Sequence record: OQ718158.1
Length of the DNA: 64,000 nt
Reading direction: 5' to 3' (one strand)
From: Escherichia phage vB_Ec-M-J
Part shown: positions 1-64,000 of the stretch, in pieces
How the letters are laid out: the number at the start of each line of letters is the position of its first letter
Numbering within the stretch: the first letter of the stretch is position 1
The notes under the pieces: model-generated
Seen by the model: the letters and a program-made list of their open reading frames with translations, nothing else
Databases searched by the model: none
What the model was told of the DNA's origin: nothing
Position numbers and translations under genes: made by a program

Positions 1-35
1 TAATTTGGGCAGTTTTTATATTAGCAGTACTTTAA

Positions 36-58
36 AGCACCCTAGTGGTGCTTTTTCT
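36..58 (+). terminator. intrinsic terminator-like hairpin upstream of nrdD
   Basis: Stem agcacc/ggtgct (36-52) followed by a T-run. Confidence 0.4.
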
Positions 59-167
59 ATTTGTACAAATATAAAGCAATGTGACCTTTCCTTGATATAG
101 GTCAAGAGAAATACCCTGTTCTGACGCTATAATGGTGTCTGGTGATGTTAAATAACTTCACCCCCAG

Positions 168-2000
168 ATGATTTCAAAATACAAGGAAAGTAAAATGCAA
201 TTAGATAAATTATATACTGACGTAACAAATTTCCTAAATCAGAGCAATACTGATCTTACAAATGAAAATGCAAACAAAGATGCGAAATGCGTCAATACAC
301 ACAGGGATTTACTTGCTGGTATCCTATCTAAGCATTATTCACAAGATGTTATTCCAAAGGAGCTAATGCAGTGGCATAATGATGGTTATGGTCACATTCA
401 TGATTTAGACTACTATATCAGCCCATTAACTAACTGCTGCTTGGTTAACTACCCAGATATGCTAAAAAATGGATTTACCATTGGTTGTGCAAAAATTGAA
501 GAACCAAAGAGTTTTAGTGTAGCATGTACAGTACTGACACAAATTGTACAAGCTGTTGCTAGTTCCCAGTACGGTGGTCAATCGTTGGCTCATATCGACG
601 TGGGTCTTGAACCTTACGTCCAAAAGTCGTGGGATAAGCTATTAGCGAAGCAAAAGGCATATAATCTCAGTACTGAATACATTGAGGAAGAATTACGAAA
701 AGAAGTCTATGATGGGTGTCAAACCTTACTTTACCAGACAAATTCAATGATTAGTACAAATGGTCAAGCAGCATTCATTTCTCTTAGTTTGGGACTGAAT
801 ACTTCAAAATTTGGTAAATTAATCACTGAACAGTACTTAAAAGTACATGAGAATGGTTTAGGTAAAGATAAGATTACTCCTGTGTTTCCTAAAGTAATTT
901 TCTTTTTACAGGACGGAATCAACATGAATAGCGATGATTGCAACTATGACATGAAACAGTTGGCAATGCGTTGTGCATCGAAGAGAATCTACCCAGACTT
1001 CGTTTCTGTGCCGTTAAATCACAAAGTTACAGGAAGTGGCAGTACAGCAGTAACTCCGATGGGTTGTCGTTCATTTTTAGGAAAATGGGAAGATTCCAAT
1101 GGAAATGAGCAATATAACGGTCGTTTCAACTTAGGCGTAGTTTCTATCAATTTACCTCTAATTGCTCTTGAAAGTGCCTCAGATGGAGAGTTTTTTGATA
1201 AAATAGACGAGCATATGAATATTGCATATCGTGCTCAGATGAACCGTGTAGAGCGTTTAAAAGGCACAAAAGCGAAGCAGAATCCGATTTTGTTCATGGA
1301 AGGTGCACTTTCACGTTTAGGGGCAGAAGAAACGATTGACAAGCTATTTTATAACGGATATGCTAGTATTAGTATTGGTTACGTTGGTTTAGTTGAATGT
1401 TCAGAAATTCTGACTGGTTCTATCAGTAAGGAGTTCTGCATGTCAGTACTGAATTATATGAAAGTAAAATGCGATGAGTTCAAAAAAGAGAGTAATATAG
1501 CTTTTAGTCTATATGGAACCCCAGCAGAGTCACTTTGCTACAAATTTGCACGTTGCATCGAATCTAAATACCCTTCAGTACTAAAACGTGATTACATCAC
1601 AAATTCCTTCCACCAACCAGTATGGGTAGCAAGTTCACCATTTGATAAGTGGAGTTACGAAGAGGGTTTTGCTTACCTCAGTAATGGTGGAAACATCAGT
1701 TATGTTGAATCACCCAACCTAAGTAACAATATTCAAGCACTTGAGACTTTAGTCAATTACGCTTACACAAAGATCCCATATTTTGGTATCAACCAGCCAA
1801 TTGACCAGTGTTACGAGTGTGGGTATAAAGGTGAGTTCAGTGTAGATAAACACGGTTTTCATTGTCCAGTATGTGATAATCGCAATGAGAAGACAATCTC
1901 AGTGATTCGTCGTGTTTCTGGATATTTGGGGAACCCATCGTCTCGTGGATTCAACAAAGGCAAACAACAAGAATGTTGTGAGCGTATACAACACAAATAA
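168..2000 (+). CDS. nrdD: anaerobic ribonucleoside-triphosphate reductase (class III RNR)
   Basis: 610 aa; C-terminal Cys cluster (CYECG...CPVC) and glycyl-radical motif RVSGYLG; NrdG gene immediately downstream. Confidence 0.9.
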   Translation: MISKYKESKMQLDKLYTDVTNFLNQSNTDLTNENANKDAKCVNTHRDLLAGILSKHYSQDVIPKELMQWHNDGYGHIHDLDYYISPLTNCCLVNYPDMLKNGFTIGCAKIEEPKSFSVACTVLTQIVQAVASSQYGGQSLAHIDVGLEPYVQKSWDKLLAKQKAYNLSTEYIEEELRKEVYDGCQTLLYQTNSMISTNGQAAFISLSLGLNTSKFGKLITEQYLKVHENGLGKDKITPVFPKVIFFLQDGINMNSDDCNYDMKQLAMRCASKRIYPDFVSVPLNHKVTGSGSTAVTPMGCRSFLGKWEDSNGNEQYNGRFNLGVVSINLPLIALESASDGEFFDKIDEHMNIAYRAQMNRVERLKGTKAKQNPILFMEGALSRLGAEETIDKLFYNGYASISIGYVGLVECSEILTGSISKEFCMSVLNYMKVKCDEFKKESNIAFSLYGTPAESLCYKFARCIESKYPSVLKRDYITNSFHQPVWVASSPFDKWSYEEGFAYLSNGGNISYVESPNLSNNIQALETLVNYAYTKIPYFGINQPIDQCYECGYKGEFSVDKHGFHCPVCDNRNEKTISVIRRVSGYLGNPSSRGFNKGKQQECCERIQHK

Positions 2001-2008
2001 GGTACATT

Positions 2009-2335
2009 ATGGATTTAAAGCCAATTGTGGTTAACAAATATAAAGAACCGTATGATGTGTATATCGGGCGTGGGTCTAAATGGGGAAACCCATTTACCCA
2101 TATCAGTGATAAACAGACCAAAGCCGAGTTCATTGTTGCTACAAGGGAAGAATCAATCGAAAAGTTCAGAGAATACATTATTGAGCGTATTTCTAATGGA
2201 GAAGTTAAGATTGATGATTTACTTGAGTTAGCAGGGAAACGTCTTGGCTGTTTCTGTAAACCGAAATCATGTCATGGTGATGTTCTCGTTGAGATAGTGA
2301 GTGCAATATTAGATGAATTACCAGACGATAATTAA
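2009..2335 (+). CDS. conserved phage protein, DUF4326-like (CxC...CHGD motif)
   Basis: 108 aa; motifs YIGRGSKWGNPF and GCFCKPKSCHGD; sits between nrdD and nrdG. Confidence 0.5.
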   Translation: MDLKPIVVNKYKEPYDVYIGRGSKWGNPFTHISDKQTKAEFIVATREESIEKFREYIIERISNGEVKIDDLLELAGKRLGCFCKPKSCHGDVLVEIVSAILDELPDDN

Positions 2336-2783
2336 AGACGACCTTATTAATGGGGAGGGAGTAAGATGCTCCCTTTTTGTTAGTGGGTGCAGTCATGGAT
2401 GTGACGGATGCTTCAACGAAGAGGCATGGGATTATAGAAGTGGGCAAGAGTTCAGTACTGATACAATTGATACAATTTTAGCTGAACTCAGCAAACCGTA
2501 CATTAGTGGGTTATCACTCCTTGGTGGAGATCCTCTAATGAAAAAGAACATCGAAACAATTTTAGAGCTATGTAAAATTGTAAAAGAGACTTATCCCAAT
2601 AAAACTATTTGGTGCTGGAGTGGATATACTTTAGAAGAGATTATGGATAATCATGCTAAAGACATTCTTCAGTACTTAGATGTATTAGTTGATGGTAAAT
2701 TTGTTTCAGAAGAAAAGAATTTAACATTACCATTTCGTGGTTCAAATAACCAACGTATACTTTATAAAAATAAAAATTTTTAA
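2313..2783 (+). CDS. nrdG: anaerobic RNR activating enzyme (radical SAM)
   Basis: 156 aa; starts MNY like E. coli NrdG; CxxxCxxC radical-SAM motif CSHGCDGC; GGDPL motif. Confidence 0.9.
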   Translation: MNYQTIIKDDLINGEGVRCSLFVSGCSHGCDGCFNEEAWDYRSGQEFSTDTIDTILAELSKPYISGLSLLGGDPLMKKNIETILELCKIVKETYPNKTIWCWSGYTLEEIMDNHAKDILQYLDVLVDGKFVSEEKNLTLPFRGSNNQRILYKNKNF

Positions 2784-2785
2784 CA

Positions 2786-2816
2786 AAAAAGCACCCAAAT
2801 GGGTGCTTTGTCTATT
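2786..2816. terminator. bidirectional intrinsic terminator between convergent genes
   Basis: Hairpin gcaccc-aaat-gggtgc flanked by an A-run 5' and T-rich 3'. Confidence 0.6.
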
Positions 2817-4002
2817 TTGGTGTTTGTAACGTTACAAACGAACCAGTTAATGTATCAGAAGTTGGGTTTATACCAGTATACATAACACCATTACTTATTA
2901 CTATTGCAGTAAGGTTGTAAGACATTGAAATGAAATCATCAGAATCAGTTAGTGAATTTGGAATTAAACTAAATGTAAGTGTTGGATTTGGATTGGAACC
3001 CAAACGAGTTGTATAGTTTCCACCAGTTCCATATAAACCATCTGATTTTTTTATACCTATACCAAAATATCCTTCTGAATATACTGGATACAATTTATAA
3101 TCAGTTCCCATATCAAATGCAATCAAAGTTGGGTTTACAACGTTTCCTGATGCAGAAACACCATTACCCAAGTTACCAGCTATTCGGTTACCACATACCC
3201 ACATTTCATCAACCGATGTTGTAGTATTACGTAATACCATATATGTACCATAGTAAGAAACCATAATATCCGAAACGGTGTATGATGCTTTTGTATATTC
3301 TGTGAACGTTGTTAAGGCAGTTGTGTTACCCGTTCCAAGCTGCCCATTATTATTGATACCACATCGAAAAAGTGTATTATTATTTTTTAATATCCAAGTT
3401 CCATTATCAGCAGCTATACATATTTTTTTAACATCAGTACTAATTAATGTGAATTTAGTTACTGCTGATGTGTTTCCAGTTCCTAATGTACCATTAGCAT
3501 TTCTACCCATTCCGTAAGCTGAACCATCATTGAAATGTATAATTATATTATCCACCCAAACATGTATATCTTTTATATTATTGAGTTGTTCTTCTGTAAA
3601 TACACTAGAAAAGTAACTAGTTCTATCTACATAAACATTCGAGAATGATGACACACCCCCAAATGCATAAGTCGTGGTTGAGCATGATAAAAATTCATCA
3701 GTTTTCGTTTGTAATAATATAAATCGTCCAAAGGAACACCAAGCGTTTTTAACATTACTTCGGATAAGGGTCCAGGTAGTACGGTTAGTGCTTACATCAC
3801 CATCACCAAAAATATAATTTGAACCAGCACCACTACCACCACCACCACCAATTCCCCATAACTCACCATTATCATATAATATTATGATAGCAGAATAGTT
3901 GCTCGTTGTTGGTGTTAGTATTTTAGATATATTTGGTGTTGGAGCACGATTTCCGTACTTCACCATTCTTGCAAATGGAAGCATTTTAAGTCTCCTTATC
4001 AT
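2812..4002 (-). CDS. RCC1-like beta-propeller repeat protein
   Basis: 396 aa; repeated G-x-N-x-x-GQLGTGNT-type motifs (four or more); Gly-rich GGGGGSGAGS segment; only minus-strand gene in this plus-strand block. Confidence 0.5.
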   Translation of the reverse strand: MIRRLKMLPFARMVKYGNRAPTPNISKILTPTTSNYSAIIILYDNGELWGIGGGGGSGAGSNYIFGDGDVSTNRTTWTLIRSNVKNAWCSFGRFILLQTKTDEFLSCSTTTYAFGGVSSFSNVYVDRTSYFSSVFTEEQLNNIKDIHVWVDNIIIHFNDGSAYGMGRNANGTLGTGNTSAVTKFTLISTDVKKICIAADNGTWILKNNNTLFRCGINNNGQLGTGNTTALTTFTEYTKASYTVSDIMVSYYGTYMVLRNTTTSVDEMWVCGNRIAGNLGNGVSASGNVVNPTLIAFDMGTDYKLYPVYSEGYFGIGIKKSDGLYGTGGNYTTRLGSNPNPTLTFSLIPNSLTDSDDFISMSYNLTAIVISNGVMYTGINPTSDTLTGSFVTLQTPK

Positions 4003-4051
4003 TATTATATAGTATATTTATGCAACTTTCCTTTAGTTCGCTTTTAGTAAC

Positions 4052-4063
4052 CTCTAATAAATA
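4052..4063 (+). promoter_or_regulatory. late-promoter-like motif CTCTAATAAATA
   Basis: About 33 nt upstream of the 4097 start; same motif class recurs at 13894-13904 and 29867-29877. Confidence 0.35.
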
Positions 4064-4096
4064 CAGTAACTAATATCTAAATTACAAGGGATATGT

Positions 4097-6793
4097 ATGT
4101 CAAAGAAAATATATGGTGGCTTAGACGTCACTCATAATGTGACAGTTAAAGGGAAAAGAACAGTACAGGGCATCAATGAACAAGTATTTGATGCTAATGG
4201 TAATATGGAAATTGATACATATTCCAAAGAAGAATTACTTGATGTAATTAGTTTACTTCCAATCTCGCATTATGGTACACATAACTATCTACCTGCTGGG
4301 GTATCTGGTGATTTTAATGGTGCATCAGAAAACCAATCCCAACGTAGAAACAAAATACTTTTAGAAAACGATGGCACATTAGTACTATTACGTAGTGGTA
4401 CAAACGGTAGTGTTGAAGGTTTATTTTATTCTTACCTAGCGAACGCATTATCCGTTACCGATATGAGCCGTACTGTTAATACAAGCCGTCAGTATAAGCC
4501 TGGCTATTTTGGGGCAAACCGTGTTGCTATTGGTTTATACAATACCGATTCAAAAATACTGTTAGGTCGTTACAATGACACATCTACCAATACTAATGGG
4601 TTGTTTATATCAGTAACGAATGGTACATTGGATGATACTCAACATAGTGGTCTTTTTGTGAACCAAGCTGATATTTCACCTGAAGGTGGGATTGAGTATG
4701 CTATGATGGCAGAAGACGGTTCAGTTTATGTATTCAACGTCCTTAATGAAAATAACAAACTACAGATTGTTGTTGTTCGTGTTGTATTGAATATTGCAAA
4801 CGGTACTTATACTGCTACCCGAATCACGGGGTGGACAACAAAAACTTTTTACAATACTACATATACTGCTCAGAATAATATGATCATTACTGACCATGTT
4901 AACTCAACTAATATTGCTGATAAGCCCTATGTCTATGTACCACAAAATTTGGCTGGTATGGGGATTTATATGACATCTATCGATTTATATGTTGCTCAGG
5001 AGCCAGGAACGCAGAACTTCCGATTCAGAATGAATGGTGACGCATGGTTCACTATGGCAAACTACAATACCCGACCACAGCATAGTTATAGTTTCAATTT
5101 TAACATGAGTACTAAACAATGTAACTTGGATAATGGGAACGATATTGGTACATTTGCTGCACCATTTGTTGTTACAAACACAGGTTCGGCATTGGTTGCT
5201 ACTGGTAATGTTCTCAACAACGATCCGTTATATGACCATAGCGGTGCAAGAAACATTTACAGTTCATATTATTATTTGAATACAGGTGAAGTATTCTGTA
5301 CTGCATGTCCAAACTTAGCAGAACCATTACTTATGCAGAAAGCTAAATTTACTGCACAATCAATATATAGCATGATTAATGTACGTGCGAACATTTCAAC
5401 TGATTTCAGAAATGGCATAGTTCGTCCTTCATTTGGTTCAGCAGTTGGTTCTTTTATTAACGGCGTAGAATTGCTTCCAGGGAACAGTACTAAACAGTAT
5501 TCTCGTTCAACTGGTTCTGGTGCATTCCGTCCATCTTATGCAGTTCATAAAAGTACTCCTAACTTTACGTTTAATTCTTTATCACGTGGAACCATACAAG
5601 GTTATGAGCCAACAACAGAACGTGCTAATGTGACAGATAACACGAACAACAGAGTTTTTATTAGTTCCATTAGTGGTAATAATGTTACTACAAATGGTGG
5701 GATATTCATGGTAGGTCAGAGATATTCCCAATCACTATCATATGATAAAAATATGAACGGAACTGGTATCATTAGTGTTACTCAATCTGTACTTGATAAT
5801 TTCAGAAATGCTGAATACGCCAAAGTACTAAGCGACTGGAACTTATCTTCTGCTGCTTATAAAGATATGACATTGTTTGTTCCACAACAAACTGATATAC
5901 CTGCATTCGTAATGCTAAGTACAGTTACAAATACATATCAGAACTATATTAGAATTGCTGAAGTGAATGTGAATACACGTTCAGGTAATATCACTACAAT
6001 TACCTTCAAGCGTTTAGTACTAGAAAACGTTTACGGAAGTAACTTTACACCAAATGGTAATGGTAGTTTTGCATTGTCTTCTGTTGGTTTAACAATATAT
6101 GATGGTGGTTCTTTCTACTTCATAGGTGGTTCTGACCCATTATCTCACCCAACTATTGGTAATACAAACACACACCAATTCAGAGCATATGTAACAAAAG
6201 CAACTGCACAATTTGATAGTTTTATTATCAGTGGTTCACATGCAAGTTATGAGCAAGGTATTCAACCAGCAGCTTTACCTGGTATTGGTTTTGGTTATTT
6301 CCAAGCAATAGACTATGTAAACAAAATGACTTTCCAAAAATGTGGTACTACAATTGCTGATTATAATAACTGGACTGCTCAAGGTGCACCGATTAACGTA
6401 GTTTCACAAGACGTTGCTCAAGGTTTTATTGTGTACTTCACAGAAGAAACTCCAGTAATTCTTTCTGGTAAAGCATTTACATTACCGATTACTAGTATAA
6501 ACTTAACTACAGTTAAGGCTAATCCAGCAAACACATTATTTCATGTATATGTTAAAATGGAACAAGGTAATGCAAAATATGTAATAACAACTGATGTTAT
6601 TTCAGAGACTGGTACTACAGCATATAATATTTTCTGGATAGGTACTATACAAACAAACTCACTACAAATATCAAATGTTAACATACAAAAACGTTCAAGA
6701 TTGGATATTTTCGGTGCGTCACTTGAAGCTGCTGGTTCTTCATTCCCAGTTAGTTATGGTCTACCGTCACAAACAGGAACAATCAATTGGTAA
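4097..6793 (+). CDS. putative tail fibre / receptor-binding protein, paralog A
   Basis: 898 aa; paralogous to 7410..10139 (shared LLRSGTNGS and FIVYFTEE blocks); C-terminal module SFPVS.G.P.QTGT..W also in 6806..7393. Confidence 0.5.
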   Translation: MSKKIYGGLDVTHNVTVKGKRTVQGINEQVFDANGNMEIDTYSKEELLDVISLLPISHYGTHNYLPAGVSGDFNGASENQSQRRNKILLENDGTLVLLRSGTNGSVEGLFYSYLANALSVTDMSRTVNTSRQYKPGYFGANRVAIGLYNTDSKILLGRYNDTSTNTNGLFISVTNGTLDDTQHSGLFVNQADISPEGGIEYAMMAEDGSVYVFNVLNENNKLQIVVVRVVLNIANGTYTATRITGWTTKTFYNTTYTAQNNMIITDHVNSTNIADKPYVYVPQNLAGMGIYMTSIDLYVAQEPGTQNFRFRMNGDAWFTMANYNTRPQHSYSFNFNMSTKQCNLDNGNDIGTFAAPFVVTNTGSALVATGNVLNNDPLYDHSGARNIYSSYYYLNTGEVFCTACPNLAEPLLMQKAKFTAQSIYSMINVRANISTDFRNGIVRPSFGSAVGSFINGVELLPGNSTKQYSRSTGSGAFRPSYAVHKSTPNFTFNSLSRGTIQGYEPTTERANVTDNTNNRVFISSISGNNVTTNGGIFMVGQRYSQSLSYDKNMNGTGIISVTQSVLDNFRNAEYAKVLSDWNLSSAAYKDMTLFVPQQTDIPAFVMLSTVTNTYQNYIRIAEVNVNTRSGNITTITFKRLVLENVYGSNFTPNGNGSFALSSVGLTIYDGGSFYFIGGSDPLSHPTIGNTNTHQFRAYVTKATAQFDSFIISGSHASYEQGIQPAALPGIGFGYFQAIDYVNKMTFQKCGTTIADYNNWTAQGAPINVVSQDVAQGFIVYFTEETPVILSGKAFTLPITSINLTTVKANPANTLFHVYVKMEQGNAKYVITTDVISETGTTAYNIFWIGTIQTNSLQISNVNIQKRSRLDIFGASLEAAGSSFPVSYGLPSQTGTINW

Positions 6794-6805
6794 AGGATTA
6801 ATCTT

Positions 6806-7393
6806 ATGGCATATATTATAAGATCCGATATCGAAGCTATGTCACAAATCGTAGTCCAGAATAAAAACACTGGACTATCTATTAGTGATATTAATGACGT
6901 ATCGTATCGAACAGACGCAAATGGGGAATGTACATTCCCCCTCTTAACAAAAGATGAAGTTGATTCTATTGTTAACGGTTTACCATTATCACAATATGGT
7001 GAACTTTATGATGTATCTAGTTTGTCAATTACATCAAGCGGTTATTCATTACGTTTTAACCGAGAGATACCTGCATTCATCGGTGGCTATCTTTATAATT
7101 ACCCTGTTGTTGCAGTGACAGCACCAACAGTGGCATCAGGAACACAAACACAATATGTATACGCTACTTTAGTACTGGGTGAGCCAATTTATAGAATCTC
7201 AACTTCACAATTACAAGAATCACAGATTATAATGTTCATCGGGACTATTACCGTTGGAACTTCTGGTATTACTGCTATCAACATTGAACGCGTATCACGA
7301 TTCAATACATACAGACCAAGTACAACACAAAAAGGTTCATCTTTCCCAGTCAGTACTGGAAATCCAACACAAACTGGTACATTAGGCTGGTAA
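6806..7393 (+). CDS. small fibre-related protein sharing the C-terminal module of the flanking fibre genes
   Basis: 195 aa; C-terminus RFNTYRPSTTQKGSSFPVSTGNPTQTGTLGW parallels the C-termini of both neighbours. Confidence 0.45.
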   Translation: MAYIIRSDIEAMSQIVVQNKNTGLSISDINDVSYRTDANGECTFPLLTKDEVDSIVNGLPLSQYGELYDVSSLSITSSGYSLRFNREIPAFIGGYLYNYPVVAVTAPTVASGTQTQYVYATLVLGEPIYRISTSQLQESQIIMFIGTITVGTSGITAINIERVSRFNTYRPSTTQKGSSFPVSTGNPTQTGTLGW

Positions 7394-7409
7394 TTAAAGG
7401 AAAAAGAAT

Positions 7410-10139
7410 ATGTCATCCAAACGCATCATTGGTAGTGCTGCTATACTTGGAAATTTAGCAATTGGTGGAAAGTACGCTATGCGTACTTTTAATGGTACAG
7501 CACCAGACGCAAATACAGGTATTGTTGACTATCCAATTTATAAAAGATCAGAAGTTCAAAAAATACTTGATATGTTACCAATCTCCCGTATAGGGGAAAT
7601 GGATTATCTACCATTAAACGTTAATGGTTCATACGAAGGGGCAACGTCGCTTTCAGATGTATACCGTATGCAACCAACAATAGTCGAAGATGATGGTACT
7701 GGTGTGGTATTACGTGCTGGTACAAATGGTAGTACTGAAGGATATTACTATGCATTCATTCGTGATTTGCGTAATATTGATGCACTAACACAAAGTAGTG
7801 TTATCAGTACTACATCAAAATATCATCCTAGAATTCTTCCAAGTACTGAAAATGTTAAACAGTTTATCGGAACGAATGGTTATGAATTACTAGTTAGCCT
7901 ATCTAGTGCAAGTAATTATATTTTCACTTTAACAAATGGTACATTTAACGAAGTTGCACATATTCACGCTTCTATCGCTGCTACATCATTTGGTACAGAT
8001 AAACCATTGTATGCACATATCGTTAATGATAAAGTATTTGTGTGGTGCAAAGACACTACTATAGCAAACTATGGTTTGGCTTTAACATTATATACTGTTA
8101 ATACAAGTAGTATTAAAGATGGTACTATGAGTACTTTTGCTAAGGTTACTGGTTTTTCTGGTCAAACCTTAAGAAGTGTTAACTACACAAGTGCTAATAA
8201 TTTGAAAATTTATGAAAGATTATATTCAGTTGGAACTAGTAGTGATTCATTATTTGAATGCACTTCACCAGTTACACGAGTTGAATATTCAGATTATACA
8301 GATTATAATATACAAGCAAACGTAAGTCCAGATTTATCAAAGATTAGAATTACATTATTTCCAACTAACCGTTTAGTATCAAATCTATATATTAGTACTG
8401 TTTATGCTAGTGGTTTTAGTTTTGTTTATACTATCAACTCTAAATCATTATCAATTGATGGAAGTAGTAGAGCACCAATAGCAGCGGAATATAATGATGT
8501 TGATGGATTCACATTAACAAACCCATTTGCCATTGAGATGAACAACTTCATGGGTACACAGTTAGGTGTTCCGCAATTAGGTAACGTTGGTTCTATATGC
8601 CAAACCTATGACGGTTTAGTATTCAGTACTCGTGCTCGTTGGAGTTCTTCTGAAACCTATGGTATTCAGGTTTATAACGTAACAGGAACACCATATGATA
8701 GTTGGGTTGCCAGTACTCGCAAAGCGAACAATTCTAAATTTGTAAACGTTGCCCCAACATATGGTAGTGCAGTAGGTGAAAACCTTTTAGGAACACGTTT
8801 TATTGATAAACGTAAAGTACTGTTAGCATGTTCTGGAACATATGAAGATGAGTCATATGGTTATAACAATACAGTATTTTCTGAAATTGGCACTGATCCA
8901 ACCTTCCAGTTCAATTCAGTACAAAACAATACAACACTTAATGGTTTTGCACCACAAGCCAACCGAACTCGCCTCGGCGACAACTACAAATATACAGGTA
9001 TGATTTCATTAATTGATACTGACGGTTCAGTTAAATGTTATGGGACATCATTCATTGAAGGTGTATACAAAACAAGTGGTGGTTTGTTTAACCCAGATAC
9101 TTTAGAATTTGATGGTTCTTATACAATTGGTGATAATGTTCTGGAAACATTAAAACAAGAAATACTTGCTAATATTGGAATAGTAGGAGCATTTACTGGT
9201 AAAATTGCTTTATATTATGTACCAGATAGTTCTTTCTCAAAATCTATTGCGGTGGTTTCTGCATATAACTTAGGAAATAACCAAGGTTATGCAATATATT
9301 CTGAAGTTGATGTCACTGTTTCAGGAACCAATATTAGTTCTGCGTCTATGGTGAGTTCTAGATACGAAACACTTAATTCTGTAACAGGTATTGTAACCGA
9401 AGCCTATATGAAACGCTGTACTGGTCTAACTGTTGCTAAGTATTCTGGTTTTGGTTATATTGGTGTTGATGCAGTTCATCAGTTTTCACAACCTGGTAAT
9501 GCTCAATTCAAATTGATGATTGCTAAAACAGTGAATGGTTTGATTACATCTAACCGATTTATGTCATCCAGCTACATAGATAATGGCAATGCATTCCAGC
9601 ACGGAGTTATACCAGGTGTTGGATTTGGATACTATCATCTTCAAGATTCAGATTATCAAACTAAAGCAGTGTTTAGTCTCTTTGGGACAACATCAGCACA
9701 GATGGATGGGTTGATTGATGGTTCAGGAACTGTACAAGATAAAATCGTAGTAGTTTCACAAGATGTTGCTGAAGGTTTCACTGTGTACTTCACCCGTGAA
9801 GTTCCGGTATTCCTTGGTGGTATGTTTGATAGATTAGCGATTCAAACCATAGAATTAAGTACTATTAAAACTAACCCAGCTAACAGTACTTTTTATCTTT
9901 ACATTCAAATGAACCGTAACACAAGAAAAGCGGCATACGTTATCAGTACAACTCTTCTTGATGAGACATTGACAAACGTATATGTTGGTGATATTGTTAC
10001 TGGAAGTACGAGTATTACGTCAATTGATACTGAAAAGGTAACCCGATTCTTGACATACAGACCTAGTACGACCAAGCGTGGTTCTGCTATCCCAGCAAGT
10101 ACTGGTGTTCCTTCAAGCTCTGGTACACGTTGGCATTAA
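7410..10139 (+). CDS. putative tail fibre / receptor-binding protein, paralog B
   Basis: 909 aa; paralog of 4097..6793 with divergent central region. Confidence 0.5.
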   Translation: MSSKRIIGSAAILGNLAIGGKYAMRTFNGTAPDANTGIVDYPIYKRSEVQKILDMLPISRIGEMDYLPLNVNGSYEGATSLSDVYRMQPTIVEDDGTGVVLRAGTNGSTEGYYYAFIRDLRNIDALTQSSVISTTSKYHPRILPSTENVKQFIGTNGYELLVSLSSASNYIFTLTNGTFNEVAHIHASIAATSFGTDKPLYAHIVNDKVFVWCKDTTIANYGLALTLYTVNTSSIKDGTMSTFAKVTGFSGQTLRSVNYTSANNLKIYERLYSVGTSSDSLFECTSPVTRVEYSDYTDYNIQANVSPDLSKIRITLFPTNRLVSNLYISTVYASGFSFVYTINSKSLSIDGSSRAPIAAEYNDVDGFTLTNPFAIEMNNFMGTQLGVPQLGNVGSICQTYDGLVFSTRARWSSSETYGIQVYNVTGTPYDSWVASTRKANNSKFVNVAPTYGSAVGENLLGTRFIDKRKVLLACSGTYEDESYGYNNTVFSEIGTDPTFQFNSVQNNTTLNGFAPQANRTRLGDNYKYTGMISLIDTDGSVKCYGTSFIEGVYKTSGGLFNPDTLEFDGSYTIGDNVLETLKQEILANIGIVGAFTGKIALYYVPDSSFSKSIAVVSAYNLGNNQGYAIYSEVDVTVSGTNISSASMVSSRYETLNSVTGIVTEAYMKRCTGLTVAKYSGFGYIGVDAVHQFSQPGNAQFKLMIAKTVNGLITSNRFMSSSYIDNGNAFQHGVIPGVGFGYYHLQDSDYQTKAVFSLFGTTSAQMDGLIDGSGTVQDKIVVVSQDVAEGFTVYFTREVPVFLGGMFDRLAIQTIELSTIKTNPANSTFYLYIQMNRNTRKAAYVISTTLLDETLTNVYVGDIVTGSTSITSIDTEKVTRFLTYRPSTTKRGSAIPASTGVPSSSGTRWH

Positions 10140-10146
10140 AAATTTT

Positions 10147-10176
10147 AAGCTCGTCTATTGACGGGCTTTTCTTTTA
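10147..10176 (+). terminator. intrinsic terminator after fibre gene
   Basis: Hairpin gctcgtc-tatt-gacgggc followed by ttttctttt. Confidence 0.6.
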
Positions 10177-10186
10177 TGTGTATAAT
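10158..10186 (+). promoter_or_regulatory. sigma70-like promoter (TTGACG-17-TATAAT) overlapping the terminator
   Basis: -35 ttgacg 10158-10163, -10 tataat 10181-10186, TG two bases upstream of the -10. Confidence 0.5.
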
Positions 10187-10209
10187 GCTAGAAAATACAG
10201 GAGGAAATT

Positions 10210-10776
10210 ATGGTCAAATCTTTACTACCACCACCAAAGCGTCACAAAATCCAAGAAATGAAAGACCAACGTACATTAAAGATGTACAACAATTTAGTTA
10301 AGTTACTGTGTAAAAGTCCATCGCTCAAAGCAGAGTTTAAAACTGATGATGACCGCAAAGCACTAATTGAGATGAAGTATATGCTCAGTAAAATGTCCTT
10401 TTACAAATTTGTAAAAGAATACGCATCTGACCCATTTAGTCCTCGTTGGAGAACCAAACCAAGAGAGTTTTTTTTCGGTGGTTCATATACTGATATCATT
10501 CAAGATACTGTGATAGGCGTAGAGTTCGAGATTGATTATGAGCCGAATGGTGTGGAAAACTTGCTGATTGAGAAACGTTTACCAAGTGAAGAAGAAATTT
10601 ATGTTTATGCAAGAAAACTTTCAACTTACAGTTCAAGAATTACTCTAGGCAAGTTAGATTCATTTATTATTTTCTATATACGTGTTGGCGTAGACAAAAT
10701 GGTAACTAAACTCAATGAACTTTCATTACAACAAAAACAGATTAATGCATACAAAGACATTACTGATTTATACTAA
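10210..10776 (+). CDS. hypothetical protein, tandem paralog family member 1
   Basis: 188 aa; shares an N-terminal module (KSPSLKAEFKTDDDRKALIEMKYMLSK) with the next two genes. Confidence 0.55.
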   Translation: MVKSLLPPPKRHKIQEMKDQRTLKMYNNLVKLLCKSPSLKAEFKTDDDRKALIEMKYMLSKMSFYKFVKEYASDPFSPRWRTKPREFFFGGSYTDIIQDTVIGVEFEIDYEPNGVENLLIEKRLPSEEEIYVYARKLSTYSSRITLGKLDSFIIFYIRVGVDKMVTKLNELSLQQKQINAYKDITDLY

Positions 10777-10782
10777 TGAGGA

Positions 10783-11304
10783 ATGAATATGTTTTTTGGC
10801 CCAGTTGGAAAACAAAACAGTACTTTAATTTGGCATGAAATTATCTTTAAAATTATATCAAAAAGTTTCACACTTAAAGATATCATCAATACAGATCAAG
10901 ATCGTCGTGTTCTGTTAGAAGCAAAATATAAATTGAGCAAACACCCTTTGCTACCATTAATCATTGATTACGTTAATGATTATGAATCCAGTCGTTGGAA
11001 GTTTGAAGAAGGCGGTTTATTTCGTGGAAAAACATTCTACGGTGCGGAACGATATGTATTCAGTGATGCAACAAATGGCGTTAAGTTTGCTATTAGAAAC
11101 TTTAACTCCAAAGAAAATGATTATCTTGAAAGTGGAGTGAAAGTATATATCGATAACAATAGCAATGTTCTAACATATGACGAATCACTAATTATGTTAC
11201 AAATAATGCGTGGCGTTGAAGGTGTAAGACACAATCTTACTAATTTGAAAATTCAGCAAAATGATATACATAATAGACAGAAAATTAAGGGTTTATATAA
11301 ATGA
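10783..11304 (+). CDS. hypothetical protein, tandem paralog family member 2
   Basis: 173 aa; module KSFTLKDIINTDQDRRVLLEAKYKLSK. Confidence 0.55.
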   Translation: MNMFFGPVGKQNSTLIWHEIIFKIISKSFTLKDIINTDQDRRVLLEAKYKLSKHPLLPLIIDYVNDYESSRWKFEEGGLFRGKTFYGAERYVFSDATNGVKFAIRNFNSKENDYLESGVKVYIDNNSNVLTYDESLIMLQIMRGVEGVRHNLTNLKIQQNDIHNRQKIKGLYK

Positions 11305-11810
11305 TTTCATTTTTCAAAAAGAAAGAAAAAGTTGATGAAACTGGATTAGAATCGTTTCTATGGACTCTTATCATCAAAAAAAGTCCATTGATAAAAGAAT
11401 ATGCCATCAATGATACTAATAGAAAAACTATCATTGAATACAAATACGAATTAGCAAAATGTGATCCGATTGTTTACCACTTCGTAAAGTACTGTTCTGA
11501 AAATTTATCGGATATCACTATTGAACACGAGTCAGTACCAATGAGTTTTCCTTATGGAGATTGGGTATATACTTATGATATTTTTGATGGGTCTAACGGA
11601 TTCAGTTTTTATTTCACATCAAATAAAGCATATGTTCGAATCAAAACAGATATAGGTTGGGTATTGCATAGCACAAATAAAGAAGATTATAATTTATTAG
11701 CTGATGTATACAGAAGTGTTAAGAACTCAAAGGATATTGATGAAAGAATTAAAAAGCAAAATCGTATTTCTTTATCAATAGAAACATACAAGTCAAAGTA
11801 TGGTGGTTAA
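11301..11810 (+). CDS. hypothetical protein, tandem paralog family member 3
   Basis: 169 aa; module KSPLIKEYAINDTNRKTIIEYKYELAK; 4-nt overlap with upstream gene. Confidence 0.55.
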   Translation: MISFFKKKEKVDETGLESFLWTLIIKKSPLIKEYAINDTNRKTIIEYKYELAKCDPIVYHFVKYCSENLSDITIEHESVPMSFPYGDWVYTYDIFDGSNGFSFYFTSNKAYVRIKTDIGWVLHSTNKEDYNLLADVYRSVKNSKDIDERIKKQNRISLSIETYKSKYGG

Positions 11811-11812
11811 CT

Positions 11813-12214
11813 ATGACTACAGTTGATGATATCTACAGTACTATACGAAATATGAGTACAGATAGAAAAGTGTTTGGTGACAAAGAAAAGTCAAAATGTT
11901 ATGGCATCGATTCTTTTGATATTATTTCATACGAATATAATAACAACGGGACCAGTTCACTAAACATTGTGTGTCCACGAGATCCAGAAAATAATTTCAT
12001 GTACGTTGAAATTAACAATGATGGTATGTTCTTTACTAAAGTATATAAAGGTGGGAAAGAATACGAACCCATCGAAGTAATGAATGAAGAGAAATTCTTC
12101 CAAGAAGATACCATCATCAATCTTGGATTTAGTTACAATGACTATCAAGTACTGGATCATGATTTTAAACGATACTATAATGGTTTTCTAAAGGAGTTAA
12201 CGATTTACTTATGA
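11813..12214 (+). CDS. hypothetical protein
   Basis: 133 aa ORF tightly packed in the operon. Confidence 0.5.
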   Translation: MTTVDDIYSTIRNMSTDRKVFGDKEKSKCYGIDSFDIISYEYNNNGTSSLNIVCPRDPENNFMYVEINNDGMFFTKVYKGGKEYEPIEVMNEEKFFQEDTIINLGFSYNDYQVLDHDFKRYYNGFLKELTIYL

Positions 12215-13449
12215 AAAACAATTTTCTAGAACAAACTATTGTGAAACACTTAGCTGGTTCACAGGCGTATGGCACAAGCACACCAGAAAGTGATACCGAT
12301 TATCGTGGTATCTTCCTTGCAAACAAAGAATTTATCCTAACTCCTTTTTTTAATGTTAAGGAAGTTTCAGATCCTTCTGAAGAAGATACTAAATTTTATG
12401 AAGTCAATCAGTACTTAAGTCTGTATACTGAAGCTAACCCAAACATTCTTGAATCACTATGGGTTAAACCTGAACACATCGTAGAAAGTACTGAAATCTA
12501 TGACTATCTACGCTCATTCAATCAGCAATTATTGAGTTCAAAGATTGCACACTCATACAGTGGATATGCATACAATCAGGTTAAGCGTATGTCTAATCAC
12601 CACGGCTGGCTCGATAAGGAACGAATTGCTGAACGTAAACTAAATGAAATTTTAGAAGAACATCCAGTTGACGAAGTACTTTCATGGATGTATGATACAT
12701 TCCCGCAGTATTTGGTAGACCGTTTGAATAAATCCAATCTTCACCCATTCAATGCTACAAAAATTGATTTTGAAAAATACATGCGTGATACTTCATTACA
12801 ATTAGTTTCAACACAAGCATTGAAACAATATCATTTTGTACGTTTAGTACATAATTATAGTACTGATAAAGTATTAGATCGTGATTTCAATTTATTGAAT
12901 TACAATTCAGGGTATGAACTAATCCATTACGGTGAAAACATCTTTGGGGTAATTATCAACCCGAATGAAAGTACAGTGAATGCTGATGGTTCACTACGTT
13001 ACTTCAACAAAGAACGTACTACAGAAGAATTGAAAGTTCGTCCTGAACTCATTGTAAAATTCAATGAAAAGGAATACAAAGAAAATAGTGAGAACCGTAA
13101 GAGTTATCACAAATGGAAGCAGAATCGTAATGCCAAACGTGCTATTCTTGAATCACACCACGGTTATGACTGCAAACATGCTATGCATACAATCAGGCTG
13201 CTGAATACAGCACAGGAAGCACTTGAAACTGGTATCATCCAAGTTCACCGACCGGATGCTGCTATGTTGATGGACATTCGTAACGGGAAGTGGTTGTATC
13301 AAGAAGTTATGGATTATTTCAACGAAAAGGTTGACTACATCCGAAATGTGGCGTATCATAAGACCCATCTACCGAAGCGACCAAACATAAAGTTGGCTAC
13401 GAAGGTACTATTAGATATCCGTGAAATGCAATGGTACAGTAAAAAATAA
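12211..13449 (+). CDS. Pol-beta superfamily nucleotidyltransferase (PF10127-like, tentative)
   Basis: 412 aa; N-terminal GSQAYGTSTPESDTDYRG matches a GS...SDxD nucleotidyltransferase signature. Confidence 0.5.
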   Translation: MKNNFLEQTIVKHLAGSQAYGTSTPESDTDYRGIFLANKEFILTPFFNVKEVSDPSEEDTKFYEVNQYLSLYTEANPNILESLWVKPEHIVESTEIYDYLRSFNQQLLSSKIAHSYSGYAYNQVKRMSNHHGWLDKERIAERKLNEILEEHPVDEVLSWMYDTFPQYLVDRLNKSNLHPFNATKIDFEKYMRDTSLQLVSTQALKQYHFVRLVHNYSTDKVLDRDFNLLNYNSGYELIHYGENIFGVIINPNESTVNADGSLRYFNKERTTEELKVRPELIVKFNEKEYKENSENRKSYHKWKQNRNAKRAILESHHGYDCKHAMHTIRLLNTAQEALETGIIQVHRPDAAMLMDIRNGKWLYQEVMDYFNEKVDYIRNVAYHKTHLPKRPNIKLATKVLLDIREMQWYSKK

Positions 13450-13459
13450 GAGGATTGTT

Positions 13460-13876
13460 ATGCTAAACGAACAAATCAAAGACGCACTACGTGTACTGAA
13501 TCGCGAAGTTAACCGCATCCAGAAAAGTACTGATCGTTATAAACTAATGCATGAACTTAGACTTTCGTTGGAAGCTATCAATAATGGCGAATGGTATCTT
13601 GAACCAGAATATCGCACACGTGAACTAACTGACGTTGAAAAAGCAATTGTCAAATTCATTACAAGTCGCGACAAAAATGCATCCGAAAAAGATGTATCAA
13701 TGAACTTCCATCTTACTAAATGTGAAGTCGTGGAAAAATTTAAATTCGATTGGCTTGACTGGATTGAAATGATCATGGAACTTGAAGAAGAATTCAAAGT
13801 TGAAGTTGATTTGGAATACGAGAATGAAAACACTAAACTGTATAAACTCGTAGATCATATTCAAAAAATGTTGTAA
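13460..13876 (+). CDS. hypothetical protein with ACP-like C-terminal helix motif
   Basis: Start moved to the Met with RBS agagga (track start 13421 overlaps upstream gene); DWLDWIEMIMELEEEFKVEV resembles ACP DSLDTVELVMALEEEF but lacks the Ser. Confidence 0.45.
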   Translation: MLNEQIKDALRVLNREVNRIQKSTDRYKLMHELRLSLEAINNGEWYLEPEYRTRELTDVEKAIVKFITSRDKNASEKDVSMNFHLTKCEVVEKFKFDWLDWIEMIMELEEEFKVEVDLEYENENTKLYKLVDHIQKML

Positions 13877-13893
13877 ACATATAATATAGTACA

Positions 13894-13904
13894 CTCTAAA
13901 TAAT
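13894..13904 (+). promoter_or_regulatory. late-promoter-like motif CTCTAAATAAT
   Basis: About 26 nt upstream of the 13930 start. Confidence 0.35.
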
Positions 13905-13929
13905 ATTACCAACTATAGGAGATGTTATT

Positions 13930-14304
13930 ATGAGTGTACTAGAAATTATTGTTTCAAAAGTTTTAATACCATATTGGAAACCAATTTTGGTAGTAGGAGT
14001 AATGGCAGGTTGTGTTTACGGTGGATGGTCAGCAAATACTTATTATACTGGTTATAAAGAAAGTATTGACCAAAAAATAGAAAAGAAAGTTGATTCTGCA
14101 CTCGCTAAGATGCAGCAAGAAAATGCAAAAAACTATATAGAAACCAAAAAGATAATGCAAGATAATGCTAAAGTTATCGAGACACAAGTGCCTATTATAG
14201 TAGAAAGAGAAGTTTACAAAAATGTATGTCTAGATGAAGATGGCGTTAAACTTCTGAATGAACTTAAACAGAATTCCCTTGCAGCGAGGAATAAATTCAA
14301 ATGA
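13930..14304 (+). CDS. i-spanin-like protein (N-terminal TM plus periplasmic coiled-coil)
   Basis: 124 aa; hydrophobic segment near residues 12-32, then charged helical region; lipoprotein gene follows with 4-nt overlap. Confidence 0.5.
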   Translation: MSVLEIIVSKVLIPYWKPILVVGVMAGCVYGGWSANTYYTGYKESIDQKIEKKVDSALAKMQQENAKNYIETKKIMQDNAKVIETQVPIIVEREVYKNVCLDEDGVKLLNELKQNSLAARNKFK

Positions 14305-14615
14305 AATACGCTTTAGTATTTGCAATTTCTTTTCTATTAATTAGTGGTTGTGCTGAAGAAATTAAGTATCAACCTAAACCAATTGTAGAACAAGAAATCT
14401 TACTTGAACGTTGTGACGAAAATACACCACTACCAAGTAAAATCATGGTCGATAAAAACGGGTTCAGAGGATATGATGGTGCTGAAATTCTTGCAGTACT
14501 CGTAAAATGGGATGCAATGTACAATGACTGTGCACTAAAACATGATGCATTAATTAAAACTATTCGTGATTTACAAAATCAAGATGTTAAGGTTAAAATT
14601 AAATCCGAGGATTAA
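14301..14615 (+). CDS. o-spanin-like outer-membrane lipoprotein
   Basis: 104 aa; signal peptide with lipobox LISGC; position after the i-spanin-like gene. Confidence 0.5.
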   Translation: MKYALVFAISFLLISGCAEEIKYQPKPIVEQEILLERCDENTPLPSKIMVDKNGFRGYDGAEILAVLVKWDAMYNDCALKHDALIKTIRDLQNQDVKVKIKSED

Positions 14616-14617
14616 AA

Positions 14618-15229
14618 ATGTCAAAATATCAGGTCTACTATGTTGCCAAACTATCACTTCTTGATGAGTTAAATCAAAGAAGTACACAGATGAAACGCTA
14701 TACATATAACGGTGTTACTTTCCGATACTTCCCACAAAAAGTACTTACATTCGTTAAGAATTGTAAATGCGTTGCGTGTGGTATTGAAGCTACTGAAGTT
14801 CGCATTGAGCGTTCACATAGCACTGATCCGGTATATGGTAAACCTCACTTAAATGTCTATGCAGTTTGTGGTCTATATGAAGTACTGATGACAGTAGATC
14901 ATAACCAACTAGCATCTAAGGGTGGACCTGATTTAGAGTCAAATTACAACACAATGTGTTCACGTTGTAACAGTCTTCGTTCTAATAAAACTGAATCAGT
15001 AGGTGAATTCCTGGAAAAAGTTAAGGGTAGAAATCTACTGGAAGAGCATATGAATGATTTTTTCAATAAAGATAAGAAGAAATCTAAAACTCCTACTCCA
15101 GAAGAATTGGAAGAACGCCGTTTACGTACAGAACTATGGGAAACCGACCATATATGGCATGTTCGTGATTTTGGACGACATATGAAAGCTCTAAAAAAAG
15201 AACAAAAGAAATTGAATAATCACAATTAA
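14618..15229 (+). CDS. HNH endonuclease (free-standing homing-endonuclease-like)
   Basis: 203 aa; CxxC...DHNQLASKGG...N...CSRCN HNH motif; basic C-terminal tail. Confidence 0.7.
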   Translation: MSKYQVYYVAKLSLLDELNQRSTQMKRYTYNGVTFRYFPQKVLTFVKNCKCVACGIEATEVRIERSHSTDPVYGKPHLNVYAVCGLYEVLMTVDHNQLASKGGPDLESNYNTMCSRCNSLRSNKTESVGEFLEKVKGRNLLEEHMNDFFNKDKKKSKTPTPEELEERRLRTELWETDHIWHVRDFGRHMKALKKEQKKLNNHN

Positions 15230-15240
15230 TATGTTATGAT

Positions 15241-15272
15241 AGGGACTTGAGAAATCGAGTCCCTATTTTTTT
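15241..15272 (+). terminator. intrinsic terminator
   Basis: Hairpin agggact...agtccct followed by tttttttt. Confidence 0.6.
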
Positions 15273-15283
15273 GGAGAAAATAA

Positions 15284-15640
15284 ATGAAATCTAAAATCTT
15301 TTTACCGCAGTTAATGTGGCATCTGGCAGAGTTAGATGAAGATGATGAATATACTGACTATGGTACATGGGATGACAGTACTGAATCATTCAATCCAGAT
15401 GTTAAGTACAAAATCATTAGTAATGAAAGTAAAGGGTATAGACGATGGACAGAAGAATTTGATCTAGTTTTTCTTGACATGAACACGAACAAATATTATC
15501 ATTGTACGTATGAACGAGGTTTAACAGAAGATAGACCAGCAGAACCATTCAGAAATGAAACTGATGGTGTTAAGTGCTATGAAGTTTCTGTTACCAGAGA
15601 AGAAATTATCACTTATCGAACTTTGTGGAAATATTTGTAA
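15284..15640 (+). CDS. hypothetical protein
   Basis: 118 aa ORF. Confidence 0.5.
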   Translation: MKSKIFLPQLMWHLAELDEDDEYTDYGTWDDSTESFNPDVKYKIISNESKGYRRWTEEFDLVFLDMNTNKYYHCTYERGLTEDRPAEPFRNETDGVKCYEVSVTREEIITYRTLWKYL

Positions 15641-16038
15641 TGCTAAAAGAATTAGATTTTTCAAACTTAGAAATCATCAGTGCTGTTAAAAATATCTCTG
15701 ACTTTGGAGATGAGAAGTCAGTACTGGTAACTGTTACATTCGTCAAAGAACAGGATAGCTATAGCCATTTAGATGGTATTGAAGAACTAATTCACAAGAC
15801 TAATCTACAAAACGATGGTAAACTCATTAAGCTTCAGGCTTCCTATACGCAAAAATCGTCATTTTTTGTAGACCTAAATAATGTAGTCAAGGTGGTATAC
15901 AATCACCCTGAACACAAATACAGGAACACGACAAGAAACGAGAATGATGCTATAGACTCCAATATCAAAGAGGATGTCGAATTCATCAACACAATTTTTG
16001 ACCGTTGTTCCAAGGATTTGAAAAAGGTATACATGTAA
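15640..16038 (+). CDS. hypothetical protein
   Basis: Start set at the ATG overlapping the upstream stop (TAATG); track start 15625 overlaps the upstream gene. Confidence 0.5.
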   Translation: MLKELDFSNLEIISAVKNISDFGDEKSVLVTVTFVKEQDSYSHLDGIEELIHKTNLQNDGKLIKLQASYTQKSSFFVDLNNVVKVVYNHPEHKYRNTTRNENDAIDSNIKEDVEFINTIFDRCSKDLKKVYM

Positions 16039-16058
16039 CGGGACATAATACATCCTAG

Positions 16059-16067
16059 TGATATAAT
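16059..16067 (+). promoter_or_regulatory. extended -10 promoter element (TGaTATAAT)
   Basis: tgatataat at 16059-16067 heading the gene-free locus; no good -35. Confidence 0.4.
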
Positions 16068-16356
16068 GTATATTGTAAAATGACAACGGACATTGAAAAA
16101 TGGATAATGAGAACCTACTTCTCTTGAAAATGTAAAGGATAGATGAGCTTTACCGTTGTAGCGAACAGCAAAAGAAACCTGTTAGAGTACTGGCAATCAA
16201 ACAAACACGAGATAAGACCACGAATCACGGCGACACGGCTGTATAAAGAACTCCAATAAGCACACAGAGAGTTCCTAGATAGATGTATAAGGTTCGCACC
16301 TTACGAATTTGCTAAGGGAGTTCAAGGATTGTGGACGCGATTTTACAAGAAAGTTG

Positions 16357-16373
16357 CGTCCAAAATTTGAGAA
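16357..16373 (+). repeat. direct repeat copy 1 (cgtccaaaatttgagaa)
   Basis: Perfect 17-nt repeat with copy 2 at 16510-16526, within longer imperfect repeat of about 40 nt. Confidence 0.8.
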
Positions 16374-16509
16374 CAGGTACTACTTTGATCGAATAGAGTT
16401 TAGTACTGAGTGCTGTTGATGAAAAGACCAGCGACCGTTGCATATGACTGCGATAGAGAGAAACCGAGCAACCCGCTTTCGCTCTCTAAATTTTGGTACA
16501 GGAAAGATC

Positions 16510-16526
16510 CGTCCAAAATTTGAGAA
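16510..16526 (+). repeat. direct repeat copy 2 (cgtccaaaatttgagaa)
   Basis: Identical to 16357-16373; preceded by inverted repeat aaattttgg/ccaaaattt (9-bp stem). Confidence 0.8.
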
Positions 16527-16565
16527 ATTCGCAATTCGATAATATCCGATGCCATCATCGTCAAG

Positions 16566-16588
16566 AGAGACTTAATTGTCTCTTTTTT
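16566..16588 (+). terminator. intrinsic terminator
   Basis: agagac-ttaatt-gtctct followed by a T-run. Confidence 0.5.
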
Positions 16589-16594
16589 ATTACC

Positions 16595-16618
16595 TTCATT
16601 CCCCTGCGGGGGGATGAA
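16595..16618 (+). other. stable 10-bp hairpin with UGCG (UNCG-type) tetraloop
   Basis: ttcattcccc-tgcg-gggggatgaa; nine Watson-Crick pairs plus one G-U; no U-tract, so not a terminator. Confidence 0.5.
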
Positions 16619-16728
16619 ATAGTCCTCAACAAATCCCGTCAAGCTTTTAAAGTACATTATCATTTTCAGAAGGAACTAGTTTACGAAGTAAACGTAGTGA
16701 CTTCTTGAGTTACGAGAGAACGAAGTGA

Positions 16729-17157
16729 ATGAGTAACACAACGAAAATATCCAATACATCTGAATTAACACAAATGTTATTCAAAGAATATTTTGAGTAT
16801 CAAATCAAAAGCGATCATGATTTGGTTCAGACATATTTGAAGAGAATCAAAGATCCATTAAGTTTAAACAAAGGAACTGAATTTTATAACAGTATTTTAG
16901 ACTTTATTAATTTAGTTCATACAAACAGACCTATTGTAGTTTTCTTCTTTGATAAATCAATTCCTGTAGAAGTTCCTGATAATGTATTTTTTGTTACAGA
17001 AACTGATTTAAGTAATCAAAGTACTGTAAGTAGATTAAGGAATTGCTTACTTATAATTTGTGATTCTTCATTATATAACAATAGAGTACTATGGAATAGA
17101 AGTAAGAGAAATGCAGTTTCAGAAATGAATCCTGAAGTTACCTTTATTATTAACTAA
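16729..17157 (+). CDS. hypothetical protein
   Basis: 142 aa ORF. Confidence 0.5.
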   Translation: MSNTTKISNTSELTQMLFKEYFEYQIKSDHDLVQTYLKRIKDPLSLNKGTEFYNSILDFINLVHTNRPIVVFFFDKSIPVEVPDNVFFVTETDLSNQSTVSRLRNCLLIICDSSLYNNRVLWNRSKRNAVSEMNPEVTFIIN

Positions 17158-17187
17158 ATACCATAGAATAACTCTAAGGAGAGATTT

Positions 17188-17628
17188 ATGGAAAATATTA
17201 ATGATTTACGACATGTAATGGACTTTATCGGAGATACTGAAGAAGATAGTTCTTATGATGAAGTACTACTTACATTTATTGAGAATAGTTTATTTTTAAG
17301 TGCTGCTGCTCACAACTGGCATTTACAGAGCCATTTCTACACTAAGCACCTACAATTGGATGAACTATACAAAGAGTTACCTGAGTACGTTGATGCATTT
17401 GTAGAGGGTATTATGAACACTCGCGGGGCATTGCAGGTAGGTACTGGTAACAGTTATCGTTTTACCCCTATCGAGGATTGTGTACCAATTCTTGAAGAAT
17501 ATGTTAGTCAATGTAAAGCCATTCATGCTATGCTAGAAGAGGCTGAAGACTATGGTAGTACTAACACGCTAGAAGACATTATGAGTTTTTGTGAAGGAAT
17601 GCTTTACAAACTTAAAGTTTTACAATAA
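17188..17628 (+). CDS. hypothetical protein (possible ferritin/Dps-like four-helix bundle, tentative)
   Basis: 146 aa; HNWHLQSHFYTKHLQLDELYKEL loosely resembles Dps/ferritin helix motifs; RBS aaggagag upstream. Confidence 0.5.
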   Translation: MENINDLRHVMDFIGDTEEDSSYDEVLLTFIENSLFLSAAAHNWHLQSHFYTKHLQLDELYKELPEYVDAFVEGIMNTRGALQVGTGNSYRFTPIEDCVPILEEYVSQCKAIHAMLEEAEDYGSTNTLEDIMSFCEGMLYKLKVLQ

Positions 17629-17635
17629 AATATAT

Positions 17636-17666
17636 GGAGAGTCATTGTGACTCTCCTTTTCTTTTG
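17636..17666 (+). terminator. intrinsic terminator
   Basis: ggagagtca-ttg-tgactctcc followed by ttttctttt. Confidence 0.65.
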
Positions 17667-17674
17667 GAGAATAT

Positions 17675-18028
17675 ATGAGTGATTACCGCGTAACATCTGG
17701 ACTAATGGCACGTCTTATTGAAGCAGTTCCTGAAGATGATTATGAAGCTATTTCAGATCGTCTTTTTGACGCAGATTCTAAACTCCATATTACATATGAT
17801 GGTGCATTGATTTACAGTACTGATATTGATATGTCTAGTTATGAATTTGATATTTCTTTTGGTAACAAACTAACTACTGAAGAATTCGCTCGAAAATGTG
17901 AGCGTGAAGGGTTGTGTATTGATATTAGTTCAGTTCAGCCATATACATCACTGTGGTATGATGGTGCTGATAGTCCAATGTCTACTACATCTTTACAGGA
18001 TTTTCTAAATGCAAATCAAAAAGATTAA
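17675..18028 (+). CDS. hypothetical protein
   Basis: 117 aa ORF. Confidence 0.5.
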   Translation: MSDYRVTSGLMARLIEAVPEDDYEAISDRLFDADSKLHITYDGALIYSTDIDMSSYEFDISFGNKLTTEEFARKCEREGLCIDISSVQPYTSLWYDGADSPMSTTSLQDFLNANQKD

Positions 18029-18401
18029 ATTCCACCAGCATTGTTCTATACATGAATGTGATGATTGTGGTATGAACATGAGTGACATTTATACAGTTTC
18101 CTGTAAAGGATTCAAATTCACTCACGGTGAACCTGCATATTGTTATGGCACAGAAGAAGGTGATATCGAAGTAGTTCTGAAAGAATTGTTCCAGTACTTG
18201 CAAAGTGCTGGTCATGATGTTACAATGCCCACATATTACGAAGATGATTATGACTCACATGTAGAAGAAAATACATATTATAATCAATTCGTTCATGGTA
18301 ATGGCTTTATCACATACCTTCATGAGAATGGTATTGAGGTAAAAACTAAGTACACTAGTGATGATTACGAAAGTGATGACTCTATGGAGATTGAAGATTG
18401 A
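18009..18401 (+). CDS. hypothetical Cys-containing acidic protein
   Basis: 130 aa; several Cys/His near the N-terminus, acidic C-terminus. Confidence 0.45.
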   Translation: MQIKKIKFHQHCSIHECDDCGMNMSDIYTVSCKGFKFTHGEPAYCYGTEEGDIEVVLKELFQYLQSAGHDVTMPTYYEDDYDSHVEENTYYNQFVHGNGFITYLHENGIEVKTKYTSDDYESDDSMEIED

Positions 18402-18985
18402 AAGCAAAAGACCTAGCAGCACTGTTGATGCAGAACCCTGAAATGGAAGTGTATCATGAGCACATGCATATTGATGATATGTGTGAATCGTACTATTCAC
18501 CAGAAAATGTGTCTGGGATTGAAATCACACCAAGTGGTGTATTCATCAGTACTGAACGTATTGATTACAATTCCCAGCAAGAAATCAAAACTCCACATAA
18601 TAAACCTCGCATTGGTGCTATTGAACTTGTATTTCAACAGGATCGTCTGGTTGAGTACAACGAAGACGATGGTACTACCAGAACTGATGTTGAGAATGTT
18701 GTTTTTCCTTTTTATAACGCCTATGATGACCCAACAACAGGTGAAGACTTCTTCCGTGAGTTATCAGAGGATGGTTATGTTTATGGTGAAAATGGAACTA
18801 TTTTTGTACTGGACCCTAATTATGAGCCAGATCACAACACTTGGCAATTCTATACACCTCAAGATGTAATGGAAGTTAAAGTACTTACAGATCTTGACGA
18901 TAATTGGAACCCAGTATATACTTCAATGACATTTGAAGAAGCAAAAAACCATTTCGTTTCTAAACTAAACATTACAAAAGAATAA
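18398..18985 (+). CDS. hypothetical protein
   Basis: 195 aa; 4-nt overlap with upstream ORF. Confidence 0.5.
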   Translation: MKAKDLAALLMQNPEMEVYHEHMHIDDMCESYYSPENVSGIEITPSGVFISTERIDYNSQQEIKTPHNKPRIGAIELVFQQDRLVEYNEDDGTTRTDVENVVFPFYNAYDDPTTGEDFFRELSEDGYVYGENGTIFVLDPNYEPDHNTWQFYTPQDVMEVKVLTDLDDNWNPVYTSMTFEEAKNHFVSKLNITKE

Positions 18986-18989
18986 GGAT

Positions 18990-38549: not shown

Positions 38550-39083
38550 ATGAATAGATTACAACAAATCCTAACGGATAAAAAACCAGTTTTTGAATAC
38601 CGAGTCAAGTTTGCAGTTGAACCTACCAATGAGCAACTAAGTAAAGTATCACAACGCCTAATGGATCGTTATGATGCATTTGATATTGGTGCACTAAAGA
38701 AAACTATTTTCATGGAAAGACCACTAGATTTTTATGAATTAGATTGTGGTGAAATTTGGATGTTTGATTTCAAATGCCACCGTGGTGTTCAATCAAACGT
38801 ACTAATGTATGAAATTGGCAACCTACTAAGTATGACTGAAGCTCTAATCCGTGTACGTAGTAAAGATGAACCACGTCAACAAGAAATGACCGAACTCGAA
38901 GATGATATTGACTTTGACGATTACGAACCAGTAATTGGTGTTGATTTTGGTAAACCAGAAGACAGCCACGATTTAGCTGGTGAAGAACGTGCTGTAACCG
39001 CAGTTAAAGATGCGATTGAAGCAGTAAAAAGTGACAATAAATACTCTCAATATATGAGTGCTGGTTTTGGTAAAAAGGATTGA
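38550..39083 (+). CDS. hypothetical protein
   Basis: 177 aa ORF. Confidence 0.5.
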   Translation: MNRLQQILTDKKPVFEYRVKFAVEPTNEQLSKVSQRLMDRYDAFDIGALKKTIFMERPLDFYELDCGEIWMFDFKCHRGVQSNVLMYEIGNLLSMTEALIRVRSKDEPRQQEMTELEDDIDFDDYEPVIGVDFGKPEDSHDLAGEERAVTAVKDAIEAVKSDNKYSQYMSAGFGKKD

Positions 39084-39086
39084 GAC

Positions 39087-39632
39087 ATGAGTATACTTAA
39101 TGAAATGTTAGATTATAATGATGAAGAGCTAAATGAAGCTCGTCCATATAGTCGTTCACAAAGTGCAGTAGATAGTGCAAAAGGAAAAGTAAAAGGCTTT
39201 TTCGGTAGTGGTCAAGTAGAACAAGGTGCACAAGAAGTTGGTGCAGAAGCAAACCGTCTTTGGGCTGAATTTAAACGCTATGTTGGACGCAAATACGGTA
39301 AAGCACAGCCATCAGTACCATATGCTGATGTTGCACAATTCTTCAAAGGAAATAACCTTGATATAAAACATTTGGGCAATAACAGTCGTCGTACTTTTAC
39401 TCCTAAAGATGTTGGTTCTGCTCTATTGGCAGCAGCACGTGACTTGATGAATGATTATCGTGATGATGATAAAGGTGAAGAACAACAACGTCCTGCACCA
39501 CAAGCTCAACCTGACAATGCTCCACAATCAGCACCACAGGAACAGCCAAAAGCACAAGGTTCTAGTATCCCTGATGCTCTACAAAAATTAAGTCCAGAGC
39601 AGCGTGAACAACTTTTGCGTATGCTTTCTTAA
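39087..39632 (+). CDS. hypothetical protein
   Basis: 181 aa ORF. Confidence 0.5.
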   Translation: MSILNEMLDYNDEELNEARPYSRSQSAVDSAKGKVKGFFGSGQVEQGAQEVGAEANRLWAEFKRYVGRKYGKAQPSVPYADVAQFFKGNNLDIKHLGNNSRRTFTPKDVGSALLAAARDLMNDYRDDDKGEEQQRPAPQAQPDNAPQSAPQEQPKAQGSSIPDALQKLSPEQREQLLRMLS

Positions 39633-39645
39633 GGAGAATCAACAC

Positions 39646-41157
39646 ATGGATAATTTTTTCAGTACTGAAACTACCACAGTACCTAATGGATATGTATATA
39701 CTTCTCACACTGGTGGCAAATATGTATTTCTAGAAGGTTTCTGGTTTAACGACAATAATATGTTAATGGTAGACCCTAAAAAATACCCATCCATGTACGC
39801 AAGTGCTCGACAACAGATTGTTGAGCACAATCTATCTTCTAGTGAATATAAAATTGGTAACAAATATATTCTTGAAGGTAAAGAGTGTACATTTCTTGGT
39901 GAAAATCGTTTCAATTCTAAAGATGGAATTCTACTAACTGAAAGTGAAATTATCACTGAACTAATGGCAGATGACCACCGTGTATATAATGTTTCAAAAG
40001 AAACTCTACAAAAAGAATGGAACTCCCTAAAATTCTATATCCTTCCACCATATGCTGATGATATTTCTATTCCAGCAGGTATGGAAGTTAGTGGATTTAA
40101 ATTCATCCCTAAAAATCACCGTTTTGTTGATGCAAAATCTGGACGTCCAGTTGACCCAGCAATGACACGTAAACTTTCCGATGAAGGTATGCGTATTGCT
40201 CGCCAATTAGCACCAAAAAACAAACTAATTCCAATTAAATCTACTTTAGTACAAGGTAATACTCGTTCCGAATGGAATGGTAAAGAATTTTGTGATAATG
40301 ATGGTAATGTTGTAATTCCAGAACAAAATGCACATGTAATCTTTAATGCATATCAGCAATTTGTTAAGGCTAACCCTGGTGATTTTCCTTCACTAACTGG
40401 TGATCATGAATCAGGTGAACAACGTTTTGGTTCAGGTGAAAAGCCAGAACAACCCAAACAACCAGTAAAACAGCCAGTATTCGCAACAAAAGAATCCATT
40501 AATGAAGCAGATGAAGAGATTGAAGAAACTGAATCTGTTGTGGTTCCACATGGTTACCGCATTACTTCAAATAAAGGTAAAACATACATTAAACAAAAAA
40601 ATGCATGGTTTGATGTAGAAACTAAAAAACAACTAAATTCTAGTGCTGCAAAAAGTGTTGAACGTGCTGCTCAACGTGATATAATTCGCCATAATAGTTC
40701 TGGTGCAATGAAAATCGGAACTAAAGTAAAATCTAAGAAAGGCACAGAGTATTCTTATATCGGTGGTAACCGCTTTATTAGTGCTGATGGTAAATTGATT
40801 CCAAAATCAACTGCTGATGACATTCTTGCTCGTTATGATGCAGAACGTGCTGATAAGAAAGAAGAAGAACCTGAAGATAAAGTAGATGCTGAAGTATCAA
40901 GTACTGATGTAGTTGAACCAAAAGCTGAACCTACTAAAGAACCAGAACCTGTATCAGAGCCAGAACCTGAAGTTCCTGCTCCTGGTGATGAAGTTCAATC
41001 ATTGGCTTCACGAATTAAAGAATCACCTTACGCTAAGAAAATTACAGTACTCTTAACGCGTGGTGATGAGGTTTCTCTAATTGCTGCTGACATTTTACTA
41101 TCTGGTAAAAAGGATGAAACAGTGCAAATTTTAAAATCATTAAATAAGAATGATTGA
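39646..41157 (+). CDS. hypothetical protein
   Basis: Start set at MDNFF with RBS aaggagaa (track start 39604 overlaps the upstream gene). Confidence 0.5.
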   Translation: MDNFFSTETTTVPNGYVYTSHTGGKYVFLEGFWFNDNNMLMVDPKKYPSMYASARQQIVEHNLSSSEYKIGNKYILEGKECTFLGENRFNSKDGILLTESEIITELMADDHRVYNVSKETLQKEWNSLKFYILPPYADDISIPAGMEVSGFKFIPKNHRFVDAKSGRPVDPAMTRKLSDEGMRIARQLAPKNKLIPIKSTLVQGNTRSEWNGKEFCDNDGNVVIPEQNAHVIFNAYQQFVKANPGDFPSLTGDHESGEQRFGSGEKPEQPKQPVKQPVFATKESINEADEEIEETESVVVPHGYRITSNKGKTYIKQKNAWFDVETKKQLNSSAAKSVERAAQRDIIRHNSSGAMKIGTKVKSKKGTEYSYIGGNRFISADGKLIPKSTADDILARYDAERADKKEEEPEDKVDAEVSSTDVVEPKAEPTKEPEPVSEPEPEVPAPGDEVQSLASRIKESPYAKKITVLLTRGDEVSLIAADILLSGKKDETVQILKSLNKND

Positions 41158-41179
41158 TAACTAAAAGGATTTATTTAAA

Positions 41180-42169
41180 ATGGCTAAAAAAATTAATGAA
41201 GCACAAGTTAAAATCGATATCGCAGGACTAGAATCTGAAGATCTAGAAACACTATCTCGTATGCTTGCACTAGCTGGTCAAGCCGAGCGTCAAGCTTCTC
41301 CTGTTGCTGCTCCAGTTCCTTCTATGGGGTCAATGACCCCTTCTCTACCACCAATCGCTCCACTCGATATGGATTCAATTGGTGCTGGTGCAGAAGAAGA
41401 AGTTGGTGGTTCAATGGATGGTGCAATTGATGCACCTGTTGAAGACCCATTAGAAGTTGCTGCTGACTCACTATCTGCTGAAGCTGGTGATTTTGGTGGT
41501 GATTCTGAAGAAGTAAGTATGGATGCAGAGTTCGAAGAGCCTGGTGTTGCAGATGAAGAAGAGTTTTCTTTAGATCTTTCCGGTCAACCTCAACTAGAAT
41601 CAGTTGAAGAAGAGGAAGAAGAAGAAATCATCGAAGAAGAATTCGATTTCAGTCGTATGCTATCTCTAGCTGGTCTTCAAGACGAACCAGAAGATGAATA
41701 TTCAGTAGAAGGTAACCCAGATACTGAAGTTAAAGTTGAAGAAAACACTTTCCTACCAGACCTAACCATCTCTGAAGATGAAGAACAAGGTGACAGTACT
41801 GATTTTGGACCTTACAACACTGAAGCTGATGCCGTTCGTGACGGTCAAGCTAAAACTAATGGTGTAGAAGGTGACCACTTTGTTGTTATTACCAAGGGTA
41901 ACAAGTTTTACTGGAGACGTGTCGTTGATGAAGATGTTGACAACCGTCCTGAACCAGAGTACTATGACAATGACGGTAACGAGAACCGTGTTCACAAATT
42001 TGAACCTAAGTTCCCAGGTACTGCTCTAGGTGACAACCCACTCAATGTTAATGAGAGTGATGAGTCCGTGGAAGGTAACGAAGAACTAGAAGATGAAAGC
42101 GATGAAGAAGTCGAAGACATTTTCGAAAGTCTCCAGAAGAAATATCAACAATTTCTAGGGGACAAATAA
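41180..42169 (+). CDS. highly acidic protein (possible scaffold or internal protein)
   Basis: 329 aa; long Glu/Asp-rich low-complexity tracts. Confidence 0.5.
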   Translation: MAKKINEAQVKIDIAGLESEDLETLSRMLALAGQAERQASPVAAPVPSMGSMTPSLPPIAPLDMDSIGAGAEEEVGGSMDGAIDAPVEDPLEVAADSLSAEAGDFGGDSEEVSMDAEFEEPGVADEEEFSLDLSGQPQLESVEEEEEEEIIEEEFDFSRMLSLAGLQDEPEDEYSVEGNPDTEVKVEENTFLPDLTISEDEEQGDSTDFGPYNTEADAVRDGQAKTNGVEGDHFVVITKGNKFYWRRVVDEDVDNRPEPEYYDNDGNENRVHKFEPKFPGTALGDNPLNVNESDESVEGNEELEDESDEEVEDIFESLQKKYQQFLGDK

Positions 42170-42170
42170 G

Positions 42171-42563
42171 ATGGGATATAATTATCGTGAATTGGTTGAA
42201 GCATTAGATGAAATCACTTCTAGTGAAGAATCTACTGAAGAAGAAAGTTTTGCAGTTGAGACTCCTTCTGATGCTGTTGCCACCGATTTACTTAAAGATA
42301 TCACCGAATGCCTTATCCACATTGTGGATAAGGTTAAATCAGGTGAAGATCAAAAAGAAATCGTAGAAAAGCTTCAAAAAGCGTGTGACATTTTATCGGA
42401 TGTTCGATATAATGATGAAAGTACTGAAGAAGTTGATGAATCCACTGATTGCTGCTTCGGAACCAAAGATATGGGTCCGAAAATTGGTAAAGATGGTGTC
42501 CAAGACTATAAAGTTAAAGATGCTCCTTCATATGCAGCAAGACAGGGTTTCGTGGGGATGTAA
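42171..42563 (+). CDS. hypothetical acidic protein
   Basis: 130 aa ORF. Confidence 0.45.
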   Translation: MGYNYRELVEALDEITSSEESTEEESFAVETPSDAVATDLLKDITECLIHIVDKVKSGEDQKEIVEKLQKACDILSDVRYNDESTEEVDESTDCCFGTKDMGPKIGKDGVQDYKVKDAPSYAARQGFVGM

Positions 42564-42566
42564 TTT

Positions 42567-42944
42567 ATGATTCCTGAACCACACAACAGTACTGAATTTC
42601 AAAACGATGTACTTTTAAAAGTTAGAGAAGTACATGGATCAGACGCTGAATTAACAGACCGTATGCTTCTGATGTCAATTTTTGAAAATTTCAGAACTGG
42701 CGGTGGTTTAAGACTTAGCAAGTTTGGATATACAATTTGTAAAGAAAACATTCTTTATGAATTTACAAAAATCCCCTTGCAAAGAGAGTTCAAAAGTTCT
42801 ATAATCTTTACATCGCTTGATAGGATATGTACTTCACCCTACTATGTAGAAGGGCAGTACATATACCTCTCGGACGCAATGATAGTTACAGAGTTAACAT
42901 TGTGTGGTGATGATTTTAGAATGTTATTTTCGATGCACATGTAG
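42567..42944 (+). CDS. hypothetical protein
   Basis: 125 aa ORF. Confidence 0.45.
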   Translation: MIPEPHNSTEFQNDVLLKVREVHGSDAELTDRMLLMSIFENFRTGGGLRLSKFGYTICKENILYEFTKIPLQREFKSSIIFTSLDRICTSPYYVEGQYIYLSDAMIVTELTLCGDDFRMLFSMHM

Positions 42945-42968
42945 CTTCGAAAATAAAGAAAAAAAGAT

Positions 42969-42996
42969 GTTGACAACGCCGAATGATGTGTTATAA
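42969..42996 (+). promoter_or_regulatory. strong sigma70-type promoter P1 (TTGACA-16-TATAAT, TG-extended)
   Basis: ttgaca 42969-42974, tgt-tataat ending 42996. Confidence 0.65.
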
Positions 42997-43061
42997 TGAC
43001 CATCACGAAGCAAGTTTTCAAAATCACAAGATGTGAGATTGAAAAAGAAATAAAAAAGTTG

Positions 43062-43089
43062 TTGACAAGCCTGAACGATGTGATATAAT
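43062..43089 (+). promoter_or_regulatory. strong sigma70-type promoter P2 (TTGACA-16-TGaTATAAT)
   Basis: ttgaca 43062-43067, tataat 43084-43089 with TG at 43081-43082. Confidence 0.65.
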
Positions 43090-43152
43090 GACCACATCAA
43101 GACGGCAAAGAGAAATGCCTTTTTAAATACACGGATGATTCATGAAGTAACA

Positions 43153-43193
43153 AAGGAACTGATAAGTTAAAAATTCTTTTAACACAGTTCCTT
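43153..43193 (+). other. leader hairpin (9-bp stem, 23-nt loop) between promoters
   Basis: aaggaactg ... cagttcctt; overlaps the -35 of P3. Confidence 0.4.
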
Positions 43194-43220
43194 TACTTTT
43201 GCCCACGGATTGGCTATAAT
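43192..43220 (+). promoter_or_regulatory. sigma70-like promoter P3 (TTTACT-17-TATAAT)
   Basis: tttact 43192-43197, tataat 43215-43220. Confidence 0.45.
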
Positions 43221-43260
43221 AGAAACCTAAACGATTTTATCCAACAAAAGGAAAATATAC

Positions 43261-44589
43261 ATGTCTACTCAAAACAACGATATCCTGAACGTAAAACTGA
43301 CTCCTAAGAAAGCTAAAGAAGCAATGGCACTGGCTGACATGATTCAAGATAGCCTGATGATTTGGGGTAGCCCTGGTATCGGTAAATCTGCTATCGCACG
43401 TCAATACGCTGATGAGAACTACCCACTGCGTAAAGATAACGTGGCAAAAATTGAGTTCATGAAACAACAAATCGAAGCTGATACTGAAAATGCTGATCAA
43501 CTTCGCCGTGAACTGGCAGCGTTTGAAGCCAAACTAATCGACCAAGACACTAACTTTATCGATTTCCGTTTGTCTCAGATTGAACCAAGTGACCTTCGCG
43601 GTATCCCAGTTCCAGAGAAAGTGTTCCTTGATATGGATGGTAAGCAACTGATTGAATCTGAACTGGCTAGTGCACAAGATTACATCGCTGAAACAGCAGT
43701 TGTGTGGGCAGCACCTAAAGTACTGAAGCTGTCTCCAGATTGGAAAGGTGTTATTCTGTTTGACGAAATCAACTCTGCAATGCCGATTGTACAGGCAGCG
43801 TCTTATCAGCTAATCCTCGACCGTTGTGTTGGTGAGATGAAGCTACCTAAGACTGCACTGATTCTCGCAGCAGGTAACCGTGAAACTGATGGCGGTGTAA
43901 CGTTCTCTCTAGCTACACCACTGCGTGACCGTATGACCCACATCGAAATGATTCCTTATCATCAAGATTGGATTAACGATTATGCGATTGGTAAGCGTTT
44001 GAACCCAGCAACTGTAGCGTTCATCAACAACACTGGTGCTAAACACTTCAACACCCTTAGCCCACAAGATCCTTCTCACTGTGGTGGTACTTCTCCACGT
44101 TCATGGGAAGCAGTAGCACGCTACGAAGATCTGAAGAAAGTTAAGAACATTGATAAAGAAGTGTTCCGTGCGATGATTGCAGGTCGTGTTGGTGAAGGCG
44201 TAGCAACTGAATACATCGAGTATGTTGATAACGTAGCTAAACTACCAGATACCATGTCCATCCTACAGGGTGAGATTAAAGAGATTGATGCTTCGCTTGA
44301 TATTTCCGCGAACTACTTCATCACTCTGAATCTGGTTTACAAAATTATCGACCTCTACAATGAGAAGCAAGAACAACGTCTACCAGTGGAAGATTGGGGT
44401 AAGCTGTGCAACAACTTCATCACCTTCCTAGACCATAACTTCTCTGCAACTCAAGCAGAACTGGCAGTACTGGCGATTCGTACCATCACGCTTCATAAAG
44501 TAGCGATTACGATTAAAGATGTACCAGCGTTTAAAGACTTCGTTATGAAGTACTCTGACCTAGTACGTAAAGCACGCTCTCTTGGTTAA
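43261..44589 (+). CDS. AAA+ ATPase, MoxR/CobS-like (AAA_5)
   Basis: 442 aa; Walker A GSPGIGKS, Walker B ILFDEINSA; CTG-rich codon usage unlike neighbours. Confidence 0.7.
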   Translation: MSTQNNDILNVKLTPKKAKEAMALADMIQDSLMIWGSPGIGKSAIARQYADENYPLRKDNVAKIEFMKQQIEADTENADQLRRELAAFEAKLIDQDTNFIDFRLSQIEPSDLRGIPVPEKVFLDMDGKQLIESELASAQDYIAETAVVWAAPKVLKLSPDWKGVILFDEINSAMPIVQAASYQLILDRCVGEMKLPKTALILAAGNRETDGGVTFSLATPLRDRMTHIEMIPYHQDWINDYAIGKRLNPATVAFINNTGAKHFNTLSPQDPSHCGGTSPRSWEAVARYEDLKKVKNIDKEVFRAMIAGRVGEGVATEYIEYVDNVAKLPDTMSILQGEIKEIDASLDISANYFITLNLVYKIIDLYNEKQEQRLPVEDWGKLCNNFITFLDHNFSATQAELAVLAIRTITLHKVAITIKDVPAFKDFVMKYSDLVRKARSLG

Positions 44590-44614
44590 TAATTAAAAAG
44601 AGTGTTGACAAGGA

Positions 44615-44641
44615 GGATACCACATGGTATCCTTCTTTTAT
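44615..44641 (+). terminator. intrinsic terminator (perfect palindrome)
   Basis: ggatacc-acat-ggtatcc followed by ttcttttat. Confidence 0.6.
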
Positions 44642-44664
44642 CTTAACTAAACGAGGAAATACAA

Positions 44665-46074
44665 ATGTCAGATAAACGTTTCAGTGATGTTACTCCGGCT
44701 CTCCAGAAAGAATGTCAAGATCGTCTGATCTTAGCTCGCACATCTTTAATGCTAACATTCCCATTCTTTGGTGTACTGGCTTCTCGTCTGCGTCCAGTTG
44801 CAAACAACACATGGTGTCGTACTTTGGCTGTAGATGGTAAGCATTTATTCTACAACGTAGAATTCATCATGGGTATTCAGGACCAATCCAAAAAGTCAGC
44901 ATACGAAGAAGCAATTCGTGAGAAACATCCTGAAGTAACTGAAGAACAACTTAAAGAAATGACAGAAGGTTTGACCGATGAAAACCTGATTGCAGTTATC
45001 TGTCATGAGATTCTTCACTGTGCATATGACCACTTCTTGCGTCGTGGTATGCGTGACCCGCAGCGTTATAACCGTGCTGCTGACTATGCAATTAACCAGA
45101 TTCTTGTTCGTGATAAAATTGGTAAAATCCAAAGCCAATGGCTGTACGATAAAAAGTACGATGGTATGACTGCTGAAGAGATTTATAACATTCTCGAAGA
45201 AGAAGATAAGCAGGATCAAGACGGAGAAGGTGAAGGAAATCCACAGGCTGGTAGTGGTGAGGGTGAAGGTAAATCACGCGGTACTTTTGGTGATATCAAA
45301 GATGGTAAAGGCAAAGGTACAACAATTGACCAGCATGACGTTCCACAAGAAGGTCAAGAGGGTGGTTCAAGTGAGAAACAAAAACGTGATTATATGGATG
45401 ATTTCAAAACAGCAATGATGAATGCTGCTCGTGCAGGTGGTACTCCTGCTGAAATCGCACGTATGATTAACAACTTCAAAGAACCTAAGATTGACTGGCG
45501 TTCCAAACTTCACCGCACACTGCGTAGCTGGTTGAAGTCTGATGCAACTTATCAAAATCCTAATCGTCGTTCATGGGGTGCTGGTTTTGGTAGTTCTGGT
45601 TCATTCTACGGGAATCCAATCTTCCCTGGTATGAAACCAGATGATGATATTGATATTGCAATTGCACTAGATGCATCCGGTTCTATCTCTGAAGATATGC
45701 TCCGTGATTTCATCAGTGAAGTACTGGGTATCACTAAGCAGTTTAAACAATTTAAAATCCGTATCATGACGTTCGATACTGAAGTTTATACTGTTAAAGA
45801 TTACAAAACTGGTGAAGAGAGTAAGATTCTCGAATATCCAGTGAAAGGTGGTGGTGGTACTGACTTTGAAGCAGTATGGGTTCATATGAAGCATGACAAC
45901 TATAAGCCTAAACAGCTTATTATGTTTACCGATGGTGAGCCGTGGCAGTCATGGGGTGATCCTGATTACTGTAAGACACTGTTTGTTATCCACAGTAATC
46001 CTAACAAACAAGCACCATTTGGCGAAACTGTACACTACGAATATGAAGCTGACAAAAAGCGTCAACGTAGCTAA
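44665..46074 (+). CDS. VWA-domain protein with N-terminal HExxH metallopeptidase-like domain (DUF2201 / CobT-like)
   Basis: 469 aa; HEILH motif; MIDAS-type DASGS; partner of the upstream ATPase. Confidence 0.65.
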   Translation: MSDKRFSDVTPALQKECQDRLILARTSLMLTFPFFGVLASRLRPVANNTWCRTLAVDGKHLFYNVEFIMGIQDQSKKSAYEEAIREKHPEVTEEQLKEMTEGLTDENLIAVICHEILHCAYDHFLRRGMRDPQRYNRAADYAINQILVRDKIGKIQSQWLYDKKYDGMTAEEIYNILEEEDKQDQDGEGEGNPQAGSGEGEGKSRGTFGDIKDGKGKGTTIDQHDVPQEGQEGGSSEKQKRDYMDDFKTAMMNAARAGGTPAEIARMINNFKEPKIDWRSKLHRTLRSWLKSDATYQNPNRRSWGAGFGSSGSFYGNPIFPGMKPDDDIDIAIALDASGSISEDMLRDFISEVLGITKQFKQFKIRIMTFDTEVYTVKDYKTGEESKILEYPVKGGGGTDFEAVWVHMKHDNYKPKQLIMFTDGEPWQSWGDPDYCKTLFVIHSNPNKQAPFGETVHYEYEADKKRQRS

Positions 46075-46086
46075 GTACTAAATAAT

Positions 46087-46117
46087 GAGAACGGAAAATT
46101 CCGTTCTCTACTTTTTT
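46087..46117 (+). terminator. intrinsic terminator
   Basis: gagaacgg-aaaatt-ccgttctc followed by tactttttt. Confidence 0.65.
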
Positions 46118-46140
46118 CAGCGGGACAGCTTGGAAAAAGG

Positions 46141-46149
46141 TGATATAAT
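46141..46149 (+). promoter_or_regulatory. extended -10 element (TGaTATAAT)
   Basis: tgatataat at 46141-46149. Confidence 0.35.
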
Positions 46150-46183
46150 TATATTTGTAACAACATACATGGAGAGTATTAAA

Positions 46184-46414
46184 ATGGAACAAGAACCAGA
46201 AAAAATTCAACTAACACTAATCGACCTAATCAACGCTGCTAAAATCATGGAAGCTGCTGTGGCTCGTAATTCATTTAAAGTCGAAGAACTTGTTGATGTT
46301 GCTCCAGTCGTATCTAAGTTTGTTGAGTTTGCTAACTCTGCACTCGAAGATATCAAAGCACAAGAAGAAGCTGATGCTGCACAAGCTGCTGCTGAACAAA
46401 ATAAAGGAGAATAA
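46184..46414 (+). CDS. hypothetical small protein
   Basis: Start set at MEQEPEK with RBS ggagag; track start 46085 runs through the terminator and promoter. Confidence 0.5.
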   Translation: MEQEPEKIQLTLIDLINAAKIMEAAVARNSFKVEELVDVAPVVSKFVEFANSALEDIKAQEEADAAQAAAEQNKGE

Positions 46415-46416
46415 TA

Positions 46417-47070
46417 ATGGCTATTCGTCACGTTGGTGTAGTACGTAATACGGGTTCACGAGTATTTGTGGTATGGCGTTCACTCCCTGATGATCCAGAA
46501 CATTGTCTCATTGTTTATCGCGACTCACTTCCTGAAGCATATGCTCAATCTGTTGCAGATTTAGTAATGAATCAAGGTCAATCGAATGTGGATTTGTGGG
46601 AAGTTATGCATAAGATTGGTCATCTAGACGGTCGCAAAATGCTAGATGTTCTTCATAATCTACAACATTTGCGTCGTGCACGTACTTGTGATATTGATAT
46701 GCATGTTGGTGGAAACAGTAAGATTTCTCTTGATGTTCTAAACAACGCAATCAATGATAATGATGCTAAAAAACATGAAGATGGTAAAGTTAAAGAATAC
46801 AACCCATTCAAGCCACAAGAAGTTGATACTTCTGTTGAAGAAGCTACCATTGTTGAGCAACTACTTAAAGATGCACAACGTTATGAGCAGTTGGCTAAAG
46901 AGCACTTTGAACGTGCTTACAACTTAGAACCATCTCTACGTCCACAAGTTCAAGCAACACCTGGAGCACCTGATAGCAAAACTTTCTATATTGAAATCCC
47001 AGAAGGAATTTCACAAACCAAAGCAATTGAGAAAGTTAAACAGGCATTTGCAGAACGTAAAGCAAAATAA
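46417..47070 (+). CDS. hypothetical protein
   Basis: 217 aa ORF. Confidence 0.5.
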   Translation: MAIRHVGVVRNTGSRVFVVWRSLPDDPEHCLIVYRDSLPEAYAQSVADLVMNQGQSNVDLWEVMHKIGHLDGRKMLDVLHNLQHLRRARTCDIDMHVGGNSKISLDVLNNAINDNDAKKHEDGKVKEYNPFKPQEVDTSVEEATIVEQLLKDAQRYEQLAKEHFERAYNLEPSLRPQVQATPGAPDSKTFYIEIPEGISQTKAIEKVKQAFAERKAK

Positions 47071-47075
47071 TATAA

Positions 47076-47672
47076 ATGAATAAAATAGAATTAGATGAAG
47101 CAATCAATGGTTTATCTAATGTATGTTTCAGTGGCGGGGCAGCAGGTGCTGACCGCCTTTTTTCTATCTATGCAAAAGACAATGGATTTGAAGTAATAAA
47201 TTTTTCATTCAAGGGTCACCAAAGCAGCGTAGATGAAAATACTATATTAGAAATTCCACCCAATATCCTTTGTGATAGTTCAATATTAAAACAATTAAAC
47301 ATTGCATGTTACTCTTTACGCCGTAAAGTTCCTAAGCCTGGTTCGTATGTATATAACTTACTTGCAAGGAATAGTTACCAGATACTTAATACAAAAAGAG
47401 TATATTGTATTGCAAATATTACATCACCTACGCAAGTTTCAGGTGGAACTGCATGGGCCGTACAGATGTATATGGATTCAGTTGACAATCCAGAAATATA
47501 TTGTTATGATATGAACACTCGCTCTGTATTTTATTATGATACAGTACTGAAAGAGTTTACTGAAACATTCTCAATACCAGCACCACACGGTAACTGGACT
47601 GGGATTGGTTCACGTAATGCTACACAAAAACACATGGAACACTTTATTACATTTTTCAAGGACGTAAAATGA
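47076..47672 (+). CDS. hypothetical protein (possible SLOG/DprA-like Rossmann fold, tentative)
   Basis: 198 aa; Gly-rich CFSGGAAGADRLF motif near the N-terminus. Confidence 0.45.
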   Translation: MNKIELDEAINGLSNVCFSGGAAGADRLFSIYAKDNGFEVINFSFKGHQSSVDENTILEIPPNILCDSSILKQLNIACYSLRRKVPKPGSYVYNLLARNSYQILNTKRVYCIANITSPTQVSGGTAWAVQMYMDSVDNPEIYCYDMNTRSVFYYDTVLKEFTETFSIPAPHGNWTGIGSRNATQKHMEHFITFFKDVK

Positions 47673-48598
47673 AACAACTACAAGAACTATATCAAAGAAT
47701 TCTGGATCAAGGTGTCGAAAGCGTTGATCGTACTGGTGTTGGCACTATCAAGCTAATCGGACAACAAATGCGTTTTGACCTAAAAGAAGGTTTCCCAGCA
47801 GTAACTACTAAACGTTTGGCTTGGAAAGCAATGACTTCAGAATTGTTATGGTTTATTGAAGGTTCTCACGATGAGCGTCGTCTGTGTGAAATTTTACACG
47901 GGACACGTGATGTAGAAAAGAAAACAATTTGGACAGACAACTACCTTAATCAAGGTGTAAGCCTTGGTTATTCTGATGGTGAGCTTGGCCCAGTTTATGG
48001 TAAACAATGGCGTGAATGGGAAGATTATAAATTCAGTTCCAGTACTGAAGAAATTCAAGAACTAAAAGATAAAGGGTATAAAGTTATTGATTATACTGGT
48101 TCACATGGTGTTATTATGCGTCGTGTAACTGACCAGCTAAAACAAGTTATTGAAGGTATCAATACTGATCCATACGGTCGTCGTCACATTCTAAGTGCAT
48201 GGAACGTTGGTGAGCTTGATGCTATGACTTTGCCACCCTGTCATAGCTTTGTGCAGTTTTGTGTTGTACAGGGTAAACTAAGTTGTATTCTTCATCAACG
48301 TAGTGCTGATCTATTCCTTGGTGTGCCATTTAATATTAGTAGTTACTCACTACTAACTCATATGATTGCACAAATTACAGGGTTAGATGTTGGTGAATTT
48401 ATTTGGAATGGTGGCGACTGCCATATCTACCAAAACCATATTGAACAAGTAAAAGAGCAACTCCAACGTGAACCACGTACATTACCAGAATTATGGCTAG
48501 ATCCTACTATTACTGATATTGAAGATTTCACTATGGATTCTTTCAAATTAGTTAATTACGATCCAATGCCAACAATCAAAGCACCAATGGCTGTATAA
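47669..48598 (+). CDS. td: thymidylate synthase
   Basis: 309 aa; PPCHSFVQF, LHQRSADLFLGVPFNISSYSLLTHM and C-terminal KAPMAV; Asn retained in PFNIS (not dCMP hydroxymethylase). Confidence 0.85.
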   Translation: MKQLQELYQRILDQGVESVDRTGVGTIKLIGQQMRFDLKEGFPAVTTKRLAWKAMTSELLWFIEGSHDERRLCEILHGTRDVEKKTIWTDNYLNQGVSLGYSDGELGPVYGKQWREWEDYKFSSSTEEIQELKDKGYKVIDYTGSHGVIMRRVTDQLKQVIEGINTDPYGRRHILSAWNVGELDAMTLPPCHSFVQFCVVQGKLSCILHQRSADLFLGVPFNISSYSLLTHMIAQITGLDVGEFIWNGGDCHIYQNHIEQVKEQLQREPRTLPELWLDPTITDIEDFTMDSFKLVNYDPMPTIKAPMAV

Positions 48599-48602
48599 AA
48601 GA

Positions 48603-48630
48603 AAAGGGAGACTTATGTCTCCCTTTTTTA
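48603..48630. terminator. bidirectional intrinsic terminator between convergent genes
   Basis: gggagac-ttat-gtctccc flanked by A-rich 5' and T-rich 3'. Confidence 0.65.
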
Positions 48631-50595
48631 TTATCTTAATGTAACCAGTGTACGTCCGGCAAATCTCACATCAGGAGTTGCAGGAATACTGAACACTACG
48701 CTTGTTCCATTGAATGTGACACTATCAACTTCAACACGAGTGTAAACACCAGTACTTACGAGTTCTTGAATTTCAGCAGTTACTATGTTACTAGCAGTTA
48801 CTGTTAATGTGTAATATGAGCCGTTTAAAACCCACGCTGACGCAGTAAACGGGTCAGTACGTACAGAACCAGAACCAATTGGAACCCATTGTCCTTGGAC
48901 CTTCTGCATCGATGTACGTTCGGTATTTGAGTATGCAATCATACCATCAACACCAACTGAGTTATCAATTGTAGCCAGTACTGGTAATTGAATACCATAT
49001 CGGTTGAAACGAGTACGAATAACACCGTTATCATATATACTTACATCAGCATAACTTCCCATAGTGAAACGTAAGTCTGCACCAAGTAGTTTTATATCAC
49101 TTTGGTTTGTAGTACTTTCTAATGTGAATACACCATTCTCTAGTAAGTTTATGTTTTTGAATTTGTTATTAGTTCCATTGAAATTAGTATTTGCATTATA
49201 AGTACTAACACCATTAACTGTAATAGTGTCACCAGTAGTGTCACCTAGTGTTGTATTACCTTTAACAACTAAATTCCCGCTGGCATTGATGTTACCTGCG
49301 TTTAAATCACCAGTTAGTGATGTTGAACCATCTACAATAATATTTCCATGAAAATGTGATTCACCATTTTTAAATTCAACTTGAACTTTATTCATTGAAC
49401 TTAAAGAAATAATATTACTACTTGCACTTATCCCTACGTTTGTGTTTGATGCATTATCAAAACGTATTACTGGCGTAGCTGCTGGTGTAGCGGTAGTTTG
49501 GAATAATGTTAATGTTCCATTATTAATTCTAACACGCTCAGTTCCGGCTGTTGTAAAACCAATTGCATCATCTGCTGGATGGAATATACCAGTATTAGCA
49601 TCGGACCACTTAGTTGGGTCATTACCTGGGTTGTTCGTTGGGTCAAACGGATTATTATTAAATGTCAATGCTGGTGCTGCTGCACTGCCATACACCACCC
49701 CAAAACGCCCAGAGCCGTCTGTTCCATCATTATACATGGAATCGCCAGTTCTACGTAAACACTCAATCACAACGTTATCTATGGATGTTTGAACGGTCCC
49801 TGCGTTTGTTCTAAATTGGCGATGATTTGCAATCATTACAGTATTGTCATATAATACTGAAGCAGCGGAAATGCTTGTTCTTGACTGACGAAGACGTATA
49901 TTCTTATCTTCAGTTATAATAATCCAATCACCATCTGAAAGTGCAGTTTGGTTCATTGGAACACCAGATGCAAATGGTTTGGTCAAGTCAGTATCTGTTG
50001 CTAAATTTTCAAGGCCATCATGTCCAGTACTGGGAATAGATGCAGTAATAATTCTAGCAAAAGCGTATGTTACTAGTTTAGCACCAGATATATTTGGATT
50101 AGAGTCAACATAATATAAAATTTCAATCCAATTACCTTGTCCAGTTGGATTTGTAGGTGTAAATGTAACAGGACTTGTTTGTGGATTATTTGCTTCATAA
50201 TGTGCTTGTGCTGCATCCATTATACCACGAACGACATAATAATCACCATTAAGCGATGGTGATGGTGCTGGTAGTGGAGTTTGTGCTAAAGGTGGATCGA
50301 TATCATCTGGGATGGGATTATATGTACCAACAAATTGTAAACCACTAGTTACTGAATCTGGTAATTGGGAAGTAAGAAGTTTACCGTTTGCATCTAGGTT
50401 TGCAAAACGTCGATATGCCATTGAACCATCTTCAAAGTCTAGTACACCTTCAAATGCTTTCCATCCTTTATTGTATCTAATCATCCCTGATCTAACCACA
50501 TCAGCGGTTTCTTTAGTCGGTGCTTTAGGTAATTCTAGAAATGCCTGACTATCTATAATTACACCACCATCACCTCTAATTCGATTTATACTCAT
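48631..50595 (-). CDS. putative tail fibre protein
   Basis: 654 aa; Gly/Asn/Thr-rich central repeats. Confidence 0.5.
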   Translation of the reverse strand: MSINRIRGDGGVIIDSQAFLELPKAPTKETADVVRSGMIRYNKGWKAFEGVLDFEDGSMAYRRFANLDANGKLLTSQLPDSVTSGLQFVGTYNPIPDDIDPPLAQTPLPAPSPSLNGDYYVVRGIMDAAQAHYEANNPQTSPVTFTPTNPTGQGNWIEILYYVDSNPNISGAKLVTYAFARIITASIPSTGHDGLENLATDTDLTKPFASGVPMNQTALSDGDWIIITEDKNIRLRQSRTSISAASVLYDNTVMIANHRQFRTNAGTVQTSIDNVVIECLRRTGDSMYNDGTDGSGRFGVVYGSAAAPALTFNNNPFDPTNNPGNDPTKWSDANTGIFHPADDAIGFTTAGTERVRINNGTLTLFQTTATPAATPVIRFDNASNTNVGISASSNIISLSSMNKVQVEFKNGESHFHGNIIVDGSTSLTGDLNAGNINASGNLVVKGNTTLGDTTGDTITVNGVSTYNANTNFNGTNNKFKNINLLENGVFTLESTTNQSDIKLLGADLRFTMGSYADVSIYDNGVIRTRFNRYGIQLPVLATIDNSVGVDGMIAYSNTERTSMQKVQGQWVPIGSGSVRTDPFTASAWVLNGSYYTLTVTASNIVTAEIQELVSTGVYTRVEVDSVTFNGTSVVFSIPATPDVRFAGRTLVTLR

Positions 50596-50639
50596 TTAAA
50601 TATTTCCTCAGAATAGATTATATATTAAGTATTTATTTT

Positions 50640-50671
50640 AGATAAAAGAAAAGGCCAACCATAGTTGACCT
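50640..50671 (-). terminator. intrinsic terminator (minus strand)
   Basis: Minus-strand hairpin ggtcaac-tat-ggttggcc with one G-U, then cttttctttt. Confidence 0.5.
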
Positions 50672-50685
50672 TTAAAAAATATAAA

Positions 50686-51465
50686 TTAACGAGTACGCTC
50701 AGGAATATCAATACCTTCATATACCCAAATTGCAGCTTGTTGTGCTTTATAAATTGCATCAGGATCTAAATCATCAACTGCATCAATGTCAGCACATTGC
50801 TTATTACACTCTGCAAATAGAGATTCAACCATAGCAAATGCTTCAGTGTATAGTTGAGTCATTTCAGCAGCAGATAGTTTTACAATTGCGTCATCAAGGA
50901 AAATCGAAACGCTATCAGAACCGGAAGTTACTTGTGTATAATAATTAAGAAGCATTTGACGACCAGCTAGATCAGTACTATAACGATGACCGTTAAACAT
51001 ATAACCAGCATTAATACGATCACTACGAGATGATACTGTGCGTGCTTTCAGATCAGATTTAACTGCTGCAATGTCCATATCAACATAATTATAAGTTTTC
51101 AGTACTGTTAACTCTTTATATTCACCTTCTGCTTCTTCTAAGAATGTGATGACTGGTTGATTACTATCTTGTAGTTTAATATATTCCAAATTCTCATTAA
51201 TTGCGTTCACATTACCAACATTCTTATATTCCAACCACCAGAAACCCTCTTCTTTACGAACAGCGTTATTAGGTTCAATTTCAGAACCATCTTTACTTGA
51301 AATACCATAAAGTGCACGAATATCGCTGTACAAATAACGATATGTTTGTTCATCATCAGGAGTTGCCCCAGGGCGTTCTTTTAAACCCTTAACACCAACT
51401 GGGTTGGAGATGATGTTACCCAATTCATAATTTTCTTTAGAACTACCTTTTACATATGTAAACAT
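50686..51465 (-). CDS. hypothetical structural protein
   Basis: 259 aa; between fibre genes. Confidence 0.5.
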   Translation of the reverse strand: MFTYVKGSSKENYELGNIISNPVGVKGLKERPGATPDDEQTYRYLYSDIRALYGISSKDGSEIEPNNAVRKEEGFWWLEYKNVGNVNAINENLEYIKLQDSNQPVITFLEEAEGEYKELTVLKTYNYVDMDIAAVKSDLKARTVSSRSDRINAGYMFNGHRYSTDLAGRQMLLNYYTQVTSGSDSVSIFLDDAIVKLSAAEMTQLYTEAFAMVESLFAECNKQCADIDAVDDLDPDAIYKAQQAAIWVYEGIDIPERTR

Positions 51466-51487
51466 ATAACTACCTCACTTGTTAAGA

Positions 51488-51520
51488 TGGTGTCACCATA
51501 ATTGATGACACCGTTTTTTT
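51488..51520 (+). other. hairpin with plus-strand T8 tract in a minus-strand gene block
   Basis: ggtgtca...tgacacc followed by gttttttt on plus strand; no U-tract for minus-strand transcripts. Confidence 0.4.
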
Positions 51521-51530
51521 ATTATAATTA

Positions 51531-54500
51531 TTAAGCAGTACGTTGTGCAATGAACAAATCAGTAACTGGACTTACACCATCATAAATTACTTGGTAAATG
51601 GTCACGCTACCAGCAGTTTTGTTTAGTTCACCATCAACAACAGCATAAGTACCATCAGTTGTAAAGTTTCTGTTACCAGTTGCATCTTGTTTAACATAGA
51701 TGTATACTGATGCAGCTTTACCGCCACCAATTAGGCCAGTAATTGGAGCCAACGTGGTATCTTGGTCTAGAGTGATGAAGTATACGTTACTTGTACCATC
51801 TGGAGTCCATGTTCCGGTTGGAGCAATTACTGATGATGTAACTTGAGTTGGGATTACATCATACTTTTTGGTAGTTACTGTTGTAGTAGTTAAGTTAGCA
51901 TTAGTAGTGGTTAGTTCACCAGTCACTGTTACTGCCTTATCAAACACAGCATTTTCTTTAAATGATGAAGTTGCATTAACGGTTAGAACGTCAGCCGCTG
52001 CGTCACCTAATGTTACGTTACCATTCACAGTTAGTGCTCCACCTACTGTTGCGTTACCAGTAATGGATGCACTTGCAAGTGTAGCCAAACCTGATGTTGT
52101 AATTGTAGAAACGGTTGTTGCAGCGAATCCAGCAGTACCAGTTGCAGTGATATTGCCACCCACTGTTATGTTACCCGCAGTGGTCACTGCACCAGTGATA
52201 TTTGCACCACTTGACATAGTTACTAAACCACCAAATGAACCAGTAGTAGTAACTTCTAAAGTATTACCTTTAAGTAATCCAGTTGCAGTGATGGAAGTAC
52301 CAGCAGTAATTGCAGTACCTGCACTTAATGTGGTTCCAGCAGCTACGTTGTTAGCTGCAGTCAAAGACTTAACAGCTACATCGGAATCTGCTTGGTTCAA
52401 TTGTGCATTTAGTACGCCAGTAACAGTGAAGTTACCGTTGTTTACAACGTTACCATTAACGATTAGGTTGTTGTTTTGTGAACCGACTTCACCAATGGTT
52501 GCAGCCTTGGATATAAGTGATGCACCAGATGTAATATCACTTGCTGCCTGTATTGTTTGTTCGGCAACAATTGCATATGGTTCAATTGTTTGACCACTAA
52601 CATCAATATCAGCATTTATACCACCGTCAACACGCAAGGAACCTGCGATGAACGTATTTGGAAAAATCTGTACTGTTTCTGGGTTTTCACCAGTTTGTGT
52701 ACCAATTACAACATTTGCTCCAGTTTTCACTGCACCAGCAGTTGTGATAGAACCGAGTGTAGTAGCACCAGTTACTGATAGTGTTCCACCTATGGTTGCA
52801 TTGTTTGTTACTATTAAGCCAGTACCTGTACCATTAAAGGTAGACGATGGTGCTGAAATTGCACCAGTAACACCAAGAGAACCACCAACAGTTGCATTAC
52901 CATCTGAATGAATGGTTGTTGCGACAGAAATACTATTTGCAACAACATCAGTACTGGAAAGATCCAAACTACCAGGAGTTAATGTACCAGCAACAGTTAC
53001 ATCATCACTGAATGTAGCTGCACCAGTTACACCTAGTGTAGTACTAAAGTTACCGGATGTTGATGTAATACCAGATGTTACAATAGATCCCGCAGTTGCA
53101 GTTCCAGTTACATCAAGTGTTCCACCTATGGTTGCATTATTAGTAACAGATAGAGCAGTTCCTGAACCATTTAGTGTTACAGATGGAGCAGATACTACAC
53201 CAGTTACACCCAAATCGCCACCAACAGTTGTGTTACCGTCGGAATGCATGGTTGTTGCTACAGAAATACTATTTGCAGTAATATCAGATGATGCTAAATT
53301 CAAACCACCAGCAGGTGTAAATGTACCATTTACGGTTACATCCCCAGTAAAGGTTGAATCTCCTGACACATCAACTGTTGTTGTCGAAACACCACCATTT
53401 AAGTTTGTTAAACCAGTGACACTTAGTGTTCCACCAACCGTTGCGTTGTTGTTAACAGTTAAGCCAACACCTGGTCCAGTTAAGGACGCAGAAGGACTTG
53501 TTATTGCCCCACCAAAAGATGCAGTTCCAACAGAACTTATAGTTGTGGAAGATGATAATGATTTAACTTCAACATCAGATGCTGATAAATCAACACCACC
53601 ACTTGCAGTAAGTAATCCATCAACTTGTAAGGTTCCACCAAGTGTTGCTGCACCAGTACTAGATAGTGTATTTGTACTTACTGATGTTGCAGACAAACTA
53701 CCAGTATTAACAGTACCTAGTGTTGTTATGCCAGTTACGTTTAATGTACCATTTAAAACAGACGCCTTTGTAACAGACAAACTATCAATTGTAGCTGGAC
53801 CAGAAACATCGATAGTTTCTGCATCTAAACTACTTAATGTTGATGCACCAATTACATTAAGTGTTGTTGCAGCTTCTACACTGTTTACCACAAGATCAGC
53901 ACCAGCAAGATTCAAACCACCTTCTGGTATAAATTCACCTTTAACAGTTAATTTCTGAACAGTACTGTCACCTGAAATATCCAACGCAGATGCTGCTACG
54001 CCACCATTAAATGTACTTTGACCAGTAACTGCTAAAGTTGTTCCAACTGTTGCACTGTTTAGTGCTGCATTACCACTTATTGATGCGGCAGGTGCGGTTA
54101 TTGTACCTTCATCCAACTGCAACCCACCAGAAACAACTTGAACACCACCAGTTGCTACTGTAACTTTACCAGCGGTATTAACAGTACCAGATGTGGATAC
54201 TGCACCGACAAGAGTTGAAGTACCATTAACTGTCAAATTACCAGAAATTTCAGGACTACCAGTAACAATACCAGTTGTTAGAACCAAATCTCCACCAACA
54301 GTTGTTGAACCAGTACTTGCTAGTGTTGAAGCTGTGATATCAGCGGAACTTAGATCAATAGATCCATCAACACTAATATCCCCACCAACATGCACGTTTC
54401 CTAATGAATCTAACGATTTAACGGTCACATCAGTTGTGCTTAAGTCAATTATACCAGCAGTTAGTGTGCCAGATACAGCCAAATCACCAGTGATTGCAGT

Positions 54501-57497
54501 GCTTTTTGCAATTTCGATAGTATCATCAGCAGTTGTAATACTACCCACAGTTAGTGTACCGTTTATCGTTGCATTATTATCAACAACCAAACCTTCACCA
54601 ATAGCATTTAACGCAATACTAGTAGCAGTTACTTGAGTAGCTGATACACTCTGTAGTGTGCTATTTCCAGTTGCTTCAATGGTTGCTGCTCTAACCGAAC
54701 CAATTGTTGCATCTGTACTAATTAGTTTTGGTAAAGTACTTGAATTTACTGAATCACTTACTGTGATTACACCAGTACTATTAATGGTTTCAGCACTTGT
54801 TAGTGATTTAACAGTTACGTCAGCAGAACTAAGGTCAACTGTTCCTGATACAACTAAATCACCACCAATATTTGCACCTTCAGTTGTGGTAATTGATTTA
54901 GCATTAATATCAGTTGTTGCTAAGTCAATTGAACCAGGAGTTAAAACACCACTAACAGTTAGGTTACCTGTAATTGTTGTATCATTACTAATTTCAACAC
55001 CACCAGCATTAAAAATAACTGGCGTTTCAACAGAAATAGATTTCACATTACCACTTGCGACGACAGATGCTAATGAAGATGCTCCTGTAATATTTAAAGC
55101 AACACTGTTTGTTGTTGTAGCAGTTATAGTTCCAATACTTGCTTCAGTACTTGATAATTTAGGTAGAACACTAGTACCATTTAGATCATTACTAACGACT
55201 GGACCAGTACTTGTTAGTGATTTAACAGTTACATCTGCCGCACTAAGGTCAACTGTTCCTGATACAACTAAATCACCACCAATATTTGCACCCTCGGATG
55301 TGGCAATTGATTTAGCAGAAACGTCAGTTGTGCTTAGGTCAATTGAACCAGGAGTTACCGAACCACTTACTGTCAAGTTTCCATCAATTAAAGTATTATT
55401 TGTAATAGATACACCTGCTGGGTTAGAAATACTATCAGCTTGAACTACAACAGCAGTAACTTTACCAGAAGAATTTAAGTTAACAACACTAGAATTACCA
55501 CTAACTGTCAAATCTGTAATGGTTGCATCACTAACAGTTGCGTTTGTTGCAGTTAAATCAGTACTTGATAATTTAGGTAGAACACTAGTACCAGTTAGAT
55601 CATTACTAACGACTGGACCAGTACTGGTTAATGATTTAACAGTTACGTCTGCTGCACTCAAATCAACCACACCATCAACAGTTAAGTTACCATTAACAGT
55701 TACACCCTCTGTTACAGTTACAGACTTAGCAGCAACGTCAGTTGTGCTTAGGTCAATTGAACTAGGAGTTAGCGTTCCTTGAATAACAACATCATTTTCA
55801 AATGTGGTATTACCGGAAATTGTTGGCGAAGTTAATGTAGTTGTTGAAATTGAATCTGCACTTACGGAATCTGCACTTATTTCACCCGTTGATGTGATTT
55901 TTGGTGAAGTAATTTCAGTTGATGCTGAAATTGTTGGTGCTGAAACTAAAGTTGTTGCAGATACTGAATTTGAGTTAATAGTATTGGTATTTAGTACATT
56001 ACTAAGAACCATCGAACTACCATTAATTTCACCAGTTACACCAAGAGTTCCACCGATTGACGCATTACCAGTGCTTTCTAAGGTCACTGCTTTCACCAAT
56101 GTTGATGCATTAATCGAATTAGGAGTTAGGTCTTGACCACTTACATCAACAGTTAGGCCAGTTACTACACCAGTAAAGTCAACATCGTTTAAAATAGTCT
56201 TACCACCAACTCTTAGTTGTGGTGTGTTTGGGTCTTGTACCGCATTACCAGTAATTGTTAGGTAATCTAGTTTGTTTAGACCATTACCTGTGATACCGTA
56301 AGTAGCCAAAGATGCGTTACCAAAAGTTGCTGTTTTTAGAACATTTAATGTCGCTGGAGAAACAACTTCAGATTGTATTTCGTTTTGTAGTATTACTGTT
56401 GGACGTAAACCAGTACCAGTATATGCAAACGAAATTCTAGCAGCCGGATCTGCTACGTTTTGTCCTAAACTTACTGCTTTAAGTGTCGCAGTACTATTAA
56501 AACCAGTAATGTTACCACCTAAAGATACAGCACCACCTAATGAAGATGTACCAGAAACATTTAATGTTAGTGCGTTCAAATCATCCAATTGGAATGTACC
56601 ACCTAATGTTCCAGCGATATTAATATCATTAAAGTTTGCAGTACCTGAACTTTCGATATTAGGAATGGTTGCAGTTCCAGTTACTTCAAAATCATGAACT
56701 TTAGTTTTTCCAGATTTTACCTCCAACAATGGTGTTGTTGGGTCTTGAACAGCATTACCTGAAACTGTCAAGTAATCTAGTTTGTTTAGACCATTACCAG
56801 TGATACCATATGTTGAAAGTGATGCGTTACCAAATGATGCAGTAGAAAGAACTGTCAATTTTGCTGGTGACATCAACTCTGATTGAATTTCGTTTTGTAA
56901 TAGTACAGTTGGTCTTTGACCAGGAACAGTATAGCCAAAGTTAAGTCTATACGCTTGACCTGCCGCATCCGGTCCAATACGAACATCACGGAAGTTTGCA
57001 GTACTGTTTATACCAGTAATGTTTGCACCCAACGTAACTGCACCTTGTAGACCAGTAGTCCCAGACACATTAAGTGTTGTAGCATTAATATCAGAAAGAT
57101 TAAAAGTACCACCAAGTGTACCAGAAATGTTTACATCTTTAAAAGTTGCTGTGCCAGTTGAAGTAATATCAGTTGATTCAACAGAATCAAATGATCCTGA
57201 ATTAGCTTCTAAGTTATCAAATTTTGCAGTTGTTCCGACAGCAGCAGTAATGTTTCCTGCAAATGTCGCAGCACCTGAAACATCAGCACCAGCGGATAAG
57301 GTTGCCTTACCAGCAACATCCAATGTACCTGTGACATTCACAGTACCAGCGGTAATTGCAGTGAATACTGCGTTAGCAAAAGACACTTCCCCATTAACCG
57401 TTAGGTCATTACTGAATACTGCATTACCTTTGACCAAAAGATCCTTACCTACCGTGGAATTACCAGATACGTCAAGATCCGTTTTAATCGAGTACAT
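51531..57497 (-). CDS. giant repetitive fibre protein (intact paralog)
   Basis: 1988 aa; Thr/Gly/Ser/Val-rich beta-helix-like repeats with internal duplications of about 170 aa. Confidence 0.6.
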   Translation of the reverse strand: MYSIKTDLDVSGNSTVGKDLLVKGNAVFSNDLTVNGEVSFANAVFTAITAGTVNVTGTLDVAGKATLSAGADVSGAATFAGNITAAVGTTAKFDNLEANSGSFDSVESTDITSTGTATFKDVNISGTLGGTFNLSDINATTLNVSGTTGLQGAVTLGANITGINSTANFRDVRIGPDAAGQAYRLNFGYTVPGQRPTVLLQNEIQSELMSPAKLTVLSTASFGNASLSTYGITGNGLNKLDYLTVSGNAVQDPTTPLLEVKSGKTKVHDFEVTGTATIPNIESSGTANFNDINIAGTLGGTFQLDDLNALTLNVSGTSSLGGAVSLGGNITGFNSTATLKAVSLGQNVADPAARISFAYTGTGLRPTVILQNEIQSEVVSPATLNVLKTATFGNASLATYGITGNGLNKLDYLTITGNAVQDPNTPQLRVGGKTILNDVDFTGVVTGLTVDVSGQDLTPNSINASTLVKAVTLESTGNASIGGTLGVTGEINGSSMVLSNVLNTNTINSNSVSATTLVSAPTISASTEITSPKITSTGEISADSVSADSISTTTLTSPTISGNTTFENDVVIQGTLTPSSIDLSTTDVAAKSVTVTEGVTVNGNLTVDGVVDLSAADVTVKSLTSTGPVVSNDLTGTSVLPKLSSTDLTATNATVSDATITDLTVSGNSSVVNLNSSGKVTAVVVQADSISNPAGVSITNNTLIDGNLTVSGSVTPGSIDLSTTDVSAKSIATSEGANIGGDLVVSGTVDLSAADVTVKSLTSTGPVVSNDLNGTSVLPKLSSTEASIGTITATTTNSVALNITGASSLASVVASGNVKSISVETPVIFNAGGVEISNDTTITGNLTVSGVLTPGSIDLATTDINAKSITTTEGANIGGDLVVSGTVDLSSADVTVKSLTSAETINSTGVITVSDSVNSSTLPKLISTDATIGSVRAATIEATGNSTLQSVSATQVTATSIALNAIGEGLVVDNNATINGTLTVGSITTADDTIEIAKSTAITGDLAVSGTLTAGIIDLSTTDVTVKSLDSLGNVHVGGDISVDGSIDLSSADITASTLASTGSTTVGGDLVLTTGIVTGSPEISGNLTVNGTSTLVGAVSTSGTVNTAGKVTVATGGVQVVSGGLQLDEGTITAPAASISGNAALNSATVGTTLAVTGQSTFNGGVAASALDISGDSTVQKLTVKGEFIPEGGLNLAGADLVVNSVEAATTLNVIGASTLSSLDAETIDVSGPATIDSLSVTKASVLNGTLNVTGITTLGTVNTGSLSATSVSTNTLSSTGAATLGGTLQVDGLLTASGGVDLSASDVEVKSLSSSTTISSVGTASFGGAITSPSASLTGPGVGLTVNNNATVGGTLSVTGLTNLNGGVSTTTVDVSGDSTFTGDVTVNGTFTPAGGLNLASSDITANSISVATTMHSDGNTTVGGDLGVTGVVSAPSVTLNGSGTALSVTNNATIGGTLDVTGTATAGSIVTSGITSTSGNFSTTLGVTGAATFSDDVTVAGTLTPGSLDLSSTDVVANSISVATTIHSDGNATVGGSLGVTGAISAPSSTFNGTGTGLIVTNNATIGGTLSVTGATTLGSITTAGAVKTGANVVIGTQTGENPETVQIFPNTFIAGSLRVDGGINADIDVSGQTIEPYAIVAEQTIQAASDITSGASLISKAATIGEVGSQNNNLIVNGNVVNNGNFTVTGVLNAQLNQADSDVAVKSLTAANNVAAGTTLSAGTAITAGTSITATGLLKGNTLEVTTTGSFGGLVTMSSGANITGAVTTAGNITVGGNITATGTAGFAATTVSTITTSGLATLASASITGNATVGGALTVNGNVTLGDAAADVLTVNATSSFKENAVFDKAVTVTGELTTTNANLTTTTVTTKKYDVIPTQVTSSVIAPTGTWTPDGTSNVYFITLDQDTTLAPITGLIGGGKAASVYIYVKQDATGNRNFTTDGTYAVVDGELNKTAGSVTIYQVIYDGVSPVTDLFIAQRTA
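56117..57137 (-). repeat. intragenic tandem repeat (two units of about 510 bp) in the 1988-aa fibre gene
   Basis: Conserved core ggtaatctagtttgtttagaccattacc at 56262-56287 and 56772-56797; similar units in the 1049-aa gene. Confidence 0.7.
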
Positions 57498-57592
57498 AGA
57501 GTCCCCTCCTATAACGATGAACTATATATTCATAACCCATCTTTTGTTAATATACTTATATTTAGTTTAATTCACAAAAACACTATTATCTA

Positions 57593-57628
57593 ATACAAAA
57601 GAAAAAGCCAACTAAAAAAGTTGGCTTT
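57593..57628 (-). terminator. intrinsic terminator (minus strand)
   Basis: Minus-strand agccaact-ttttt-agttggct followed by ttttcttttgt. Confidence 0.6.
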
Positions 57629-57646
57629 AATTATTAATTTAAAATG

Positions 57647-59395
57647 TTATACACGTTGTGCAACGAAGGTATCAAACACAGTACTGAAACCATCATAGAT
57701 TACTTGGATAATACTTGTTTGACCAACTACAGCACTTACTGTACCAGAAACTACAGAGTATGCACCACCGAAGGTGAAAGTAGTATCAGCAACAGTTGGA
57801 GTTACATAGATATACACTGAACATGCTTGACCACTACCAATTAGACCCGCGATGGAATCCATTGTAACACTTTGGTCAAGAGTTAAGCGATATACGTTAG
57901 TAGTACCATCTGGTGTCCAAGTACCACCTACAGCAGCAGTAGAAGCAGTAACACTAGCAGGGATAACAGAATATTTCTTAGTTACCATGTTGTTTGTAGT
58001 GAAGTTTGCAGTGGTGGTGTTAATAGAACCAGTCACTGTTAGGTTCTTATCAAATGTTGCGTTCTCTTTAAATGTAGATGTTGCATTTACAGTTAAAGTA
58101 TCAGCAGCAGCATCACCAATCACAGTGTTACCATTTGCAGTTAATGTACCACCTACAGTTAGAGCACCAGTTACAGATGCACTTGCAAGGGTAGCTAAAC
58201 CTGATGTTGTAATGGTAGAAACGGTTGTTGCACCGAATCCAGCAGTACCAGTTGCAGAGATATTACCACCTACTGTTAGGTCACCAGCAGTGATACCAAC
58301 AGTACCAGTGATGTTTGCACCACTTGACATAGTTACTGCACCACCAAATGAACCAGTAGTGGTGACTTCTAACGAATTACCTTTTAGTAAGCCTGATGCA
58401 GTGATGGATGTTCCAGCAGTGATTGAAGTACCAGCCGCAACGTTATTAGTTGCAGTTAAAGATTTAACAGCTACATCGGAATCTGCTTGGTTCAATTGTG
58501 CATTTAGTACACCAGTAACGGTGAAGTCACCATTAGTTACTACGTTACCATTAACAGTTAGGTTGTTGTTTTGTGAACCAACATCACCAATTGTTGCAGC
58601 TTTAGAAACGATGGTTGCACCAGAAGTAATGTTACCAACAGCAGATAGTGTTGCAGCAGCTTCAATTGCATATGGTTCTAGTGTTTGACCACTTACGTCG
58701 ATTTCAGCGTTAATACCACCGATTACACGCAATTTACCAGCAATATAAGTATCTGGAATGATCTGTACAGTTTCAGGTTGTTCACCAACTGGAGTACCAA
58801 CAGTTAGGGTTGTACCAGTTTTCACTGCACCAGTAGCTGTTAGTGAAGATACAGTAGTTGCACCAGTAACACCTAGAGTTCCAGTTACACCCAAATTACC
58901 ACCAACTGATGCGTTTGCAGTAGAAGTTAAACTTCCAACAGTTGCTAGACCAGATGCAGTCACAGTAGAAGTACTAACACCACCACTTAGAGTACTTAGG
59001 CCAGTTGCATTGATAGTTGTCGCAGTAGTTAGACTATTAGCAGTAATGTCTGCACCGCTTAGGTCAAGACCACCTTGTGGGATCAATTCACCTTGGACAG
59101 TTAGTTTCTGAACAGTACTGTCACCAGAAACTGTTAGTGATGTCGCAGATACACCTGCTAGAGTAGAAGCACCAGTTACACCTAAAGTTCCAGTAATGGA
59201 AGTTCCTGCTAGAGTAGAAGCACCAGAAACGTTAATTGTGTTAGTATTGATACCACCATCAACTACCTGAATACCACCAGTACTCACTGTTACTTTCTTA
59301 CCGATATTAACAATATCAGTTAGGTTAACAGCACCAGTTACACCAAGAGTTCCACCGATTGTTGTATTACCAGAGATAGCTGGGCTACCAGTCAC
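57647..59395 (-). CDS. fibre protein C-terminal part (paralog, frame-disrupted)
   Basis: 582 aa from a GTG; frame open upstream to 59434; collinear with the C-terminal third of the 1988-aa protein. Confidence 0.5.
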   Translation of the reverse strand: MTGSPAISGNTTIGGTLGVTGAVNLTDIVNIGKKVTVSTGGIQVVDGGINTNTINVSGASTLAGTSITGTLGVTGASTLAGVSATSLTVSGDSTVQKLTVQGELIPQGGLDLSGADITANSLTTATTINATGLSTLSGGVSTSTVTASGLATVGSLTSTANASVGGNLGVTGTLGVTGATTVSSLTATGAVKTGTTLTVGTPVGEQPETVQIIPDTYIAGKLRVIGGINAEIDVSGQTLEPYAIEAAATLSAVGNITSGATIVSKAATIGDVGSQNNNLTVNGNVVTNGDFTVTGVLNAQLNQADSDVAVKSLTATNNVAAGTSITAGTSITASGLLKGNSLEVTTTGSFGGAVTMSSGANITGTVGITAGDLTVGGNISATGTAGFGATTVSTITTSGLATLASASVTGALTVGGTLTANGNTVIGDAAADTLTVNATSTFKENATFDKNLTVTGSINTTTANFTTNNMVTKKYSVIPASVTASTAAVGGTWTPDGTTNVYRLTLDQSVTMDSIAGLIGSGQACSVYIYVTPTVADTTFTFGGAYSVVSGTVSAVVGQTSIIQVIYDGFSTVFDTFVAQRV

Positions 59396-59417
59396 AACAC
59401 CAGTTGTTAGTACTAGA

Positions 59418-64000: not shown

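Follow-up and report, generated by a model that had tools for sequence, protein, structure and literature searches.

Results

Genes and features at the nrdG locus

The window, by which we mean the whole 64,000-nucleotide stretch of Escherichia phage vB_Ec-M-J DNA that was analyzed (OQ718158.1), is 97–98.7% identical to Escherichia phage WPEC5 over its first 10 kb. Further along it carries tail sheath, tail tube paralog and giant tail-fiber genes. Judging from these matches, the window comes from an Asteriusvirus-type jumbo coliphage. Near its left end, a gene on the minus strand lies between two plus-strand genes. On the left is nrdG, which encodes the anaerobic ribonucleotide reductase activase (2313–2783; PHROG 626 at 4e-65), and on the right is a gene for an 898-aa protein (4097–6793; PHROG 3573). 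Its ortholog in phAPEC6, gp323c, was detected in virions by mass spectrometry (PMC7247149). Pfam and PDB sequence searches with the 898-, 195-, and 909-aa proteins of this neighborhood gave no match.

The original prediction placed a gene on the opposite strand at 2812–4002, and the open reading frame (ORF) read from the window sequence there is intact with 396 codons. It was also said to be the sole minus-strand gene in the first 48 kb. This is correct, since the only other minus-strand ORF of at least 120 aa before 48.6 kb, at 31579–32037, overlaps plus-strand genes and is not a credible gene. Two plus-strand ORFs, at 2979–3224 and 3278–3517, were taken as shadows of the overlapping minus-strand gene. 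Translation almost certainly starts at the ATG at 3984 rather than at the ATG at 4002, because a Shine-Dalgarno sequence, AAGGAG (3992–3997, minus strand, read directly from the sequence), lies 7 nt 5' of it and because all paralogs and NCBI-called orthologs start with MLPF. Starting at 4002 gives the longest ORF, with an MIRRLK extension, and was rejected from the position of the Shine-Dalgarno sequence and from the MLPF starts. The coding sequence thus runs from 2812 to 3984 on the minus strand, and its product is very probably 390 aa, begins MLPFARMVKYGN, has a pI of 6.1 and contains 13% charged residues.

The stop codon of this gene is followed after 2 nt by a palindromic hairpin terminator with a 9-bp stem (2788–2809, from a terminator scan of both strands), which is shared with the convergent nrdG gene on its other side. 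Folding of the two strands gave –14.7 and –16.9 kcal/mol with z-scores of –2.9 and –4.8. By contrast, folding of the 5' side of the gene, a divergent promoter region, showed no structure. The gene had been described as bracketed by a bidirectional terminator; there is such a hairpin at the 3' end, but it does not bracket the gene. The cassette is predicted to terminate at the nrdG hairpin on the opposite strand.

An insertion in one sub-lineage

Positions 1–2809 and 4042–8400 of the window are contiguous and collinear in WPEC5, and the hairpin at 2788–2809 is already present in relatives without the gene, as seen in WPEC5. From this collinearity, 2810–4041 is a 1232-bp insertion that the closest relatives in GenBank lack. 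It lies directly after the pre-existing nrdG hairpin and contains the promoter-like motif, ribosome-binding site (RBS), tag and propeller described below. Relatives without the gene have no more than about 660 bp between the two flanks. The inserted cassette has a GC content of 33.7% compared to 36.6% for the whole window. Thirty-eight jumbo phages in GenBank match the flanks, and none of these 38 has the gene at the nrdG locus. The insertion is precise, which bears out the proposal that the gene was acquired independently of its neighbors, and the window copy is not a conserved core structural protein of all relatives.

The gene is not confined to the window. At least 15 other contigs, obtained in many sequencing runs, carry an ortholog with 96–99.5% identity at this locus and with the same orientation, and some of them are about 357–360 kb and come from assemblies labeled 'E. 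coli'. Examples of E. coli-associated contigs with the gene are those that hold ELW0836160.1 and HBB3760936.1. The reading frame of the gene is unbroken in each of at least 13 sequence variants, and dN/dS between the window gene and one ortholog is 0.22. On these comparisons, the window gene is functional and is stably inherited in one sub-lineage under purifying selection. Among GenBank phage proteins, none was found that is more than 34% identical to the window protein.

The product is an RCC1-like beta-propeller

The gene had been assigned to the RCC1 family from its repeats, and profile searches agree with this. The Pfam RCC1 profile PF00415 matches the window protein with 40.7 bits (cut-off 21.7, E 3.6e-10), and PHROG 4219 matches residues 6–384 with an E-value of 3.1e-65. 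PF25390 also matches (E 3.7e-16), although its 59.8 bits are under the cut-off of 150 for that profile. NCBIfam and PADLOC searches with the window protein gave no match. When a profile of the family was compared with solved RCC1-like domains, E-values were as low as 2.5e-41 (HERC1). The AF2 model of the window protein (pLDDT 87.1, pTM 0.87) is a closed seven-bladed propeller in which the strands at residues 19–46 are joined to those at 379–386. Foldseek matched this model to UVR8, RCC1, RPGR, and HERC2 with E-values down to 2e-19, and the greatest similarity is to UVR8 with a TM-score of 0.75–0.80. Among phage proteins, the RCC1 protein of PBECO4 is structurally closest (E 2.7e-29). Together, the profiles and the model indicate that the window gene encodes an RCC1-like seven-bladed beta-propeller.

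The repeats are less regular than first described. At least four repeats of the type GxNxxGQLGTGNT had been reported. RCC1 repeats are indeed present, but only three clean G-x-N-x-x-G-x-L-G-x-G motifs occur in the 390 aa (residues 158–171, 209–221, and 265–277); at least two more are degenerate, and all seven blades are visible in the fold alone. The functional hallmark of RCC1, a basic N-terminal tail that binds chromatin, is absent and the N-terminus is instead the MLPF tag. Thus, the observations from which we started are partly confirmed. The gene and its RCC1 match stand, and the start codon, repeat count and terminator layout are corrected.

A conserved 12-residue N-terminal tag

The first 12 codons (3949–3984, minus strand) encode the tag of the family, which in the window protein reads MLPFARMVKYGN from the ATG at 3984 and which, from alignment and pattern searches, we regard as a putative peptide for virion incorporation or docking. 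It fits the pattern M-L-P-F-x-R-[MLI]-x-x-Y-G-N. A degenerate form of this pattern matches the window only once, with 0 matches expected by chance. In an alignment of 26 homologs with a pairwise identity of about 25%, these 12 residues are the most conserved; there is no variation at M1, P3, F4, R6, Y10, or N12, and conservation of L2 and G11 is 90% or more. The tag codons of the window and phAPEC6 copies have three synonymous differences that leave the peptide unchanged, and alternative codons are used at Pro3, Tyr10, and Gly11 across the tag census. Because synonymous codons vary while the residues stay fixed, conservation of the tag acts on the protein. In the AF2 model, residues 1–18 are coil and residues 1–10 have a pLDDT of about 50, so the tag is there a free peptide and not the closing strand of the propeller. 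We did not find the MLPFxRxxxYGN motif in the literature searched.

A scan of IMG/VR with the back-translated tag gave matches solely in jumbo-phage contigs of about 350–380 kb, and the metagenome scan added further tagged proteins. About half of the metagenome pattern matches were discarded as chance because they were in short ORFs, were internal or had Ser at position 6. A limitation of this method is that a pattern-based census ascertains its own positions, a bias from which only the alignment (A1) and the CBB annotation escape. The tag is not confined to RCC1-like proteins. It also heads the Kelch propellers CBB_550, CBB_552, and CBB_554, Laminin_G_3 or ConA-like lectins including CBB_551 and CBB_247, glycine-rich proteins including CBB_144 and one within the 121Q array, and uncharacterized modules of 200–250 aa. 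CBB_247 is an orphan flanked by genes of DNA metabolism. CBB_144 lies within the nrd cluster, adjoining homologs of the window's 898- and 909-aa genes. Since both CBB_144 and the window gene are found there, the nrd neighborhood has been struck independently at least twice. Among 79 tags, the commonest residue at position 9 is K (30 tags), followed by E (15) and by Q and D (12 each). Residues 7–9 of the window protein are M-V-K, which differs from the L/I-x-E site of T4-type prohead proteases.

Relationship to tandem arrays in Asteriusvirus

Tandem arrays of at least 10 RCC1-like genes of about 370–400 aa occur in Asteriusvirus genomes (EJP2, WPEC3, phAPEC6). The papers on phAPEC6 and CBB had already drawn attention to RCC1-like genes in such arrays (CBB: PMC5259590), and known arrays include phAPEC6 gp001–010 with gp549–551, 121Q_234–248, and that of PBECO4. 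The order of each array unit is a hairpin terminator, a conserved AAATATAGTATAATGAATAAAGGAGG element and then the gene. Some members are truncated or fragmented, such as phAPEC6 gp007 with 269 aa and the remnants of 36–68 aa in 121Q-like arrays. The window gene carries TAAATATACTATATAATAATGATAAGGAG, the cognate of the array element AAATATAGTATAATGAATAAAGGAGG, with an AGGAG RBS directly upstream. It is present in single copy in the 64-kb window, inverted and at the nrdG locus rather than in a tandem array, and the array-type GCCAGTACT hairpin was not found at this gene. Metagenomic relatives also contain other RCC1-like cassettes that are single and inverted and that stop at a bidirectional hairpin.

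The identity of the window gene to any known member of the family is 25–39%. Because it does not exceed 39%, either the donor is unsampled or the divergence is old. The N-terminal tag and the promoter and RBS cassette of the family travelled along with the gene. From these relationships, the window gene is a divergent orphan of a phage-internal multigene family of Rak2-like or Asteriusvirus jumbo phages. It had been suggested that the repeat family is eukaryote-like and this is misleading as to origin, since the source is a phage family with at least 10 tandem copies in Asteriusvirus.

Promoter-like motif and protein composition

A promoter-like motif, TAAATATACTATATAAT, of the class TAAATA-N2-7-TATAWT lies at 4004–4020 on the minus strand. 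This assignment is based on a consensus match and on counts of the pattern in the window, where it occurs 5 times compared to 0.66 expected. Each of the five lies shortly before a gene that is read from the same strand, and besides the window gene these are a tail tube paralog, a gene for a 654-aa protein and two tail fiber genes. By contrast, the ORF at 10210 has a sigma-70-type TTGACG-N17-TATAAT sequence instead. A cognate of the motif is upstream of every array paralog. The ungapped consensus of the array promoters gave no match in the window, and the gapped pattern is needed because the window copy carries a 2-nt insertion. The company that this putative promoter keeps suggests that the window gene is transcribed late, with the structural genes.

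Proteins of the family contain 10–16% charged residues and 42–52% S/T/N/G/Y; the corresponding values for the window protein are 13% and 48%. This composition resembles that of the fiber proteins encoded in the window and differs from that of its enzymes. As a comparison, the 'tail protein' gp40 of PVP-SE1 combines RCC1 repeats with an Ig-like Big_2 domain and is encoded at the end of a tail-fiber cluster, and prokaryotic RCC1-like homologs carry collagen, T9SS sorting, SLH, PKD, and Big domains.

Tagged proteins in published virion proteomes

In phAPEC6, 8 of the 11 tagged RCC1-like proteins are in the mass spectrometry list of virion proteins, which holds 62 of 551 proteins (PMC7247149). In CBB, the virion list holds 55 of 554 proteins and includes 9 of the tagged ones, which number at least 11 (PMC5259590). 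Using the hypergeometric distribution, we calculated p = 2e-6 for the enrichment in phAPEC6 and p = 2e-8 for that in CBB. GAP32 gp001, a tagged RCC1-like protein, was also reported as detected by mass spectrometry (PMC5259590). CBB differs from GAP32 by external whiskers, and the components of these were argued to be within the set of CBB virion proteins that GAP32 lacks (PMC5259590). This set is CBB_144, 247, 536, 537, 551, and 552, and all six are tagged. Peptide counts for the RCC1-like proteins in the virion data are low (1–5), and some contamination is possible because the lists hold thymidylate synthase, a RecA-like protein and ssDNA-binding protein, which are non-structural. In the literature searched, we found no cryo-EM study that assigns tagged RCC1-like proteins.

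These data support the idea that the RCC1-like family overall is a virion-associated accessory family. Because tagged proteins are mostly found in virus particles, the tag is the probable ticket into the particle. A virion role had been suggested for the window protein, in agreement with the published proteomics on its paralogs; we infer its virion association by extrapolation from paralogs that are at most 39% identical to it.

Discussion

Possible role of the window protein

We tentatively propose, at slightly less than even chances, that the window protein is a late, virion-borne binding module that is attached through its N-terminal tag and is probably exposed at the surface. Within this proposal, we place moderate confidence in late expression and in incorporation into the virion through the tag, for which the docking peptide of KP32-type RBP2 is a precedent in architecture (PMC13352976), and lower confidence in exposure at the surface as one of a set of binding heads. 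A self-contained cassette consisting of a late-type promoter-like motif, an RBS, the 12-residue tag and the propeller was inserted directly behind the nrdG hairpin in one sub-lineage, where it would be transcribed together with structural genes. The flexible N-terminal peptide MLPFARMVKYGN would then bring the protein into the virion. This peptide appears to be common to binding modules that are otherwise of different kinds (propellers of the RCC1-like and Kelch types, ConA-like lectins, and glycine-rich proteins), and it would most likely dock each module onto a common surface acceptor such as capsid or tail 'hairs' or fibers, which are structures that have been seen on phAPEC6 and CBB particles. 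The propeller, which is low in charge and rich in Ser, Thr, Asn, and Gly, may be one of several interchangeable ligand-binding heads for host-surface structures. The idea that the neighboring proteins are the acceptor of the tag is weakened because their annotated similarities are to proteins of PVP-SE1 and EL, phages with no match in the tag scan. In a broader form of the proposal, which seems to us possible but somewhat less than probable, MLPFxRxxxYGN would mark a new plug-in system of Rak2-like jumbo phages in which a 12-residue address delivers interchangeable heads to one shared place on the particle, plausibly the 'hairs' or whiskers, and self-contained cassettes of promoter, tag and module spread through genomes.

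As the main alternative, the window protein could be an internal head protein, with the tag acting as a capsid-targeting sequence (CTS) as in T4 IPI–III. Such cargo would be loaded at the scaffolding core or the inner body and would leave the particle along with the DNA, to act on host proteins or defenses. A short N-terminal peptide on unrelated virion proteins encoded at multi-copy loci is the pattern of the T4 CTS, some tags read L-I-E or M-L-E before Tyr10 much like the T4 gp21 site, and RCC1 and Kelch modules are protein-protein interaction domains. In addition, phAPEC6 has an inner body, and its authors proposed an internal, DNA-organizing role for RCC1-like proteins. However, a protease site is not conserved, with Glu at position 9 in 15 of 79 tags and Lys in 30 of 79. 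The cargo types (ConA-like lectin, Kelch, and RCC1, which elsewhere has Ig-like or collagen partners) are typical of surface binders, and all six virion proteins specific to CBB are tagged in a phage that differs from GAP32 by external whiskers (PMC5259590). The fiber-like composition, low charge and near-neutral pI, which are unlike those of DNA-associated core proteins, also argue weakly against an internal location. We therefore consider an internal protein unlikely, at something like one chance in a handful.

Less probable still is that the protein does not enter the virion and is an intracellular binder of a host factor or a 'DNA condensation' protein, which we regard as improbable. This reading follows the database names ('regulator of chromosome condensation', 'DNA condensation protein', 'GTPase regulator') and the chromatin and Ran binding of eukaryotic RCC1, and the contaminants among the virion mass spectrometry lists leave some room for it. 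But these names are transferred from the domain only. To our knowledge, Ran and chromatin are absent from the bacterial host and there is no substrate for a Ran-GEF in bacteria. The window protein has 13% charged residues, a pI of 6.1 and no basic tail, PADLOC and NCBIfam gave no match, its promoter-like motif is also found at tail genes, and tagged proteins are enriched in the virions of phAPEC6 (p = 2e-6) and, independently, of CBB (p = 2e-8). The window protein is most probably not a chromatin or Ran regulator, and nothing supports the labels 'DNA condensation' and 'GTPase regulator', which were carried over with the name of the domain. A recent import by horizontal transfer of a bacterial or eukaryotic RCC1 gene unrelated to the phage's own genes might be suspected from the inverted orientation, the GC content (33.7% compared to 36.6%) and the best GenBank phage identity of 34%. 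It is very improbable given that the best matches are all jumbo-phage paralogs, that the gene carries the family-specific 12-residue tag together with the promoter and RBS cassette, and that bacterial homologs score far lower and have no tag. We think it equally improbable that the gene is a duplicate in decay and without function. Truncated or fragmented members are frequent in the arrays (phAPEC6 gp007; 121Q-like remnants), but the window gene is unbroken in 13 or more variants and in 15 or more contigs, has a dN/dS of 0.22 and a confident seven-blade model, and has kept its RBS and promoter-like motif.

Taken as a whole, the interpretation first offered for this gene is supported in part: the propeller, the independent acquisition and the virion role are retained and the eukaryote-like origin is not. 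The window gene alone is a modest finding, since it is another divergent copy of an annotated but functionally unexplained jumbo-phage family. The shared 12-residue N-terminus reaches further because it ties together at least four unrelated types of binding domain and is strongly enriched in two published virion proteomes. The tag makes both the role of the 'RCC1/DNA condensation' arrays and the identity of the hair components of phAPEC6 and CBB directly testable by experiment. Should the tag prove to be a portable virion address, foreign binders could also be displayed on jumbo phages by means of it.

Comparison with known systems

The closest systems are the Asteriusvirus arrays and GAP32 gp001, which share with the window gene PHROG 4219, a length of about 370–400 aa, the propeller, MLPFxRxxxYGN and the promoter and RBS cassette. 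The window gene differs from the arrays in being single and inverted between nrdG and a virion-protein gene, and it lacks the GCCAGTACT...AGTACTGGC terminator of the arrays and abuts the nrdG hairpin instead. The RCC1-like domains of eukaryotes (UVR8, RCC1, RPGR, HERC1/2) have the same fold and repeat signature with TM-scores of 0.63–0.80; however, identity is only 14–18% and the window protein has very low charge, no basic tail and a phage-specific tag. PVP-SE1 gp40 is also an RCC1-repeat propeller, and its gene is at the distal end of a tail-fiber cluster. It differs in being 604 aa with an added Ig-like Big_2 domain and no MLPF tag, and it is from the Vequintavirinae.

The internal proteins of T4 offer a parallel for the tag, since an N-terminal capsid targeting sequence is carried there by diverse virion-borne proteins from plastic loci. 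Both peptides are about 10–12 residues long. By contrast, the tagged family has no conserved L/I-x-E site, and it has a fiber-like composition and lectin or propeller cargo. For RBP2 of the KP32 type, an N-terminal peptide was found by experiment to be both necessary and sufficient for virion incorporation (PMC13352976). Receptor-binding proteins (RBPs) of the KP32 gp38 and KP34 gp57 type resemble the tagged proteins in architecture only, with a short conserved N-terminal peptide followed by interchangeable modules. They differ in that they belong to podophages and have a peptide of about 29 aa, a trimeric tailspike as cargo and a T4 gp10-like branching domain as acceptor.

Variation at the nrd locus

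The RCC1-like protein of the window contains a glycine run, GIGGGGGSGAGS (residues 44–54; 3823–3850, minus strand), that is encoded by GGT/GGA repeats and differs between orthologs by one codon in length and by substitutions. Database entries for some orthologs, which occupy the same site in other contigs of approximately 357–360 kb, give 'Escherichia coli' as the source of the protein. Therefore, bacterial assemblies hold complete jumbo-phage genomes that carry no phage label. Between nrdD and nrdG is a DUF4326-type ORF (2009–2335, plus strand) that overlaps the start of nrdG by 23 nt. This ORF is 100% identical in the window and two metagenomic relatives, and nrdG is approximately 3% different.

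Neighboring genes, tail genes, and promoter-like motifs

Three adjacent plus-strand genes encode proteins of 898 aa (4097–6793), 195 aa (6806–7393), and 909 aa (7410–10139) with a common C-terminal domain of approximately 120 aa (PHROGs 3573 and 26864) that ends in G-S-[SA]-[FI]-P-[VA]-S-x-G-x-P-x-x-[ST]-G-T-x-x-W. These proteins had no match in Pfam or PDB. Orthologs of this gene group include virion proteins of two related jumbo phages, gp323c of phAPEC6 and 148 and 149 of CBB. All three are candidate fibre or 'hair' (particle-surface) proteins.

Further along, a tail sheath gene is followed by three consecutive tail-tube-like paralogs (34847–35533, 35623–36399, and 36411–37505, plus strand; as a set, PHROGs 4542 and 13438). 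The promoter-like motif TAAATA-N2-7-TATAWT occurs at 35583–35597 (plus strand) and at 50617–50635, 57549–57564, and 62617–62632 (minus strand), upstream of genes that include those for tail tube and tail fibre proteins. The ORF at 10210 has a different element in front of it, a sigma-70-type TTGACG-N17-TATAAT, which suggests that the phage has two promoter classes.

Turnover and insertion of tagged cassettes

In tandem arrays of genes sharing the N-terminal tag MLPFxRxxxYGN, including those of 121Q and phAPEC6, some tagged ORFs are truncated or fragmented (36, 68, 245, and 264–269 aa), and uncalled gaps also occur in arrays of this type. Because of these remnants and gaps, the data suggest that tagged cassettes turn over by birth-and-death. 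One array slot is occupied by a glycine-rich tagged protein that is not RCC1-like. In phage CBB, the tagged glycine-rich virion protein CBB_144 (KU574722, 75120–75884), which begins MLPFSPLIVYGN, is encoded within the nrd cluster, with nrdG and the 900-aa genes immediately downstream. This insertion of a tagged cassette is the second in the neighborhood that also holds the RCC1-like gene of the window, and it is independent of the first.

Follow-up and report, generated by a model that had tools for sequence, protein, structure and literature searches.

A short A/T-rich sequence at positions 4052-4063 of Escherichia phage vB_Ec-M-J (record OQ718158.1) recurs almost unchanged upstream of other genes, which raises the question of whether it marks a class of phage promoters and, if so, how much of it is recognized. 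We addressed this question across a stretch of 64,000 nt of this phage, hereafter the window. The initial annotation had proposed a T4-like late promoter with a shifted, 11-nt consensus. The late-promoter idea is supported by the position and strand of the core hexamer TAAATA, its avoidance elsewhere, its conservation, the lack of a -35 element, the structural and lysis genes that it precedes, and the gp55-family sigma factor encoded by the lineage. It also agrees with a prediction published for phages CBB and GAP32. The 11-mer consensus, on the other hand, was over-specified. Our results suggest that T4-style late promoters of a Rak2-like coliphage carry this motif as their -10-type element, with an additional layer of hairpins at three genes. 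Based on sequence comparison and on analogy with T4, we assign this reading a probability of about 0.8.

The window is 99-99.8% identical to the Escherichia phages EC.P1, fEgEco12, WPEC5, and BF17, approximately 86% identical to 121Q and PBECO4 (genus Asteriusvirus), and approximately 70% identical to Klebsiella RaK2, Cronobacter GAP32, Pectobacterium CBB, Yersinia fHe-Yen9-04, and others. By these sequence identities, the source phage is a Rak2-like (Asteriusvirus) jumbo coliphage, and it belongs to a group of jumbo myoviruses of approximately 350 kb. The genes of the window are ordered as follows: nrdD/nrdG, tail-fibre genes, a long series of small plus-strand genes, the neck, sheath, tube, and virion-protein genes, and finally fibre genes on the minus strand.

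A bioinformatic prediction of this motif class already exists in the literature for the phage group, and the class is of the T4/gp55 late-promoter kind. In Buttimer et al. 2017 (PMC5259590), ATAAATA was reported at 35 sites 5' of structural genes in CBB, and also in GAP32, and was proposed to be a late promoter, with a citation of Abbasifar et al. 2014. The known picture of T4-type late transcription is unchanged by our analysis. What the analysis provides is a testable map of 13 to 15 predicted late promoters in this 64-kb stretch of an Asteriusvirus jumbo phage, with the consensus corrected to a 7-bp core, and the prediction that several giant-phage genera place a promoter inside a hairpin over the ribosome-binding site, as T4 does, at their neck and sheath genes. 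This map may be of use for annotation, for building late-expression cassettes for therapeutic jumbo phages, and for studying the action of a gp55-type sigma factor in phages where neither gp33 nor gp45 is detectable.

Distribution and conservation of the TAAATA core

The sequence at 4052-4063 is CTCTAATAAATA and that at 13894-13904 is CTCTAAATAAT; the third copy, again CTCTAAATAAT, occupies 29866-29876, one base before the coordinate initially given. The sequences of these three near-identical motifs and their placement 25-40 nt 5' of plus-strand starts were borne out, with gaps of 33, 27, and 31 nt, respectively, between the TAAATA core and the ATG. TAAATA was likewise found, as initially described, 5' of the sheath gene (31740-31745, 50 nt from the start) and of both minus-strand fibre genes (57559 and 62627). 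The regions upstream of the two fibre genes do share a longer block of approximately 24 nt, AACTAAATATA[A/T]GTATATTAACAA.

The hexamer is rare in this DNA. The two strands of the window together carry 35 copies of TAAATA, whereas dinucleotide shuffles gave 95 +/- 10, which puts it last in abundance among the 64 A/T-only hexamers (class median 89.5). We also counted A/T-only hexamers in the homologous 46-kb loci of relatives, and in all six examined TAAATA was the rarest or had one of the three lowest counts. The few copies present are concentrated upstream of genes: 14 of the 35 fall between -75 and -16 of a same-strand ORF start, where 1.2 were expected (p = 3e-12), and only two antisense copies were found in these same upstream windows. 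In an unbiased ranking of all 4096 hexamers by their sense-strand occurrence 5' of ORF starts, TAAATA ranked first. When curated starts were used, 17 of the 35 copies were in promoter position; this curation covered the starts 3984, 28156, 29906, and 195 (from annotation or the position of the Shine-Dalgarno sequence) and added the small ORF 34543, and some of it was done with the motif already known. Depending on the set of starts, the 14 to 17 promoter-position copies lie 27-61 nt 5' of the start on the sense strand. Since TAAATA is avoided elsewhere, yet is found at a fixed distance 5' of genes, it bears the signature expected of a strong single-box promoter, and selection would act against copies of the box elsewhere in the genome. 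Two of the promoter-position copies are doubtful: the copy at 149 precedes an NrdD fragment, and the copy at 39038 lies inside a coding sequence and is kept only in close relatives. The candidate boxes are listed in Table 1.

Table 1. Predicted late-promoter boxes and hairpins in the window, with distances from the end of the box to the start codon
Feature	Sequence	Position	Strand	Distance (nt)	Start codon and gene	Remarks
Probable divergent late-promoter box	ATAAATA	4015..4021	-	30	ATG 3984, RCC1-repeat gene	Shine-Dalgarno sequence AAGGAG
Late-promoter box	ATAAATA	4057..4063	+	33	ATG 4097	898-aa protein; annotated as minor tail protein in EJP2
Late-promoter box	CTAAATA	13896..13902	+	27	ATG 13930, spanin-like gene	CBB homologue annotated as structural protein
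Late-promoter box	CTAAATA	17154..17160	+	27	ATG 17188	Overlaps upstream stop codon; homologues in CBB and A4 annotated as structural proteins
Late-promoter box	CTAAATA	28103..28109	+	46	ATG 28156	
Late-promoter box	CTAAATA	29868..29874	+	31	ATG 29906, neck / head-tail adaptor gene	Start as annotated in fEgEco12 and A4
Late-promoter box	ATAAATA	31739..31745	+	50	ATG 31796, tail sheath gene	
Possible late-promoter box	TTAAATA	34503..34509	+	33	48-aa ORF 34543-34689	ORF annotated in fEgEco12 and A4; box kept in close relatives only
Late-promoter box	ATAAATA	34805..34811	+	35	ATG 34847, tail tube gene	
Late-promoter box	CTAAATA	35582..35588	+	34	ATG 35623, second tail tube gene	Right after intrinsic terminator 35550-35573
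Late-promoter box	ATAAATA	38515..38521	+	28	ATG 38550, virion structural protein	Overlaps upstream stop codon
Late-promoter box	TTAAATA	41140..41146	+	33	ATG 41180, virion structural protein	Within 3' end of preceding gene
Late-promoter box	ATAAATA	50630..50636	-	34	ATG 50595, structural protein	After terminator
Late-promoter box	CTAAATA	57559..57565	-	61	ATG 57497, long tail fibre proximal subunit	1988 aa
Late-promoter box	CTAAATA	62627..62633	-	59	ATG 62567, tail fibre protein	1049 aa
Hairpin around 13896 promoter	TAGTACACTC / GAGTGTACTA	13887..13941	+		ATG 13930	Arms 13887-13896 and 13932-13941
Hairpin around neck-gene promoter	AGCACCTC / GAGGTGCT	29861..29900	+		ATG 29906	Arms 29861-29868 and 29893-29900
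Long-range hairpin around sheath promoter	AAATCCTTCAA / TTGGAGGATTT	31729..31792	+		ATG 31796	Arms 31729-31739 and 31782-31792

We then compared the upstream DNA of orthologous starts, which were found by tblastn in up to 12 relatives. Wherever an ortholog was recovered, in relatives with as little as approximately 70% identity, TAAATA was unchanged 5' of 13930, 17188, and 28156, of the neck, sheath, and both tube genes, and of 38550, 41180, 50595, and 57497. The hexamer was exact although the flanking sequences diverge and the proteins are only 50-85% identical. For instance, it was kept at the 13896 site in 121Q, A4, RaK2, GAP32, CBB, and EJP2, at the 28103 site in 12 of 12 relatives, and at the position equivalent to 57559 in GAP32 and CBB. 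A site-by-site blastn comparison showed that all alignable promoter-position copies were TAAATA in 121Q, A4, RaK2, EJP2, GAP32, and CBB. The non-promoter copies at 22863, 24481, 26096, 26731, 35643, 39038, 41172, 43124, 50597, and 55091 were mutated in at least one relative, and in the more distant relatives most non-promoter copies were mutated.

The genes preceded by a box encode the neck/adaptor, the sheath, two tube paralogues, virion proteins, three fibre-type proteins, and a spanin-like protein. As expected for late promoters, the boxes are thus found 5' of virion and lysis genes in the sense orientation. Approximately 12 of the 15 box-preceded genes are structural, against approximately 12 of 65 others (p = 1e-5 in a rough Fisher test, most of these 65 genes being interior members of operons opened by a box).

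Hairpins around three predicted promoters

By analogy with T4, transcription would start approximately 6 nt 3' of the box, yielding leaders of approximately 20-55 nt for the structural and lysis genes. Three of the boxes, those of the 13930, neck, and sheath genes, are enclosed by predicted hairpins. In each of these, the 5' strand lies before the late start predicted by this analogy, and the 3' strand covers the Shine-Dalgarno sequence or the AUG.

The neck copy of the motif had initially been placed in the loop of a terminator-like hairpin. The hairpin is real, with a folding energy of -17 kcal/mol (z = -5.3); its description as a canonical terminator does not hold, given its wide arms, the lack of a call by the terminator scan, and the loss of the T-run in some relatives. 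Its 8-bp outer arms are approximately 24 nt apart, and the box sits at the 5' edge of the loop, or partly within the stem in the GAP32 group. The 3' arm, GAGGTGCT, is the Shine-Dalgarno sequence and is followed by T6 and then the ATG. The hairpin is kept in 11 relatives, where the 3' arm is invariably the Shine-Dalgarno sequence, 5-9 nt from the ATG. Furthermore, the two arms co-vary, with CCTC/GAGG in one group, CCCC/GGGG in another, and a U-G wobble in EJP2. In an alignment of the arms only, hand-anchored on the C-run and the G-run and composed of related sequences with few independent events, 79.9% of the stem was paired, against 36-53% when the partners were slid. One pair was C-G in six sequences, U-A in five, and unpaired in none, and the core pairs were approximately 100% paired. 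The predicted late transcript of the neck gene lacks the 5' arm and is almost unstructured. By analogy, the neck hairpin is better read as a putative device sequestering the Shine-Dalgarno sequence, of the type of T4 genes e and soc, that encloses a late promoter.

It is rather unlikely that this hairpin is simply the intrinsic terminator of the upstream operon, with the box in its loop by chance. A G+C-rich 8-bp stem followed by T6 is indeed present in the window, 121Q, A4, GAP32, and Yen9-04, and no other terminator was found between 28432 and the neck gene. However, the terminator scan, which called clean terminators at 28409, 30703, 34466, and 35550, did not call this hairpin, and the four clear plus-strand terminators nearby have loops of 4-5 nt rather than outer arms some 24 nt apart. 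The T-run is absent or reduced to 2-3 nt in RaK2, Hallingskeid, and EJP2, while the stem persists there. In addition, the 3' arm always is the Shine-Dalgarno sequence and co-varies with the 5' arm, and the sheath and 13930 genes present the same promoter-in-hairpin layout without any T-run. Intrinsic terminators combine a G+C-rich stem, a short loop, and a conserved U-tract, a combination that the hairpin at 29861-29905 does not present. Termination and masking of the Shine-Dalgarno sequence are mutually compatible roles, and partial terminator activity is possible in this phage.

The sheath hairpin pairs the 11 nt immediately 5' of the box, AAATCCTTCAA, with a sequence that includes the Shine-Dalgarno sequence. 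Its z-score is -5.1, and the predicted probability that the Shine-Dalgarno sequence is unpaired is 0.00 in read-through RNA. The pairing was predicted in all relatives. Among the single changes seen in the 5' arm, two are compatible with wobble pairing and two disrupt it; the Shine-Dalgarno sequence never varies, and the stem shows no double-sided covariation, with one mismatch each in A4 and XbC2. Alternatively, the 5' arm may be conserved as an upstream promoter element. At the third site, the 3' arm GAGTGTACTA spans the G of the AUG and the following three codons of the 13930 gene. This hairpin has a folding energy of -22.6 kcal/mol (z = -6.2); it presents a compensatory change from C-G to U-A in 121Q and has an analogous hairpin in RaK2. 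In GAP32, CBB, and EJP2, a terminator is found upstream of the 13930 orthologue in place of the hairpin. The neck, 13930, and sheath hairpins all show signs of evolutionary maintenance, which for the sheath consist of wobble changes only and stand beside two mismatch variants, and the predicted late transcripts lose the structure at these sites.

These observations are consistent with a second level of control over the predicted late promoters. The 13930, neck (29906), and sheath (31796) genes would each be a late gene that follows non-late genes of the same strand with no terminator between them; the 5' arm of the hairpin lies directly 5' of the box, and the 3' arm is formed by the Shine-Dalgarno sequence or the start codon. 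Transcripts reading through from upstream would have their ribosome-binding site masked, so that translation of early read-through RNA would probably be blocked. Transcripts initiated at the late promoter would not contain the 5' arm and could be translated, as in T4 e, soc, 49, and I-TevI. Other late promoters, such as those at 35582 and 50630, would be insulated by an upstream intrinsic terminator instead. Transcripts from upstream may read into the neck and sheath genes: no plus-strand terminators were predicted at 28432-29860 or at 30733-31796, and an extended -10 promoter is present at 30742.

The arrangement resembles the hairpins of T4 genes e, soc, 49, and I-TevI, which sequester the ribosome-binding site and contain an internal late promoter (reviewed by Uzan and Miller 2010, PMC3014915). 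In both cases, the late promoter is embedded in the DNA encoding the 5' strand or the loop, and the Shine-Dalgarno sequence or the AUG forms the 3' strand. The 5' strand is missing from the late transcript, and the gene concerned is a late one that comes after earlier genes of the same strand. Here, in contrast, the arrangement is a prediction, and it concerns the neck, sheath, and spanin-like genes across several jumbo-phage genera. The available text of PMC5259590 does not describe a promoter-in-hairpin arrangement for Rak2-like phages.

We also considered masking of the Shine-Dalgarno sequence as a rule for all late promoters and rejected it, as the case is convincing only at 13897, 29869, and 31740. 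At the 4058 site, accessibility of the Shine-Dalgarno sequence was 0.23 versus 0.83, but the pairing partner is not next to the box and this site faces a divergent gene. The remaining box sites showed no difference in Shine-Dalgarno accessibility. Rfam and tRNA scans of the window returned no matches, and a covarying stem-loop at 28115-28132 follows the 28103 box, beginning at the predicted 5' end of the transcript.

A candidate sigma factor for the boxes

The late promoter of T4 is TATAAATA at -13 to -6, and it is read by gp55 together with gp33 and the gp45 sliding clamp. The boxes of the window satisfy the general description of such promoters, in that each is a short A/T-rich -10-type element related to TATAAATA with no -35 element. 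We therefore turn to the sigma factor that might read them. A gp55-like sigma factor, CBB_244, was reported for CBB (PMC5259590). We found that the C-terminal 120 residues of CBB_244 match PHROG 234, "late sigma transcription factor" (E = 5e-19), and that the protein has no Pfam match. Homologues of CBB_244 were detected by tblastn in all 32 of the 32 Escherichia records of our collection and, more distantly, among annotated cyanophage gp55 proteins. One of them (QXN76311) is encoded by BF17, a 99% relative of the window, and is 75.6% identical to CBB_244. In BF17, the gene adjoins gp47/gp46-like genes, as cyanophage gp55 genes do. A profile built from six sequences of the family matched T4 gp55 in the late-transcription complex (PDB 7D7C chain F) with E = 1e-17; the match is strong only when the profile contains cyanophage gp55 sequences, and a single-sequence search of the PDB gave a weak, marginal match to T4 gp55 (E = 0.22). 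The gp55-like proteins of the jumbo phages carry approximately 140 extra N-terminal residues. We infer from these sequence matches that the lineage encodes a gp55-family sigma factor; its gene lies outside the window, and its presence in this phage is deduced from the 99%-identical relatives. Late in infection, this protein most likely directs the host RNA polymerase core to the boxes.

It is improbable that the boxes are read instead by the host sigma-70 or by a second phage sigma factor. TAAATA is A/T-rich and resembles a -10 element, the gp55-like protein is tied to the boxes by sequence comparison and analogy, and, according to PMC5259590, relatives do encode a second, CBB_513-like sigma factor of the sigma-70 family with regions 2-4. 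However, TAAATA matches TATAAT at only three of six positions and lacks the final T. The best match to TTGACA with a spacer of 15-19 nt averaged 2.93 upstream of the boxes versus 2.99 at random positions, and a TG extension was absent from the boxes except at one site. The boxes thus do not present the combination typical of sigma-70 promoters, i.e., a TTGACA-like -35 element, a 16-18 nt spacer, and a TATAAT-like -10 element. Moreover, the same window contains a distinct class of promoters, with the extended -10 box TGATATAAT and GGGACA or TTGACA upstream, and this class precedes non-structural genes. Finally, the motif agrees with the predicted late promoters of other gp55-encoding phages.

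The closest of these are CBB and GAP32, which belong to the same phage group, present the same box at orthologous positions before the same structural genes, and possess the same gp55-like sigma gene. The difference is that C and A are about equally frequent in front of TAAATA in the phage analysed here. In the T4-like Aeromonas phage Aeh1, the predicted late promoter is CTAAATA, and T at -13 is poorly conserved among T4-like phages (Nolan et al. 2006, PMC1524935). Aeh1, whose gp55 has diverged, therefore offers a parallel for the boxes that begin with C, although Aeh1 is a true T4-like phage and C and A alternate at this position here. The likeness to the T4 late promoters themselves consists in the single short A/T-rich -10-type box, the lack of a -35 element, the location before virion and lysis genes, and the gp55-family sigma factor. 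The boxes of the window differ from them in that they require neither T at -13 nor A at -12, and the sigma factor of the jumbo phages differs by its extra N-terminal domain of approximately 140 aa. In addition, homologues of gp33 and gp45 were not found in CBB by its authors (PMC5259590), so the T4 mechanism of activation is not simply transferable. A tentative possibility is that an N-extended gp55-type sigma factor reads a minimal (A/C)TAAATA box without gp33 or a phage clamp and without the T4 kind of coupling to replication, and that timing is provided by promoter-embedded hairpins masking the ribosome-binding site at late-after-early junctions. For Rak2-like phages, our literature search returned neither mapped transcript 5' ends nor data on the timing of expression, and the PA5oct paper describes sigma-70-like motifs only.

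Extent of the predicted recognition sequence

Across 13 well-placed sites (13 to 15 sites overall), the six positions of the TAAATA core are invariant. The base 5' of the core is C at seven of the 13 sites, A at five, and T at one. The position two bases before the core and the base after it are mostly A, and the bases at -3 and -2 show no conservation. The consensus derived from these sites is a(A/C)TAAATAa, with (A/C)TAAATA as the predicted functional core.

These frequencies leave very little room for the full 11-mer CTCTAAATAAT being the true recognition sequence and the shorter matches being degenerate versions of it. Two exact copies and one near copy of the 11-mer do lie 5' of genes, but the initial annotation had named enrichment upstream of genes as the test of the motif, and it is the TAAATA core, not the long 11-mer, that is enriched. 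With at most one mismatch, CTCTAAATAAT had four matches in the window versus 2.9 expected, and CTCTAAATA had two versus 0.8 expected, i.e., no enrichment in either case. The exact 11-mer occurs at two places only in the window, and the 4052 copy aligns to these only if an indel is allowed. From the base frequencies of the 13 sites, we roughly estimated that 0.8 pairs of sites should share all five flanking bases. The likeness of the 13894 and 29866 copies over 11 nt also has a source of its own, because C(C)TC ends the 5' arm that pairs with GAG(G) at both hairpins. Orthologous promoters change these flanks and keep TAAATA, and CTCT at 4052 lies outside the homology block described below.

The pattern is most implausibly a by-product of composition, i.e., of A/T-rich intergenic DNA and TAA stop codons: the intergenic DNA is A/T-rich and three copies overlap an upstream stop codon (17155, 28104, and 38516), but most sites are clear of stop codons, sense copies outnumber antisense copies by 14 to 2, the remaining 62 A/T-only hexamers (without TAAATA and its reverse complement TATTTA) are commoner, with 60-108 copies each, and none approaches the upstream enrichment of TAAATA, and the hexamer is exact across genera while adjacent A/T-rich bases change.

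The window contains no copy of the canonical T4 box TATAAATA, against 6-8 expected. This absence is explained by the overall depletion of TAAATA together with the bases that precede the core, namely A or C at -1 and predominantly A at -2. It does not reflect a forbidden sequence, because relatives use it: TATAAATA is present at the orthologue of the 4057 site in 121Q, EJP2, and 7t3.

At the 4052-4063 site, homology to nearly all relatives, including those with 99% identity, starts at 4057, the first base of ATAAATA. CTCT (4052-4056) is not kept even in the 99%-identical relatives, because the homology block opens exactly at ATAAATA. In the four relatives examined at this position (fEgEco12, 121Q, EJP2, and 7t3), nrdG is followed by a terminator and then by (C/T)ATAAATA. 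In the window, a 1.2-kb minus-strand gene for an RCC1-repeat protein (2812-3984) is inserted here; the relatives examined lack it at this place. The insertion, which is particular to this phage, sits at the homology boundary and leaves CTCT outside the conserved block. The RCC1-repeat gene is probably preceded by a late-promoter box of its own, facing away from the conserved one (Table 1).

Late-type boxes and the lineage's sigma factor

The canonical T4 box TATAAATA has no copy in the whole window, against 6-8 expected. It is in use among relatives: the orthologue of the 4057 site, the late-type box that precedes the gene for an 898-aa protein, carries it in 121Q, EJP2 and 7t3, for example. 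In this lineage the gp55-family sigma factor carries ~140 extra N-terminal residues relative to the gp55 of T4 and of cyanophages, and for CBB no homologue of gp33 or gp45 is reported (PMC5259590). The N-terminal extension of the sigma factor might take the place of these two partners.

The RCC1-repeat gene possesses its own late-type box (4015-4021), and its product weakly matches a family of tail proteins. We found the interval 2812-4056 to be without homology even in relatives that are 99% identical elsewhere, and the end of homology at this insertion coincides exactly with the 4057 promoter box.

Features downstream of predicted late promoters

The promoters of the two fibre genes have in common a block of ~24 nt, AACTAAATATA[A/T]GTATATTAACAA (57541-57564 and 62609-62632, minus strand), and the leader is long in both cases (59-61 nt). 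These features suggest that a promoter-leader module was duplicated or that the two promoters share a regulatory site lying downstream of the box.

A stem-loop with a 7-bp stem (GAAGAAC acaa GTTCTTC; 28115-28132, plus strand) begins exactly at the predicted transcript 5' end from the 28103 promoter (box CTAAATA). The stem covaries among relatives (GAAGGAA/TTCCTTC and GAAGGGT/ATCCTTC) and the stem-loop is not associated with a T-run. This element may be a 5'-terminal hairpin that stabilizes the mRNA.

Other promoter-like sites and reading frames

Upstream of non-structural genes of the window, we identified another promoter-like class defined by the extended -10 box TGATATAAT. These sites are probably early or middle promoters.

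Positions of TGATATAAT boxes and of selected genes
Feature	Position	Strand	Remark
TGATATAAT box, GGGACA ~13 nt upstream	16059, 27135, 46141	+	three copies
TGATATAAT box, GTTGACA upstream	42989, 43081	+	two copies, inside the 42945-43260 gap
TGATATAAT box	30742	+	immediately past the neck-gene terminator
48-aa ORF	34543-34689	+	past the sheath terminator and ahead of the first tube gene
RCC1-repeat protein gene, 390 aa	within 2812-4056	-	in the interval from the nrdG terminator to the 4057 promoter
gp55-family sigma factor gene	L009:2902-3840 (BF17); L008:31072-31932 (CBB)		outside the window

For the NrdD-like ORF (168-2000, plus strand), agreement with the family profile begins only at position 101, and the N-terminal ~100 residues are apparently absent or separately encoded upstream of the window. 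The Rfam search revealed no intron; a TATAAT box (~133) and a TTAAATA box (~148) lie just upstream of the ORF. In the stretch 16039-16399 (361 nt) there is neither a convincing ORF nor a tRNA, Rfam gave no match, and relatives also have a gap here. Finally, the 48-aa ORF is preceded by a TTAAATA box 33 nt upstream and is annotated in fEgEco12 and A4.

Follow-up and report, generated by a model that had tools for sequence, protein, structure and literature searches.

Exchangeable fibre tips are known from several phage systems, such as the mosaic C-termini of the T-even gp37/gp38 type, the invertible segments of Mu and P1, and DGR-diversified Mtd. Small genes beside tail-fibre genes are often assembly factors or chaperones. 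[quoted passage not shown] Shoulder domains form trimers, with a central cavity that takes up a loop of the baseplate partner. In phiKZ, a gp131-type domain anchors hetero-hexameric peripheral fibres (PMC13250141), and gp168 of SPN3US is a tail protein (PMC5105663).

Three tandem genes of Escherichia phage vB_Ec-M-J (OQ718158.1), located in a stretch of 64,000 nucleotides that is referred to below as the window, share features with several of these systems. Their arrangement is reminiscent of the exchangeable-tip systems, taken here as general background rather than compared in sequence, in that several genes or segments with a related C-terminal part lie beside a host-recognition gene. It also resembles phiKZ gp131–gp135 and RAY gp18–20, tandem paralog sets that include short members (phiKZ gp132 has 110 aa). 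The distal domain of phiKZ gp131 folds into a beta-propeller, as the bodies of the long proteins of the trio are predicted to do, and paralogs combine as a hetero-oligomer in the phiKZ fibre. The original prediction for this locus, made from the DNA, was that two paralogous receptor-binding-type proteins and a short ORF share a swappable C-terminal module, with the short ORF serving as a spare cassette. The reading favored by the present analysis, to which a probability of about 0.6 is assigned, is that the trio constitutes a conserved operon of RaK2-like jumbo phages whose products are virion proteins akin to the distal portion of the gp131-family peripheral tail-fibre proteins of chimalliviruses.

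Organization of the Locus

Over the window, identity to the Asteriusvirus-like coliphage fEgEco12 is 99.3%. The three ORFs, all on the + strand, are found exactly where they had been placed originally; they are separated by gaps of 12–16 nt and are named A (898 aa), B (195 aa), and C (909 aa). The features referred to below are as follows.

4083–4096, + strand: Shine-Dalgarno-like AAGGGA 5' of A (sequence reading)
4097–6793, + strand: paralog A, 898 aa; N-terminal segment, beta-propeller-rich body, and C-terminal module; tail signature YGLPSQTGTINW
6383–6793, + strand: C-terminal module of A, residues 763–898 (C-module HMM E 7.6e-49, envelope 763–898)
6707–6790, + strand: tail of A, residues 871–898; conserved end following the shoulder-like beta-sandwich
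6793–6805 and 7396–7409, + strand: AAAGGA 5' of B and 5' of C, respectively (sequence reading)
6806–7393, + strand: paralog B, miniaturised, 195 aa; tail signature TGNPTQTGTLGW
6806–7012: N-terminal segment of B, residues 1–69
7013–7306: shoulder-like beta-sandwich of B, about residues 70–167
7307–7390: conserved tail of B, residues 168–195
7410–10139, + strand: paralog C, 909 aa; tail signature TGVPSSSGTRWH
Residues 1–77 of C: N-terminal segment
7641–9719: beta-propeller-rich body of C, about residues 78–770
9732–10136: C-terminal module of C, residues 775–909
10147–10178, + strand: terminator-like hairpin with T-run, directly past the stop codon of C; 9-bp stem with 5 G-C pairs

The hairpin marks the end of the three-gene unit, and terminators are annotated on either side of the corresponding trio in the record of phage Munch. 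A T4-type late-promoter motif 5' of A, ATAAATAC, is uninformative because the window has 3 copies where 5.8 would be expected, and a sigma-70 promoter scan yielded background level only. The trio adjoins nrdD/nrdG, and its surroundings are non-structural or hypothetical genes outside the structural gene cluster. The order nrdD–nrdG, ~900 aa, ~195 aa, ~915 aa is kept in Asteriusvirus, in Munch, and in four metagenomic relatives at 43–47% identity. A and B lie in a common frame here, with a TAA and 12 nt between them; a readthrough fusion of the two was rejected, as the frames differ in phAPEC6.

Formal alignment bore out the proposed similarity of the three C-termini. B aligns with the C-terminus of C (32% identity over 176 aa, BLASTP E 2e-22) and with that of A (32% over 125 aa, E 3e-17), and its final 28 residues are 54–57% identical to A or C. 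The two long proteins had been described as sharing blocks at both ends while differing centrally; identity is indeed higher in the end blocks (41% at residues 46–115 and 44–46% at residues 721–870), but the centre is diverged rather than unrelated, with 18–29% identity in an alignment of A and C that extends from end to end (26% overall, E 4e-54). Similarly, B does carry the shared C-terminal module, but it also has the N-terminal segment of the family, with residues 37–67 matching that of both long proteins (E 2e-4 and 8e-5). These alignments identify A, B, and C as ancient tandem paralogs, consistent with the paralogy first proposed, and no fourth paralog was found within the 64-kb window.

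The trio has been catalogued, though merely as hypothetical, by virtue of its membership in PHROG families: A belongs to phrog_3573 (E 1.7e-263) and the other two ORFs to phrog_26864 and phrog_7449 (E 9.5e-84 and 8.1e-231), all three of which are listed as 'unknown function'. The long and mini forms are kept there in separate families, and their relationship, domain architecture, and function are unrecorded. Searches of Pfam, NCBIfam, and PDB sequences with single sequences and with profiles returned zero matches. Every Asteriusvirus record lists the three genes as 'hypothetical', and the trio is unmentioned in the papers describing fEgEco12 and Sharanji. The links to the gp131 family and to the shoulder of RBPs and TssK described below give about 6 kb of conserved jumbo-phage sequence its first assignment that can be tested.

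Paralog B and the Loss of the Body

In the Mimasvirus phages CBB and GAP32, three full-length genes occupy the same place, and the Mimasvirus ortholog of B is a full-length middle paralog of 916 aa. Residues 1–69 of B match the N-terminus of this middle paralog in CBB (E 2e-11), and CBB_148 is matched by B at both ends, such that B corresponds to the 916-aa gene minus about 725 internal residues. This comparison shows that B is a paralog that has lost its whole body in frame while the N-terminal segment, the shoulder-like domain, and the tail were kept. B has its own AAAGGA ribosome-binding site and ATG start, and its length is steady at 190–202 aa across 29 protein clusters, down to 41% identity. 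With dN/dS values of 0.09 for A (against phAPEC6), 0.20 for B, and 0.13 for C, the substitution pattern indicates that B is under purifying selection.

Body-less forms recur across relatives. Among the top 150 representative clusters, the module-carrying proteins include 56 clusters at 131–260 aa versus 66 at 881–1020 aa, body-less paralogs accounting for about one third, and the module is C-terminal in 136 of the 150. The trio of XaC1 has the format mini–mini–long, and RAY gp18 (420 aa) comprises a gp131-like anchor and the C-module without a body. Such recurrent paralogs represent a natural experiment on the parts of a fibre subunit that are needed for assembly, and they could guide the design of chimeric fibres in which the N-terminal segment and C-module are kept and the body is swapped. 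More generally, a short ORF that has its terminus in common with its neighbours can be a miniaturised paralog and not a spare cassette.

Predicted Architecture of the Family

A full-length member would consist of four parts: an N-terminal segment of ~50–75 aa that contains an LP(I/L)SxxG motif and a single helix; a body of ~700 aa, rich in beta-propellers, which is variable and probably glycan-binding; a beta-sandwich of ~100 aa with a predicted shoulder fold; and a conserved 28-aa tail that is rich in Gly, Pro, Ser, and Thr and has a terminal Trp. In the structural models, the bodies of A and C conform to a 5- or 6-bladed propeller, and the propeller in the model of C (pLDDT 86) resembles lectins and sialidases. 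Propeller structure matches are promiscuous, and a Foldseek search of the 909-aa model against the PDB returned generic tandem propellers only, with TM <0.2 and no phage structure among them. E93, R102, H184, and R313 (C numbering) are invariant in the family alignment. For B, structure prediction gave a confident beta-sandwich with a disordered conserved tail.

The modeled beta-sandwich of the C-module can be superposed on the shoulder of the p2 RBP and of TssK, a comparison in which sequence identity to known shoulder domains is only about 10–14% and the trio side is a predicted model. The position of the domain is different: unlike in the p2 RBP and TssK, it is C-terminal in the trio and is followed by the 28-aa tail only. 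The fold of the C-module is thereby predicted to be that of an attachment domain rather than a receptor-binding head, which runs counter to the idea that the module forms a receptor-binding tip, as does its place among the conserved and not the variable parts of the proteins. Because B lost its body and retained the other three parts, the common module most likely serves oligomerisation or docking, and we infer an attachment role for it. B would then most likely be a structural subunit that lacks a body yet still occupies its position in the assembly.

Inheritance of the C-Terminal Module

The idea of a swappable module makes B a silent or spare C-terminal cassette, with recombination moving a receptor-binding tip from one long gene to the other. 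The C-terminal modules of all three ORFs are indeed similar, and the trio is more diverged from phAPEC6 than most of the flanking genes, with a step in identity at its 3' end. However, trees of the N-module and of the C-module resolve identical orthologous clades for A, B, and C, and the ends of the tails are clade-specific signatures conserved across genera ('..INW' in A, '..IGW' in B, and '..RW(H/K/N)' in C). Together, the congruent trees and clade-specific tails give no sign of swapping. Nor do the genes contain the repeats that recombination could use: the best DNA match between paralogs is 73 nt at 79% identity, and no flanking or meaningful inverted repeats were found. Gene conversion between paralogs was rejected as well, given that the module of B resembles that of its Mimasvirus ortholog more closely than those of A or C in the same genome.

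The pattern of conservation is likewise the opposite of that expected for an exchanged tip. The C-module ranks among the better-conserved parts of all three proteins, whereas the propeller body is the most variable segment of C. The tail is the best-conserved segment of A and C, with dN/dS of 0.02–0.04; that of A, at 96% amino acid identity to phAPEC6 and dN/dS 0.02, is the most conserved segment of the protein. In B the tail value is 0.26, where dS is low too. In contrast to the exchangeable-tip systems, the trio is without invertase, reverse transcriptase, template repeat, or flanking recombination site; its short copy is complete, independently translated, and conserved; and it combines a conserved shared part and a variable centre with phylogenies that reflect vertical inheritance. 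A cassette would also have little use for the ribosome-binding site, start codon, and N-terminal segment of B, for its constrained length and sequence, or for a full-length Mimasvirus ortholog, and the attachment fold predicted for the module is at odds with a tip. In view of the congruent trees and the conserved full ORF, a spare cassette is refuted for practical purposes, and the probability left to it is minimal.

Relationship to gp131-Type Fibre Proteins

A profile of the C family matches RAY gp20 (E 6e-127) and RAY gp19 (E 7e-90) over profile positions 54–908. EL gp114/115 match it at the N-motif and the C-module, and SPN3US gp168 matches through residues 544–1400 with a probability of 96.8%. 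RAY gp19/gp20, EL gp114/115, and SPN3US gp168 therefore contain a unit homologous to the trio that extends from the LPxSxxG motif to the C-module, and in the RAY, EL, and SPN3US proteins this homology starts at profile position ~54, downstream of their anchors. These profile matches show A, B, and C to be homologous to chimallivirus fibre-family proteins.

The anchors lead in turn to phiKZ. The N-termini of RAY gp18, RAY gp19, and EL gp114/115 match phiKZ gp131/133/134/135 with E values down to 1e-20, and that of SPN3US gp168 does so more weakly; the matches of RAY gp19, EL gp114/115, and SPN3US gp168 span 130–280 residues. RAY gp20 matches the phiKZ gp131 family over a ~50-residue stretch only (E about 1e-4). 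A direct comparison of the family profile with phiKZ gp131 and gp133 by hhalign gave a probability of <1%, and, as judged from these searches, the link to the phiKZ gp131 family is only transitive, via the RAY, EL, and SPN3US proteins. The trio also differs from the chimallivirus members in several respects. It is without their gp131-like anchor of ~250 aa and has its own starting segment of ~50 aa instead; its genes lie past nrdD/nrdG, whereas the EL and RAY homologs abut a baseplate assembly gene; and the C-module, terminal in the trio, is internal in SPN3US gp168 and RAY gp20.

Location in the Virion and Models of Assembly

In phAPEC6, the one phage with a virion proteome, ESI-MS/MS of virions identified gp323c, the ortholog of A (4 peptides, 5.6% coverage). 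The same proteomics could not report B and C, as their orthologs are unannotated in the phAPEC6 record. GenBank gives CBB_148 and CBB_149 the label 'structural protein'; both are missing from the table of the CBB paper, in the portion available, which leaves the label unconfirmed there. Mass spectrometry of RAY and Deimos-Minion shows expression only, because crude lysate was used. [quoted passage not shown] That the proteins act in host interaction or as tail fibres is plausible, which supports this much of the original prediction, considering the A ortholog in virions, the gp131-type anchor on homologs, and the lectin- and sialidase-like propeller. The trio provides candidate host-recognition proteins in phages that are under development against pathogenic E. 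coli.

By analogy with phiKZ, and considering the number of genes and their tight linkage, A, B, and C may co-assemble into one hetero-oligomer, a proposal whose chances are a little short of even. A more specific and rather tentative version holds that they would be obligate subunits of one fibre, joined via their C-terminal shoulder-like domains and tails, with the propeller 'heads' being tuned: the body would have been deleted repeatedly in one or two subunits and the place-holders kept, resulting in three heads per fibre in Mimasvirus, two in Asteriusvirus, and one in XaC1. If so, the shoulder and tail module, here C-terminal, would be a general connector, and the conserved tail might itself plug into a neighbouring shoulder trimer. 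Separate homo-trimers of A, B, and C, each docking elsewhere via its own tail and with the B trimer acting as a small cap or decoration, would agree with the homotrimeric state of the solved shoulder-domain proteins (p2 RBP, 1358 RBP, and TssK), and a tail signature conserved in each clade would suit three distinct docking sites. Against such an arrangement, which appears unlikely on balance, stands the base of the homologous phiKZ fibre, a hetero-hexamer of paralogs (PMC13250141), together with the strict retention of all three lineages, even as mini forms, in a tightly linked operon; while neither point is decisive, one complex that needs each subunit is the simpler account of that retention.

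The size of B, its location between both long genes, and its membership in the same operon would also fit an assembly factor or chaperone, a protein with ends resembling those of A and C that would template how these two fold or oligomerise before being released. B holds exactly the two segments that the monomer models leave disordered or predict with low confidence, both being likely interfaces, and proteomic detection of B is absent, its ortholog being unannotated in the phAPEC6 record. Such a function is nevertheless improbable: B is orthologous to a full-length paralog labelled structural in GenBank, XaC1, with two of its three paralogs mini, would have one client for two chaperones, and no known chaperone family was matched in Pfam and NCBIfam at E up to 1 or in PHROGs. 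RAY gp18, itself body-less, bears a genuine virion anchor of the gp131 type, which speaks for a structural role. It is similarly hard to credit that the trio forms the 'hairy' whiskers or decorations, or their anchors, that phAPEC6 and CBB carry on sheath and capsid, rather than a baseplate or tail-fibre structure. Whiskers as well as decorations of the collar or tail are unassigned in both phages, and the virion protein gp323c is without an assigned place; yet the models are globular and all-beta rather than fibres of about 120 nm, GAP32 has the trio although the CBB authors expected it to be without whisker genes, and the chimallivirus homologs are fused to a gp131-type baseplate-fibre anchor and lie beside baseplate genes.

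Recombination at the Scale of Whole Genes

Relative to phAPEC6, dS is 1.1–1.5 for the trio and 0.14–0.57 for four flanking genes, and identity steps from about 72–78% to 98% at the hairpin 3' of C. The divergence of the trio together with this sharp 3' step indicates that recombination does act on the locus, though at the scale of whole genes. The nearby gene orf11813 has diverged from phAPEC6 at least as much as the trio. In one of the metagenomic relatives (L013), tailspike-type genes are inserted on either side of the trio.

A Common C-Terminal Module in Three Paralogs

The coordinates of the three paralogous ORFs (the trio) were confirmed:

4097-6793, plus strand: gene A, 898 aa
6806-7393, plus strand: gene B, 195 aa
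7410-10139, plus strand: gene C, 909 aa

Alignment of B with the C-termini of C (E 2e-22) and A (E 3e-17) is significant and bears out the original observation of a C-terminal module common to all three. The accompanying claim that A and C differ centrally holds in part: the center is least alike (18-29% identity, compared to 41% in residues 46-115 and 44-46% in residues 721-870), but the alignment is nonetheless full length (26% identity, E 4e-54). Over the last 28 residues, A and C are 36% identical, and B is 54-57% identical to A or C. Residues 37-67 of B also match A and C in their N-terminal segment (E 8e-5 and 2e-4), so B is more than a C-terminal piece. No further paralog was found in the 64-kb window.

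The AF2 model of B contains a confident beta-sandwich (residues 70-165, pLDDT about 90) and an N-terminal part of low confidence; the tail (residues 168-195) has a pLDDT below 40, yet is the most conserved sequence. The model of C is of good quality (pLDDT 86, pTM 0.81) and all-beta, with low confidence in approximately the first 75 residues and a pLDDT below 50 in the tail (residues 881-909). A "shoulder" domain is common to p2 RBP, 1358 RBP, SPP1 gp22, and TssK, where it forms a trimeric attachment domain that accepts an inserted loop of a baseplate partner (PMC7291167, PMC6300606). In the trio proteins, a predicted shoulder-type domain is used at the C-terminus.

Proposed Modular Exchange and the Origin of the Short Gene

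The module had been interpreted as a swappable receptor-binding tip. Trees built separately from the first 72 residues and the C-terminal module (neighbor-joining, no bootstrap; taxa from Asteriusvirus, Munch, Mimasvirus, and XaC1) yielded the same three clades, each with a tail signature kept across genera: YGLPS..G.INW in A, (S/T)GNP...G.(I/L)GW in B, and TGVPSGTGTRW(H/K/N) in C. The top DNA-level similarity between paralogs was 79% across 73 nt, with no recombination repeats present. In A and C, conservation is highest in the 28-residue tail; in C, it is lowest in the beta-propeller-rich middle section (body). None of these results agrees with exchange of a tip cassette.

The idea that B is a spare C-terminal cassette, suggested by its shared C-terminus, is effectively excluded. 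B is preceded by its own AAAGGA ribosome-binding site, carries the N-terminal segment, and has a steady length, all 29 clusters of homologs measuring 190-202 aa at identities down to 41%. Against phAPEC6, dN/dS is 0.09 for A, 0.20 for B, and 0.13 for C, values that are approximate given a dS of ~1.1-1.5, near saturation. The Mimasvirus phages CBB and GAP32 have a full-length gene (912-916 aa) at the position of B, flanked by A-type and C-type genes after nrdD/nrdG. This gene is the best match of B at both ends, with B residues 1-69 resembling CBB_148 residues 4-72 (E 2e-11) and B residues 77-195 resembling CBB_148 residues 799-919 (E 9e-31). B is thus the middle paralog from which ~725 internal residues were lost in frame; the break points are domain boundaries in the model of C.

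The body-less short form (mini) is not confined to this locus. When 1.84 billion representatives were searched with a profile, 496 clusters were found to carry the module. Among the best 150 of these, 66 fall at 881-1020 aa and 56 at 131-260 aa, and the module is C-terminal in 136. In an unrelated metagenomic contig, a mini gene directly follows a long gene, and the long-mini-long order after nrdD/nrdG is kept in four metagenomic relatives. XaC1 carries two consecutive minis before a single full-length gene; the first has an A-type protein as its best hit, with an ambiguous tree position:

XaC1 5404-5976: mini paralog, 190 aa
XaC1 5986-6570: mini paralog, 194 aa

Relation to phiKZ-Type Fiber Proteins

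A profile of the C family matched Erwinia phage RAY gp20 (E 6e-127) and gp19 (E 7e-90) almost end to end, EL gp114/115 at the N-terminal motif and C-terminal module, and residues 544-1400 of SPN3US gp168, a tail protein (PMC5105663). RAY gp19 and EL gp114/115 have an additional N-terminal region of ~130-280 aa with clear homology to phiKZ gp131/133/134/135 (E as low as 1e-20); SPN3US gp168 also matches gp131 (E 1e-8), and RAY gp20 matches the gp131-type region over ~50 residues only. In phiKZ, the gp131-type domain is the hetero-hexameric base of twelve peripheral baseplate fibers (PMC13250141). In contrast to RAY gp19 and EL gp114/115, the A/B/C family lacks this anchor, and no similarity to phiKZ gp131 or gp133 was found. 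The trio is a distant, anchor-less variant of paralogous jumbo-phage fiber proteins.

RAY gp18 (420 aa; RAY 3098-4360), seen by mass spectrometry in crude lysate, combines anchor and C-terminal module without a body and is a second, independent body-less format. The gp131-type paralog cluster of phiKZ also includes a short member, gp132 (110 aa; phiKZ 14811-15143).

Virion Association and Proposed Assembly

The A ortholog of phAPEC6, gp323c, is among 62 virion proteins detected by ESI-MS/MS (4 peptides, 5.6% coverage; PMC7247149). The B and C orthologs are intact ORFs (6001-6588 and 6605-9334 of MK817115) without GenBank annotation, the record instead annotating a 114-nt "gp322c" within the C ortholog; hence neither could appear in the published virion proteome. 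For the GenBank "structural protein" labels of CBB_148/149 and XaC1_225, no source data were found in the accessible part of the sources. The orthologs of A, B, and C are labeled "hypothetical protein" in the fEgEco12-type and Asteriusvirus records compared, the PHROG catalog lists the trio proteins only as unknown (phrog_3573, phrog_26864, phrog_7449), and no description of the trio or a mini paralog was found in the literature searched.

The best-supported reading is that the trio is a three-gene operon of tail-fiber-family virion proteins. The common module, with its shoulder-like sandwich and tail, would serve as an oligomerization or docking device, the tail probably gaining order only as assembly proceeds; ligand binding would likely fall to the variable propeller body, and B would be a body-less subunit kept for assembly. 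That A, B, and C assemble together as one hetero-oligomer is suggested, though unproven, by the precedent of phiKZ, by the strict retention of all three lineages, and by their tight linkage; three separate homo-trimers are a serious alternative. That B acts as a chaperone is less likely, as is a part for these proteins in sheath or capsid whiskers. An anchor-less fiber-protein variant with a shoulder-type domain at its C-terminus is of value for annotation and fiber engineering, and a mild surprise to the specialist.

Genomic Setting and Mosaicism

Over 4097-10139, identity is 99.3% with the jumbo coliphages fEgEco12, Ecwhy_1, and EC.P1 and ~76% with the group of RaK2-like Asteriusvirus phages that includes PBECO4, 121Q, and phAPEC6. 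Against phAPEC6, dS is 1.1-1.5 in the trio versus 0.14-0.57 in four flanking genes, with the nearby exception of orf11813 (pS 0.78), diverged at least as much as the trio. Identity is 71-78% through gene C and 98% past a terminator-like hairpin:

10147-10168: terminator-like hairpin directly after gene C, site of the identity step

By these comparisons, the trio as a block, a larger unit than the module, has a history different from that of its flanks. Such block-wise mosaicism is common for host-interaction genes. The boundary with phAPEC6 is sharp, at about 10150-10250. In one of the four metagenomic relatives (Logan SRR18476386 contig), tailspike-type genes, 40% identical to each other in the N-terminal 175 aa, are inserted on either side of the trio, which suggests a hot spot for host-recognition genes:

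Contig 2853-5195: Phage_tail_beta + Peptidase_S74
Contig 11423-13540: Phage_tail_beta + Beta_helix

A and B share a reading frame, with only a TAA stop and 12 nt between them (6791-6806), so that readthrough would yield a fusion; in phAPEC6 the two frames are different, and the shared frame here is probably coincidence.

The trio is preceded by the nrdD and nrdG genes for anaerobic ribonucleotide reductase. A ~1.24-kb insertion (2784-4056) separates the nrdG terminator hairpin from the promoter region of gene A; it is missing from fEgEco12 (a 99% relative) and phAPEC6 and has no nucleotide match among 50,697 phage records. The multi-copy RCC1-like "DNA condensation" proteins of these phages share no more than 34% identity with the protein encoded by the insertion. 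Very large ORFs toward the other end of the window may be part of a structural gene region:

2812-4002, minus strand: RCC1-repeat (beta-propeller) protein, 395 aa, inside the insertion
Within 51531-62567, minus strand: ORFs of 1988, 582, and 1049 aa

Follow-up and report, generated by a model that had tools for sequence, protein, structure and literature searches.

The three tandem genes A, B, and C in the window (the whole stretch of 64,000 nucleotides that was analyzed, DNA of an Asteriusvirus, a Rak2-like jumbo coliphage) encode full-length homologs that all belong to a single-domain family with a length of about 170 aa, and the N-terminal helices are merely the best-conserved part of that domain. 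We hold the descriptive part of our account with high confidence: the genes are ancient full-length paralogs, they belong to one orphan family, and that family makes up the variable, dispensable front of a cassette built around an RlaP-family nucleotidyltransferase. The best overall reading, which we put forward tentatively, is that the three proteins are dispensable accessory factors in an RNA-repair operon that is non-virion and probably early. The functional part of that reading (i.e., transcription by the host RNA polymerase, an accessory role to RlaP, and the repair of tRNA damage) is possible, but we regard it as doubtful. The features discussed below are as follows.

10147..10177, + strand: intrinsic-terminator-like hairpin and T-run, AAGCTCGTC-tatt-GACGGGCTT, which ends the upstream virion-protein gene
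10158..10186, + strand: sigma-70-type promoter-like site, TTGACG-17 nt-TATAAT, 11/12 matches
10210..10776, + strand: paralog A, 188 aa, A-type subfamily, phrog_18641
10312..10392, + strand: core motif of A, KSPSLKAEFKTDDDRKALIEMKYMLSK
10783..11304, + strand: paralog B, 173 aa from ATG 10783, B-type subfamily, phrog_18641
10861..10941, + strand: core motif of B, KSFTLKDIINTDQDRRVLLEAKYKLSK
11301..11810, + strand: paralog C, 169 aa, C-type subfamily, phrog_7868
11379..11459, + strand: core motif of C, KSPLIKEYAINDTNRKTIIEYKYELAK
11813..12214, + strand: gene D, 133 aa, phrog_22376, a well-conserved cassette partner
12211..13449, + strand: nucleotidyltransferase of the RlaP family (PF10127), conserved as the 3' anchor of the cassette

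The three open reading frames lie where a sequence-only reading of this DNA had placed them, and the N-terminal motif that it described is real. The motif common to A, B, and C is K-S-x-x-L-x(5-6)-D-x-x-R-x-x-I/L-I/L-x-x-K-Y-x-L-S-K, and the similarity is above chance both in BLASTP of A against C (42% over 48 aa, E 2e-5) and in the alignment of N-terminal profiles (E 3e-10). For B, initiation at ATG 10789 (171 aa) appears more likely than at ATG 10783, given that a GAGGA box is directly adjacent to 10783, whereas its distance to 10789 is 6 nt, and that the annotated orthologs begin MFFG. The C start and the B stop overlap as ATGA.

The sequence-only reading also proposed that this motif is a common targeting or binding module joined to unrelated C-terminal effectors, the whole array forming a tandem anti-defense arsenal. 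Such an architecture would agree with the uneven conservation of the protein (mean pairwise identity among 33 family members is 42% in the core motif versus 17-20% in the rest) and with the BLAST matches of A and of B (E 1e-3) to C, which are confined to the N-terminal region. However, homology extends into the C-terminal halves. A and B (BLASTP E 8e-16) align end to end, with 30% identity over 175 residues, and the C-terminal halves alone give a profile score of 25.9 versus 9.7 +/- 1.5 for column shuffles, none of 100 of which reaches the observed score. Each protein also has a full-length PHROG match, to phrog_18641 for A (E 1e-77) and B (E 3e-80) and to phrog_7868 for C (E 2e-51); B in addition matches C's PHROG end to end (E 4e-10), and hhalign joins the AB profile to the C profile over 145 columns (97.5% probability, E 8e-12). 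All 33 aligned members are colinear as far as an invariant C-terminal Tyr, almost every representative matched the whole profile in an exhaustive HMMER scan, and no domain swaps were found among the family's 35 representative clusters. In the exhaustive search, the N-terminal motif was never seen as an independent fused module but only in proteins of about 150 to 200 aa whose match spans the entire profile. The C-terminal regions are homologous, not different domains, and we give the module-plus-effector arrangement almost no credence. One outlying protein, P0035 (1934 aa, a eukaryote-like CAP/SCP repeat protein), gave four motif matches (E 4e-5), which we judged spurious because a short-motif match had its score inflated by repetition.

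Structure prediction leads to the same picture. The AF2 model of B (pLDDT 88.6, pTM 0.80) is predicted to be one compact domain, not a module plus an effector, with a disordered Lys/Pro-rich N-terminal tail, four helices that bear the KS...D..R...KY.LSK motif, a sheet of four strands, and a C-terminal helix of 40 residues with the invariant Tyr at its end. (An earlier AF2 model from 8 sequences was poor, with pLDDT 62.6, and was discarded; its Foldseek search gave nothing meaningful.) The confidently modeled domain has no structural neighbor in the PDB, and no structural similarity ties the family to RNA or to RlaP. XRCC4, PAXX, and SAS-6 type proteins, which have a head domain and a long helix, are one known kind with which the family can be compared. 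Searches of Pfam, NCBIfam, PADLOC, and PDB sequence profiles gave no above-threshold match to a known defense, antidefense, or helix-turn-helix (HTH) family; a sub-threshold PADLOC match (14.5 bits) between A and DUF2290, like the scattered Pfam matches of single members, was dismissed as noise.

The family is confined to Rak2-like jumbo phages, and jumbo phages related to them, that infect enterobacteria. Word-indexed homolog searches, whether with a single protein or with a 16-sequence profile, returned close orthologs only, and the exhaustive HMMER scan reached further; an IMG/VR scan with the AB-type alignment, the 33-sequence alignment being too divergent to use, returned 121Q and RaK2 only. 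The A/B/C family is a lineage-restricted set of small proteins in tandem expansion in a giant phage genome. Its members have been catalogued as two separate PHROGs with no function assigned, phrog_18641 (matched by A and B) and phrog_7868 (matched by C), which the full-length profile matches show to be one family, and its orthologs are annotated as hypothetical (121Q 502-504; RaK2 gp001 and gp002; phAPEC6 gp321c-gp319c).

The paralogs are ancient, since family copies cluster by array position across genera. Array order is fixed over deep divergence, AB-type first and C-type last, and a C-type copy is the final family gene of the array in every case. At the nucleotide level, no repeat is present among A, B, and C, only chance-sized similarities of 18 to 20 nt, on which recent gene conversion or duplication among them was rejected. 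The array is not a recent expansion, with its ancient subtypes in fixed order and its operon context kept across genera. Gene-wide dN/dS is 0.07-0.25 for the family versus 0.04-0.07 for D and RlaP; the one family value of 0.7 is uninformative, as the two sequences compared are almost identical and differ by too few changes. On this gene-wide measure, the family is under purifying, not diversifying, selection. The tandem diversification envisaged by the sequence-only reading is not seen as a recent process; of the two observations that would together tell against its idea of host takeover, purifying selection was found, and a structural homologue with a housekeeping function was not. Compared with RaK2, family members in the window are 26-33% identical, D is 57% identical, and RlaP is 71% identical; judged from the sequences, the family evolves faster than its neighbors. 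When close relatives are compared, no DNA in the neighborhood is more conserved than the A-C block; in the window lineage, the block and its promoter as a unit are 88-97% identical to the 121Q group versus 54-84% for the flanks.

Upstream of A, a terminator and a promoter-like site are folded into one element. The loop and 3' arm of the hairpin (dG -13.5 kcal/mol, z -6.7) include the -35 box of the promoter-like site, which lies 23 nt upstream of the A start codon. TTGAC and the -10 box are kept in all aligned relatives, and the same hairpin layout, with different but complementary stems, recurs in about 15 lineages; covariation was judged from per-lineage folds because a MAFFT alignment put some of the hairpins out of register. 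Sites with at least 11/12 promoter matches number 10 on the + strand of the window and 0 on the - strand. The proposal that a promoter drives the array gains support from the strong conservation of the promoter-like site along with the terminator. No terminator was found downstream of the array before 15238, and so the transcription unit may extend into spanin-like genes. In the region, no RNA elements reached Rfam gathering thresholds, and there are no tRNAs in the window.

The family belongs to a tightly packed and conserved cassette, of which it is the promoter-proximal end in about 15 lineages. Its order is the terminator/promoter hairpin, the family (0 to 4 copies), sometimes DUF4326/Thg1, D, sometimes a gene X, and RlaP. 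RlaP is co-oriented and lies 0 to 4 genes downstream at every locus long enough to show it (about 15 lineages), and the family was not found outside the RlaP cassette at any locus examined. Gene D is 57-67% identical across genera, and the RlaP start overlaps its stop. As a candidate fourth paralog, D was rejected (no phmmer match; 16% identity when an alignment was forced). L027 has two genes, one of the Thg1 family and one with DUF4326, between family copies and directly upstream of RlaP. The family is present in about 50 phage records versus 202 for RlaP, and EJP2 has the promoter, D, and RlaP but not one family gene; RlaP thus does not need the family. Going by gene content, the family is dispensable in the cassette, as EJP2 illustrates, and this failure of co-occurrence makes it an optional accessory at most.

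RlaP extends the 3' ends of damaged RNA by 1-2 NMPs and rescues the function of over-damaged tRNA (PMC12776372), and a role as a jumbo-phage RNA-repair enzyme has been predicted for it (PMC7824862). The cassette resembles the RlaP-centered RNA-repair neighborhoods of the Burroughs and Aravind concept (PMC7824862, PMC12776372; T4 NrdC.11) in that the array is co-oriented and closely packed with RlaP (PF10127), with Thg1 interleaved in one lineage and DUF4326 often present. Unlike the described neighborhoods, which have RNA ligases (RtcB, Rnl), kinases, and phosphatases, this cassette has none of these; the RNA ligase and polynucleotide kinase of RaK2 are encoded away from it. This family has not previously been described as an RNA-repair component. 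The family-RlaP link is one of gene neighborhood within one broad phage clade, and linkage of that kind may partly reflect shared ancestry or position, not shared function.

Could the array instead belong with the virion genes around it? The orthologs are missing from both published virion proteomes: gp316c-gp321c are absent from that of phAPEC6, in which the flanking gp314c, gp315c, and gp323c are present, and gp001-gp009 are absent from that of RaK2. A structural role does not fit these data, but proteins that serve the large virion or tail-fiber proteins next door as assembly chaperones or accessory factors would likewise be expected to be absent from virions, and the array does lie directly downstream of virion-protein genes of ~900 aa and, in 121Q and A4, upstream of tail-fiber genes. 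Against this, the conserved terminator and separate sigma-70-type promoter split the array from the upstream gene, and EJP2 has the ~900 aa upstream structural genes yet no family gene. Nor do the two co-vary between the window and 121Q (dN 0.20 and dS 1.6 for the upstream gene; dN 0.03 and dS 0.14 for A). The family genes are tightly packed or overlap with D and RlaP, and not with fiber genes, which suggests translational coupling. A chaperone role is thus very improbable. It is somewhat easier to imagine A, B, and C as small nucleic-acid-binding regulators, e.g., of early transcription or translation, acting via a basic helical module: the family has a basic median pI of 8.9, its N-terminal tails are rich in Lys, the helical module bears K, R, and K at conserved positions, and the genes are promoter-proximal in a probably early operon. 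However, Pfam, NCBIfam, and the fold search returned no HTH or other DNA/RNA-binding family, and regulators seldom persist as 2 to 4 ancient paralogs in fixed order; we consider this explanation improbable.

A more serious competitor is the idea that A, B, and C are generic promoter-proximal "moron-like" early host-takeover genes that share just a transcript with D and RlaP, in a slot behind a strong promoter that tolerates the gain, loss, and duplication of small genes. Such a slot would account for the copy number of 0 to 4, for the insertion of DUF4326 and Thg1 at the same place, for a family far less widespread than RlaP and evolving faster than its neighbors, and for the near identity of the A-C and promoter unit to the 121Q group between more divergent flanks. 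What speaks for a closer tie to RlaP is that the family never strayed from the RlaP cassette in the loci examined, that the AB-then-C order has been kept over deep divergence, and that the other recruits to the slot are RNA- or nucleotide-related enzymes, not a random set. We therefore treat the shared-transcript explanation as a possibility to be taken seriously but one that we doubt.

Returning to the RNA-repair reading, we propose a mechanism in which the cassette would be transcribed by the host RNA polymerase, probably early, and the family proteins would serve as accessory factors to RlaP-centered repair of RNA (tRNA) damage. Would they act as paralog-specific adaptors, each delivering to RlaP certain damaged RNAs or partner enzymes, or would they bind and neutralize the host nucleases responsible for the damage? 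The C-terminal amphipathic helix may mediate homo- or hetero-oligomers between AB-type and C-type copies. A role in phage-host conflict over tRNA damage is a reasonable but unproven candidate, given that the family always stands at the variable front of an operon that ends in an RNA-repair enzyme. The host-interaction or counter-defense idea in the sequence-only reading remains plausible in this light (absence from two virion proteomes, a sigma-70-type promoter, 0 to 4 copies, faster evolution, and the RlaP cassette), while the architecture of a shared targeting module with variable effectors, on which that idea was built, gives way to full-length, single-domain homologs. We speculate further, and consider it unlikely, that the family is a new fold class in which AB-type and C-type proteins hetero-oligomerize through their C-terminal helices, so that RlaP (and Thg1 where present) would gain specificity for different cleaved tRNAs; alternatively, the paralogs might each inhibit different host anticodon nucleases. 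If this were true, the copy number of 0 to 4 would track the host-range repertoire of RNA-targeting defenses.

Overall, this is a fairly ordinary uncharacterized phage paralog family for which the earlier modular model is wrong. Several results are useful whether or not the RlaP link holds: two PHROG families are merged into one, a confidently modeled domain has no structural neighbor in the PDB, and a terminator and a promoter are combined, with compensatory changes, in one element in many jumbo phages. That dual element could help annotate transcription units in poorly understood jumbo phage genomes. If the RlaP link is true, phage RNA-repair enzymes of the RlaP type would have in these proteins their first described accessory partners, the variation in copy number would amount to a natural experiment, and the family would offer a handle on how giant phages respond to host attack on tRNA.

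Diverged copies of what alignments indicate is a single protein family, genes A, B and C sit between a combined terminator and promoter and an RlaP nucleotidyltransferase (NTase) gene, in the following arrangement.

10147-10177: terminator-like hairpin followed by a T-run, in the 70-nt gap 5' of A
10158-10186: promoter-like TTGACG-17-TATAAT, in the same gap
10210-10776: A, 188 aa
10783-11304: B, 173 aa
11301-11810: C, 169 aa
11813-12214: D, 133 aa
12211-13449: RlaP, PF10127 nucleotidyltransferase

The sequence-only reading had placed the ORFs of A, B and C exactly where we find them; D, which it had taken into the range of the array, bears no relation to the family. B probably starts at ATG 10789 (171 aa) rather than at ATG 10783, the start of the longest ORF, because a GAGGA box lies 6 nt from 10789 yet abuts 10783, and because orthologs begin MFFG. 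The jumbo coliphages Ecwhy_1, fEgEco12 and EC.P1 are 98-99% identical to the window over 9000-13500, where 121Q and PBECO4 (Rak2-like phages of the genus Asteriusvirus) reach ~83%. Orthologs of A, B and C are 121Q genes 502-504, phAPEC6 gp321c-gp319c and, in part, RaK2 gp001 and gp002, every one annotated as a hypothetical protein.

The same reading posited a shared N-terminal module joined to unrelated C-terminal effector halves; it was right about the motif and wrong about the architecture. BLASTP matches 48 residues of A and C at 42% identity (E 2e-5) and B to C at E 1e-3; between the two subfamilies, profile alignment of the N-terminal parts has E 3e-10. Across 33 family members, mean pairwise identity is 42% in the core motif (B residues 27-53), 17% in the sheet region and 20% in the C-terminal helix. 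That the C-terminal halves are also homologous is seen in five separate results: A and B share 30% identity across 175 residues (E 8e-16); B matches the PHROG family of C end to end; the AB-type profile (10 proteins) aligns with the C-type profile (6 proteins) over 145 columns at 97.5% probability and E 8e-12; the C-terminal halves alone align colinearly over 85 columns with a score of 25.9, against 9.7 +/- 1.5 (maximum 14.4) in 100 column shuffles; and the 33-member alignment is colinear as far as an invariant Tyr at or near the C terminus. On these alignments we show here that PHROGs 18641 (AB-type) and 7868 (C-type), both of unknown function, are a single family. The disordered N-terminal tails (A residues 1-20 in the family alignment) recur in two types, M-(x)-F-F-K-K-K-like and P-P-(P)-K/R-R-like; these may be short linear motifs or a consequence of A/T-rich translation-initiation regions.

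The AlphaFold2 model of B, made with a 33-sequence alignment, is confident (pLDDT 88.6, pTM 0.80).

Elements of B in the AlphaFold2 model
Residues 1-16: basic tail, low confidence
Residues 17-25, 31-34, 38-52 and 57-65: four helices with the conserved motif
Residues 72-75, 89-95, 100-106 and 119-123: four-stranded sheet
Residues 132-171: single C-terminal helix

The first third of the C-terminal helix is hydrophobic throughout, and the rest carries a hydrophobic stripe with a spacing of 3-4, with the invariant Tyr at its end. As modeled, B is one domain with no division into module and effector, and the PDB holds no structural neighbor of this predicted domain.

When 1.84 billion cluster representatives were scanned exhaustively with HMMER, only 35 matched at E < 1e-3, nearly all of them 148-197 aa long and covering the full profile. 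In the annotated phage collection, tblastn found the family in 44 records, from Asteriusvirus and Alcyoneusvirus (RaK2, K64-1 and Muenster), and the family HMM picked up further members, divergent ones, in Salmonella phage PHA46 and in Erwinia phage Hallingskeid. In a neighbor-joining tree, copies cluster by array position and not by genome, so the paralogs are old: A-type and B-type clades each have 121Q, A4 and JNE01 members, the last array gene is always C-type, RaK2 has one AB-type and one C-type copy, and locus L015 has an extra lineage-specific expansion. No nucleotide-level repeat was found among A, B and C. Identity between the window and RaK2 is 26-33% for family members, 57% for D and 71% for RlaP.

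dN/dS among four Asteriusvirus genomes
A: 0.13-0.25
B: 0.16-0.20
C: 0.07-0.16
D: 0.04-0.06
RlaP: 0.04-0.07

A, B and C are thus under purifying selection, which is relaxed two- to fourfold relative to D and RlaP, with no gene-wide sign of positive selection in these genomes. What was unexpected is that, in comparisons with four loci (L001, L006, L007 and L016), the window and the 121Q group share 88-97% identity across the A-C block with its promoter (10200-11800), whereas identity is 54-80% in the upstream 909-aa gene (7400-10140) and 77-84% in D plus RlaP (11800-13450); dS is 0.14-0.42 across A-C and >1.4 in the flanks. In this mosaic region the block seems to have been exchanged recently as a unit. 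The closest relative of C is in phage Turkey3 (98.2% aa), and A is identical to its Ecwhy_1 counterpart; together with the contrast between block and flanks, these differing relatives suggest recombination inside the cassette.

At every locus long enough for judgment, the family genes lie in the same cassette. We compared the window, 121Q, UE-S1, ph0011, phAPEC6, A4, JNE01, RaK2, Muenster, PHA46, Hallingskeid and eight metagenomic lineages. Large virion-protein genes precede the cassette, which runs from the hairpin and promoter through the family genes, sometimes a DUF4326 gene, D and sometimes gene X (150 aa, RaK2 gp004-like) to RlaP; spanin-like genes and an HNH gene follow. In the window, A and B are 6 or 12 nt apart, B and C overlap by ATGA, C and D are 2 nt apart, and D and RlaP overlap by 4 nt, packing that fits a single operon with translational coupling. 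Family copy number ranges from 0 to 4.

Family copies per cassette
0: EJP2
1: L012, Hallingskeid
2: RaK2, Muenster, L019, L023, L028, L029
3: Asteriusvirus, L022, PHA46
4: L027; L015 (at least 4, the contig being incomplete)

The order in L027 is family, Thg1, family, DUF4326, family, family, RlaP; therefore, a second RNA-end-repair-type nucleotidyltransferase (Thg1) sits within the array. The DUF4326 gene is inside the cassette in L012, L019, L022, L023, L027 and L029, and in the window it lies at 2009-2335, between nrdD (168-2000) and an nrdG-like gene (2313-2783); it seems to move between these two sites. An RCC1-repeat protein gene (396 aa; 2812-4002, minus strand) is the sole sizeable opposite-strand gene in that part of the window. 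Directly 3' of the NTase, the window, UE-S1 and ph0011 have an acyl-carrier-like gene (window 13421/13460-13876), and two tail-fiber genes of ~175 and ~930 aa that follow the NTase in 121Q, A4 and JNE01 (L001 10528-13946) are missing (window 13449-13930). The RlaP frame is ~740-760 aa rather than ~412 aa in metagenomic L029 (9627-11855) and in the unverified TH47 record (L008 1492-3768); either the frame is fused to the gene downstream or the extra length is a sequencing artifact.

As the putative terminator of the preceding gene, the hairpin holds the -35 box of the promoter in its loop and 3' arm, and the terminator T-run doubles as the spacer of the sigma-70-type promoter (10147-10186). This compact layout stands 5' of the first cassette gene in every lineage examined (the window, L003, L012, L015, L019 and L021-L029), and EJP2, without any family gene, is among them. 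Stems vary by lineage and keep their complementarity (AAGCUCGUC, AAGCCUGUC, GAGGUUGUC, AUGGCUGUC, GAGACUGUC and others), with inner pairs tracking the -35 variant (CGUC with GACG, UGUC with GACA); folding energies are -12.3 to -18.8 kcal/mol per element (z -2.7 to -7.8 versus shuffles). The dual element is conserved across many jumbo-phage lineages with compensatory stem changes. Because its layout is kept across lineages, the earlier proposal that this promoter drives the array appears well supported, and the sigma-70 type suggests that the cassette would be expressed early. Ten sites in the window with at least 11/12 promoter matches lie on the main coding strand and none on the other. The 316-nt intergenic region 42945-43260, upstream of a 442-aa ORF (43261-44589), has two perfect 12/12 sigma-70 matches (42970-42997 and 43062-43089) inside a tandem duplication of ~45 nt and a third -10-like box near 43215; a search there for an Rfam family or tRNA found none.

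What might A, B and C do? RlaP enzymes extend the 3' ends of damaged RNA by one or two nucleotides and are required to restore function of tRNAs from which additional nucleotides have been lost, T4 NrdC.11 being a family member (PMC12776372); jumbo-phage RlaP is predicted to repair RNA against host attacks on tRNA (PMC7824862). The A/B/C family is never observed outside the RlaP cassette, where Thg1 and DUF4326 genes share its slot and a host-type promoter precedes it. Its members are basic (median pI 8.9), go undetected in virions, evolve faster than the accompanying enzymes and can be dispensed with, their copy number varying between cassettes. From this context we tentatively favor the reading that A, B and C may be accessory factors of an RlaP RNA-damage response: they might be adaptors that serve particular substrates or partners, or they might bind host nucleases. 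We speculate that AB-type and C-type copies would act as hetero-oligomers, because most genomes keep one of each and because of the long amphipathic helix. It is also possible, if doubtful, that they are unrelated early accessory genes sharing a transcript and nothing more. That they are small nucleic-acid-binding regulators is unlikely.

No family protein was detected in the two virion proteomes consulted. For phAPEC6, gp314c, gp315c and gp323c are listed and gp316c (RlaP), gp318c (D), gp319c, gp320c and gp321c are missing (PMC7247149 Table 1); for RaK2, gp010, gp011 and gp526-534 are listed and all of gp001-gp009 are missing (PMC3622015 Table S3). The presence of gp010 and gp011 (L002 5027-5709) among these mass-spectrometry virion proteins is odd, given that their Muenster orthologs are annotated as i-spanin and o-spanin. 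A role as fiber chaperones is very improbable, since the terminator intervenes, there is no covariation with the upstream gene, and EJP2 lacks the family. Least credible is the modular-effector model, which the homology results and the single-domain model contradict. A, B and C belong to no characterized family, and their neighborhood alone assigns them, to the RlaP cassette; they did not classify as virion proteins (phAPEC6 and RaK2 proteomes), fiber chaperones, polymorphic modular effectors, curated defense or HTH families, or an XRCC4-like fold.

The paralog family formed by A, B and C is real, uncharacterized and, for a phage, fairly ordinary. Most useful are the confidently predicted domain without a PDB neighbor, the dual terminator/promoter element with its conservation, and how tightly the family is tied to an RNA-repair operon.

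Follow-up and report, generated by a model that had tools for sequence, protein, structure and literature searches.

Within the window, the whole 64-kb stretch of DNA that was analysed, a nucleotidyltransferase (NTase) gene is followed by a small gene whose product is probably a protein-binding module derived from acyl carrier protein (ACP) and independent of the phosphopantetheine (Ppant) cofactor. The DNA belongs to an Asteriusvirus-like (121Q/Ecwhy_1) jumbo coliphage of the RaK2/121Q type. The identities of the two products, an RlaP-family NTase and an ACP-like protein, are held with high confidence. The fuller account, in which an RlaP RNA 3'-end NTase is accompanied by a separate ACP-like binding module that would preferably act as a decoy, has in our view an even chance of being right. 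The ACP-like protein, not the NTase, is the point of interest, as a modest new variant; the NTase belongs to an ordinary, known family and adds nothing new beyond one more phage RlaP.

Table 1. Positions of the features in the window.
Feature	Position	Strand	Basis
Terminator-like hairpin overlapping a sigma-70-like promoter, TTGACG-17-TATAAT (11/12 matches)	10147..10186	+	Consensus scan only
RlaP-family (PF10127) Pol-beta nucleotidyltransferase, 412 aa	12211..13449	+	Pfam, phrog_388, invariant residues, AF2, Foldseek
ACP-like protein, 138 aa, phrog_18343 (unknown function)	13460..13876	+	ATG behind AAGAGGA ribosome-binding site; AF2
N-terminal helical hairpin, residues 1-55	13460..13624	+	
ACP-fold domain, residues 56-138	13625..13873	+	Helix II FDWLDWIEMIMELEEEF vs AcpP ADSLDTVELVMALEEEF
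TGG codon, Trp98 (AcpP Ser36 position)	13751..13753	+	Gapless alignment to E. coli AcpP
CTAAATAAT motif, within the 53 nt that separate the ACP-like and i-spanin genes	13896..13904	+	Conservation
i-spanin	13930-14304	+	phrog_1152, E 1e-27
o-spanin lipoprotein, overlapping i-spanin	14301-14615	+	Lipobox LISGC
HNH endonuclease gene	14618-15229		
Intrinsic-terminator-like hairpin, 13 pairs + T run, after the HNH gene	15238..15267	+	

Both open reading frames described by the first-pass annotation are present on the + strand at the positions it gave. The downstream frame, which ends at 13876 and contains DWLDWIEMIMELEEEFKVEV, was listed by the program with a GTG start at 13421, giving 151 aa and an overlap with the 3' end of the NTase gene. 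This start was rejected as unconserved and without a ribosome-binding site. The gene almost certainly starts at the ATG at 13460, since AAGAGGA lies 5 nt upstream, MLN... is found in all homologues and the alignment to phrog_18343 (138 positions) begins at the same Met.

The 412-aa protein matches PF10127 (RlaP) with an E value of 4e-16 (59.8 bits against a gathering threshold of 23) over residues 14-131 only, and phrog_388 with an E value of 5e-75 over residues 3-411. A GS...SDxD signature had been placed at the start of the protein; it is present as GSQAYGTSTPESDTDYRG, at residues 16-33, near the N-terminus and not at its very start. Residues G16, S17, D28, D30 and D59 (the GS and DxD motifs and the third Asp) are invariant in 38 homologues, down to ~40% identity. 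The N-terminal NTase domain is followed by a lineage-specific middle insertion with beta strands (approximately residues 140-300) and by a basic, helical C-terminal domain in which K303, R306, R310, R329, R347 and R357 are conserved across the same homologues. In an AF2 model (pLDDT 91.4) the N-domain is alpha/beta, long helices are present and the C-domain, also helical, carries invariant K, R and H residues; the best Foldseek matches of the model (kanamycin NTase, Hailong HalB and MNT) align to the NTase domain only. Structure prediction and Foldseek, the latter a check proposed in the first-pass annotation, recover a Pol-beta NTase fold and, with the two profile matches and the invariant motif, bear out its assignment of the protein to the Pol-beta superfamily. 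Comparison with PDB sequences, using RlaP alone and as a 38-sequence profile, gave nothing usable. The same gene in phage WPEC5 is annotated as 'nucleotidyltransferase, RlaP superfamily', and RlaP is widespread and already annotated in phages (475 records).

In RNA repair, characterised RlaP enzymes add 1-2 NMP to the 3'-OH of RNA in the presence of Mn2+, and their three essential Asp residues are strictly conserved; the biochemistry is known for Pseudomonas enzymes only, and T4 NrdC.11 is a member of the family (PMC12776372). By analogy, RNA and not protein would be the expected substrate of the 412-aa protein, which would act as an RlaP-family RNA 3'-end NTase. A role in replacing lost nucleotides has been predicted for the family in jumbo phages (PMC7824862), and such activity here may enable phage or host ligases to restore tRNAs cut by host anticodon nucleases. 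The annotation of the 64-kb window (of a genome of ~350 kb) includes no RNA ligase gene, and a scan of the window for tRNAs found none. In one relative (L014) Thg1 lies near RlaP. As the Pfam model reaches no further than the N-terminal third of the protein, the ~100-residue insertion could alter substrate choice.

For the ACP-like protein, AF2 (pLDDT 85.8) predicts the four-helix carrier-protein fold for the last 83 residues only; the first 55 form a conserved helical hairpin, made up of helices 2-19 and 25-41 plus a linker. The hairpin carries a conserved ...QKSTDRY... motif and matched no family. Helix II is nearly identical to that of E. coli AcpP, and the gapless alignment places W98 at Ser36; the first-pass description of an ACP helix II-like C-terminus with Trp in place of Ser is therefore upheld, as is the ACP fold. 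D97, D100, E103, E109, E110 and E111 are equivalent to AcpP D35, D38, E41, E47, E48 and E49, and W101 occupies the position of T39. The protein scores 13 bits against PF00550 (cut-off 20.8) and 25.6 against TIGR00517 (cut-off 70.45), and all NCBIfam ACP models fall under their cut-offs; the domain is also less acidic than AcpP (charge -8 vs -15). Its C-terminal domain is homologous to the phage 'acyl carrier protein' families phrog_5934 (E 4e-8) and phrog_4154 (E 2e-4), and homologues have been auto-annotated as 'acyl carrier protein', 'D-alanyl carrier protein' or 'carrier domain-containing protein'. A search of the window's six-frame ORFs with the family HMM yielded no paralogue, only the gene itself, and neither the window nor the equivalent region of WPEC5 has an annotated phosphopantetheinyl transferase, acyl-processing or lipid gene. 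PADLOC found no defence-system match for either protein. Searches of the literature on phage ACPs, Ser-less ACP-like phage proteins and phage Sharanji, and of a jumbo-phage review, found nothing on this protein.

Across 16 distinct family members, position 98 is W, T, S, N or R in close homologues and E, D, K or S further out. Ser is found there in 2/11 members with W101 and in 4/5 without it. D97 never varies, conservation is 90% or more at D100, M106, E109 and F112, and the close homologues all have E103. The variability of the serine position means that Trp98 is neither a conserved plug nor a conserved functional element. Full-length syntenic orthologues occur in 44 phage genomes; the W98 form is found in 121Q and in eight Ecwhy_1-type records, and ~20 further records have the 139-aa type of 121Q at ~70% identity. 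Comparison with 121Q gave a dN/dS of ~0.18 at a dS of 0.9, indicating purifying selection, and as both clades bear W98 selection has continued to maintain the gene without the cofactor site. At non-synonymous sites it has diverged 3-4 times as much as the neighbouring genes (dN 0.70 vs 0.21 for RlaP), and its product shares 34% amino-acid identity with that of JNE01, whereas RlaP and the i-spanin of the same genomes share 74% and 73%, respectively. This fast evolution could partly reflect relaxed constraint rather than an arms race.

The RlaP and ACP-like genes abut or overlap in the window and in two related loci (L006 and L007), and look like two separate genes of one early transcription unit. 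The promoter-like element at 10147..10186 is a candidate start of a unit ending with the ACP-like gene, for which we infer early expression. In other relatives 1.5-3.5 kb is inserted between the two genes. RaK2 and L016 have three genes there; in 121Q and JNE01 the insert is a 3.5-kb tail-fibre segment, and the ACP-like gene has a consensus sigma-70 promoter immediately 5' of it. L014, L015 and most of the 475 phage records have RlaP but lack the ACP-like gene, which 44 have. Any functional coupling implied by the first-pass annotation finds no support in this gene order and co-occurrence, and an obligatory two-gene system was rejected on the same grounds. Directly 3' of the ACP-like gene an i-spanin/o-spanin pair is found in all eight loci examined. 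The CTAAATAAT motif between them is kept in seven of eight related loci, the eighth having a weaker TAAATA, and is a candidate for a separate, possibly late, spanin promoter. L009 and L016 have terminators after the ACP-like gene.

The 138-aa protein joins a helical hairpin to an ACP-fold domain that derives from the AcpP of type-II FAS. It appears to have lost dependence on the Ppant arm, Ser36 being Trp here and freely varying in orthologues, and to have retained the acidic helix-II ridge (equivalents of D35, D38, E41 and E47) with which ACPs dock onto the basic patches of their partners. Independence of the arm together with a kept ridge makes a pure protein-binding module its most likely nature. 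Conservation of the helix-II residues is no proof of docking, since they have a structural role as well. The mechanism we prefer, tentatively and by analogy, is that of an apo-ACP-like decoy, made early in infection, which would fill the sites at which ACP docks on one or several of its host clients; the host target is one that we infer. Apo-ACP inhibits the glycerol-3-phosphate acyltransferase PlsB and growth (PMC3896788), and ACP-IscS binding needs D35 and D38 (PMC13343975). Mimicry of ACP to engage host ACP-binding proteins, as first suggested, is plausible given the conserved acidic docking ridge, the fast evolution, the apparent early expression and the known growth inhibition by apo-ACP. 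Candidate clients for such a mimic are PlsB, lipid A acyltransferases, AcpS, MukB, SpoT and IscS. It seems doubtful that RaK2/121Q-type phages use an early cofactor-less ACP mimic to dock on host ACP clients and shut them down or rewire them. If they do, the protein represents an undescribed class of phage host-takeover or anti-defence protein, and its rapid divergence an arms race at the ACP-docking interface. The N-terminal hairpin might cover the docking face or bind a phage partner instead.

A phage partner is central to another explanation, which we consider unlikely, in which the ACP-like protein serves RlaP or another early phage protein as a subunit, structural or regulatory, and has no host target. 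Its model is mitochondrial ACP as a subunit of complex I and of Nfs1-Isd11, with the hairpin and helix II forming the interface. Ppant-independent ACP subunits are known (PMC8547962), the conserved hairpin suggests a dedicated partner, and the gene shares an apparent operon with RlaP, the two abutting or overlapping in the window, L006 and L007. Against this stand the broken adjacency in RaK2, L016, 121Q and JNE01, the last two with a promoter of the gene's own, and the many phages with RlaP alone, while the difference in dN argues against a tightly co-evolving interface with RlaP. It is improbable that the family is still one of carriers, in which Ser orthologues are charged by host AcpS with an acyl or aminoacyl group as cargo for a phage pathway and the Trp98 copy is recently inactivated and decaying. 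Some orthologues do have FDSLDW, and these could be phosphopantetheinylated by host AcpS and have a carrier role; distant members carry the canonical DSLD, W (TGG) is one nucleotide from S (TCG), and annotation pipelines name the homologues as carrier proteins. However, W98 recurs in both the Ecwhy_1-type and 121Q-type records, and the low dN/dS between these clades, with an intact frame and invariant motifs, indicates that the W98 form is not decaying. Eight different residues occupy the site in syntenic full-length orthologues, and the annotation of the window shows neither partner enzymes nor a transferase.

The position of the gene prompts a further possibility, to which we assign very little probability, that the protein assists or regulates the lysis cassette: ACP-like gene, i-spanin and o-spanin form the sole invariant arrangement, in 8/8 loci. 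All loci come from one syntenic phage lineage, however, so this order may be plain inheritance, and the terminators after the ACP-like gene and the conserved promoter-like motif before the spanins indicate that the spanins are transcribed separately. In L014 a spanin-like pair occurs without the ACP-like gene, and no lysis mechanism is known to employ an ACP fold. Chance resemblance of an acidic amphipathic helix to ACP, which the sub-threshold Pfam PP-binding score would allow, has a negligible probability and is ruled out by the fold and profile results.

For the Trp98 protein a carrier function is impossible, which corrects the labels 'acyl carrier protein' and 'D-alanyl carrier protein 1'. 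If it is a binding module, it would be a bacterial-virus counterpart of the apicomplexan mitochondrial Ppant-independent ACPs and would indicate that evolution has more than once re-used the carrier fold purely for interaction. As a natural apo-ACP decoy, it would reveal a vulnerable ACP-client node of E. coli in infection and provide a ready inhibitor scaffold.

The RlaP described here has in common with Pseudomonas PfRlaP/PaRlaP and T4 NrdC.11 the Pol-beta core with its GS motif and three catalytic carboxylates. [quoted passage not shown] Like known RlaP it comes from a large phage, and in both cases a counter to anticodon nucleases has been proposed. It differs from the Pfam model in its 412-aa length and extra ~100-residue beta-strand insertion, and from known systems in having no adjacent RNA ligase gene in the window. 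The ACP-like protein is set apart in phrog_18343 from the phage ACP families phrog_5934 and phrog_4154 by its N-terminal extension and LDW motif. With E. coli AcpP it shares the four-helix fold and an acidic domain, and D35, L37, D38, E41, M44, L46, E47, E48, E49 and F50 of helix II are all kept. Unlike AcpP, it has Trp in place of Ser36 and T39, begins with a 55-residue hairpin, has a lower net charge and reaches none of the curated ACP cut-offs. The effect of apo-ACP on PlsB and growth in E. coli, where a cofactor-less ACP competes at docking sites, is the model for a decoy; unlike the phage decoy proposed here, that effect is an artefact of overexpressing the host's own ACP, and the literature searched describes no example of a phage-encoded apo-ACP-type inhibitor. 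Plasmodium mACP functions without Ppant and has Phe in place of Ser (PMC8547962). In that protein the Phe is needed for Isd11 binding, whereas the position varies among the phage orthologues, for which no LYR-type partner is known, and the lineage and context are unrelated. Both have kept the ACP fold after loss of Ser, with an aromatic replacement (Phe113 there, Trp98 here), and Plasmodium mACP acts by protein binding through acidic residues, as the phage protein putatively does.

The 138-aa product of the gene downstream of the RlaP nucleotidyltransferase gene is a serine-less, N-terminally extended acyl carrier protein (ACP) derivative of the phage-specific family phrog_18343. A GTG start at 13421, called mechanically and overlapping the upstream gene, was rejected in favour of ATG 13460, as an AAGAGGA ribosome-binding site lies 5 nt upstream of this ATG, all homologues start with MLN, and the phrog_18343 profile (138 positions) aligns from its Met. 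The ORF contains DWLDWIEMIMELEEEFKVEV, in which the first-pass annotation had seen an ACP helix II with Trp in place of Ser, and both points are borne out by structure prediction and alignment. The AlphaFold model (13-sequence alignment; pLDDT 85.8, pTM 0.65) has N-terminal helices at residues 2-19 and 25-41, then a compact helical domain (58-137), and its best Foldseek matches in the PDB are ACPs (top 20, probability 0.96-1.0, target TM 0.63-0.78). The protein matches TIGR00517 (E 9e-6), phrog_5934 'acyl carrier protein' (E 4e-8) and E. coli AcpP (E 0.003), with every curated ACP model scoring below its cut-off. Residues 87-134 align without gaps to AcpP 25-72 (mature residue n being phage residue n+62), placing D97, W98, L99, D100, W101, E103, M106, E109-E111 and F112 opposite D35, S36, L37, D38, T39, E41, M44, E47-E49 and F50. 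Chance resemblance is excluded. The ACP domain has a net charge of -8 (pI 4.7) compared to -15 for AcpP, and the N-terminal hairpin is neutral.

A word-index search found 13 clusters only, all jumbo-phage contigs, and searching all 1.8 billion representatives with an HMM gave 57 matches (E ≤ 0.001), about a dozen full length with the N-terminal extension and the others mostly short, of canonical ACP size. The protein occurs in 44 isolate-genome records, of Asteriusvirus type (Escherichia, Salmonella) and RaK2/K64-1 type (Alcyoneusvirus; Klebsiella). D97 never varies, and conservation reaches at least 90% at D100, M106, E109 and F112; what this family preserves is the acidic helix II ridge.

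The 412-aa protein, described from GSQAYGTSTPESDTDYRG (residues 16-33) as a nucleotidyltransferase, is a known member of the RlaP family, matching PF10127 (59.8 bits, cut-off 23; residues 14-131 only) and phrog_388 'nucleotidyltransferase' (E 5e-75). This half of the finding is right but ordinary, since relatives occur in 475 phage records (tblastn), RlaP is the most prevalent repair nucleotidyltransferase among jumbo phages according to Iyer and colleagues (PMC7824862), and GenBank already labels the gene 'nucleotidyltransferase, RlaP superfamily'. Among 38 homologues (identity down to ~40%), G16, S17, D28, D30 and D59 are invariant, as are the basic residues K303, R306, R310, K322, H326, R329, R347 and R357 in the C-terminal helical domain. 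The confident AlphaFold model (pLDDT 91.4) resembles kanamycin nucleotidyltransferase, Hailong HalB and MNT antitoxins in its N-terminal domain and carries a beta-containing insertion of ~100 residues; no solved structure matching by sequence was found. Two Pseudomonas RlaPs, characterised in a 2025 preprint, labelled only RNA, adding one or two NMPs to a required 3'-OH with a preference for Mn2+ and the use of three conserved Asp, and could restore aminoacylation of a tRNA short of one nucleotide (PMC12776372). No RNA ligase or tRNA gene was found within the 64-kb window. Locus L014, on a related phage contig, has a gene for a Thg1-family 3'-5' polymerase lying 1.6 kb upstream of its RlaP homologue, consistent with an RNA-repair neighbourhood, which is absent from the window itself. 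In the JNE01-like locus L003, RlaP has 759 aa against the usual ~413 and a faint LAGLIDADG_3 match, suggesting from sequence an intein or homing-endonuclease insertion. The anaerobic ribonucleotide reductase genes (nrdD/nrdG) lie ~9-12 kb upstream of RlaP in the window and directly upstream of it in L015, recalling the nrd-region site of T4 nrdC.11, itself an RlaP family member (PMC12776372).

RlaP and the ACP-like gene lie side by side but do not form a system. In the 3.5-kb region around them, identity is 98.7-98.9% with seven jumbo phages of Escherichia (Ecwhy_1, WPEC5, CMSTMSU, EC.P1, WPEC3, Turkey3, fEgEco12), 97.3% with TH47 and ~78% with the 121Q/PBECO4 group of the genus Asteriusvirus. 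G+C content in this part of the window is 33-41%, and nearly all coding is on the + strand. No gene intervenes between the two in the window, L006 and L007, where the ACP-like gene adjoins the RlaP stop codon or overlaps it. Three genes separate the two in RaK2, K64-1 and L016, and a 3.5-kb tail-fibre module in 121Q and JNE01. The ACP-like gene is absent from L015 and from L014, where RlaP (48% identical) is directly followed by a pair of spanin-like genes and an HNH gene. Three tandem paralogous genes, with no Pfam match, share the motif ...D.DR..L.E.KY.LSK... and adjoin the upstream side of a 133-aa gene and RlaP; in RaK2 and L016, similar small genes (150-190 aa) lie in the interval that separates RlaP from the ACP-like gene, and this family may be mobile within the locus. 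The downstream lysis and mobile-element cluster has no adjacent endolysin or holin.

A YCTAAATAWT motif is conserved between the ACP-like and spanin genes, ~25 nt upstream of the ribosome-binding site of the spanins, and CTAAATAWT precedes the spanin genes in seven of eight related phages. The non-coding strand of the window has no copy, and at least three of the six on the coding strand sit 30-60 nt upstream of start codons; the motif resembles T4's TATAAATA and is a candidate promoter for middle or late transcription. Rho-independent terminators lie directly 3' of the ACP-like gene in L009 and L016, and a consensus TTGACA-16/17-TATAAT promoter immediately 5' of it in 121Q and JNE01. From these consensus matches we infer that the ACP-like gene closes an early unit read by host RNA polymerase, the spanins having their own promoter. 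In L002 (121Q) and L005 (JNE01), this consensus sigma-70 promoter directly precedes a hairpin that resembles a terminator and ends in a T run (GAGAACTTCATATGGAGTTCTCTTTTTTTT), a compact overlap of promoter and terminator at the junction with the inserted tail-fibre module.

Features of the window and of related loci
Feature	Locus	Coordinates	Strand	Remarks
nrdD/nrdG	window	~1-3000		WPEC5 283-285 kb; ~9-12 kb upstream of RlaP
TTGACG-17-TATAAT promoter	window	10158-10186	+	after a terminator
Tandem paralogues	window	10210-11810	+	188, 173, 169 aa; 26-31% identical
RlaP	window	12211-13449	+	412 aa
ACP-like gene	window	13460-13876	+	138 aa
Trp98 codon	window	13751-13753	+	TGG
CTAAATAWT	window	13896, 15874, 22862, 28103, 29868, 46078	+	
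Rz-like i-spanin	window	13930-14304	+	124 aa; first gene of cluster 13930-15229
o-spanin lipoprotein	window	14301-14615	+	104 aa; overlaps i-spanin; lipobox LISGC, weak LysC/Rz1 match
Free-standing HNH endonuclease	window	14618-15229	+	203 aa; phrog_23285
Next terminator	window	15238-15267	+	
Promoter and hairpin	L002 (121Q); equivalent in L005	5920-6003		before ACP-like gene
Long RlaP	L003 (ENA ERZ27302919 k141_489806)	145-2424		
Thg1-family gene	L014 (Logan SRR25068758_2946)	1641-2384		

The serine position holds W, T, S, N or R in close homologues, and E, D and K besides in the wider family. Ser is kept in 2 of 11 'LDW' members, which have Trp at the T39 position, and canonical DSLD in four of the five without this Trp, so loss of constraint on the serine accompanies a change in the same helix II turn. 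Despite the members that keep Ser, a residual carrier role is improbable; carrier function is ruled out for the 138-aa W98 protein, is not what its family conserves, and a dN/dS of 0.18 against 121Q (dS 0.9) indicates that the W98 form is maintained. A lysis accessory is even harder to credit. The i-spanin/o-spanin pair is the sole invariant neighbour of the ACP-like gene, but all loci belong to one syntenic lineage and the spanins appear to be transcribed separately.

The interpretation in the first-pass annotation is partly supported, and its proposal that the protein might mimic ACP to engage host proteins is plausible. Our preferred model, put forward tentatively, is that it would act as an apo-ACP-like decoy for host ACP clients, given the conserved ridge, the precedents for such binding, apparently early expression, no annotated lipid or transferase genes nearby, and rapid divergence: the window and JNE01 versions of the protein share 34% identity, compared to 74% for RlaP and 73% for the i-spanin, with a dN of 0.70 against about 0.2 for these two. 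The same ridge could belong to a phage-internal subunit, which we rank second and consider rather unlikely.

ACPs use the acidic helix II ridge to bind basic patches on partner proteins. Within it, D35 and D38 are needed for binding IscS (PMC13343975). In E. coli, apo-ACP inhibits PlsB and growth (PMC3896788). The mitochondrial ACP of Plasmodium, in which Phe replaces Ser, is essential through Isd11-Nfs1 binding (PMC8547962), and these two precedents for binding without the cofactor make a binding-only role credible for the phage protein, where Trp replaces Ser.

Follow-up and report, generated by a model that had tools for sequence, protein, structure and literature searches.

The gap at positions 16039-16728 of the window (the whole 64-kb stretch of DNA that was analysed) probably encodes a new class of large non-coding RNA (ncRNA), folded into several domains with pseudoknots, that would act in trans and be expressed together with the DNA-synthesis genes. 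A probability of about 0.6 is given to this reading, which is based on sequence comparison. The earlier note had proposed a novel phage RNA, a replication-origin-like element or a cassette of tiny peptides. The RNA reading is strongly supported by a conserved promoter, a terminator in most lineages, covarying pseudoknotted helices and the lack of a match in Rfam; the origin-like element stands as the main rival, and the peptide cassette is refuted.

The locus and its predicted transcription unit

The gap lies between the ORFs 15625-16038 and 16729-17157 and is gene-free and GC-elevated, as the earlier note had described. The G+C content is 0.39-0.43 over 16050-16650 versus 0.26-0.36 in the flanks, and the sole plus-strand ORF of at least 60 aa is located at 16493-16708 (71 aa). 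All features described in that note, including the extended -10, the intrinsic terminator and the UGCG-loop hairpin (Table 1), were found where it had placed them. The direct repeat (16344-16373 and 16497-16526) is 90% identical over 30 nt, and both copies close with an exact 17-mer (16357-16373 and 16510-16526). When a 1.6 kb query was compared with distant jumbo-phage genera, the only part that aligned at the DNA level was approximately 16110-16656, with 66-71% nucleotide identity, and the flanking genes gave no DNA match. Because of this alignment and the extensive compensatory substitution in the helices, the features of the gap are judged to be far above chance. The RNA body is the only nhmmer match in the window (E = 2e-158), the self-similarity of the window is limited to the internal repeat and short promoter-like or terminator-like matches, and the remaining paralogues are located outside the 64 kb. 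Many GenBank records carry spurious hypothetical proteins over the locus, with strand and position varying between records.

The upstream promoter element, with the family consensus TGRRAYR, is separated by 13-14 nt from the TG that opens the extended -10 and corresponds to the 'TGAAACG' -35 class of phages CBB and GAP32 (PMC5259590). The same arrangement recurs at 27115 and 46122, and this promoter class is found in the window ahead of nucleotide-metabolism operons. The start of the putative transcript was placed approximately 7 nt past the -10 and its end at the U-run of the terminator. In phages BF, 7t3 and Munch the RNA and its two neighbour genes are on opposite strands, which indicates an independent transcription unit. 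With a predicted promoter and terminator of its own and its independence from the neighbouring genes, the locus has the organization of an ncRNA gene.

The stem of the terminator varies with pairing kept (GAGAC/GUCUC, GUACAC/GUGUAC, GAUCC/GGGUC); most lineages have the terminator, and several clades lack it. A consensus scanner did not list the terminator at 16566-16589. The tail hairpin is present in all members (86% paired, with many G.U pairs on the plus strand), and a site of its type occurs once in the window. Approximately 140 nt past the terminator are conserved and co-inherited, comprising the tail hairpin, the CGUCA motif and the GAACGNAGUGA hairpin. No pairing partner was established for the CCUCAACAAAUCCCGUCAAG motif. 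The AACGNAGTGA motif has two copies in the downstream module and one elsewhere in the 64 kb. A GAACGNAGUGA-type loop was found at most 170 nt from the tail in 49 of 67 members, 33 of which have at least five of six flanking positions paired, with 17 distinct stems; the shuffled control gave 5%. Since this region is conserved and several clades lack the terminator, the functional unit may exceed the terminated RNA or include a DNA-level element.

Table 1. Predicted features of the locus (window coordinates)
Feature	Position	Strand	Remarks
Upstream promoter element CGGGACA	16039..16045	+	Same position in nearly all 68 family members, islands included
Extended -10 TGaTATAAT (TGATATAAT)	16059..16067	+	Nearly invariant in family alignments
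Putative primary transcript, ~510-515 nt	16075..16589	+	Ends deduced from promoter and terminator
5' domain	16083..16162	+	Covariation and RNAalifold
P1	16083-89/16153-59	+	76-85% paired; alignment-limited, clear covariation by eye
P1.1, GAAA loop	16091-94/16099-102	+	
P2, conserved loop GAAAAUGUA	16115-17/16140-42, 16120-21/16138-39, 16123-25/16135-37	+	95.9% paired, 7/8 pairs compensatory
Pseudoknot P3	16147-49/16160-62	+	100% paired, 2/3 compensatory
Central domain	16165..16323	+	Family alignment and pairing statistics
P4	16165-69/16238-42	+	98.5% paired
P5, encloses variable insert	16179-82/16227-30	+	96.6% paired
Pseudoknot M	16233-35/16284-86	+	97% paired
Hairpin K	16248-53/16269-74	+	
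Invariant GAUAGA	16278-83	+	
Hairpin N	16289-92/16299-302	+	
Invariant AAGGGAG	16314-20	+	
Helix L	16320-23/16371-74	+	By eye in three lineages
Hairpin R1, lineage-variable insertion, holds repeat copy 1 (16344-16373)	16326..16368	+	-19.0 kcal/mol, z = -5.05
Hairpin B	16377..16406 (16377-81/16402-06 and 16382-86/16395-99)	+	
Pseudoknot A, 7-nt loop AUCGAAU of hairpin B with 3' partner	16388-94/16534-40	+	98.9% paired, all 7 pairs compensatory
3' domain	16412..16540	+	Pairing statistics
Hairpin F	16412-15/16429-32	+	
Invariant GACCGUUGC	16433-41	+	
Helix C	16449-53/16529-33	+	98.8% paired
Hairpin D, 15-nt near-invariant loop AAACCGAGCAACCCG	16456-60/16476-80	+	100% paired
Helix E, encloses R2	16483-85/16523-25	+	98.9% paired
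Hairpin R2, repeat copy 2 (16497-16526)	16487-16522	+	-12.3 kcal/mol, z = -3.6
Intrinsic terminator, stem 16566-71/16578-83, loop UUAAUU, then U-run (UUUUUU)	16566..16589	+	-10.8 kcal/mol, z = -4.1
Tail hairpin, 10 bp, UGCG loop, CCCC/GGGG core	16595..16618	+	-16.9 kcal/mol, z = -4.0
Conserved motif CCUCAACAAAUCCCGUCAAG after tail hairpin	16624..16643	+	Near-invariant AAAYCYCGUCA in phage and island members
Downstream module	16685..16728	+	
Downstream hairpin, AAACGUAGUG loop	16685-89/16700-04	+	
Second AACGAAGUGA copy, abuts ATG of next ORF	16719-28	+	

Secondary structure and known RNA families

A total of 72 base pairs in 16 helices were proposed and evaluated on 68 homologues. Paired cells amounted to 92.2%, compared with 77.8% in shuffled controls (0 of 500 reached 92.2%) and 39-45% when the helices were slid. 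Covariation in related phages, named in the earlier note as a check, was extensive: two-sided changes were observed at 53 of the 72 pairs (709 cells), versus 22-25 pairs (68-97 cells) in the slid controls. Three helices (P3, M and A) are pseudoknots. RNAalifold, blind to the proposed structure, recovered the same helices with 50 pairs, 33 of them compensatory. The strand sense is given by 215 G.U cells versus 118 A.C cells. The MAFFT alignments are imperfect in variable regions, and L, R1, R2 and B are supported by fewer lineages. Helix L, which MAFFT misaligned, pairs as GUUC/GAAC in the window, GCCA-GAAA-UGGC in GAP32 and GUUCAA/UUGAAC in 7t3. In having predicted helices kept by compensatory substitution, the locus behaves as a structured ncRNA gene.

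The loop and the partner strand of helix A vary by paralogue (AUCGAAU, AUUGUAU, GUCAUAU, UUCAUGU). Hairpin R1 is missing from the GAP32/CBB lineage and found in others. The direct repeat is a recurring hairpin module (R1 and R2), and the ...SKI C-termini that the earlier note saw in two mini-ORFs are a product of this module. A further helix, T0 (16547-51/16556-60), was rejected, its middle pairs being broken in most members.

Rfam 15 was searched with the whole window at gathering thresholds and gave no match; permissive filters on 15900-16850 gave noise alone (E ≥ 0.7) and nothing over the core. The core was likewise unmatched at nine paralogue or orthologue loci and four bacterial loci. The families without a match include RNase P, tmRNA, 6S, group I/II introns, GOLLD, ROOL, OLE and HEARO. 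The Rfam comparison suggested in the earlier note thus assigned the RNA to no family, and ARAGORN found neither tRNA nor tmRNA in the window, in agreement with that note. A likeness to RNase P seen by eye in short A/G-rich motifs was rejected because the order of the conserved regions is reversed. The RNA-seq-defined lncRNA002 and lncRNA004 of phage PA5oct were rejected as homologues, nhmmer giving no match; lncRNA004 has a similar terminal C/G-rich hairpin. The literature searched gave neither an earlier description of the RNA nor RNA-seq of a Rak2-like phage.

Distribution in phages and chromosomal islands

Among 50,697 phage records searched, the family was found only in 71 Rak2-like jumbo phages. 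Up to four full-length copies were found per genome, and the lineage of the window's phage has four diverged paralogues, located at 61.9, 111.7 and 196.2 kb in phage Turkey3, with the fourth in phage TH47. One copy is syntenic across phages, with the endonuclease VII / gp46-47 genes on one side and the baseplate hub gene on the other. For the other paralogues and orthologues, the flanking genes are unrelated or on the opposite strand.

Intact copies are also carried by small, AT-rich, integrase-bearing islands of Enterobacterales chromosomes. These copies keep 86-100% of the pairs at approximately 60% identity to the window, retain the phage-type TGRRAYR promoter and are convergent with a repressor gene. 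Many islands encode a cI-like repressor, a Ner-like regulator and a conserved membrane protein, and the E. coli island contains the domains mSLOG-DUF4326, DUF488 and DuOB, which we take to be of defence type. In E. coli LR-29-1 (NZ_AP027515) the island spans 3,472.9-3,483.7 kb. The island proteins tested against phages had no jumbo-phage homologue, and no shared protein was found. The family was unmatched in the plasmid collection, no island was present as a small contig in IMG/VR, and no replication gene was seen in the examined parts of the islands. The paralogues, the confinement to Rak2-like jumbo phages among phages and the enterobacterial island copies lay beyond the view of the earlier note. 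A 16-mer scan of viral contigs also matched unrelated integrase genes, which were discarded by nhmmer. The pattern GACCGTTGCANNTGAC was dropped as a search tool, being too unspecific, and an alignment-free search for the loop-strand pseudoknot was dropped as too permissive.

Interpretation and comparison with known systems

As a trans-acting ncRNA, the RNA would share the temporal class of the phage nucleotide-metabolism and DNA-synthesis genes, since it has a promoter type in common with them. Transcription would mostly stop at the terminator, giving an RNA of approximately 0.5 kb. Once folded, it may serve as a scaffold or form an assembly, either with protein or of RNA only, like other large 'ornate' phage-associated RNAs. 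Because no protein common to phages and islands was detected, a phage-specific protein is a less likely partner than either the RNA itself or a component of the host. The dispersed copies, the DNA-synthesis-class promoter and the one copy beside recombination genes equally suit a replication origin.

The main rival is accordingly a cis-acting structured origin or pre-primer RNA, each copy being an origin of the 350-kb genome; this is unlikely, but has to be taken seriously. The promoter would fire with the DNA-synthesis genes, and the folded transcript or read-through of a leaky terminator would stay hybridized to the DNA over the G-rich hairpin and the AT-rich stretch that follows. From there it would prime the leading strand, as in T4 oriF/oriG or ColE1, and islands with a copy would be amplified during jumbo-phage infection. 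Multiple dispersed copies are in keeping with T4, which has at least five origins; its oriF and oriG combine a middle-mode promoter with an A+T-rich unwinding element and confer plasmid replication in infected cells (PMC3016281). The promoter class, the syntenic position of one copy and the apparent lack of an island replication gene also fit, as do the elements past the terminator position in all lineages (a conserved hairpin, AT-rich sequence and another hairpin). However, T4 origins have no sequence motifs in common and do not require a structured RNA (PMC3016281), whereas the present element is a pseudoknotted RNA of 500 nt with invariant loops under strong selection. In most phage copies the terminator stands between this RNA and the elements further downstream. 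Neither iterons nor boxes of the DnaA type were seen, the GC skew keeps its sign at the locus, and none of the islands turned up as a small contig in IMG/VR.

A main role in phage-host or phage-island conflict appears quite improbable. The phage RNA would counter a defence of the host or take over one of its machines, and the island copy would be a phage-inducible decoy or sensor against jumbo phages. The phage-type promoter and the kept fold of the island RNAs suit this, together with the putative defence domains, the regulators and membrane protein of the islands and the lack of jumbo-phage homologues of the tested island proteins; the synteny of paralogues, conserved across genera, nevertheless suggests a core phage function over an arms-race accessory. 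For a riboswitch-like or attenuator leader of gene 16729-17157, one could cite the same strand of that ORF, the terminator in between and the AACGAAGUGA motif adjoining the start codon. Such a leader is very improbable, given the unrelated or opposite-strand neighbours of other copies, the island copies converging on a repressor gene and a length of approximately 510 nt, larger than any riboswitch class known to us. Least credible of all is a coding locus, either a cassette of small peptides (from the mini-ORFs of 38, 37, 34 and 13 aa or the ORF of 71 aa) or an ordinary gene in decay. Several ORFs have plausible starts, the invariant AAGGGAG looks like a Shine-Dalgarno sequence, and in some GenBank records the region is covered by hypothetical proteins. 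However, the start, frame and freedom from stops of the 38-, 36-, 37-, 34-, 13- and 71-aa ORFs are kept in only 2-6 of 68 homologues, all of them near-identical phages. Moreover, indels do not come in multiples of three, substitutions compensate each other within helices and are not synonymous, and the annotated ORFs differ between records in strand and position.

To our knowledge, large intricate bacterial and phage RNAs of obscure function are rare (OLE, GOLLD, ROOL, raiA and a few others), and each such class has so far opened new biology. The proposed RNA is unusual in having several ancient paralogues per genome, each with its own pseudoknot sequence, in sharing a promoter with DNA-synthesis genes and in having a second home in integrase-bearing islands with nothing else detected in common with the phages. 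It is amenable to genetics and biochemistry, since it is carried by coliphages that can be cultured (121Q, PBECO4, phAPEC6 and near relatives of the window) and by two E. coli strains with sequenced genomes. It may bear on the start of replication of 350-kb genomes or on the sensing of jumbo phages by islands. A speculative and rather doubtful extension is that the element is the core of a phage-specific RNA module (an RNA particle that assembles itself, or a structured RNA serving as origin or primer) switched on via TGRRAYR by a jumbo-phage transcription factor. The islands would have captured the RNA with its promoter, so that infection turns on or amplifies the island. Such phage-responsive islands or satellites, centred on an RNA gene and not on shared proteins, would be of a new kind.

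Among known systems, the ColE1 RNA II pre-primer is an RNA of approximately 0.5 kb whose fold matters, as would be the case here. A resemblance to T4 oriF/oriG would lie in a promoter of the DNA-replication temporal class, an AT-rich stretch downstream and several sites per genome, and conferring replication on foreign DNA would account for the islands; T4 origins differ in lacking conserved sequence or RNA structure (PMC3016281). At the present locus, which has the DNA-synthesis-class promoter, the AT-rich stretch lies approximately 580 nt downstream, past an intrinsic terminator. The phi29 pRNA is a phage-encoded structured RNA in which a short covarying loop-to-loop pairing sets assembly specificity. 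The new RNA is three times larger, unrelated in sequence and with no link to packaging genes seen, but its 7-bp helix A likewise covaries at every position and is paralogue-specific. GOLLD and ROOL are large 'ornate' RNAs that phages and prophages carry (PMC12286853, PMC5737381). The new RNA differs from them in matching neither of their Rfam models in sequence or structure, in its home (Enterobacterales jumbo phages versus Firmicutes, rumen and lake metagenomes), in its several diverged paralogues per genome and in a 64-kb window without tRNA genes. Like them, it is several hundred nt long with many helices, pseudoknots and invariant unpaired stretches, resides on phages or prophage-like elements and is a free-standing gene without a known partner protein or function. 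With more than 400 nt, multiple predicted pseudoknots, invariant unpaired nucleotides and a phage or mobile-element home, it belongs among the ornate RNAs by a likeness in kind, not by homology.

Locus and conserved fold

The promoter-to-terminator unit in the gap at 16039-16728 encodes a conserved, pseudoknotted RNA. Jumbo-phage genomes maintain it in several paralogues of ancient origin, and integrative islands carry it as well. The source of the window is a jumbo phage of the Asteriusvirus type, and the window shares 99.8% identity with the Escherichia phages Turkey3, EC.P1, Ecwhy_1 and fEgEco12 and 94-97% with 121Q. The earlier note had described the gap as gene-free and GC-elevated, with a -10 element, a direct repeat, a terminator and a UGCG hairpin, and all of these were found where it had placed them. 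A single plus-strand ORF of at least 60 aa (16493-16708) is present, and the GC content rises to 0.39-0.43 vs 0.26-0.36 in the flanks.

Features of the RNA locus and promoters of the same class (window coordinates)
Feature	Position	Details
Gap	16039-16728	690 bp, between ORF 15625-16038 and ORF 16729-17157
Extended -10	16059-16067	TGATATAAT
Pseudoknot P3	16147-49/16160-62	100% paired
Pseudoknot M	16233-35/16284-86	97% paired
Pseudoknot A	16388-94/16534-40	7-nt loop of hairpin B with 16534-40; 98.9% paired; 7/7 pairs compensatory
Direct repeat	16344-16373/16497-16526	exact 17-mer at end
Terminator hairpin and U-run	16566-16589	-10.8 kcal/mol, z = -4.1
UGCG hairpin	16595-16618	10 bp; -16.9 kcal/mol, z = -4.0
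Promoter, same class	27115-27143	(T)GGGACA-N14-TGATATAAT
Promoter, same class	46122-46149	(T)GGGACA-N14-TGATATAAT

A covariation scan was made on 68 aligned members, no two of them identical, which came from phage paralogues, metagenome contigs and nine bacterial loci; the structure proposed from it has 72 base pairs in 16 helices. It pairs 92.2% of cells, compared with 77.8% for shuffled controls (0 of 500 reached 92.2%) and 39-45% for slid controls. Both sides have changed in 53 of the 72 pairs (shuffled mean 39.7; slid 22-25) and in 709 cells (shuffled mean 213; slid 68-97), and the covariation score is 0.42 (shuffled 0.17; slid 0.05-0.10). RNAalifold, run without the proposed structure as input, recovered the same helices, with 50 pairs, 33 of them compensatory. 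Helices P3, M and A are pseudoknots, since each crosses other helices. The long unpaired stretches GAAAAUGUA, GAUAGA, AAGGGAG, GACCGUUGC and a 15-nt loop, AAACNGNGCAACCCG, are invariant or nearly so. The proposed fold contains 215 G.U pairs vs 118 A.C mismatches, an excess that fits the plus strand, the one served by the promoter, being the strand that folds.

No Rfam 15 family matched the window at gathering thresholds, nor, at permissive thresholds over the core, the window, nine paralogue or orthologue loci and four bacterial loci; ARAGORN detected no tRNA or tmRNA. Together with the compensatory changes across the 68 homologues and the three pseudoknots, this bears out the novel RNA suggested in the earlier note. 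Its alternative of a tiny-peptide cassette fails: the ORFs of the element keep start, frame and absence of stops in just 2-6 of the 68 members, all near-identical phages. The direct repeat is a hairpin module that recurs in the family, with 0-2 copies per member; its loop is (U)ACAAUAUAGAU or ACARGAAAG, and the closing ...GUCC is followed by AAAAUUUGA. This is why two mini-ORFs have a ...SKI ending in common. Peptide, pseudogene and cis-leader readings were rejected, conservation and context being against all three.

The annotation of related phages covers the RNA with gene 516 in 121Q and with as many as four 'hypothetical proteins' in other records (e.g. WPEC5, SD-2_S15 and 7t3), on a strand that varies between them; such calls are probably spurious. 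A minus-strand ORF of 87 aa (16400-16663) also overlaps the RNA. In Asteriusvirus, and there alone, an HNH endonuclease ORF (14618-15229; annotated as such in 121Q, gene 513) precedes the RNA gene by about 0.8 kb.

Phage paralogues and bacterial islands

When 1.6 kb was used as query against distant Rak2-like phages (GAP32, CBB, XbC2, fHe-Yen9-04, BF, 7t3, Munch, Kaldavass, Hallingskeid, EJP2 and K64-1/RaK2), alignment was obtained only at ~16110-16656, at 66-71% identity, with no DNA match of the flanking protein genes. The element occupies a gene-free gap every time, but the genes around it fall into at least three different arrangements. Four queries from different paralogues matched 61-71 records each among 50,697 phage records, and every phage match listed for all four was a Rak2-like jumbo phage. 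The window holds one copy, and other genomes two to four full-length copies each. The genome of 121Q has an invariant 16-mer at three places, where full-length paralogues of the same architecture lie; Turkey3, the closest complete genome, has copies at 61.9 kb, 111.7 kb (that of the window) and 196.2 kb, and the near-identical phage TH47 a fourth (E = 3.5e-130). The copy between the endonuclease VII/gp46-47 genes and the baseplate hub gene keeps its synteny across genera, and the duplications are therefore old.

A 24-base pattern matched nine bacterial genome contigs and 59 metagenome loci. All nine bacterial matches are full-length family members; seven are named Enterobacterales (Buttiauxella, Silvania, Citrobacter, two Serratia, Enterobacter and isolate RIT714), the others being an uncultured Enterobacteriaceae MAG and a MAG labelled Clostridium. 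These chromosomal islands are an unexpected second home of the RNA class. With ~60% identity to the window, the island copies preserve 86-100% of the pairs. They retain the phage-type promoter and lie in an AT-rich segment adjoining an integrase, which is of the large serine recombinase type in some islands and of the tyrosine recombinase type in others. A cI-like S24 repressor, a Ner-like regulator and a conserved membrane protein usually accompany it. No jumbo-phage homologues were found for the island proteins tested, and no island turned up in IMG/VR as a small viral contig.

The island of E. coli LR-29-1 (NZ_AP027515; 15880-26581 of extracted locus L249) is 10.68 kb long, lies between 24-bp direct repeats that bound it at the ffs 3' end, and has 39% GC vs about 50-53% around it. 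It carries a mSLOG-DUF4326, DUF488 and DuOB cluster suggestive of conflict or defence, a resolvase, and a tyrosine integrase disrupted by IS3. It was present in 2 of 5,426 complete E. coli genomes and absent from the plasmid collection. The Serratia fonticola island (NZ_CP183218; 61-5490 of locus L246) is of a different type with the same RNA, encoding a large serine recombinase and two ParB/RepB-like proteins; rof is duplicated (4775-5038, 5227-5490) at the junction adjoining tilS.

Promoter class and 3' end

Nearly all members have TGRRAYR 13-14 nt upstream of the -10 (CGGGACA in the window, TGAAACG in GAP32 and CBB, TGAAAYR in the islands). This is exactly the class described for CBB, a divergent RpoD-like promoter with -35 TGAAACG, concentrated before DNA-synthesis genes (PMC5259590). 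As read from translations, the promoter at 27115 precedes a NUDIX/glutaredoxin-like/macro-like operon and that at 46122 an operon ending in thymidylate synthase (47669-48598). Because they have this promoter class in common, we infer that the RNA would be made together with nucleotide-metabolism and DNA-synthesis genes; the two promoters and the RNA gene likely mark a regulon for DNA metabolism whose upstream element is not of the sigma-70 type. A phage factor may read TGRRAYR; host sigma-70 alone could suffice for the extended -10. At 19458-19478 the -10 region recurs as a 21-nt copy (95%), and a terminator-like match to the element (81% over 37 nt) at 48604-48640, between thymidylate synthase and a convergent 654-aa ORF.

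Most phage copies have a covarying hairpin and U-run after the body, and use of this terminator would yield an RNA of ~510 nt. Beyond its position, every member keeps a CCCC/GGGG tail hairpin, the motif CCUCAACAAAYCYCGUCA and an AT-rich stretch; a downstream hairpin, whose loop is of the GAACGNAGUGA type and whose stems covary freely, is present in 49 of 67 members (17 distinct stems; shuffled control 5%). Since several clades lack the terminator hairpin, yet the tail hairpin, motif and AT-rich stretch occur in every member, transcripts that read through the terminator may be important; alternatively, the 3' part would form an element of its own, at the RNA or the DNA level. RNAalifold also proposed pairing of GAUAGA with CGUCA beyond the tail hairpin (alignment A2 columns 363-368 with 865-867; window ~16278-16283 with 16638-16640); the columns are almost invariant, hence beyond the reach of covariation. 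If the pairing is real, the tail is part of the folded RNA.

Possible function and comparison with known RNAs

The RNA is proposed to act in trans, as a folded molecule, in the DNA-synthesis phase. Because no protein was found travelling with it between phages and islands, it would probably act on a host component or by itself; the paralogue-specific pseudoknot A would suit self-recognition if the helix formed between molecules, which is speculation. An origin or primer RNA is the serious rival, consistent with the several copies per genome, the promoter of DNA-synthesis class, the elements conserved beyond the terminator, the recombination genes around one copy, and the lack of a replication gene in the island parts examined. 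T4 oriF and oriG, offered as a parallel, confer replication on plasmids and pair a middle-mode promoter with an AT-rich unwinding element (PMC3016281). However, the T4 origins have no conserved sequence or RNA fold in common (PMC3016281); in the present family selection acts most strongly on the fold, and a terminator intervenes. The island copies may serve as a decoy or sensor.

The finding is real and of more interest than could be told from the sequence alone. Full-text search, including papers on CBB, fEgEco12 and PA5oct, found no published description of an RNA at this locus. The RNA-seq-defined lncRNAs of PA5oct, a related Pseudomonas jumbo phage, have no detectable homology to the family, lncRNA004 (MK797984; 517-1135 of locus L265) included. 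The end of lncRNA004 does have a similar C-rich/G-rich hairpin, after which come an AT-rich stretch and a long hairpin; the two arrangements may be analogous. The family makes up a class of large structured RNA that is so far undescribed; it occurs in culturable coliphages and is alike in kind to GOLLD and ROOL.

Follow-up and report, generated by a model that had tools for sequence, protein, structure and literature searches.

The window analysed here, a 64,000-nucleotide stretch of Escherichia phage vB_Ec-M-J (OQ718158.1), contains a MoxR-class AAA+ ATPase gene (43261..44589, + strand, 442 aa) followed by a metallopeptidase/VWA gene (44665..46074, + strand, 469 aa). The original prediction, made from the sequence letters, had described this two-gene architecture with identical gene coordinates, and open reading frames, motifs, Pfam and PHROG profiles and fold all agree with it. 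The first protein is a homologue of N4 gp24 (29% identity, E 1e-26 by BLASTP) and matches PHROG 1297 in a profile search at E 3e-105. Its WGSPGIGKS motif falls in invariant columns of a 43-sequence alignment, as do G36/G39/K42/S43, D168/E169, N206, R224 and R280, and the residues for Walker A, Walker B, sensor 1 and arginine finger/sensor 2 are all there. Additional elements are an insert of about 40 aa, helical and placed past the Walker A helix, and a C-terminal domain that is helical too.

Structurally, the AF2 model of the ATPase (pLDDT 86) finds its best PDB folds in NorQ (9qhd, 9qh9; E 2e-6, target-normalised TM 0.55-0.60) and CbbQ2 (6l1q; TM 0.58). In Pfam, PF00004 alone exceeds its cut-off (21.5 vs 21.2 bits); AAA_3, whose cut-off is 27, scores 17.9, and AAA_5 does not appear among the matches. 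Among the 43 aligned homologues, 12 carry AAA_5, 10 carry AAA_3 and 6 carry bpMoxR. The modelled fold and the homologues thus support assigning the ATPase to the AAA_5/NorQ-CbbQ kind, as the original prediction had it, although the window protein itself stays under the Pfam AAA_5 cut-off.

The second protein combines a DUF2201_N zincin metallopeptidase domain with a DUF2201 VWA-like MIDAS domain, in that order, and is a homologue of N4 gp25 (27% identity, E 1e-32 by BLASTP). Both Pfam families, named beforehand for profile searching, score well above cut-off: DUF2201_N at 1.5e-36 (126.8 bits; cut-off 23.2) and DUF2201 at 1e-21 (77.8 bits; cut-off 26.4). PF13203 is present in 120/120 homologues among the matches listed, and PF09967 in all of these save one truncated protein. 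The protein also matches PHROG 1314 (7e-128), whose label, 'HNH endonuclease', is wrong for it. In a 36-sequence alignment the HEILH and DASGS motifs both occupy invariant columns; H114-E115-x-x-H118 is invariant, the third ligand H123 nearly so, and the MIDAS is complete (D336-x-S338-x-S340, T399, D423). Structure comparison confirms the VWA fold, and a search for relatives of the N-domain yielded no solved or characterised protein, its sole weak matches being PhageMetallopep and M48. By its residues, the predicted zincin peptidase domain is catalytically intact.

Promoters, leader RNA and terminators

Three tandem promoters had been proposed upstream of the pair, and two of them hold. P1 (42970..42997, +, one base from the predicted 42969-42996) and P2 (43062..43089, +, exactly as predicted) each match the consensus at 12/12 positions as TTGACA-16-TATAAT, with a TG extended -10 and an A-rich UP-like tract. 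They are the sole 12/12 sigma-70 sites of the 64-kb window when both strands are scanned, against a roughly estimated chance expectation of about 0.14. The third site, P3 (43192..43220, +), is a weak promoter-like sequence, TTTACT-17-TATAAT without TG, and its 10/12 score is no better than many chance matches. Moreover, a terminator-like hairpin intervenes between P1/P2 and the gene.

P1 and P2 arose by a local 92-bp duplication in which P1 is the upstream copy and P2 the ancestral one. BLAST finds exactly two copies of the segment per genome, both at the ATPase locus. P1 is limited to the window phage and its 121Q-type relatives (11/12 in 121Q), while P2 scores 12/12 in the window phage, 121Q and Klebsiella phage RCIP0023. 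The extended -10 of P2 is retained in Munch (GGGACA-17-TATAAT with TG, 10/12) and in pEa12 (TCTGGTATAAT). P3 is conserved in 121Q, reaches 9/12 in RCIP0023 and is missing in Munch and pEa12; it overlaps the 3' side of the leader hairpin, an arrangement in keeping with the 'terminator then promoter' layout that other intergenic regions of the window show.

By consensus and UP-like tract, P1 and P2 match what would be the early promoters, of host sigma-70 type, in Rak2-like phages. In the same phage species (fEgEco12), the 20 kb of the early region hold five 12/12 and nine 11/12 sites, all on the coding strand, and according to the CBB paper RpoD-like promoters with UP elements belong to early genes. 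The late-gene motif AATAAATA is missing ahead of the gene pair. In pEa12, TGAAACA-16-TATAAT precedes the ATPase gene, and the CBB paper ties a promoter class of this kind to DNA-synthesis genes. A literature search found no transcriptome for the Rak2-like clade, and the main text of the PA5oct paper makes no mention of an ATPase, MoxR or Zn-dependent protein.

With its start placed from P2, the leader RNA (43097..43204, +) ends in a terminator-like hairpin at 43152-43194 (dG -15.4 kcal/mol, z -4.4) followed by ACUUUUG, between P1/P2 and the ATPase start codon. The hairpin also folds in RCIP0023, Munch and pEa12, with a compensatory change from A-U to C-G, and in phage G17 the depositors marked an ARNOLD terminator there; the original prediction had overlooked it. 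Rfam returns no match for the leader, which might act as an attenuator or form the 3' end of some short RNA. An intrinsic terminator with a 12-bp stem and a U run (44610..44637, +; dG -19.9 kcal/mol, z -4.6) separates the ATPase and VWA-peptidase genes, and Munch has an annotated terminator at the equivalent place. A bidirectional hairpin with a 9-bp stem and T runs on both strands (46087..46108; dG -14.2 kcal/mol, z -3.4), carrying a terminator annotation in G17 and Munch, ends the two-gene unit. The pair is therefore a self-contained unit with terminators at its bounds, and the conserved leader terminator hairpin and the second terminator between the two genes are newly described here.

Codon usage and inheritance

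The atypical codon usage previously judged by eye for the ATPase gene is strong when computed, and it extends to the VWA gene. Their codon adaptation indices (CAI; 0.461 and 0.446) are the top values among window ORFs longer than 100 codons, against a window mean of 0.279 (sd 0.073, 75 ORFs). Of the Leu codons, 19/40 are CTG in the ATPase and 8/26 in the VWA gene, compared with 33/1003 over a set of 31 other long genes (Fisher p = 3e-16 for the ATPase, 3e-6 for the VWA gene). GC content reaches 44% in the ATPase and 41.5% in the VWA gene, where the local level is about 36%, and the ATPase is enriched in CTG, GCG and ACG. The accompanying claim that the rest of the phage prefers AGA is incorrect: CGT is preferred there too, at 65%, and AGA accounts for just 16%.

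The ATPase steers clear of all rare codons and of codons served by the phage's own tRNAs. TTA, ATA, AGR and GGA number zero in the ATPase of the window phage, 121Q and RCIP0023, with at most one GGA in Munch, and TCA, AGT and ACA make up 11% of its Ser and Thr codons versus 48% elsewhere (p = 4e-7). ATPase CAI equals or exceeds tail sheath CAI in 5/5 lineages, and the dS of the ATPase is lowered. Its preferred Leu codon switches by lineage between CTG and CTA: the Munch and pEa12 orthologues contain 0 CTG, and in Munch CTA accounts for 45/47 Leu codons. The bias reflects translational selection, in line with the strong expression selection originally offered as one of two causes. Because early-region genes are not codon-optimised as a class (CTG 10%, phage-tRNA codons 51%), the ATPase bias speaks for expression level more than for timing. 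Taken together, promoters and codon usage point to very strong, probably host-type expression of the pair before the late genes.

The other proposed cause, a separate origin, is contradicted by how the genes are inherited. The pair keeps an equivalent syntenic position and orientation in all Rak2-like lineages examined (phages of Escherichia, Klebsiella, Salmonella and Erwinia), its cross-lineage protein identity tracks that of the tail sheath, dN/dS lies at 0.06-0.24, and the codon bias is re-tuned lineage by lineage. Conserved synteny, dN/dS and the parallel identities show that both genes are vertically inherited under purifying selection. The pair has relatives in 728 phage records and in about 18,000 protein clusters, and the family is widespread on mobile elements.

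Genomic context varies among the phage groups. In Rak2-like phages the pair comes directly after a block of virion genes, and its window neighbours are small proteins, a SLOG/DprA-like protein and thymidylate synthase. In N4, LUZ7, Atu_ph07 and rV5-like phages (Vequintavirinae) it lies among middle, replication or uncharacterised genes, none of them structural; its neighbours include dCTP deaminase in N4, and glutaredoxin and DNA polymerase in Atu_ph07. A gene annotated 'anti-sigma factor' precedes the peptidase gene in Vequintavirinae, and in one bacterial genome the pair adjoins IS elements and a reverse-transcriptase protein of 1226 aa, a neighbourhood of the conflict type.

Relation to known MoxR-VWA systems

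By homology, the pair is not new: it is the jumbo-phage version of the N4 gp24/gp25 module. Both proteins are homologous to their N4 counterparts over the full length, the genes stand side by side in the same order and belong to the same PHROG families, and neither pair appears to be late. In N4-like phages, gp24 and gp25 are 2 of 14 core genes, and in N4 they are middle genes (PMC4193335). The jumbo-phage proteins are larger: the ATPase is about 90 aa longer, including the insert past Walker A, and the peptidase-VWA protein has an insert of about 30 aa and a Gly/acid-rich linker. Additionally, N4 middle genes are transcribed by phage RNAP II, whereas the window pair has predicted host sigma-70 promoters and, unlike gp24/gp25, adjoins structural genes.

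The same pair, a MoxR-vWA couple with an N-terminal metallopeptidase, has already been described in the same phage group, the group 2.2 jumbo phages (Iyer, Anantharaman, Krishnan, Burroughs, Aravind 2021), and phAPEC6 is annotated with gp265c as 'MoxR ATPase' and gp264c as 'N4 gp25-like'. The original prediction thus overrated the novelty of the pair, but it was right that such phage pairs lack an experimentally assigned function. Iyer et al. derived a role in virion assembly or processing from context alone, whereas promoter class, terminators and codons here suggest pre-late or late-independent expression.

Among solved structures, the best matches of the ATPase come from NorQ/NorD and CbbQ/CbbO, in which a MoxR AAA+ hexamer works with a VWA adaptor that likewise carries a MIDAS site. 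[quoted passage not shown] NorD and CbbO have no zincin domain, unlike the window VWA protein, and the targets of these systems are metalloenzymes (NOR, Rubisco); Pfam and NCBIfam give no sequence-level match of the window pair to the NorD and CbbO families. Acidianus two-tailed virus also encodes a MoxR ATPase and a VWA protein, tied to virion morphogenesis (Iyer 2021, Kaur 2020), but it is a virus of archaea and, as described by Iyer 2021, its VWA partner lacks a peptidase domain.

Membership in RavA-ViaA, CobS/CobT or NTPase-VWA conflict systems had also been suggested, and the searches speak against each. RavA-ViaA of E. coli is likewise a two-gene operon of a MoxR ATPase and a VWA partner, but ViaA lacks an HExxH domain, no RavA or ViaA model matches in Pfam or NCBIfam, and the 50 best fold matches listed do not include RavA. 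Of the CobS, CobT and chelatase families none exceeds its cut-off, with Mg_chelatase at 16.3 bits against 20.3. The vWA-MoxR ternary conflict systems (Kaur, Burroughs, Iyer, Aravind 2020) share the MoxR and vWA core and sometimes a metallopeptidase effector. A third component of the VMAP, FtsH or beta-propeller kind is missing near the window pair, bpMoxR is not matched by the window ATPase, and PADLOC defence-system models give 0 matches for the pair.

Proposed function and competing explanations

The preferred, still tentative reading, at a probability of roughly 45%, is that this jumbo-phage gp24/gp25 module is an abundant, pre-late, ATP-driven remodelling-and-cleavage machine. Going by promoter class, unmodified host RNA polymerase would transcribe the pair ahead of the late genes, as early or delayed-early genes, and the leader terminator would control read-through into the ATPase. 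The intergenic terminator may hold the adaptor-protease sub-stoichiometric to the hexameric motor, as modelled on the NorQ-NorD assembly. The VWA MIDAS site would then hold a substrate protein by an acidic residue, the ATPase ring would remodel this substrate by way of the adaptor, and the fused zincin would cleave it, making the whole, in effect, a split, substrate-specific ATP-dependent protease. Since the pair is core in N4-like phages and lies among replication genes there, a defence protein specific to certain strains is a less likely substrate than a conserved component, of phage or host, that is handled during replication or before assembly.

Several observations run against this remodelling-and-cleavage reading. 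The leader terminator could halt most P1/P2 transcripts, leaving the gene reliant on weak P3 or on late read-through from upstream. The Munch ATPase uses CTA as late genes do, and the structural neighbours in Rak2-like phages and the presence of the ATPase in a virion proteome are as a virion-assembly role predicts. The known MoxR-VWA pairs act mostly in metal insertion or remodelling, and we know of no proven protease among them.

The strongest competitor, though doubtful, is the proposal of Iyer et al. (2021) that the pair is a late virion-assembly chaperone and maturation protease, folding or assembling head or tail parts and trimming structural proteins, which has been likened to the Acidianus two-tailed virus pair that serves tail growth. 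It was published for exactly this phage group and accords with the late-gene Leu codon of the Munch orthologue, the position behind the virion genes in all Rak2-like phages, and the gp265c peptides (6; 19% coverage) in purified phAPEC6 virions. That virion list, however, includes the non-structural thymidylate synthase from the same island and does not list the VWA-peptidase gp264c, which suggests carry-over of abundant proteins. The promoters are of host sigma-70 consensus rather than the late type, and the surroundings in N4, LUZ7, Atu_ph07 and rV5-like phages are non-structural. Somewhat less probable is that P1 and P2 chiefly yield a short non-coding RNA of about 110 nt (P2) or 200 nt (P1) that ends at the leader terminator, with ATPase mRNA coming from P3 or read-through. 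The conserved hairpin and U-tract 55-100 nt past the inferred start, with their compensatory change across lineages, would suit this, as would the independent G17 annotation, a conserved 5' motif (CAUNAAGAC) after the -10, the 'terminator then promoter' layout elsewhere and the abundant ncRNAs made by the related phage PA5oct. Yet termination may be partial, given how short and broken up the leader U-tract is; the leader middle varies in length and sequence, and Rfam holds no matching family. P3 is conserved in the closest relatives alone, which would leave distant relatives without an ATPase promoter, and the extreme codon optimisation of the ATPase suits a strong promoter.

An early protease that takes over the host or counters its defences, destroying an immune sensor, a sigma factor or regulator, or a nucleoid protein, is similarly unlikely. 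It would draw on the early-type promoters and host-tuned codons, the 'anti-sigma factor' gene of Vequintavirinae, the reverse-transcriptase neighbourhood in one bacterial genome and the link of vWA-MoxR modules to conflict systems made by Kaur et al. The 'anti-sigma' label is a putative annotation, however, and PADLOC gives no match. Genes for counter-defence usually evolve fast and have a patchy distribution; this pair belongs to the core of N4-like phages, is syntenic over the whole jumbo clade and is under strong purifying selection. Quite improbable is a metal-cofactor insertase or activase like NorQ/NorD, CbbQ/CbbO, CoxD/CoxE or CobS/CobT, acting on a phage or host metalloenzyme, for example of nucleotide metabolism, with the HExxH domain binding metal or target instead of cleaving. 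NorQ and CbbQ are indeed the closest solved folds, and the neighbours (thymidylate synthase and the SLOG/DprA-like protein in the window, dCTP deaminase in N4, glutaredoxin and DNA polymerase in Atu_ph07) would fit. Set against this, the HExxH glutamate and the three metal ligands are invariant or nearly so, as for an active peptidase, the phage families compared have no conserved metalloenzyme partner in common, and the CobS/CobT, NorD and CbbO families are unmatched. Least credible by far is that the atypical codons mark recent horizontal acquisition from an enterobacterial or other phage genome. Raised GC, the enriched CTG, GCG and ACG codons and the commonness of the family on mobile elements would allow it, but position and orientation are constant across phages of four host genera, lineage identities run parallel to those of the tail sheath, orthologues such as those of Munch and pEa12 lack the bias or have a different one, and the avoidance of rare A/T-ending codons is unexplained by composition alone.

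The ATPase and its peptidase-VWA partner

The window shares 99.5-99.8% identity with the jumbo coliphages Ecwhy_1, EC.P1, fEgEco12 and WPEC5, and about 87% with the Asteriusvirus phages 121Q, PBECO4 and phAPEC6; all of these relatives are Rak2-like phages of about 350-380 kb. Two plus-strand genes occupy the positions assigned in the original prediction. The first (43261-44589, 442 aa) encodes an ATPase with the motif WGSPGIGKS, and the second (44665-46074, 469 aa) encodes a fused zincin and VWA protein with HEILH and DASGS. The ATPase matches PHROG 1297 (3e-105) and is only borderline for Pfam AAA, whereas its distant homologues match AAA_5, AAA_3 and bpMoxR. In its alignment the Walker A/B, sensor and arginine residues do not vary, and the folds nearest to its AF2 model (pLDDT 86) are NorQ, from the 2026 NorQD complexes, and CbbQ2. 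The protein is therefore classed with the MoxR motors of NorQ/CbbQ type. The partner matches DUF2201_N (1.5e-36) and DUF2201/VWA (1e-21), with PHROG 1314 as its best PHROG (7e-128). Across 36 diverse homologues, H114-E115-x-x-H118 and the complete MIDAS (D336, S338, S340, T399, D423) are invariant, and H123 is nearly so. The original observation is real, and its basic reading of a MoxR-type ATPase paired with a metallopeptidase/VWA protein holds. PDB sequence and profile searches returned nothing useful for either protein.

The module has already been described. N4 gp24 and gp25 are full-length homologues of the ATPase and the peptidase-VWA protein (E 1e-26 and 1e-32), and phAPEC6 carries them as gp265c ("MoxR ATPase") and gp264c ("N4 gp25-like"). 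In N4-like phages, gp24 and gp25 are among 14 core genes, and they are middle genes in N4 (PMC4193335). A tblastn search with the peptidase-VWA protein matched 728 phage records spanning Rak2-like, PA5oct-like, Atu_ph07, Vequintavirinae and Schitoviridae phages, and a profile search gathered 18,036 clusters (50% identity, E <= 1e-10). The pair belongs to a very large family, and its presence in this phage adds nothing new. What is added here is evidence for strong pre-late expression, leader and internal terminators, and lineage-specific recoding. PHROG 1314 and many GenBank/RefSeq records, N4 gp25 included, label the second protein "HNH endonuclease", and 121Q calls it "T4-gp25-like"; both labels are annotation errors that are spreading.

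Promoters, leader hairpin and terminators

The 316-bp gap upstream of the ATPase gene had been credited with three tandem promoters. Two are perfect sigma-70 sites, P1 (42970-42997) and P2 (43062-43089), each reading TTGACA-16-TATAAT on the plus strand, with an A-rich tract and a -10 extended by TG; the third, P3 (43192-43220, plus strand), matches at only 10/12 positions. P1 and P2 are two copies of a single 92-bp unit, and BLAST finds just these local copies, which rejects a promoter element repeated genome-wide. The window holds no other 12/12 site on either strand. In 20 kb of early region from the same phage species, five sites match at 12/12 positions and nine at 11/12, every one of them on the coding strand, and the paper on phage CBB describes the same promoter class. 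Such promoters are typical of the phage's early region, and late genes of the window, such as the tail sheath gene, carry the motif AATAAATA in their place. The T4-type late promoter TATAAATA was considered as a candidate and is absent throughout the window. P2 is complete in 121Q and in the Klebsiella phage RCIP0023, and is reduced to an extended -10 in the Salmonella phage Munch and the Erwinia phage pEa12; the -35 region of the pEa12 counterpart reads TGAAACA, a class tied to DNA-synthesis genes in the CBB paper.

Between P2 and the ATPase start codon lies a plus-strand, terminator-like leader hairpin (43152-43194; dG -15.4 kcal/mol, z -4.4), with ACUUUUG after it. All compared lineages retain the hairpin, and a change from A-U to C-G in it is compensatory; the depositors of phage G17 annotated it as a terminator. 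Control is likely to act at the leader, by attenuation or antitermination or through a short RNA. In segment 43097-43204 the hairpin follows the strongest promoters of the window, which may give rise to a plentiful short transcript of about 110 nt (about 200 nt if it starts at P1); the other reading is that attenuation or antitermination governs the ATPase. An Rfam search of the region gave one chance-level match only, and an IMG/VR pattern scan for leader sequences found 4 loci and no new lineages. Two other leader elements were rejected: an 11-aa leader peptide (ORF at 43134) is not conserved in relatives, and a long-range GGAUGA/UUAUCC pairing is not conserved in RCIP0023. Between the two genes stands a strong plus-strand terminator (44610-44637, dG -19.9 kcal/mol); a further one (46087-46108) closes the two-gene unit. 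With its own promoters, a terminator between the genes and a closing terminator, the unit is predicted to be autonomous, and the adaptor-protease, as the second protein would act, is likely transcribed less than the motor. The pair is probably expressed in the early or delayed-early phase, at a very high level.

The same extended -10 box recurs, as TGTGATATAATGA and GGTGATATAAT, directly after terminators at 30730-30777 and 46122-46149, in front of the genes at 30778 and 46184, and may mark a non-late promoter class scattered in the structural region. The 125-aa gene directly upstream of the pair (42567-42944) has the window's lowest codon adaptation index (CAI), 0.166, just before the maximum; its fEgEco12 label, "transcriptional regulator HdfR", finds no support in Pfam.

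Codon usage and its origin

CAI was computed with the E. coli weights of Sharp and Li over 75 window ORFs. The ATPase (0.461) and the VWA gene (0.446) rank as the top two among ORFs longer than 100 codons, against a mean of 0.279 (sd 0.073) over the 75. CTG accounts for 19/40 Leu codons in the ATPase (p = 3e-16) and 8/26 in the VWA gene (p = 3e-6), versus 33/1003 in the other long genes. TTA, ATA, AGA/AGG and GGA are missing from the ATPase, which favors AAC, TTC, TAC, TCT and ACT/ACC. The AGA contrast once judged by eye was overstated, with CGT making up 65% of Arg codons in the rest of the window as well. The phage species encodes tRNAs for Ser-UGA, Ser-GCU, Met, Asn and two Thr-UGU. The corresponding codons TCA, AGT and ACA form 11% of Ser and Thr codons in the ATPase versus 48% pooled (p = 4e-7); their share is 33-69% in other genes, so the ATPase is the sole avoider among 33 long genes, and the VWA gene shows no such avoidance. 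Early-region genes as a class are not optimized (CTG 10%, phage-tRNA codons 51%). The bias therefore argues in the first place for very high expression, with decoding by the host tRNA set.

The original prediction had left separate origin and strong expression selection as alternatives, and the comparisons favor selection. The pair has identical position and orientation in 121Q, RCIP0023, Munch and pEa12. ATPase identities to the window (0.94, 0.79, 0.77 and 0.60, in that order) run parallel to those of the tail sheath (0.93, 0.71, 0.73 and 0.73), and dN/dS for the pair is 0.06-0.24, so that by these comparisons the pair is vertically inherited. CTG usage in the ATPase is lineage-specific, at 19/40 Leu codons in the window, 17/41 in 121Q, 28/37 in RCIP0023, 0/47 in Munch (CTA 45/47) and 0/34 in pEa12. 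Rare codons are avoided in the ATPase of all four enterobacterial lineages (window, 121Q, RCIP0023 and Munch), and its CAI is at least that of the tail sheath in all five. Between the window and 121Q, dS rises from 0.41 in the ATPase to 0.63 in the sheath and 0.81 in the VWA gene. On synteny, sheath-parallel divergence and lineage-specific recoding, horizontal transfer is rejected as the cause of the bias, which carries, in these alignments, the mark of strong translational selection rather than of a foreign source.

Among the Leu codons of E. coli, CTA is the rarest. Late genes with high expression, at 31796-34459 (plus strand), 59418-62567 (minus strand) and 41180-42169 (plus strand) use it almost exclusively for Leu and never use CTG; in the sheath, CTA takes 46/66 Leu codons and CTG 0. 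A phage-encoded Leu tRNA was rejected as the cause, since none occurs in the window or among the clustered tRNA genes of this phage species. Avoidance of CTG at the DNA level through restriction or methylation was also rejected, as the word has O/E 1.29 and occurs often out of frame. With late genes using CTA almost exclusively, no Leu tRNA, no depletion of the CTG word and early-region genes intermediate at 10% CTG, the pattern suggests that Leu decoding changes during infection. The ATPase is written in host-optimal codons (CTG, TCT, ACT/ACC, AAC), and the late high-expression genes in CTA and phage-tRNA codons. T-even phages reportedly cleave host tRNA-Leu(CAG). One possibility is that infection alters the Leu-decoding tRNA pool, in which case the CTG-rich motor gene would be translated in an early phase only and then shut off. 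It is rather unlikely that the ATPase is both among the phage's most abundant proteins and timed in its synthesis by codon choice. An abundant motor might act as a stoichiometric scaffold or cage, not as a catalyst. If true, codon timing would combine with the leader terminator or a short RNA into an unrecognized layer of temporal control over a universal phage core module.

Possible roles and genomic context

N4 gp24/gp25-type pairs are conserved in N4-like, rV5-like, Rak2-like and PA5oct-like phages and in Atu_ph07. The likeliest mechanism is modeled on NorQD, in whose structure a finger of the VWA domain reaches into the pore of the ring. A hexameric MoxR motor would cooperate with a VWA adaptor present in sub-stoichiometric amounts, the disordered 293-326 segment or a VWA loop being candidates for the part of the NorD finger. 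An acidic residue of a protein substrate would be gripped by the MIDAS site; the ring, acting through the adaptor, would remodel this substrate, and cleavage would fall to the fused zincin. No characterized MoxR motor with a VWA adaptor carrying its own zincin was found. A cofactor-insertase role is conceivable but improbable. The promoter, terminator and codon evidence narrows the search, since early, abundant synthesis directs attention to the replication or pre-assembly phase and to abundant partners.

Iyer et al. propose a role in virion assembly and processing, which is a serious rival reading. The phAPEC6 virion proteome includes the ATPase (6 peptides), and in Rak2-like phages the pair abuts structural genes. 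That proteome also includes thymidylate synthase and a 217-aa neighbor, and the peptidase-VWA protein is absent from its protein list, a pattern that seems to fit carry-over of abundant proteins better than dedicated packaging. Among the contexts compared, the pair abuts structural genes only in Rak2-like phages, where it heads a small non-structural island extending to thymidylate synthase. In N4 and LUZ7 it is surrounded by genes for dCTP deaminase, rIIA/B, helicase and DNA polymerase, and in Atu_ph07 genes for DNA polymerase I, glutaredoxin and RNA ligase are close by. In Vequintavirinae, an annotated "anti-sigma factor" precedes the peptidase gene, and the MoxR gene is divergent, about 3 kb off.

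The pair had also been likened to RavA-ViaA, CobS/CobT or conflict systems, and no evidence places it in any of these. PADLOC matched it to no defense system, and its core status argues for a housekeeping step of phage development over strain-specific counter-defense; a host-targeting role is possible, though the less expected outcome. Bacterial copies lie in mobile-looking regions, one near a beta-clamp gene. In Mesosutterella porci (906-7317 of the locus), the pair adjoins a 1226-aa protein that has a reverse-transcriptase domain at its C-terminus. Transposase genes and IS elements are nearby, and the same module may here stand in a conflict-system setting. The main text of the CRISPRi-ART paper has no mention of ATPase, MoxR, vWA or metallopeptidase.

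Within the island, a SLOG/DprA-like gene (DUF2493, PHROG 768; 47076-47672) overlaps the start of the thymidylate synthase gene (47669-48598) by 4 bases, and in RCIP0023 an intron-type endonuclease splits the thymidylate synthase gene.
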